A stretch of DNA of 24,000 bases from Jeongeupia sp. USM3 (GTDB lineage: Bacteria > Pseudomonadota > Gammaproteobacteria > Burkholderiales > Chitinibacteraceae), in NCBI RefSeq assembly GCF_001808185.1, contig NZ_CP017668.1, positions 1,933,648-1,957,647 of the forward strand, read 5' to 3'. The translations under genes were made by a program, and so were the position numbers. Of this stretch, positions 1 to 24,000 are shown in pieces; the first letter of the stretch is position 1; every line of letters begins with the position of its first letter. The notes below the pieces were generated by a model that ran no database searches, had not been told where the DNA came from, and saw only the letters and a list, made by a program, of their open reading frames with translations.

Positions 1-89
1 AACAGCAACAGCTCGTACCACCAGGCGAAGCAGCGTCGCCACCAGCCTGCCAGCGGCAAGGCATCGGTCTGCAGGGAAGAAAGGCTCAA
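1..89 (-). CDS. RDD-family-like membrane protein, N-terminal codons only (runs off left edge)
   Basis: The minus-strand frame reads ...LPLAGWWRRCFAWWYELLL with strongly G/C-biased third positions. It resembles the usual xAGxWRRxxAxxYDxLLL opening of RDD-domain proteins and lies directly downstream of the sigma/DUF3619/DUF3106 genes. Start is ambiguous (TTG at 89 or 59), there is no clear SD, and only ~30 codons are visible. Confidence 0.3.
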   Translation of the reverse strand, partial: MSLSSLQTDALPLAGWWRRCFAWWYELLL

Positions 90-91
90 GA

Positions 92-478
92 TCAGTGTCC
101 GCGTCGAAGGGAGGCTGGCGCCGAGGCCACGGCGCTGGCGGAACGGCGTGCCTGAACCAGCCGTTCACGCTCGGCCGGCGGCAGGCTTTGCCATTTGCGA
201 TAGTTGTCACGCGCCTTGGCGCGCTGTTCGGGGGTCAGTCTGGCCCATTCGCCCAGGCGGGCCCGCAGGCGCGCCTGCTGTTCGGGCGGCAGCGCCGGGT
301 ACTGCTCGGCCAGCTTGGCCAGCCGGTCGCGCCGATGAGCCGGCATGCTCGCCCATTCCTGGGCATACGGCACCAGCAGCGATTGCGACTGCGGCGGCAG
401 GCTCTGCCAGCTCGGTGCCGCCCAGGCTGGCAATGCCGTCAGAATCAGCAGCAGACTCAGCGCGATTTGGCGTGCCAT
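92..478 (-). CDS. DUF3106-like secreted protein (128 aa)
   Basis: This is the C-terminal 128 codons of the 253-aa track ORF, starting at ATG 478 (MARQIALSLLLILTALPAWA signal peptide). It has repeated W/PP/EQR motifs (LPPEQQARLRARL..., LTPEQRAKARDNYRKWQSLPPAERERL) typical of DUF3106 proteins encoded after ECF sigma/DUF3619 pairs. The upstream part of the long ORF overlaps the DUF3619 gene in another frame. Confidence 0.7.
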   Translation of the reverse strand: MARQIALSLLLILTALPAWAAPSWQSLPPQSQSLLVPYAQEWASMPAHRRDRLAKLAEQYPALPPEQQARLRARLGEWARLTPEQRAKARDNYRKWQSLPPAERERLVQARRSASAVASAPASLRRGH

Positions 479-822
479 GTATCGAAGTTTCCGTTGACGA
501 GCATGTCCAGCGGAATCTCGTCGGTCATCAGTTGTTTGTCGAACGCATATTCGGCTTCGCGCTGATGCCAGTACCAGCCCGAACCGGCCAGCAGCGCCGC
601 GCCCAGTGCGCCGGCAGCAATCACCGTCCGCGCATGGCCGTGTCCGGCCAGCCAGGCACCCGCCGACGTGATCCGGCCGCGCAGCGTACCGTGGCGGGCA
701 TGTGCCAGCGCATTCCGGCGGGCTTCGGCCAGGCGTTGCGCCGCTTTCGGCGACACCGGCGCATCGGCGAGCTGCCGGAGCAGCGATGCATCGCCACGCT
801 TGTTGGAAGGACTGACAGACAT
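457..822 (-). CDS. DUF3619-like membrane protein (putative anti-sigma partner)
   Basis: ORF 457..837. The preferred start is ATG 822 (MSVSPSNKR...), preceded by GGAGGG 8 nt upstream. It has one central hydrophobic helix (TVIAAGALGAALLAGSGWYW) and an N-terminal LLRQLADAPVSPKAAQRLAEARRNALAHAR segment like DUF3619. It sits immediately after the sigma stop codon (838..840). Confidence 0.65.
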   Translation of the reverse strand: MSVSPSNKRGDASLLRQLADAPVSPKAAQRLAEARRNALAHARHGTLRGRITSAGAWLAGHGHARTVIAAGALGAALLAGSGWYWHQREAEYAFDKQLMTDEIPLDMLVNGNFDTWHAKSR

Positions 823-837
823 GAGGGCACCCTCCAT

Positions 838-1524
838 TCAATCGGCCTGCCACTGCACGCCGTGCTGGCCCAGCCAGGCGGCGAGCGCGTGCGTCGCACG
901 CGAGCAGTGGGTCTTGACGCTGCCGTCCGAGCAGCCCATCACGGCGGCGGTCTCGGCCACGTCGAACTCTTCCCAGTAACGCAGCAGAAACGCTTCGCGT
1001 TGACGCGGCGGCAGCTTGGCGATCCCTTCCTCGATCAGCGCCATCACCCGCGCCTGATCGTGGATCGTTTCAGGGCTTGGCGAGGTCGGCTGATTCGGCA
1101 GCCAGTCGAGCGGATCGTTCGCGTCGGCATCCGCGTCGTCGGACTGGAAGCTCGACAGCAGCACCGTCCACCAGCTGCGGGTCTTCTGCCGCCGGTAATG
1201 GTCGCGGATCGCGTTCTGCAGGATGCGCTGGAACAGCAGCGGCAGTTCGGCCGGCGGCTTGCCGGCGTAGCGCTCGGTCAGCCGCAGCATCGCGTCCTGC
1301 ACCAGATCGAGCGCGACATCCTCGTTCTGCGTCGCGAACATCGCCTGCCTGAAGGCGCGTTTTTCGACCTCGGCCAGGAAGGTGGCGAGTTCAGCCTGCG
1401 TCGCCAGAGCCCTCTCCTCGATACCGGGTTGAAAATCAGCGGCGATGCTAGCAAAGCACAGTTGACGAGGCCAGAAAAACTTGCCAAGGCAAGATCGATC
1501 CGCTAACGTCACACGTTCACCCAA
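838..1524 (-). CDS. ECF-type RNA polymerase sigma-70 family factor
   Basis: Region 2 (EKRAFRQAMFATQNEDVALDLVQDAMLRLTERY; LFQRILQNAIRDHYRR) and region 4 (LPPRQREAFLLRYWEEFDVAETAAVMGCSDGSVKTHCSRATHAL) are recognisable. The 5' end is uncertain: the maximal ORF starts at TTG 1524, with GTG at 1512. Homologue-like length would fit the codon at 1407 (CTG) behind a GAGGAGAGG SD (see findings). Confidence 0.85.
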   Translation of the reverse strand: MGERVTLADRSCLGKFFWPRQLCFASIAADFQPGIEERALATQAELATFLAEVEKRAFRQAMFATQNEDVALDLVQDAMLRLTERYAGKPPAELPLLFQRILQNAIRDHYRRQKTRSWWTVLLSSFQSDDADADANDPLDWLPNQPTSPSPETIHDQARVMALIEEGIAKLPPRQREAFLLRYWEEFDVAETAAVMGCSDGSVKTHCSRATHALAAWLGQHGVQWQAD

Positions 1525-1831
1525 TCCAGATCAGCGTCGTTCGCCGAAGCGGCAATCGACGCACCGAATGGCACCGCCCGCGCAACACACCGCAGTCGTC
1601 CCCAACTCGGGCCACAAGCCCGATCGAAGGCGGCCCGCCCGGTAAAAGAACTCGGATTTGCGGCATGGCCGATTGTCGAGGACCACGGTACGACGCATAC
1701 CTGCGCCGTCCCAGAACCGCTTGCACGCCAGCAAGCGATTCACCCGGTCCGAAGACTAAGCGTGTCAGCAAGTTCAACCCTGGATGGCAGGAGCTATCTA
1801 AAACATTTCACTTCGTTGTGAGGGTGATCCC

Positions 1832-3598
1832 ATGGAAATCTCAGGCGCTGAGATCGTCACCCGCTGTCTGCAGGAAGAAGGCGTTGAATTCGTCTTCGGC
1901 TATCCGGGCGGCGCGGTTCTGGAAATCTACGACGCAATATTCAAGCAAGAACAATTCAAGCACGTGCTCGTCCGGCACGAGCAGGCCGCGGTGCACGCCG
2001 CCGACGCCTACTCGCGCTCGAGCGACAAGGTCGGCGTGGCGCTCGTCACTTCCGGCCCCGGTGCCACCAATGCCATCACCGGCATCGCCACCGCCTACAT
2101 GGACTCGATCCCGATGGTCGTGCTGTCCGGCCAGGTCGGCACGCCGGTGATCGGTTCGGACGCGTTCCAGGAAGTCGACATGGTCGGCTGTTCGCGCCCG
2201 ATCGTGAAACACAACTTCCTCGTGAAGGACGTGCGCGATCTCGCCGCCACCTTCAAGAAAGCGTTCTACATCGCCGCCACCGGTCGCCCGGGCCCGGTCG
2301 TCATCGACATTCCCAAGGACGTGACGCAGGCCAAGTGCGTGTTCGAGTACCCGAAGTCGGTGTCGATCCGCAGCTACAACCCGCCGACCAAGGGCCATCC
2401 GGGCCAGATCAAGAAGGCCGCCCAGTTGCTGAGCGAGGCCAAGCGCCCGTTCATCTACGTCGGCGGCGGCGCCGTTCAGGGCGGTGCCGGTGACCTCGTC
2501 ACCGAACTGGTCAAGCACCTGAACGTGCCGTGCACCAACACGCTGATGGGCCTCGGTGCGCTCGACGGTACCGATCCGAACTTCGTCGGCATGCTCGGCA
2601 TGCACGGCACCTACGAAGCCAACCTGGCAATGCAGTACTGCGACGTACTGATCGCGATCGGCGCACGCTTCGACGACCGCGTGATCTCGGTGCCGAGCCA
2701 GTTCCTGTCGAACCCGAAGAAGATCGTCCACATCGACGTCGACCCGAGCTCGATCGCCAAGCGCGTCAAGGTCGACGTGCCCATCGTCGGCGACGTCAAG
2801 CACGTGCTGACCGACCTGATCACGGTGCTGAAGGAAACCGGCCTCAAGCCGGGCGCCGACGCCCTCGCCGGCTGGTGGAAGCAAATCGACGAATGGCGCA
2901 AGCCGAACAGCCTGCTGTACACGCCGTCGACCGAGGTGATCAAGCCGCAGCACGTGATCGAAACGCTGTGGAACGTGACCAATGGCGAAGCCATCGTCAC
3001 CTCCGACGTCGGCCAGCACCAGATGTGGGCGGCGCAGTACTACAAGTTCCGCCGGCCCAAGCAGTGGATCAACTCTGGCGGCCTCGGCACCATGGGCTTC
3101 GGCCTGCCGGCCGCGATGGGCGCGCAGCTCGCCAACCCGGATGCGCAGGTCGCCTGCGTCACCGGCGAAGGCTCGATCCAGATGAACATCCAGGAGCTGT
3201 CGACCTGCAAGCAGTACCACACGCCGGTGAAGGTGCTGAGCCTGAACAACCGCTACCTCGGCATGGTCCGCCAGTGGCAGGAGTTCTTCTACGGCACGCG
3301 CTACTCCGAGTCGTACATGGACGCGCTGCCCGATTTCGTCAAGGTTGCCGAGGCCTACGGCCACGTCGGCTTCAAGGTCGAGAACCCGGCCGACGTCGAG
3401 CCGGTGCTGAAGGAAGCCTTCGGCCCGTCGCTGAAGGAACGGCTGGTGTTCATCGACTTCCGCACCGACCAGACCGAGAACGTGTTCCCGATGATCCAGA
3501 ACGGCAAGGGCCTGAACCAGATGGACCTGCCACCGCACATGCGCGGCATGCAGCAGGTGCCGTTCGACAACAACCGTGATTACGGCAATCTCGCCTAA
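1832..3598 (+). CDS. ilvI: acetolactate synthase (acetohydroxyacid synthase) large subunit
   Basis: 588 aa. N-terminus SGAEIVTRCLQEEGVEFVFGYPGGAVLEIYDA, a ThDP motif region (GGLGTMGFGLPAAMGAQLA...GEGSIQMNIQEL), and ilvH follows directly. Confidence 0.95.
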   Translation: MEISGAEIVTRCLQEEGVEFVFGYPGGAVLEIYDAIFKQEQFKHVLVRHEQAAVHAADAYSRSSDKVGVALVTSGPGATNAITGIATAYMDSIPMVVLSGQVGTPVIGSDAFQEVDMVGCSRPIVKHNFLVKDVRDLAATFKKAFYIAATGRPGPVVIDIPKDVTQAKCVFEYPKSVSIRSYNPPTKGHPGQIKKAAQLLSEAKRPFIYVGGGAVQGGAGDLVTELVKHLNVPCTNTLMGLGALDGTDPNFVGMLGMHGTYEANLAMQYCDVLIAIGARFDDRVISVPSQFLSNPKKIVHIDVDPSSIAKRVKVDVPIVGDVKHVLTDLITVLKETGLKPGADALAGWWKQIDEWRKPNSLLYTPSTEVIKPQHVIETLWNVTNGEAIVTSDVGQHQMWAAQYYKFRRPKQWINSGGLGTMGFGLPAAMGAQLANPDAQVACVTGEGSIQMNIQELSTCKQYHTPVKVLSLNNRYLGMVRQWQEFFYGTRYSESYMDALPDFVKVAEAYGHVGFKVENPADVEPVLKEAFGPSLKERLVFIDFRTDQTENVFPMIQNGKGLNQMDLPPHMRGMQQVPFDNNRDYGNLA

Positions 3599-3610
3599 GG
3601 AGGAACGAAC

Positions 3611-5193
<1,583 letters not shown>

Positions 5194-5218
5194 TCCGGAT
5201 TCGACGCATCACCCGAAA

Positions 5219-5245
5219 CGGCCAGCATTCGCTGGCCGGTTTTTT
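5219..5245 (+). terminator. rho-independent terminator after ilvC
   Basis: CGGCCAGC-ATTC-GCTGGCCG perfect 8-bp stem followed by GTTTTTT, 26 nt after the ilvC stop. Confidence 0.8.
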
Positions 5246-5262
5246 ATGTCCGGAGCCCCCGC

Positions 5263-5835
5263 ATGTATCCGCAGCTCGACACCCCGCGCCTGTCGCTCGG
5301 CGCGTTCAATCCCGAGGATGCGTCGCGGGTACAGTCGCTCGCCGGCATGTTCGAGGTCGCCGATACCACCGCCTCGATCCCGCATCCCTACCCGGACGGT
5401 GCCGCCGCAGCATGGATCGCCCAGCATCCGACGTTCTGGCGCGCCGGGCTTGCGCTGCCGCTGGCCATCCGCCGGCGCGACGACGGGCTGCTGCTCGGCG
5501 CCATCGGCTTGCAAAGCCTCGATAGCGTCCCCGAGCTCGGTTTCTGGCTGGGTCTGCCGTTCTGGGGTCGGGGCTATGCGACCGAGGCCGCACTCGCCCT
5601 GTGCGATTTCGCCTTCGCCAGTCTGCCGATCAACCAGCTCGTCGGGCGCCATCTGGAGCGCAATCCGGCGTCCGGCCGCGTGCAGCGGAAACTCGGCATG
5701 GACCGCGTCGGCGAATCCCATGCTGTCGTTTGCGGTCGGCATCATGAAGTGGTCATCCATTACCAGATCGAGCGAGCAACATGGCAAACGCTTCACCAAA
5801 CTGACGACAAGCCGACCATAACAGTTCGGCAATGA
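5263..5835 (+). CDS. GNAT family N-acetyltransferase (RimJ/RimL-like)
   Basis: 190 aa. It opens with the TPRLSLGAFNPEDA pattern typical of this subgroup and has an acetyl-CoA motif region GFWLGLPFWGRGYATEAALALCDFAF. GGAG SD at 5252..5255. Confidence 0.8.
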   Translation: MYPQLDTPRLSLGAFNPEDASRVQSLAGMFEVADTTASIPHPYPDGAAAAWIAQHPTFWRAGLALPLAIRRRDDGLLLGAIGLQSLDSVPELGFWLGLPFWGRGYATEAALALCDFAFASLPINQLVGRHLERNPASGRVQRKLGMDRVGESHAVVCGRHHEVVIHYQIERATWQTLHQTDDKPTITVRQ

Positions 5836-6046
5836 AACGGGCATAACACCCTCGGGAAATCACCAATGTCGGGGCTGCTGGCACGGGCATAGAGTCCGCC
5901 GATCCCTCCCCGGACCGTCCCGCTGCGCCCGCCTACCCGGCGGAGCATCGCCCCCCGGTCCAGCTGACCCTATCGGGTTTCTGCCAAGTGATCCCGTCCA
6001 CCGGGCCACGGCCCGCGGCCGTCGCCCTTGCAGAAGTCGCCCCGTC

Positions 6047-7444
6047 ATGAGTCTTTTCCGTACAAAAAACATCGATGCACTGATCGCATCCACCGCCGGC
6101 AGCACCGGCGGCCTCAAGCGCGTGCTCGGCCCGCTCGACCTCGTCCTGATGGGTATCGGCGCCATCATCGGCACCGGCATCTTCGTGCTCACCGGCACCG
6201 GAGCACTGACCGCCGGCCCGGCGCTGACCCTGTCCTTCGTCGTCGCGGCGATGGCCTGCGGCTTTGCCGCACTGTGCTACGCCGAATTCGCCTCGGCCAT
6301 CCCGGTCTCGGGCTCGGTCTACACCTATTCGTACGCCACGCTCGGCGAAATCGTCGCCTGGATGATCGGCTGGGACCTGATGCTCGAATACGGCCTGGCC
6401 GCATCGGCGGTCTCGGTCGGCTGGTCGGGCTACTTCCAGTCGCTGATCGGCGGTTTCGGCCTGCATCTGCCGACGCTGCTGACCGCCGCGCCGGGCGCAG
6501 TCCCGGGCGAAACCACGCTGTTCAACCTACCTGCCTTCGCCATCATGCTGGCGATCACCGCGCTGCTGTCGGTCGGCGTGCAGGGCTTTGCCAAGCTGAA
6601 CAACCTGATGGTGGCGATCAAGGTCGGCATCGTGCTGCTGTTCATCGTCGTCGGCGCCGGCTACGTCAAGCCGGCGAACTGGGCGCCGTTCATGCCGTTC
6701 GGCTTCTCCGGCGTGTTCAGCGCCGCGGCGCTGGTGTTCTTCGCCTTCATCGGCTTCGACGCGGTCACCTCGGCCGCCGAGGAGGTGAAGAATCCGAAAC
6801 GCGACCTGCCGATCGGCATCATCGGTTCGCTGGCCGTCTGCACCGTCCTGTACGTGATCGTTTCGGCAATCATGACCGGCATCGTGCCCTACCCGAAGTT
6901 CGCCGGCATCGACCACCCGGTATCGCTGGCGCTGCAGTACGCCGGGCAGAACTGGGTTGCCGGCTTCATCGACCTCGGCGCCATCCTCGGCATGACCACG
7001 GTGATTCTGGTGATGGCCTACGGCCAGAGCCGGGTGATCTTCGCCATGAGCCGCGACGGCCTGCTGCCGCCGGTACTGTCAAAGGTCCACCCGCGCTTTT
7101 CGACGCCGTTCGTCACCACCTGGGTCATCGGCATCGTGTTTTCGCTGTTCGCCGCGCTGGTACCGCTGAACGTGCTCGCCGAGCTGATCAATATCGGCAC
7201 GCTCGCGGCATTCTCGCTGATCTCGATCGCCGTGCTGGTACTGCGCAAGACCAAGCCGGACCTGCACCGCGCGTTCCGCTGCCCGGGCGTGCCGGTCGTA
7301 CCGCTGCTGGCGGTCGGCTTCTGCGTCTTCCTGATGCTGCATCTGCAATCCATCACCTGGATGGCGTTCGGCGTCTGGCTGAGCATCGGCTTTGTCGTGT
7401 ACTTCGCCTACGCCCGCCGGCGCTCGCTGCTGCACCCTCGCTAA
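6047..7444 (+). CDS. APC-superfamily amino acid permease
   Basis: 465 aa and polytopic. N-terminal signature LKRVLGPLDLVLMGIGAIIGTGIFVLTG, with about 12 hydrophobic segments. Confidence 0.88.
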   Translation: MSLFRTKNIDALIASTAGSTGGLKRVLGPLDLVLMGIGAIIGTGIFVLTGTGALTAGPALTLSFVVAAMACGFAALCYAEFASAIPVSGSVYTYSYATLGEIVAWMIGWDLMLEYGLAASAVSVGWSGYFQSLIGGFGLHLPTLLTAAPGAVPGETTLFNLPAFAIMLAITALLSVGVQGFAKLNNLMVAIKVGIVLLFIVVGAGYVKPANWAPFMPFGFSGVFSAAALVFFAFIGFDAVTSAAEEVKNPKRDLPIGIIGSLAVCTVLYVIVSAIMTGIVPYPKFAGIDHPVSLALQYAGQNWVAGFIDLGAILGMTTVILVMAYGQSRVIFAMSRDGLLPPVLSKVHPRFSTPFVTTWVIGIVFSLFAALVPLNVLAELINIGTLAAFSLISIAVLVLRKTKPDLHRAFRCPGVPVVPLLAVGFCVFLMLHLQSITWMAFGVWLSIGFVVYFAYARRRSLLHPR

Positions 7445-7463
7445 ACGCACATTGCCCCTCAAA

Positions 7464-7486
7464 AGCCGCTCACGAGCGGCTTTTTT
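7464..7486 (+). terminator. rho-independent terminator after permease
   Basis: AGCCGCT-CACG-AGCGGCT perfect 7-bp stem followed by TTTTT. The preceding A-run can extend the stem. Confidence 0.8.
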
Positions 7487-7662
7487 ACATCCACAGAAAG
7501 AATCAATGGTTTTTCTATTGGGAAAGTACTGCTATAGAGAAACGAAAGGGACCAGCCAATTTCATGCAATCAAATGCATCATCCAGCCACTGAGCGCAAC
7601 AAGCCCGGTGCTAACGGATGCAGACGTGTCCCGGTCAGTCGAAACCCCGCTCAGGAACGTAC

Positions 7663-8991
7663 ATGGACCCACGCATCTGCACCGTCCCGCTCACGGTCAT
7701 GGCACTCTCGTGCCAGTTCGCTTTTGCCACGACACCGCCCGCCAAGCCCAAGCCCAAGACGCAGATCGAACAGCTCAGGCAAGCCAACCAGCAGCAGGCC
7801 GCCAAGCTGGCCGCGCTCGAGGCGCAGATCCAGTCACTGCAGAAGACGGTCAGCGAGCTCAACAGCAAGTTCGCACTCGTCGCCGCGCCGGCTGCGGCGC
7901 AGGTCACCCGCAATGCGGCAGCGCCCACCGTCGTCGCCAGCAACCAGGCCCCGCAGGCTGCAGTCGCCCCGCCCCGCCCGTTGCTGCCGCCGCTGCCACC
8001 GGCTGCCGAGCCGGAAACCAAGACCTCCGGCGACGCGCCCAAGAGCGTCGAAGACATCTATCAGGCAGCCAGCGGCTTCTCGAGCAGCCGTTACTCGTTC
8101 GAAGCCGGGCTGACCTACTCGCACTACGATACCCGCGAGCTCAAGCTCAACGGCTTTCTGGCGCTCGACTCGATCTTCCTCGGCAATATCAATCTCGACC
8201 GCACCAAGCAGGACACCTACACGCTGGACCTGACCGGCCGCTATTCGCCGACACCGCGCTGGCAGTTCGAGATCAGCGCGCCGATCGTTGCCAGACATGC
8301 CAATTACTTCTCGGGCGGTGCCGGCGGCGCCAGCACATCGCTCTCGGAAGGCACGGTATCGCGTTCGCCCAAGCTCGGCGACGTCACCGTCGGCGTCGCC
8401 TACAAGCTGCTGCAGGAAACCACCGACATACCGGACACGACGGTCAGCGTGAACGTGCGCACACCGACCGGCAAGGAGCCCTACGGCATCAAGCTCCGGG
8501 AAGTCGACGACAGCCAGGGCAACCTGATGATCCCGACCGAGCTGCCGACCGGCAACGGCGCCTGGGGGGTCACGACCGGCCTCGCGCTGGTGAAAACGGT
8601 CGACCCGGCGGTGATCTTCGGCAATATCGGCTACACCTATTATTTCAAGAACAGCTACGACGACATCAGCTCCAATGCCGACACCATCCAGCCCGGCGAC
8701 GTCCAGCAAGGCAGCAGCCTGCAGTTCGGCGCGGGTACGGCTTTCGCGCTGAACGAAAAGCTCAGCCTCGGCCTGTCGTATTCGCAGCAGCTCGTCCGCA
8801 AGAGCCGGGTTCGCGGCGAGGGCGGGCCCTGGTCCGACGTCACCGGCAGCGACGCCAATGTCGCCACCTTCAACGTCGGCATGACCTACGCCGTCAGCAA
8901 GAACCTATCCATCATCCCCAACCTTGCGATAGGCCTTACCCCTGAAGCGGCGAACTACGCCATTTCTCTCAAGATGCCCTACAACTTCTGA
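7663..8991 (+). CDS. fapF: FapF-like outer-membrane amyloid secretion channel
   Basis: Preferred start is ATG 7663 (AGGA 7 nt upstream); the track ORF starts at 7618. Layout: signal peptide MDPRICTVPLTVMALSCQFAFA; heptad-like coiled coil TQIEQLRQANQQQAAKLAALEAQIQSLQKTVSELNSKF; an Ala/Pro-rich linker (~55 aa); then alternating-pattern beta-strands with LGDVTVGVAYKL, TPTG and LPTGNGAWG motifs and a C-terminal aromatic residue (MPYNF). Coiled coil + linker + barrel is the architecture reported for Pseudomonas FapF. Assignment is also supported by the neighbouring fap-like genes. Confidence 0.7.
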   Translation: MDPRICTVPLTVMALSCQFAFATTPPAKPKPKTQIEQLRQANQQQAAKLAALEAQIQSLQKTVSELNSKFALVAAPAAAQVTRNAAAPTVVASNQAPQAAVAPPRPLLPPLPPAAEPETKTSGDAPKSVEDIYQAASGFSSSRYSFEAGLTYSHYDTRELKLNGFLALDSIFLGNINLDRTKQDTYTLDLTGRYSPTPRWQFEISAPIVARHANYFSGGAGGASTSLSEGTVSRSPKLGDVTVGVAYKLLQETTDIPDTTVSVNVRTPTGKEPYGIKLREVDDSQGNLMIPTELPTGNGAWGVTTGLALVKTVDPAVIFGNIGYTYYFKNSYDDISSNADTIQPGDVQQGSSLQFGAGTAFALNEKLSLGLSYSQQLVRKSRVRGEGGPWSDVTGSDANVATFNVGMTYAVSKNLSIIPNLAIGLTPEAANYAISLKMPYNF

Positions 8992-9026
8992 GATCCGATA
9001 CGCCGGATCGAGGGCGGAGATAGAGC

Positions 9027-10424
9027 ATGAGCATTGCGGACAAGTTTCTTTTTCAGGTTGGCGGCAACGTCAAGGAGCCGTGGCATTCCGTTCTCAGCGC
9101 GTCGGGCTGGCAGATGATGCACATCCCCGACGCACAGCGGCTGACCGGCGTGCGCCATGTCGGCAACGCCACGGTCGGGCTGATTTACGCCGATGAAGCA
9201 TTGCTGCCCAAGCTGGGCAAGCTGGCGTCGCAGTTCGCCAAGCACGATCTCGCCTGGATCCTGCTGGTCGAACAGCGTCTGGTCGGCAGCCCTGCGGTGG
9301 CCCGGTTCATCGACGAATTCTGTTACGACTACCACAGCCTGCCGGTCAATCCCGGTGTACTGATCGTCACGCTCGGCCGCGCGCACGGCATGGTGACGCT
9401 GCACCGCACGCAACAGACCAGCGACAACGAATACCAGAGCGAGATCATCGGCGAGCATCCGAGCATCCAGCGCATCCGCCGCGATATCCGCAAGATTGCG
9501 CCGACCGACGTCAACGTGCTGATCAGCGGCGAATCGGGCACCGGCAAGGAACTGATCGCCCGCGCGCTGCATCAGCAATCGCCGCGCGCCGACGCACCGT
9601 TCATCGCCGTCAACTGCGGCAGCCTGCCGGCCAACCTGGTGCAGTCCGAACTGTTCGGCCACGAACGTGGCGCCTTCACCGGCGCGTCGGAAAAACGCAT
9701 CGGACGGATCGAGGCCGCCGACAAGGGCACGCTGTTTCTCGACGAAATCGGCGACATGACCTTCGATACCCAGATCAACCTGCTGCGCTTTTTGCAGGAA
9801 GGGATCATCGACCGGGTTGGCGGCAACACTTCGATTCGCGTCAACGCGCGCGTCATTTCGGCCACCCACGTCGACCTGCCCAAGGCGATTGCCCTGAGTC
9901 GTTTCCGTGAAGACCTGTTCTACCGGCTCAACGTCTGCCGCCTGCACCTGCCGCCACTGCGCGAACGGCATAGCGACATCCTGCCGATTGCCCATTACCT
10001 GCTCGATTTTCACGCCGGGCGCCTCGGCGTGCCGCGCAAGCGGCTGTCGACCGAGACCGGTCGTGCCATGGTGGGTTATTCATGGCCCGGCAATGTTCGC
10101 GAGCTGACCAACCGCATCTGCCAGGGTCTGGTCATGGCCAGCGGCCGGCATATCAAACCGCAGGACATGGGGCTCAATCCGGGGGCACCGTTCGAAAGCC
10201 GGACGCTGGAAAAGGCCCGCAAGGAGGCCGAGCGCGATGCGGTCAGGATGGCGCTGGCGCTGCACAACGGCAGCAACGTCAAGGCCGCGCAGGAGCTGGG
10301 GGTTTCGCGCGCGACCTTTTACCGGCTGATGCAGCGCCACCTGGGCGTGACGCTGGAGGGCGGCGAAGCGCTGGGCACCGCGGCCGAGAATGCCGGTTCC
10401 AGCGGTGACGATGCCTCGTCGTGA
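9027..10424 (+). CDS. sigma-54-dependent transcriptional activator (bEBP) with degenerate receiver-like N-domain
   Basis: 465 aa. Walker A GESGTGKE, the sigma-54 contact loop GAFTGA (nt 9669..9686), Walker B LFLDEIGD, SWPGNVREL, and a C-terminal Fis-type HTH (NVKAAQELGVSRATFYRLMQRH). GGAG SD 9 nt upstream, 35 nt after the fapF-like stop. Confidence 0.9.
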   Translation: MSIADKFLFQVGGNVKEPWHSVLSASGWQMMHIPDAQRLTGVRHVGNATVGLIYADEALLPKLGKLASQFAKHDLAWILLVEQRLVGSPAVARFIDEFCYDYHSLPVNPGVLIVTLGRAHGMVTLHRTQQTSDNEYQSEIIGEHPSIQRIRRDIRKIAPTDVNVLISGESGTGKELIARALHQQSPRADAPFIAVNCGSLPANLVQSELFGHERGAFTGASEKRIGRIEAADKGTLFLDEIGDMTFDTQINLLRFLQEGIIDRVGGNTSIRVNARVISATHVDLPKAIALSRFREDLFYRLNVCRLHLPPLRERHSDILPIAHYLLDFHAGRLGVPRKRLSTETGRAMVGYSWPGNVRELTNRICQGLVMASGRHIKPQDMGLNPGAPFESRTLEKARKEAERDAVRMALALHNGSNVKAAQELGVSRATFYRLMQRHLGVTLEGGEALGTAAENAGSSGDDASS

Positions 10425-10436
10425 GGCACCTGCCGG

Positions 10437-11126
10437 TCAGCGCAGCCCCTGCGTCAGCGACGGAATCCAGTTCTCCACCGCAGCGCGTCCGATCGCACCG
10501 GGCTTGAGTCCGATCACGATCTGCATTGCATTGCTGACCTTGAAGCCATCACCGTTGACCTTCGCCATCTGCGACAGCTTGCCACCGCCGATCGACTGCG
10601 ATGCAACCCCGGCAAGGCCGCCATTGACCGTCAGTGCCAGCGCGTCACCATTTTCCGGAACGAGCGTGGGGACCAGCCGCCAGCCCTCGGCCATCGACGG
10701 TGTGGCCTTGAGATCACCTTCGGTCAGTTGAATCTGCGCCACGTTATGGGCCACATTGCCGCTGCCGGCAACCTGGTTCAGCTGGGCTACGCCCTTTACG
10801 TCGATTGCCTGGCCGCCGGGGAGACTGCTGACCACGCCGCCCGACGCATCGTTCAACTGGTAACGGCTGATGGTTGCACTCCGGTCCGCACCGATATTCA
10901 GCGTGACGGCACCGCCCACCTTGGCGCCATCCGGCCGGGTCCAGACCGAGGCCAGCTGCACGCCGAAATGCAGGACTTCGCCGGCGCTGAGATAACGGCC
11001 GCGCAACTGGGACAGGGCCTGGTCGTCCAGCGTGGAAAGCATCAGCGGACTCGTCGTCGGCTGCACGGCCAATGCGGGTGCGATGACCGTCGCCGCCGCA
11101 ACACCCAACCAGTATTGCTTGTTCAT
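10437..11126 (-). CDS. fapE: FapE-like secreted protein
   Basis: Preferred start is ATG 11126 (MNKQYWLGVAAATVIAPALA signal peptide, GAGGGG SD); the track start at 11150 is a TTG. It contains one copy of the amyloid-type motif GVAQLNQVAGSGNVAHNVAQIQL (10725..10793). It occupies the fifth position, after the C39 peptidase gene, as fapE does in the Pseudomonas operon. Confidence 0.55.
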   Translation of the reverse strand: MNKQYWLGVAAATVIAPALAVQPTTSPLMLSTLDDQALSQLRGRYLSAGEVLHFGVQLASVWTRPDGAKVGGAVTLNIGADRSATISRYQLNDASGGVVSSLPGGQAIDVKGVAQLNQVAGSGNVAHNVAQIQLTEGDLKATPSMAEGWRLVPTLVPENGDALALTVNGGLAGVASQSIGGGKLSQMAKVNGDGFKVSNAMQIVIGLKPGAIGRAAVENWIPSLTQGLR

Positions 11127-11150
11127 ATTCCCCTCGCTCTCCGATCGCAA

Positions 11151-11831
11151 TCAGAAAAAATCGCTGTGCAGGAAGCCGTACTCGATCAGTTCGGCGGTTG
11201 GAACGGGTTGCGCCGCATTGATCCCGGACCGGGCCGACAGCGCCGGTGCGACACGGACCAGCGGGTTGTCCACGCGGTAGCCCTGGCCCACGACCGCCAG
11301 CAGCACGCCGCTCCACTGCGACGCGAACTCTTCCATGCTGATCGCCCGGTTCCCGACCGACGGATCAGCAACGTAGACGGTATCTGCCGTGGCCTTGCGG
11401 ACCACGACGAAATGCTTGTAGCCATTGGTATCGAGCAGCGTGATTGCCGGGATCTTCAGCGCCGGCAACGCTTCCAGCGGCAATTTGTATCCTTTGCTGC
11501 GGAAACCCAGCGCTTCGACATAGCGCTTCATGTCGAGCATCGAGAAGCCGAGCTTGCGGACGGTCTCCTGGTCTGCTTCGCCCATCATGCCCTTGAGTAC
11601 GACCTCTTCAGGCGCATCGAGCCCGTAGGCGTAGCGCAGGATCGTCGCCAGGGTGGCGGCACCGCAGCTGAAATCGGTTTTTTGTTCAATGACATTGGCA
11701 AAGCGCGCCTCGCGCAGGCTTTTTACCTTGAGTTGCGGCCGGATCGCACCAGTGAAACCCGGTACCGGCATATCGGCGGCACCGGCGGGAATCGCCAGCG
11801 CCAGCAGCAGAAGAGTCAGGATCGGTTTCAT
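11151..11831 (-). CDS. fapD: FapD-like C39-family cysteine peptidase, secreted
   Basis: 226 aa with signal peptide MKPILTLLLLALAIPAGAA. C39 catalytic context QKTDFSCGAATLATILRYAYG (Cys), GYKHFVVV (His) and VYVADPSVG (Asp). Confidence 0.75.
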   Translation of the reverse strand: MKPILTLLLLALAIPAGAADMPVPGFTGAIRPQLKVKSLREARFANVIEQKTDFSCGAATLATILRYAYGLDAPEEVVLKGMMGEADQETVRKLGFSMLDMKRYVEALGFRSKGYKLPLEALPALKIPAITLLDTNGYKHFVVVRKATADTVYVADPSVGNRAISMEEFASQWSGVLLAVVGQGYRVDNPLVRVAPALSARSGINAAQPVPTAELIEYGFLHSDFF

Positions 11832-11840
11832 GATGAGCAG

Positions 11841-11866
11841 GATGCGAAGGGTTGCCCCTTCGCATC
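11841..11866 (-). other. 11-bp perfect stem-loop with GNRA (GCAA) tetraloop in the fapC-fapD spacer
   Basis: Minus-strand RNA reads GAUGCGAAGGG-GCAA-CCCUUCGCAUC, with no U-tract after it. It lies between an AGGAGG (11871..11876) and the fapD-like ATG (11831). Confidence 0.7.
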
Positions 11867-11886
11867 CACACCTCCTGCGTCGTTGG

Positions 11887-12759
11887 TTAGAACGCCGCGG
11901 CGATCGCGAGGCTGTTGGCTTGCTGGTTGCCGATACCGGCTGCCGAGTTCACCCCGATGTTGCCGACGGCGCCAATCACAGAAGCGTTGATGCCGGCAAG
12001 GTTGTCGAGGAAGAAGCCCTGGACGGTATCGTTGTGGTCGCTGATCTGCAGGCCACCGGCGGTTGCCACCGCCAGCGCGCCGTGGTTGACCGCAGCGATC
12101 GAGGCGATATTGGCTTGCTGGTTGCCGACACCTGCAGCCACGTTCGCGCCGATGTTGCCAGCCACGCCAAGAAGGCTGCCGTTAACGCCTGCGGCAGTGC
12201 TCGGCAGGATCGGCACGATGCTGAACACGAAGGAATCGTTCAGCTCGCTGTTTTGCTCGTAGTTGGCCACAGCAGTCGAGACGCCAACTGCAACCGTCCC
12301 AAAGAGCCCCGGGATCCCGAACAGGCCGCCGATGACCGGCGCCGAAGTCGTGCTGGCCAGAGCCAGCGAGTTGGCCTGCTGGTTGCCGTTGCCGGCAGCC
12401 GAGTTCATGCCCAGGTTGCCGACGACACCGATACCGGACAGGTTGATCCCGGCAGCCGAGGTGCCGACGATCAGGCTGTTGTTGTCGATGCTCTTTTGTG
12501 CGGTGAACACCGTCGCATCGGCCGCCGTGGAGCCCAGCACCAGCGCGCCGCCCAACACGAGCGCGTTCACATCGACGTTGCTGGACGCGTTGTCCACCAT
12601 GGTCTTGGTGTAGCTCAGTTCGTTACTGATCACGGCGGTATCGACGATCACCGACAGCTTGAGGGCTGCCTCGAGATCGAGGTCATCCGCCTCGGCAAAG
12701 GCAACGCCCGACATGCTGGCGAAAACGGCGGCGACTGCGGTGAGTTTCAGGGTTTTCAT
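11887..12759 (-). CDS. fapC: FapC-like major functional-amyloid subunit
   Basis: Preferred start is ATG 12759 (GAGGAGA SD 6 nt upstream); the track start at 12774 is a TTG inside that SD. Signal peptide MKTLKLTAVAAVFASMSGVAFA. Three imperfect repeats carry the GN[IL]GxNxAAGxGNQQAN core I recall from Pseudomonas FapC repeats. It is Asn/Gln/Ala/Gly/Ser-rich, has no Cys, and ends with an aromatic residue (...AIAAAF). Confidence 0.8.
   Translation of the reverse strand: MKTLKLTAVAAVFASMSGVAFAEADDLDLEAALKLSVIVDTAVISNELSYTKTMVDNASSNVDVNALVLGGALVLGSTAADATVFTAQKSIDNNSLIVGTSAAGINLSGIGVVGNLGMNSAAGNGNQQANSLALASTTSAPVIGGLFGIPGLFGTVAVGVSTAVANYEQNSELNDSFVFSIVPILPSTAAGVNGSLLGVAGNIGANVAAGVGNQQANIASIAAVNHGALAVATAGGLQISDHNDTVQGFFLDNLAGINASVIGAVGNIGVNSAAGIGNQQANSLAIAAAF
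11890..11991 (-). repeat. FapC-like repeat R3
   Basis: INASVIGAVGNIGVNSAAGIGNQQANSLAIAAAF. DNA core at 11917..11973; its first 17 nt (GGCTTGCTGGTTGCCGA on the + strand) are identical to the R2 core. Confidence 0.8.
12088..12186 (-). repeat. FapC-like repeat R2
   Basis: VNGSLLGVAGNIGANVAAGVGNQQANIASIAAV. DNA core at 12112..12168. Confidence 0.8.
12352..12447 (-). repeat. FapC-like repeat R1
   Basis: INLSGIGVVGNLGMNSAAGNGNQQANSLALAS. The DNA core at 12373..12429 is similar to the R2/R3 cores. Confidence 0.8.
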
Positions 12760-12848
12760 TTTGCTTCTCCTCAATGCTTAAGAAAGTGCTGCATGGACAA
12801 AACAAAACAACTGCCTAGGGACTACACGAGCGACCTGTCTACAGGCCG

Positions 12849-13463
12849 TTAAGAACCGGGTGGCCGCGAGAACTGCACCGCCAACGCATTGGTCGTGATA
12901 TTGCCGTTACCCGCCACCTGGTTGATCTGGAACACCCCCCGGCCGCCCGAAAAGGCCGCGGGATCGATATTCGTCTGCTGGGTCGGGATGATCTCGCCCA
13001 CCAGCTGCTCGACGACACCTGCGGTACTGCCCGCCAGCAGGCTGTCATCGGCGGCACGAATCGTCAGGGCCGAGAAGCCGGTGTGTGCGACACCGCCGAT
13101 GCCTTGCGCAATGGCCAGCTGATTGGCGCTGACATTGCCGTGGCCAGCCTGCTGATTGACGCCCAGCACGCCCCGGAATCCGGCAAATGAAGGCCCTTCG
13201 ATGCTCGCCACCGCCGCGCCGTTGGCCGGGCCCACCTTGCCGCGTTGCACCACCGAGCCGTGTGCCATCGCGGCCACCGAACCGTCCGGACTGACCGCAA
13301 TCGCCCGCATATTGGCCGCGGCATTTTCGTTGCCGGCGCTCACGTTGACCGACAGCACGCCCTGGCTCGCCATACCCGAATTGCTGATGATTGCGGTATC
13401 CAAGGACCAGGACGTTCCGGCCCAAAGGCAGCCAATCAGCGACGGCAGCAAAAGTCGTTTCAT
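12849..13463 (-). CDS. fapB: FapB-like amyloid nucleator / minor subunit
   Basis: 204 aa with an N-terminal signal sequence. Three degenerate repeats: GVLSVNVSAGNENAAANMRAIA (within 13296..13382), GVLGVNQQAGHGNVSANQLAIA (within 13107..13193) and GVFQINQVAGNGNITTNALAVQ (within 12873..12959). GGAG SD sits directly after the upstream stop. It lies immediately before the FapC-like gene, as fapB does. Confidence 0.7.
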   Translation of the reverse strand: MKRLLLPSLIGCLWAGTSWSLDTAIISNSGMASQGVLSVNVSAGNENAAANMRAIAVSPDGSVAAMAHGSVVQRGKVGPANGAAVASIEGPSFAGFRGVLGVNQQAGHGNVSANQLAIAQGIGGVAHTGFSALTIRAADDSLLAGSTAGVVEQLVGEIIPTQQTNIDPAAFSGGRGVFQINQVAGNGNITTNALAVQFSRPPGS

Positions 13464-13475
13464 TCTTGAGACTCC

Positions 13476-13937
13476 TCAGCGCGGCAGCAGTGGCGACATG
13501 GCGTTGATGACCGTGCCGCCAACACCCAGCGCAGCCCCCATGCCGCCGCCGCCGGCCGAGCGTCCCGTGCCGCCAACCGACGCACCGCCAGCCGCTGCGC
13601 CCCCCAGGGCGACACCACTGCCCAGCGGCGCATTCGCCATGCCGCGGTCCAGAGCCTGATCGGCGCGCATATTGCCCATCAGCGCATCGTCCGCACTGCC
13701 GATCGCCGAGGTCCGCGCCACTTGCGATGTCACCCGGTCCGCCGGCGATACCTGCACTTCAACGGTTTTCGGCGACTTCGGGCTGTCGGGGCGGAACGCC
13801 GTACGGGGTGCCACATTGCGTGTGATGACAATCTCGCTGCCATCGGATTCGGCATGAGCAAGCTGCGAGCCACCGGCCAGTAACGCTGCATACAGCGCGG
13901 CGGTGAGTTGCACAGACTTGAAGTTGGCTTGCCACAT
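13476..13937 (-). CDS. secreted Gly/Ala-rich protein in the FapA position (putative amyloid chaperone/regulator)
   Basis: 153 aa with signal peptide MWQANFKSVQLTAALYAALLAGGSQLAHA, GGAG SD 6-7 nt upstream, and a low-complexity C-terminal half (GSGVALGGAAAGGASVGGTGRSAGGGGMGAALGVGG). The FapA assignment rests on position only; I do not recognise sequence similarity. Confidence 0.4.
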   Translation of the reverse strand: MWQANFKSVQLTAALYAALLAGGSQLAHAESDGSEIVITRNVAPRTAFRPDSPKSPKTVEVQVSPADRVTSQVARTSAIGSADDALMGNMRADQALDRGMANAPLGSGVALGGAAAGGASVGGTGRSAGGGGMGAALGVGGTVINAMSPLLPR

Positions 13938-13973
13938 GTTCGGCTCCGGTACTTTTTGCTTGCCGACTCCAAT

Positions 13974-13988
13974 GCAGGCGCCGTGCCA
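13974..13988 (-). promoter_or_regulatory. sigma-54 (-24/-12) promoter for the fapA-E-like operon
   Basis: Minus strand reads TTGGCACGGCGCCTGCAT. This is TGGCACG-N4-CTGCA against the consensus TGGCACG-N4-TTGCW, with exact GG-N10-GC spacing and one mismatch. The GC dinucleotide lies 38 nt upstream of the ATG at 13937, leaving a ~25-nt leader with a GGAG SD. Confidence 0.65.
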
Positions 13989-13996
13989 ATGAGATT

Positions 13997-14009
13997 CAAC
14001 CCATTGATT
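13997..14009 (-). promoter_or_regulatory. IHF-consensus-like site next to the sigma-54 promoter
   Basis: Minus strand AATCAATGGGTTG matches WATCAANNNNTTR at every specified position. It overlaps a perfect 12-bp palindrome TGATTTAAATCA (14005..14016) in an AT-rich patch. It is centred only ~40 nt upstream of the predicted start site, closer than most characterised IHF sites. Confidence 0.3.
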
Positions 14010-14238
14010 TAAATCACAAACACAATTTCAAACCCGCAGCGAAAATCGCCGAACGAATCAGAAGTGAGACATGTTTTGACGATAAACCGCGGGCAGCCAC
14101 CAAAACGCGCCGATCCGGCGTCTGCGGATACCGCCGGAACCGGCGAGAACGAGGCTGGCCGCGGTTCGCAAGAAGGCGGCCGCCCTGAACCACTGAGCCT
14201 GACCGGCCAAATGCGTCTCAGAACTGAGTTAAGGCAAC

Positions 14239-14262
14239 AAAAAACCCCGCGATTGCGGGGTT
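14239..14262 (-). terminator. rho-independent terminator after psd
   Basis: Minus strand AACCCCGC-AATC-GCGGGGTT followed by TTTTTTG, ~45 nt after the psd stop. It would insulate the downstream sigma-54 promoter from psd read-through. Confidence 0.8.
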
Positions 14263-14304
14263 GTCTGGCATTCATCTCCGGCCGGACACGCGGCCGCGCG
14301 ACAT

Positions 14305-15153
14305 TCAGTCGCCGTAACCGGCCATCGCCTCGCCGAGACGAACTGCCGCGGCCGGCGTCCAGCCCGGCGCAAACCGCGGTGCCGGTTGCGGGAACAGCAG
14401 CACGACGGTCGAGCCGAGCAGGAAGCGGCCCATTTCCTCGCCTTGCTTCAGCGTGATCTGCTGGTCGCGGTAGTCCCAGTGGCGCACGGTCTTCTCGCGC
14501 GGCGGGTTGACGACACCATGCCAGACGGTCGCCATGCTGCCGACGATGGTCGCACCGACCAGCACCAGTACGAACGGGCCGTGCTCGCCTTCGAACTCGC
14601 AAACCACGCGCTCGTTGCGGGCAAACAGCCCCGGCACATGGCGTGCGGTCGCCGGGTTGACCGAGAACAGTTCGCCCGGCACGTAGATCATCTGCAGCAG
14701 CCGGCCGTCGCACGGCATGTGGATGCGGTGGTAATCCTTCGGGCTCAGGTAAATCGTCGCAAAACTGCCGTTGTCGTAACGGCTGGCCAGTTCGGCATCG
14801 CCACCGACCAGGGCCGTCGTCGAATAGCGGTGGCCCTTGGCCTGGAAGATCTGATCGTGCGCGATCGCACCGCACTGGCTGATCGCACCGTCAACCGGGC
14901 AGACCAGCGGCGAGCTCGCCAGCGGGCGGGCGCCGGGCTTGAGCGCGCGGGTGAAGAAATCGTTGAAACTGGCGTAGCTCGCGATGTCCGGATTGGCCGC
15001 CTCGGCCATGTTCACACCATACTTGGCGACGAAGCGGCGGACGATCCACGTCGTCACCTTGCCACGTGCAGGCTGCGCCACCCAGCCGGCAAATACGGTC
15101 AGCGCCAGCTTGGGCACGGCATACTGCAGCAGGACTTTCAGGCGTTCGGGCAC
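14305..15153 (-). CDS. psd: phosphatidylserine decarboxylase proenzyme
   Basis: 282 aa with a GTG start. N-terminus LKVLLQYAVPKLALTVFAGW is like E. coli Psd, it has a FNDFFTR motif, and the self-cleavage LGSTVV motif is near the C-terminus. Confidence 0.93.
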   Translation of the reverse strand: MPERLKVLLQYAVPKLALTVFAGWVAQPARGKVTTWIVRRFVAKYGVNMAEAANPDIASYASFNDFFTRALKPGARPLASSPLVCPVDGAISQCGAIAHDQIFQAKGHRYSTTALVGGDAELASRYDNGSFATIYLSPKDYHRIHMPCDGRLLQMIYVPGELFSVNPATARHVPGLFARNERVVCEFEGEHGPFVLVLVGATIVGSMATVWHGVVNPPREKTVRHWDYRDQQITLKQGEEMGRFLLGSTVVLLFPQPAPRFAPGWTPAAAVRLGEAMAGYGD

Positions 15154-15294
15154 GCGGCGCTCCGGTTCTCGTCAAACCGGCGATTGTAACGCAAGTGCCG
15201 AACCGCCTGCGCCCTCGCCCGAGGAGCGCGACCGTATTAAACTCTGCCTGTTGCACCCTTCACCGGCGGCCCCCCGCCACGAACCGAGAACACC

Positions 15295-16059
15295 ATGACC
15301 TTGAACACCAAGAGCCCGATGAACCTGCGCCGCCAGAGCATTTACCTGCTGCCCAACCTGTTCACGCTGGGTGCGCTGTTCGCCGGTTTCTACGCCATCG
15401 TCCAGGCCATGAACAACCGCTTCGAGCATGCCGCGGTGGCGATTTTCGTCGCGATGATCCTCGACGGCCTCGACGGCCGCGTTGCCCGGCTGACGCACAC
15501 GCAATCGGAGTTCGGCGCCCAGCTCGACAGCCTCTCGGACATGGTCAGTTTCGGCGTTGCGCCGGCGCTGGTCGCCTATGAATGGATGCTCAAGGACTAC
15601 GGCAAGACCGGCTGGATCATCGCCTTCGTCTACTGCGCGTGCGCGGCGCTGCGGCTGGCGCGCTTCAACGTCAATATCGGTGTCGTCGACAAGCGCTGGT
15701 TCCAGGGGCTCGCCAGCCCGGCCGCCGCCGGCATCGTCGCCGGCCTGGTCTGGAACGTGCACGAGTTCGCCGACGAGATCGAGCCCTTGACCCATCTGCT
15801 GCCGCTGGTCGCCATGGCGTTCACCCTGTTCGCAGGGCTGTCGATGGTCGTGAACGTGCGGTTCTGGAGCTTCAAGGAATTCAACGTCCGCAAGACGGTG
15901 CCGTTCTACGCGATGCTGATCATGGTGCTGGTGCTGATCGTGCTCGCCGCCAAGCCTGCGCTGGCACTGTTCCTGTTCTTTGTCGGCTATGGCGTCTCCG
16001 GTTACCTGTACTGGCTGTGGCAGTTGCTGCGGCGGAACAAGCTGCAAGCGCCACAATAG
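15295..16059 (+). CDS. pssA: CDP-diacylglycerol--serine O-phosphatidyltransferase
   Basis: 254 aa. CDP-alcohol phosphatidyltransferase motif DGLDGRVARLTHTQSEFGAQLDSLSD, multiple TM segments, and a divergent arrangement with psd. Confidence 0.92.
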   Translation: MTLNTKSPMNLRRQSIYLLPNLFTLGALFAGFYAIVQAMNNRFEHAAVAIFVAMILDGLDGRVARLTHTQSEFGAQLDSLSDMVSFGVAPALVAYEWMLKDYGKTGWIIAFVYCACAALRLARFNVNIGVVDKRWFQGLASPAAAGIVAGLVWNVHEFADEIEPLTHLLPLVAMAFTLFAGLSMVVNVRFWSFKEFNVRKTVPFYAMLIMVLVLIVLAAKPALALFLFFVGYGVSGYLYWLWQLLRRNKLQAPQ

Positions 16060-16085
16060 ACACAATGTCCAACACACTTCTGGAG

Positions 16086-16111
16086 AGCGCCCTTCTGGGC
16101 GCTTTTCTTTT
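16086..16111 (+). terminator. rho-independent terminator after pssA
   Basis: AGCGCCC-TTCT-GGGCGCT stem followed by TTTCTTTT. Confidence 0.75.
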
Positions 16112-16130
16112 GCCCAACCCCGGAAATTGT

Positions 16131-16159
16131 TTGACACAACGTCAAATAAATCGTAATTT
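16131..16159 (+). promoter_or_regulatory. candidate sigma-70 promoter upstream of leuA region
   Basis: TTGACA (perfect -35) - 17 nt - TAATTT (3/6 match to the -10 consensus). It lies between the pssA terminator and the GAGGAGA SD at 16174. Confidence 0.4.
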
Positions 16160-16185
16160 GGCAACTCGAACCTGAGGAGAACAGC

Positions 16186-16437
16186 GTGCAATTGGACATC
16201 GAACGTCTAATCGCCGAATTCGGCGGCCCCGGTCCGCTGGCGGAGGCGCTCAATACCGCCTTTCCGGACGACCCGGTGTCACGCGCAGCGATCTACAAGT
16301 GGCGCGAACGCGGCACGCTGCCGCTCTCCCAGCTCAACAAGCTCGCGCAAATCGCGGCCAGCCGCGGGCACCAATTCAATATCCAGTCTTATCTGGCCGG
16401 CACGCAGCCGGCGTCGATCACTTGGGGAGAACCGGCA
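16186..16437 (+). CDS. 84-codon Cro/YdaS-like HTH segment, in frame with and not separated by a stop from leuA
   Basis: GTG 16186 sits 5 nt after GAGGAGA. Third positions are GC-biased like real genes. The sequence [45 protein letters not shown] resembles Cro/YdaS-type HTH proteins. It is unclear whether it is translated as an N-terminal extension of LeuA. Confidence 0.4.
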
Positions 16438-17976
16438 ATGGGCGAGCGCTTGTACATTTTCGACACGACCTTGCGCGACGGCGAGCAGTCGCCCGGCGCG
16501 TCGATGACGCGGGAAGAAAAGATCCGCGTCGCCCGCCAGCTGGAAAAACTCGGTGTCGACATCATCGAGGCCGGCTTCGCCGCCGCCAGCCCCGGCGACG
16601 CCGAATCGATCCGTGCGATTGCCGAGGCCGTGAAGGAGTCGACCGTCTGTTCGCTGGCCCGCGCGAACGAGCGTGATGTGCGCGCCGCCGGCGAAGCCAT
16701 CCGCCCCGCCGCCAAGGGCCGCATCCATACCTTCATCGCGACCAGCCCGATCCATATGGAGAAGAAGCTGCGGATGAGCCCGGACGAGGTCGTCGCCGCA
16801 GCGGTCAAGGCGGTGAAGATCGCCGGCGAATACACCGCCGACATCGAATTCTCGGCCGAGGACGCACTGCGCTCGGACATCGACTTCCTCGCGCGCATTT
16901 TCGGCGAAGTGATCAAGGCCGGCGCCAGAACGATCAACGTCCCCGACACCGTCGGCTACGCCGTGCCGCAGCTGACCGAGCGTTTCTTCCGCGAGCTGAT
17001 CGCCAAGACGCCGGGCGGCGACAGCGTGATCTGGTCAGCGCACTGCCACGACGACCTCGGCATGGCCGTCGCCAACTCGCTCGCCGCGGTGATGGGCGGC
17101 GCACGCCAGGTCGAGTGCACGATCAACGGCCTCGGCGAGCGCGCCGGCAACGCCAGCCTCGAAGAAATCGTCATGGCGGTGAAGACGCGCCACGACATCT
17201 TCGGCGTCGAAACCCGCGTCGACGCCACGCAGATCGTCCCGACCAGCAAGCTCGTCTCGACCGTGACCGGCTACCCGGTGCAGCCGAACAAGGCCATCGT
17301 CGGCGCCAACGCGTTCTCGCACGAATCGGGCATCCATCAGGACGGCGTGCTCAAGCACCGCGAAACCTACGAGATCATGAGCGCCGAATCGGTCGGCTGG
17401 GCGACCAACCGGCTGACGCTGGGCAAGCTCTCGGGCCGCAACGCCTTCAAGACCAAGTTGGGCGAGCTCGGCATCGTGCTCGACAGCGAGGAAGCGCTGA
17501 ACGCCGCCTTCGCCCGCTTCAAGGTGCTGGCCGACAAGAAGCGCGAGATCTTCGACGAAGACCTGCACGCACTGGTGTCGGACGAGCTGATTTCGATCGA
17601 GCAGGAGACCTACCGGCTGACGTCGCTGAAGGTCGTGTCGGAAACCGGCGAGACGCCGGTGGCGAATCTGGTGATGACCGAAGCCGGTCAGGAACGCCGC
17701 GCCGACGCCGAAGGCGACGGTCCGGTCGATGCGGTGTTCAAGGCGATCGAATCGCTGGTGGGCACCGGCGCCGAACTGCAGCTGTACTCGGTCAACGCCA
17801 TTACCCAGGGCACCGACAGCCAGGGCGAGGTGACCGTGCGCCTGAGCCGCGACGGCCGCATCGTCAACGGTCAGGGCGCCGATACCGACATCCTCGTTGC
17901 CAGCGCCAAGGCATACATCTCGGCGGCCAACAAGCTGGCCAGCAAGACCGAACGGACCCATCCGCAACCGGTGTAA
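16438..17976 (+). CDS. leuA: 2-isopropylmalate synthase
   Basis: The canonical N-terminus [23 protein letters not shown] starts at ATG 16438 with a GGGGAGA SD 7 nt upstream, giving a typical 512 aa. HxH motif region ([18 protein letters not shown]) and a C-terminal LeuA dimerisation/regulatory domain are present. The track ORF extends upstream to 16186. Confidence 0.93.
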
Positions 17977-18308
17977 CCCTCATTCCGGACCGGCGCCACG
18001 CTGGGACGGCTGTGAAGCCGGTTCGGACATGCAATAAGAAACAGGCCAAATACTGCGCCGGAAACCGGCTTGCCCACGAGGCGAGTCCGGCGGGCTTCCC
18101 ACCACGAAGCCCGATCCGCCCGCAAGCGCAAGCCACAAGCTTGCCGTTTGACGAGGCGCCCGGCCGCTTCTTTTCTTATCTCCCAAAACGGCAAGAAAGC
18201 GAAACCGTGCCGGCAAGGCCCCCTTGGGGTCCGAAGCGTCCTGCAGGGGCTTCCTACGGTCGCAACAGCACAGGCAAGTAGGCAGCGAGCGCGGCCAACA
18301 GGACTTGC

Positions 18309-19306
<998 letters not shown>

Positions 19307-19338
19307 TTATAAAGCGATTGAAACCCTGACTCCGATCG

Positions 19339-20535
19339 ATGCGTCGACCTTTTCCGCGCCTGAATGAACTGACCGACTGGCGACGCTTGTCGGGTTTTGC
19401 CCGCTTCGTTGCCCAGCGCCTCGTCGCCGACCGCTGCATGCAGACCGCCGGCAGCCTCGCGTATACGACGATGCTGGCGATCGTGCCGCTGTTCACGATC
19501 GCGCTGACGCTGTTCTCGGCCTTCCCGATGTTCAGCGCCTACAGCGGGCGATTCCGGGCCTTCATCCTCTCGAATCTGGTACCCGATACCGGCGGCCGCA
19601 TCGTCGGCACCTATATGCGGCAGTTTTCCGACAATGCCGAAAAGCTCACGGCGCTCGGGATGGTCGCGCTGGCGATCACCGCGCTGCTGCTGGTGTTCAC
19701 GATCGAAAAAACGCTGAACCAGATCTGGGGCGTGCAGAAACCGCGCCGGCTGCTGTCGCGCACGCTGATCTACTGGGCGGCGCTGACCCTGGGGCCGCTG
19801 GTGCTCGGGGTCAGCCTGTCGCTGACGTCGTGGATTTCGCATGGGCTCGGCACGACCTCGCTGTTCGCGATTGCACCGGTCGCGCTGACCTTCGTCTCGC
19901 TGGCACTGCTCTACATGGCCGTGCCGAACTGCTACGTACCGCATGCGCATGCGCTGACTGCCGCCGCGGTGACAACGGTGCTGCTCGAGCTGATGAAAAA
20001 GCTGTTCGGCCTCTACATCCAGCAGTTCGGCGCGTACAAGCTGCTCTACGGCGCGTTTGCGGCGTTCCCGATCTTCCTGCTCTGGCTCTACCTGTGCTGG
20101 GTGATCGTGCTCGGCGGTGCGGTCCTGTCGGCATCGCTGTCGTACTGGCACGGCGACGGCTGGCGCTGGGGCCGGCACCACGGCACGCGCTTCGAACAGG
20201 CGGTGCGCATCCTGCTGACGCTGGCGCAGGCGCACGGCAACGGCGAGGTGCTGCACATCGACGTGCTGCGCCGGCGTGTCGGCCTGGGGCTCGATGCGAC
20301 GCAGGCGCTGCTCGAACGCATGTCGCTGCGCAACTGGGTCGAGGCGAGCCGCGACGGCGAATGGCTGATCGCCGTCGCGATCGAACGGATCACCCTGCTG
20401 GAGATCTACGAACAGGTCGTCACGCCGCTGAGCGCCGACGTCGAAGCCGGGCTGGTGCCGACGGTTGCCGCAATGCGCCAGCCGCTAACGGCGACGCTCG
20501 CCGATTACATCGACACGCTGGACGAGCAGAAATGA
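19339..20535 (+). CDS. YihY/BrkB (virulence factor BrkB / RNase BN-like) family inner-membrane protein
   Basis: 398 aa. Signature AGSLAYTTMLAIVPLFTIALTLFSAFPMF, multiple TM segments, and a soluble C-terminal extension as in the long betaproteobacterial forms. Confidence 0.85.
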   Translation: MRRPFPRLNELTDWRRLSGFARFVAQRLVADRCMQTAGSLAYTTMLAIVPLFTIALTLFSAFPMFSAYSGRFRAFILSNLVPDTGGRIVGTYMRQFSDNAEKLTALGMVALAITALLLVFTIEKTLNQIWGVQKPRRLLSRTLIYWAALTLGPLVLGVSLSLTSWISHGLGTTSLFAIAPVALTFVSLALLYMAVPNCYVPHAHALTAAAVTTVLLELMKKLFGLYIQQFGAYKLLYGAFAAFPIFLLWLYLCWVIVLGGAVLSASLSYWHGDGWRWGRHHGTRFEQAVRILLTLAQAHGNGEVLHIDVLRRRVGLGLDATQALLERMSLRNWVEASRDGEWLIAVAIERITLLEIYEQVVTPLSADVEAGLVPTVAAMRQPLTATLADYIDTLDEQK

Positions 20536-20539
20536 ACAA

Positions 20540-20556
20540 GCCCCGCCGAGCGGGGC
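20540..20556. terminator. GC-rich hairpin between convergent yihY-family gene and aroB
   Basis: GCCCCGC-CGA-GCGGGGC. The T-rich flank (TTGTTCATTT) is present only on the minus strand, so it is more convincing as the aroB terminator. Confidence 0.45.
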
Positions 20557-20580
20557 CTGTCCGATCGGGCAACGGGCACC

Positions 20581-21663
20581 TCAGGCGGCGCAGCCGGCCG
20601 CCAGCGCCTGCTTGATCGTCCCGGTCGACAGCTCGCCGATGTAGGACTGGCCGAGCCTTTCGAGCAGGATGAACTTGATCTTGCCGGCGTCGACCTTCTT
20701 GTCCTGCGCCATCAGCTCGAGATAGCGCTCGGCACCGAGTGCCGGCGACACCACCGGCAGGCCGGCCTTTTCGATCAGCGTCTTGATCCGCGCCAGTTCG
20801 CCGTCATTGATCTGGCCAAGCTCGCGCGACGCCAGCGCCGCCAGCACCATGCCGGCGGCGACCGCTTCGCCGTGCAGCCAGACACCATAGCCAAGCCCCG
20901 CTTCGATCGCATGACCGAAGGTGTGGCCGAGATTCAGCAGCGCACGCTGGCCGTTTTCGCGTTCGTCGGCAGCGACGATGCGGGCCTTGTTCTGGCAGCA
21001 GCGCTCGACCAGATAACCCAGCGCATCGACATCGCGCGCCATCACCGCATCGATATTGGCCTCGAGCCATTCGAAGAACGCCAGATCGTCGATCAGGCCG
21101 TACTTGATCACCTCGGCCATGCCGGCCGAAAACTCGCGCGGCGGCAGCGTGTCGAGCGTCGCCAGATCGGCCAGCACCAGCCGCGGCTGGTAGAACGCGC
21201 CGATCATGTTCTTGCCGAGCGGATGGTTGATCGCGGTCTTGCCGCCGACCGACGAGTCGACCTGCGCCAGCAGGGTCGTCGGAATCTGGATGAAGGGCAC
21301 GCCGCGCTGGTAGACCGCGGCGGCAAAACCGGTCATGTCGCCGATCACGCCGCCACCGAGTGCGATCAGGGTGGTCTTGCGCTCGCAGCGCGCCGACAGC
21401 AGGCCGTCGAAAATCAGGTTCAGCGTTTCCCAGGTCTTGAAGCGCTCGCCGTCGGGCAGCACGATCGTATGGACCTGAACGCCGGCCGCCTCGAGTGCCG
21501 CCTGCAGCTTCGGCAGATACAGCGGTGCAACCGTTTCGTTGCTGACGATGGCCACGCGTTTTTGCGGCAGTTGTTCGACGATGGCGGCAACGTCGGCGAG
21601 CAGCTCGCGGCCGATGCGGATGTCGTAGGGCGCGTGGGCGAGTTCGACTCTGACGTTACGCAT
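20581..21663 (-). CDS. aroB: 3-dehydroquinate synthase
   Basis: 360 aa. [45 protein letters not shown] and [12 protein letters not shown] metal/NAD motifs. Overlaps aroK by 8 nt. Confidence 0.95.
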
Positions 21664-22192
21664 TGAGCTTTTTTTCCAGTTCGCGCAGCAGGCGCTGCGT
21701 CAGCGATTGGACGGTCTGGTTGCTGGTATCGATGACGAGGTCGGCGAGCTCGCGGTAGATCGGATCGCGGATCTCGAACAGCTCCTGCAGCTTCTGCTTG
21801 GGGTTTTCGGTCTGCAGCAGCGGCCGGTTCTTGTCGTGCGAAGTGCGCGCGAACAGATCGTCGACGCTGGCGCGCAGATAGATGACAAAACCGTTGCGGC
21901 GCAGGCAGTCGCGGTTGTCCGGGTTGAGTACCGCACCGCCGCCGGTCGCGAGCACGATGCCCTGCAAGGTGGTCAGTTCGGCGATCACCGCCGCCTCGCG
22001 CTTGCGGAAACCGTCCTCGCCCTCGAGCTCGAAAATCACCGGGATGCGCGCACCGCTGCGCGCGGTGATCTCGTGGTCGGAATCGTAAAACGTCTTGTCG
22101 GTCGCCCGCGCCAGCGTGCGCCCCACCGTCGTTTTGCCGGCGCCCATCAGGCCGACCAGAAAAAAATTGCCTGGCAGTTTCATGCCAGGCAT
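21656..22192 (-). CDS. aroK: shikimate kinase
   Basis: P-loop [18 protein letters not shown] and GGGAV motif. Start is either ATG 22192 or ATG 22183; neither has a clear SD. Confidence 0.92.
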
Positions 22193-22204
22193 TGTACCGA
22201 AACC

Positions 22205-22232
22205 CCCGCCGCAAGCCCACGGCTGCGGCGGG
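22205..22232 (-). other. stem-loop between pilQ and aroK
   Basis: CCCGCCGCA ... TGCGGCGGG 9-bp stem, with an inner GCC/GGC pair possible. Only a weak U-tract follows on the minus strand, so this may be an attenuator or processing site rather than a strong terminator. Confidence 0.35.
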
Positions 22233-22241
22233 TAGTGCGCC

Positions 22242-24000
22242 TCAGCGCAACGACAGGTTCGAATCGATGACCTTCGGCGTGATGAAGATCAGCAGTTCGC
22301 GCTTCAGGTCCTTGGTTGCGGTATTGCGGAACAGGTAGCCCAGGCCCGGGATGTCGCCAAGCAGCGGCACCTTGGTCACGTCCTTGCCGGTTTCCTGCGT
22401 ATAGATCCCGCCGATGACGACAGTACCGCCGTTCTCGACCAGCACCTTGGTCTGCACCTGCTTGGTGTCGATTGCCGGACCGGCGATCGTGTCCTGACCG
22501 CGGCTGTCCTTGTTGACCTTGACGTCCATGATCACGTTACCGTCCGGGGTGATCTGCGGCGTGACCTTCAGCGACAGCGTCGCCTTCTTGAACGACACCG
22601 AGGTCGCACCGTTCGGCGCCGTTTCGGTATACGGGATCTCCTGACCGTCCTCGATCACCGCCTCGACCTGATCGGCCGTCACCAGACGCGGGCTGGAGAT
22701 GATCTTGCCCTTGCCGTCGGCTTCGAGCGCCGACAGTTCGAGCCCGAGCAGGCCGTCGTTGCCGGCGATCAGCATCGCGATCGAACCGGCGCTGAAGCCG
22801 TTGATCGCCGCCGCCGGCAGGTTGACCGACGGGACGTTGCCGGCAATGGCGGGAATCACCGCGCCATCCGAATCCTTGACTTCCTTGGTCGTCAGTGCCC
22901 CGCCGCCGATCACGTCACCCTTCCAGCCGATGCCGTGGAACTTCACGCCGAGGTTGCGGCTGAAGCCGTCCGACGCTTCGACGATGCGCGCCTCGATCAT
23001 CACCTGCCGGACCGCGATGTCGATCTTGCCGATCAGCTCGCGGATCTGGTCGAGCTTGGACGGAATGTCCTGGATGATCAGCGTGTTGGTGCGCGGATCG
23101 ATCACGGCGCTGCCGCGCGGCGACAGGATCTTCTGCTTGTCGTCCTTGAGGATCTTCTCGAACGCCTCGGCCTTGTGGTACTTGAGGCTGAAGTATTCGG
23201 TGCGGGTCGGCTCGAGCTCGGCGATCTGCTTCTTCGATTCAAGCTCCTGCTTTTCCTTCGCCGCCAGTTCGTCGCGCGGTGCAATCCACAGCACGTTGCC
23301 GCTGCGGCGCTGGTCGAGCCCCTTGGCCTGCAGGATGATGTCGAGCGCCTGGTCCCACGGAACGTCCTTCAGCCGCAGCGTCAGGTTGCCGCTGACCGTG
23401 TCGCTGGTGATGATGTTCAGGCCGGTGAATTCGGCGATCACCTGCAGCACCGTGCGGATTTCGACGCTCTGGAAATTCAGCGACAGCTTCTCGCCCTTGT
23501 AGTTGGGCTTGAGGTTGGCGAGCTTGTTGCTGTTGCTCGTGTCGCGGACCTCGACGGTAAAGCGGTTCTCGGTCTGGTAGGCCGAATACTCCCACACGCC
23601 CTTGGGCTGGATGACCATCTTGGTCTGGTTGCCCTGGGTGTAGACATCGACCTTCTGCACCGGCGTACCGAAGTCGGCGACGTCCATGCTGCGCTCGAGG
23701 TTCTTCGGCAGCGCGGCCTTGTTGAACTCGACGACCAGCGTCTGGCCCTGCTGGCGGATGTCGATGCCGACGTTCGGGCTCGACAGGTCGACGACGACCT
23801 TGCCCTCGCCGGTGCTGCCGCGGCGGAAGTCGACATTCTGGATGCTGTCGCCGCCACTGCTGGCCTTGGCCGGTGCGAATTGCGTCGCCTTCTGCTTGGC
23901 GACCGCGCCACCCTGTGCGCCATCGACGGTCACCAGCAGGGTATTGCCGCTGGCTTCGGTCTGATATGACGCCTGCTTCTGCAGGTTCAGCACCAGCCGG
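22242..24000 (-). CDS. pilQ: type IV pilus secretin PilQ, N-terminus beyond right edge
   Basis: Secretin C-domain ([60 protein letters not shown]), upstream N0/N1-like and AMIN-like repeats, and the classic pilQ-aroK-aroB order. The frame stays open to position 24000; the track start at 23993 is only a GTG inside the ORF. Confidence 0.93.

Follow-up and report, generated by a model that had tools for sequence, protein, structure and literature searches.

The DNA analysed here, a stretch of 24,000 nt from Jeongeupia sp. USM3 (hereafter the window), carries at 7663..13937 what is, by sequence, a complete but divergent gene cluster for Fap functional amyloid. The system is very probably organised as two convergent units, one consisting of fapF and a BrfA-like sigma-54 activator (bEBP), and the other of fapABCDE, driven by sigma-54 and switched by that activator. 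The split layout with a linked activator is usual for this bacterial family and matches published features; the window therefore yields a sound annotation and no new kind of system. What is added here is a conserved, predicted -24/-12 promoter with a two-palindrome architecture upstream of fapA, and fapF has neither.

Gene content of the locus

Seven open reading frames were found, encoding six Fap homologues and a GAFTGA-containing sigma-54 activator:

7663..8991, plus strand: fapF, outer-membrane amyloid exporter (NCBIfam FapF, E=8.8e-147; PDB match, AlphaFold, Foldseek)
9027..10424, plus strand: BrfA-like sigma-54 activator, bEBP (Pfam domains and motifs)
10437..11126, minus strand: fapE, downstream of fapD (NCBIfam FapE, E=2e-23 over 9-223)
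11151..11831, minus strand: fapD, periplasmic C39 cysteine peptidase (Pfam Peptidase_C39, E=8e-26; NCBIfam C39_FapD, E=1.3e-77)
11887..12759, minus strand: fapC, major amyloid subunit (NCBIfam FapC, E=1e-23)
12849..13463, minus strand: fapB, nucleator-type subunit (NCBIfam FapB, E=8.5e-24 over 5-197 of 204 residues)
13476..13937, minus strand: fapA, first in the subunit operon, small chaperone-like secreted protein (NCBIfam chaperone_FapA, E=4.2e-7)

The best NCBIfam match of every Fap product is the corresponding Fap model (E-values from 4e-7 to 9e-147), and because this holds for each product the Fap identity is far beyond chance. All six scores lie below the curated equivalog cut-offs (score/cut-off: FapF 489/700, FapE 83/250, FapD 260/330, FapC 85/195, FapB 84/190 and FapA 30/110), and a Pseudomonas control locus (L015) passed all of these cut-offs. 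The models appear to be tuned to Pseudomonas-like sequences, and the lower scores of the window thus mark divergence, not exclusion from Fap. In public annotation, fapF and the bEBP gene carry the generic names 'transporter' and 'sigma-54 dependent transcriptional regulator'.

From fapA to fapE, the minus-strand genes are separated by 12, 89, 55 and 0-24 nt; for fapE, the ATG at 11126 (MNKQYW...) is a more likely start than the TTG at 11150. The stop codons of fapE and the bEBP gene lie 12 nt apart, with the two genes converging. With fapF encoded on the plus strand, the locus is not a single fapABCDEF operon.

In the translations, the N-terminus of each of the five minus-strand products shows a basic n-region followed by a hydrophobic core and an AxA-type site. 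The FapA match is weak but specific, spanning 12-150 of 153, and alignment with Pseudomonas FapA revealed a common N-terminal DG.II..R.V..R.A.R motif as well as the same operon position. Three repeats are encoded in fapB (13293-13388, 13104-13202 and 12870-12968), which lies just upstream of fapC. FapC contains three imperfect GNxGxNxAAGxGNQQAN-type repeats (residues 104-136, 191-223 and 256-288; DNA positions 12352-12450, 12091-12189 and 11896-11994), and it aligns to the FapC fibril entries 9U4U and 9NQD in the PDB (E~1e-16) with the GNxGxNxAAGxGNQQxN motif intact. Residues Cys56, His140 and Asp156 of FapD align with those of Pseudomonas FapD. A single Fap-type repeat is present in fapE (10725-10805), and both the LRGRY and the repeat motifs are conserved in alignment with FapE of Pseudomonas and Chromobacterium.

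The AlphaFold model of FapF places a signal peptide, a coiled-coil helix (residues 32-69), a disordered Pro/Ala linker (70-124) and a plug helix (127-137) in the expected order ahead of a beta-barrel (144-441), with a PTG motif at residue 295. This agrees with the FapF plan of coiled coil, linker, plug and 12-stranded barrel. The Pseudomonas FapF structures 5O65 and 5O67 match over residues 119-442 (E=2e-113; barrel ~50% identical), and Foldseek superimposed the model on 5O65_B with a TM score of 0.96 and an rmsd of 1.6 A.

The original observation is confirmed, coordinates included: it had described five signal-peptide-bearing minus-strand genes, among them two repeat proteins, a C39 peptidase and a product with one repeat copy, facing a fapF-like gene followed 35 nt later by a GAFTGA-containing bEBP. 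The signal peptides were recovered in five of five translations, the repeats and the C39 domain were located, the proposed FapC and FapB families were matched, and the exporter modelled as FapF and not as an unrelated porin. Completeness of the system, claimed at the same time, stands on the matches of all six products. Strands, domains and synteny likewise agree with its view that fapF is uncoupled from the subunit genes and adjoins a dedicated activator.

The activator gene adjoining fapF

The bEBP gene begins 35 nt past the fapF stop, with a GGAG ribosome-binding site in the gap, and inspection and folding of this junction in the window revealed no terminator. Its product consists of an N-terminal VpsR domain (Pfam, 7e-14), a Sigma54_activat domain (1e-69) and an HTH_8 domain (2e-6), with a Walker A motif at residue 168 and GAFTGA at residue 215. 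Compared with the Pseudomonas type, represented by sequences that do not include PF07 BrfA itself, identity is only ~23% in the N-terminal domain, 54% in the AAA+ domain and 38-40% in the HTH. In a neighbour-joining tree the protein groups with fap-adjacent bEBPs of Pseudomonas, and a non-fap paralogue from Trinickia falls outside (24/30 bootstraps).

The bEBP also aligns to VpsR of Vibrio cholerae (PDB 7V2B) over residues 10-371. A VpsR-type N-terminal domain and an AAA+ core are common to VpsR, FleQ of Pseudomonas and the window bEBP, and VpsR and FleQ are regulators of the biofilm matrix, as the bEBP appears to be. VpsR, which acts with sigma-70, is not known to have a functional GAFTGA, whereas in the window bEBP this motif is perfect and the putative target is a sigma-54 promoter.

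Promoter and upstream elements

The following elements were located outside the coding regions:

7488..7662, plus strand: fapF upstream region, a block nearly invariant in four Jeongeupia species (alignment)
13973..13988, minus strand: predicted fapA sigma-54 (-24/-12) promoter TGGCACGGCGCCTGCA, 36 nt 5' of the ATG
13997..14009, minus strand: tentative IHF-like site AATCAATGGGTTG, flanked by the proximal palindrome and the -24 element, matching the IHF consensus WATCAANNNNTTR
14054..14071, unstranded: proximal enhancer-like palindrome TGTCTCA-CTTC-TGATTCG (operon strand), 66 nt 5' of the -24 element
14214..14231, unstranded: distal enhancer-like palindrome TAACTCA-GTTC-TGAGACG, 226 nt 5' of the -24 element
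14243..14262, minus strand: intrinsic terminator of psd, the upstream gene, bounding the locus (terminator scan and sequence)

In 17 other loci, split and canonical alike, fapA is preceded at 33-55 nt by a homologous -24/-12 element, and the RpoN-dependent fapA promoter of P. fluorescens has been mapped by 5'-RACE (PMC9207406). Every readable locus has two palindromes 5' of the -24 element, against an expectation of 0.039 per 320 nt, and the proximal one stands 63-66 nt away from that element in 18 of 18 readable loci of both layouts. The consensus TGTYTCA-N4-TGAGACA was derived from these same loci with L021 and L022 held out, and the two held-out loci agree with it in motif and spacing. In the window, the right half of the proximal palindrome is degenerate, with 3 mismatches. 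The core of the distal palindrome is invariant in four Jeongeupia species, in which the promoter and enhancer elements are kept while the flanking non-coding sequence has diverged. L001 and L002 share the IHF-like site; in L003 it is degenerate, and Aquitalea does not have it.

Scans of 7488..7662 upstream of fapF revealed neither a sigma-54 element nor an enhancer palindrome; an Rfam search of the region gave no match, and a generic sigma-70 scan detected no promoter. The conserved block does contain an extended -10-like TGCTATAGA at 7530-7538, which we infer to be the candidate fapF promoter. For a lone fapF, only a -35/-10 promoter was predicted by Dueholm et al. 2013 (PMC3792158). The original proposal that channel and cargo are controlled separately is thus upheld at the sequence level by a sigma-54 promoter and palindromes that precede fapA only.

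Layout in related bacteria and comparison with known systems

The arrangement in which fapF and the activator converge on fapA-E was present in 14 of 14 Chromobacteriaceae-type loci examined (the window, L001-L010, L013, L016 and L021), which represent at least five genera, and the gap between fapF and the bEBP gene is 8-43 nt in all of them. Already in 2013, fapF was described as separated from the subunit genes in Chromobacterium, and 4 of the 16 genera covered showed such deviation (Dueholm et al. 2013, PMC3792158); the C. violaceum locus L013 has a layout identical to that of the window. The text of that study makes no mention of an activator gene between fapF and fapE. A fap-adjacent sigma-54 activator with an RpoN-dependent fapA promoter, BrfA, was reported from P. 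fluorescens in 2022 and 2024 (PMC9207406, PMC13101488). The suggestion that the split, bEBP-linked layout was undescribed is therefore withdrawn, since the layout is both common in related genomes and published.

Like Pseudomonas Fap (Pseudomonas sp. UK4, P. aeruginosa and P. fluorescens), the window has all six components, the order A-B-C-D-E, three repeats each in FapB and FapC, a C39 FapD and the FapF fold of 5O65. Unlike in Pseudomonas, fapF is on the opposite strand and upstream of the activator gene, not downstream of fapE; FapF is ~46-50% and FapB/FapC ~30-40% identical, and FapC is short (290 aa). The bEBP resembles BrfA (P. fluorescens PF07/SBW25; PMC9207406, PMC13101488, bioRxiv 10.64898/2026.01.27.702051) in its VpsR-type N-terminal domain, AAA+ domain with GAFTGA and HTH, in a gene that adjoins fapF and converges on fap genes, and in the -24/-12 promoter and two-palindrome enhancer that precede fapA in both systems. 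However, Pseudomonas brfA is separate from and convergent with fapF, as are the VpsR-type bEBP genes of the Pseudomonas loci L015, L017 and L022, whereas the window bEBP gene follows fapF on the same strand; the distance from the distal palindrome to the -24 element is ~195-226 nt here versus 120-156 nt in Pseudomonas. A fap-linked bEBP is not universal, none being found nearby in P. putida.

A likeness in design is offered by curli, in which csgDEFG encodes a regulator along with secretion components and that regulator activates a second operon, csgBAC, of amyloid subunits (PMC12822426). The resemblance goes no further: curli and Fap proteins are unrelated, the two curli operons diverge where the fap units converge, and CsgD is no sigma-54 activator.

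Proposed mechanism and alternatives

In the two-unit model, fapF and the activator gene would most likely be co-transcribed from their own non-sigma-54 promoter, supplying the outer-membrane export channel together with the regulator. The second unit, fapABCDE, would be transcribed from the sigma-54 -24/-12 promoter, with the activator binding the two upstream TGTYTCA-N4-TGAGACA palindromes and its ATP hydrolysis and GAFTGA loop opening the sigma-54 complex. The activator would respond probably to c-di-GMP, as judged from its VpsR-type domain and from Pseudomonas BrfA, for which c-di-GMP sensing is attributed to Guo et al. 2024 as cited in PMC13101488. FapA-E would then be exported by Sec, and the Fap proteins would form fibres. 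The features shown here, from which the model starts, are the assignment of each gene, the fold of FapF, the conserved promoter and palindromes, and the synteny; moreover, BrfA and RpoN activate fapA in P. fluorescens (PMC9207406, PMC13101488).

The activator could instead be an independent unit, read from a promoter within the fapF 3' end and regulating other or additional targets, with its position beside fapF a by-product of rearrangement that carries no regulatory meaning. VpsR-family bEBPs do control other matrix loci, as in Trinickia, where one stands away from fap beside Flp pilus and glycosyltransferase genes; Aquitalea-type loci have a third good palindrome ~1.9 kb beyond fapA; and the 35-nt gap downstream of fapF contains a 6-bp hairpin. 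The hairpin, however, lacks a U-tract and is unremarkable in its fold (z=-1.55), the short gap is maintained in every split locus across the genera sampled, and the sigma-54 promoter and palindromes stand exactly in front of fapA, which makes this reading improbable.

Two further explanations concern the system as a whole. It is very unlikely that the locus is a diverged relative, such as a Fil-type C39 and barrel system, that secretes a repeat adhesin and has no amyloid function. The sub-cut-off NCBIfam scores, the weak matches of FapF to pilus_FilC and of FapD to pilus_FilB, and the more distant bEBP, barrel and C39 clusters without FapBC-type subunits (Nitrogeniibacter, L020) would fit such a relative, but the Fap models outscore the Fil models (FapF, 489 versus 40 bits; FapD, 260 versus 114), FapC aligns to solved fibril repeats, FapB and FapC have exactly three repeats each, the number found in nearly every Fap operon (PMC12822426), and the full set of six genes is there with its relative order kept. 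That the locus is a decaying, unexpressed remnant is barely credible: related genomes do show erosion, with Laribacter keeping fapF, fapB and fapA only, one fapD of Acidithiobacillus interrupted by an ISL3 transposase, and one C. violaceum contig having no fapA promoter region, but in the window the seven open reading frames are intact, catalytic and motif residues are conserved, and the regulatory elements have outlasted the surrounding non-coding sequence among Jeongeupia species.

Implications

With the two-unit Fap system as the preferred reading, generic public annotation is corrected, with these genes placed in a complete Jeongeupia Fap amyloid system. The BrfA/RpoN circuit of Pseudomonas fluorescens, with its conserved enhancer architecture, probably reaches Betaproteobacteria, and the split layout is a natural case of channel and cargo under different promoters, useful for studying how periplasmic amyloid is avoided. 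A broader reading, to which we give slightly less than an even chance, is that the exporter-activator operon of Chromobacteriaceae is a 'channel first' safeguard against periplasmic amyloid, an independent parallel of curli csgDEFG/csgBAC, and that the two-palindrome enhancer 63-66 nt from the -24 element is the ancestral BrfA operator of Fap in Beta- and Gammaproteobacteria. If the former is true, the cargo genes would be turned on only in cells already making the channel and the regulator; if the latter is true, fap regulation would be predictable from sequence in hundreds of genomes.

Gene content and Fap identity of the locus

An ORF map of the locus recovered every gene of the original prediction, the sole adjustment being the start of fapE, which is probably the ATG at 11126 and not the TTG at 11150.

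Features of the fap locus (window positions)
7663..8991, plus strand, fapF, product of 442 aa
9027..10424, plus strand, activator gene starting 35 nt past fapF, product of 465 aa
13937 to 10437, minus strand, fapA, fapB, fapC, fapD and fapE, five closely packed genes
13973-13988, minus strand, sigma-54 element TGGCACGGCGCCTGCA, 36 nt 5' of the fapA start codon
14054-14071, proximal palindrome, right half degenerate
14214-14231, distal palindrome

The translations of all five minus-strand genes begin with a typical Sec signal peptide. The third gene encodes a FapC-like protein of 290 aa with three copies of the motif G-x-N-x-G-x-N-x-AAG-x-GNQQAN, and the repeats had been described accurately, since the FapB-like product of gene 2 also carries three and the FapE-like product of gene 5 one. 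Gene 4 encodes a C39 peptidase, and the activator contains a Walker A motif and a perfect GAFTGA. The Jeongeupia sp. USM3 genome encodes proteins 100% identical to the FapF-like and activator proteins, and its public annotation reads only 'transporter' for the former and 'sigma-54 dependent transcriptional regulator' for the latter.

For each of the six products, the top NCBIfam match was the corresponding Fap model.

Top NCBIfam matches of the six products
FapF model, E=8.8e-147
FapD model, E=1.3e-77
FapB model, E=8.5e-24
FapC model, E=1e-23
FapE model, E=2e-23
FapA model, E=4.2e-7

None of the six scores reached the curated equivalog cut-off, while the positive control, a canonical Pseudomonas locus, exceeded every one of them; the Jeongeupia proteins are therefore divergent Fap proteins and not Pseudomonas-like ones. 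A Fil-type assignment was ruled out on NCBIfam score. The barrel part of the 7663..8991 product matched the crystallised Pseudomonas FapF (5O65, 5O67) with E=2e-113, and its AlphaFold model, comprising a long helix (32-69), a disordered Pro/Ala linker, a short plug helix (127-137) and the barrel, superposed on 5O65 with a TM of 0.96 and an rmsd of 1.6 A; the runner-up fold, a COG4313 channel, lay far behind. Solved FapC fibril chains aligned with FapC of the window, and alignment with Pseudomonas and Chromobacterium homologues showed that FapD keeps its Cys, His and Asp and that the common motifs of FapE and FapA are conserved. Altogether, the profiles, the FapF model and the FapC/FapB similarity, on which the Fap identification had been staked, all favour Fap.

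Distribution of the split layout

The layout was surveyed by a FapF scan with one genome per species, plus look-up of further contigs. Each of the 14 Chromobacteriaceae-type loci has fapF followed by the activator gene, converging on fapE, fapD, fapC, fapB and, in some, fapA, with 8-43 nt between fapF and the activator gene in 14/14. Besides the window, the 14 come from three further Jeongeupia, five Aquitalea, Crenobacter, a Neisseriaceae isolate and Chromobacterium violaceum, and from two metagenomic contigs. No terminator was found at this junction in the window. In Pseudomonas loci, an activator gene of this kind comes after fapABCDEF, on the other strand; no adjacent activator was found at the canonical fap locus of P. 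putida.

The suggestion that the split arrangement was novel thus did not hold, because it is the norm in these 14 loci and both of its halves are already published. Dueholm et al. (2013, PMC3792158) noted a deviating fapF position, and Guo et al. (2022, PMC9207406) mapped an RpoN-dependent -24/-12 promoter at fapA and found that fap expression requires brfA, which adjoins fapF and encodes a sigma-54 activator. In later publications BrfA is an enhancer-binding protein that senses c-di-GMP (PMC13101488; bioRxiv 10.64898/2026.01.27.702051), and even in Pseudomonas fluorescens PF07 fapF is not co-regulated with fapA-E (PMC13101488). In the literature searched, no statement was found that places a Chromobacteriaceae activator gene on the same strand as fapF, between it and fapE.

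The flanks of the locus (1-7444 and 14305-24000) are housekeeping in content (ilvC, an amino-acid permease, psd, pssA, leuA, aroB and a PilQ-type secretin), and, with GC content even over the locus, there is no sign of recent horizontal transfer. The window has a single fapC, unlike the three other Jeongeupia species (L001, 12269-15145; L002; L003), which have two copies about 1.1 kb apart; the downstream copy comes with a duplicated sigma-54 element of its own (13496-13511 in L001) and, equally spaced, with both palindromes (13577 and 13725 in L001). Laribacter hongkongensis HLHK9 (L014, 9001-13271) occupies the same chromosomal slot as the window (ilvBHC ... psd-pssA) and retains the sigma-54 element 5' of fapA, with fapF, fapB and fapA present and the activator, fapC, fapD and fapE absent there.

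Predicted promoter and enhancer of fapA

A sigma-54 element homologous to that of the window lies 33-55 nt 5' of fapA in every other readable locus, split or canonical. It is position and conservation that support the fapA site, not window-wide enrichment, as matches with at most two mismatches were not enriched across the window (20 versus 12.6 expected). Chromobacterium violaceum (L013) was left out of the promoter analysis because its contig stops 168 nt upstream of fapA (15110-15277), where an opposite-strand gene apparently starts; this assembly is without the fapA promoter and enhancer, possibly as a result of an insertion sequence.

Two copies of the palindrome TGTYTCA-N4-TGAGACA lie 5' of the fapA -24 element, against a background expectation of 0.039 per 320 nt. 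In 18/18 loci, 63-66 nt separate the proximal copy from the -24 element; for the distal copy the distance is 192-226 nt in the majority of Chromobacteriaceae-type loci and 120-156 nt in Pseudomonas. Because the consensus was built from 16 of these same 18 loci, two loci fetched later served as a test, and both displayed the predicted arrangement, with gaps of 64/192 and 63/120 nt. The palindromes may or may not equal the BrfA binding site reported by Guo et al. 2024. Three of the four Jeongeupia species have a tentative IHF-like site in the stretch from the proximal palindrome to the promoter. A weak third match in the window, CGTTTCATTCTTGAGACT at 13456-13473, has three mismatches, spans the fapA-fapB junction and is probably due to chance. 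In Aquitalea-type loci (L004 at 15931, L007 at 16022 and L021 at 16073), a third good palindrome, AGTATCAGGTATGAGACA, is found about 1.9 kb past fapA near chemoreceptor and MerR genes, and may be an additional activator target.

The region upstream of fapF

Upstream of fapF, neither the palindrome nor a sigma-54 element was found in any split locus, the region being conserved or AT-rich instead. A sigma-54 element at fapF was rejected, as the nearest GG/GC pair, TGGGAAAGTACTGC, is wrongly spaced and no locus has a match there. Since a generic sigma-70 scan of 7400-14400 returned no promoter, the extended -10 TGCTATAGA upstream of fapF is only suggestive of one. A block at 7510-7570 (GGAAAGTACTGCTATAGAGAAACGAAAGGGAC...TTTCATGCAA) 5' of fapF is nearly invariant across four Jeongeupia species and may act as a promoter, an operator or a leader; Rfam searches of the window and of the conserved fapF leader, this block included, matched no known RNA.

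The activator and its relatives

The activator consists of a VpsR-type N-terminal domain, a sigma-54 AAA+ domain and HTH_8, and aligns end to end with fap-adjacent Pseudomonas proteins (23% identity in the N-domain, 54% in AAA+). Orthology was addressed by full-length search, synteny and a tree, because a search with the N-terminal 158 residues yielded no scoring candidates. All 120 of the 120 best database matches have this architecture, and some are not fap-linked; a Trinickia homologue, for example, has glycosyltransferase and Flp genes as neighbours. In 24 of 30 bootstraps of a neighbour-joining tree, the activators of Chromobacteriaceae and those adjacent to fap in Pseudomonas group together, with the Trinickia paralogue outside. 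Because of this grouping and the common promoter and enhancer, the activator is likely to be functionally equivalent to BrfA, of which it may or may not be a strict orthologue.

Two further homologues have fap-like neighbours. In Acidithiobacillus sp. AMEEHan (L018, 9001-19180), the VpsR-type activator is convergent with a fapA-E-like cluster whose C39 gene is interrupted by an ISL3 transposase, and a GT2 glycosyltransferase and a PgaA-like barrel occupy the expected place of fapF. In Nitrogeniibacter mangrovi (L020, 9001-18361), the activator lies 5' of a same-strand, distant FapF-like barrel (26% identity), and the two are convergent with genes for a C39 peptidase and for two proteins, each about 730 aa long and lacking a FapBC domain; the cluster may represent a Fap- or Fil-like secretion system of a more distant kind.

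Proposed working of the system

The most likely working model is that fapF and the activator form one unit, with the activator driving fapABCDE via sigma-54. A non-sigma-54 promoter would produce a single transcript for fapF and the BrfA-like activator, which would bind both palindromes and turn on the sigma-54-dependent fapABCDE genes, probably at high c-di-GMP. Once exported by Sec, the products would be handled as in Pseudomonas, with FapA restraining the subunits, FapD processing components, FapF exporting them and FapB presumably nucleating FapC fibres.

The Jeongeupia system has the same parts as Pseudomonas Fap plus BrfA and differs solely in where fapF lies and how it is oriented. The curli genes csgDEFG/csgBAC likewise place regulator and channel in one operon and subunits in another, a likeness in logic only. 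To what was already known, the present analysis adds that the coupling of fapF to the activator gene is kept across Chromobacteriaceae, and that an enhancer of fixed geometry is common to Chromobacteriaceae-type loci and Pseudomonas.
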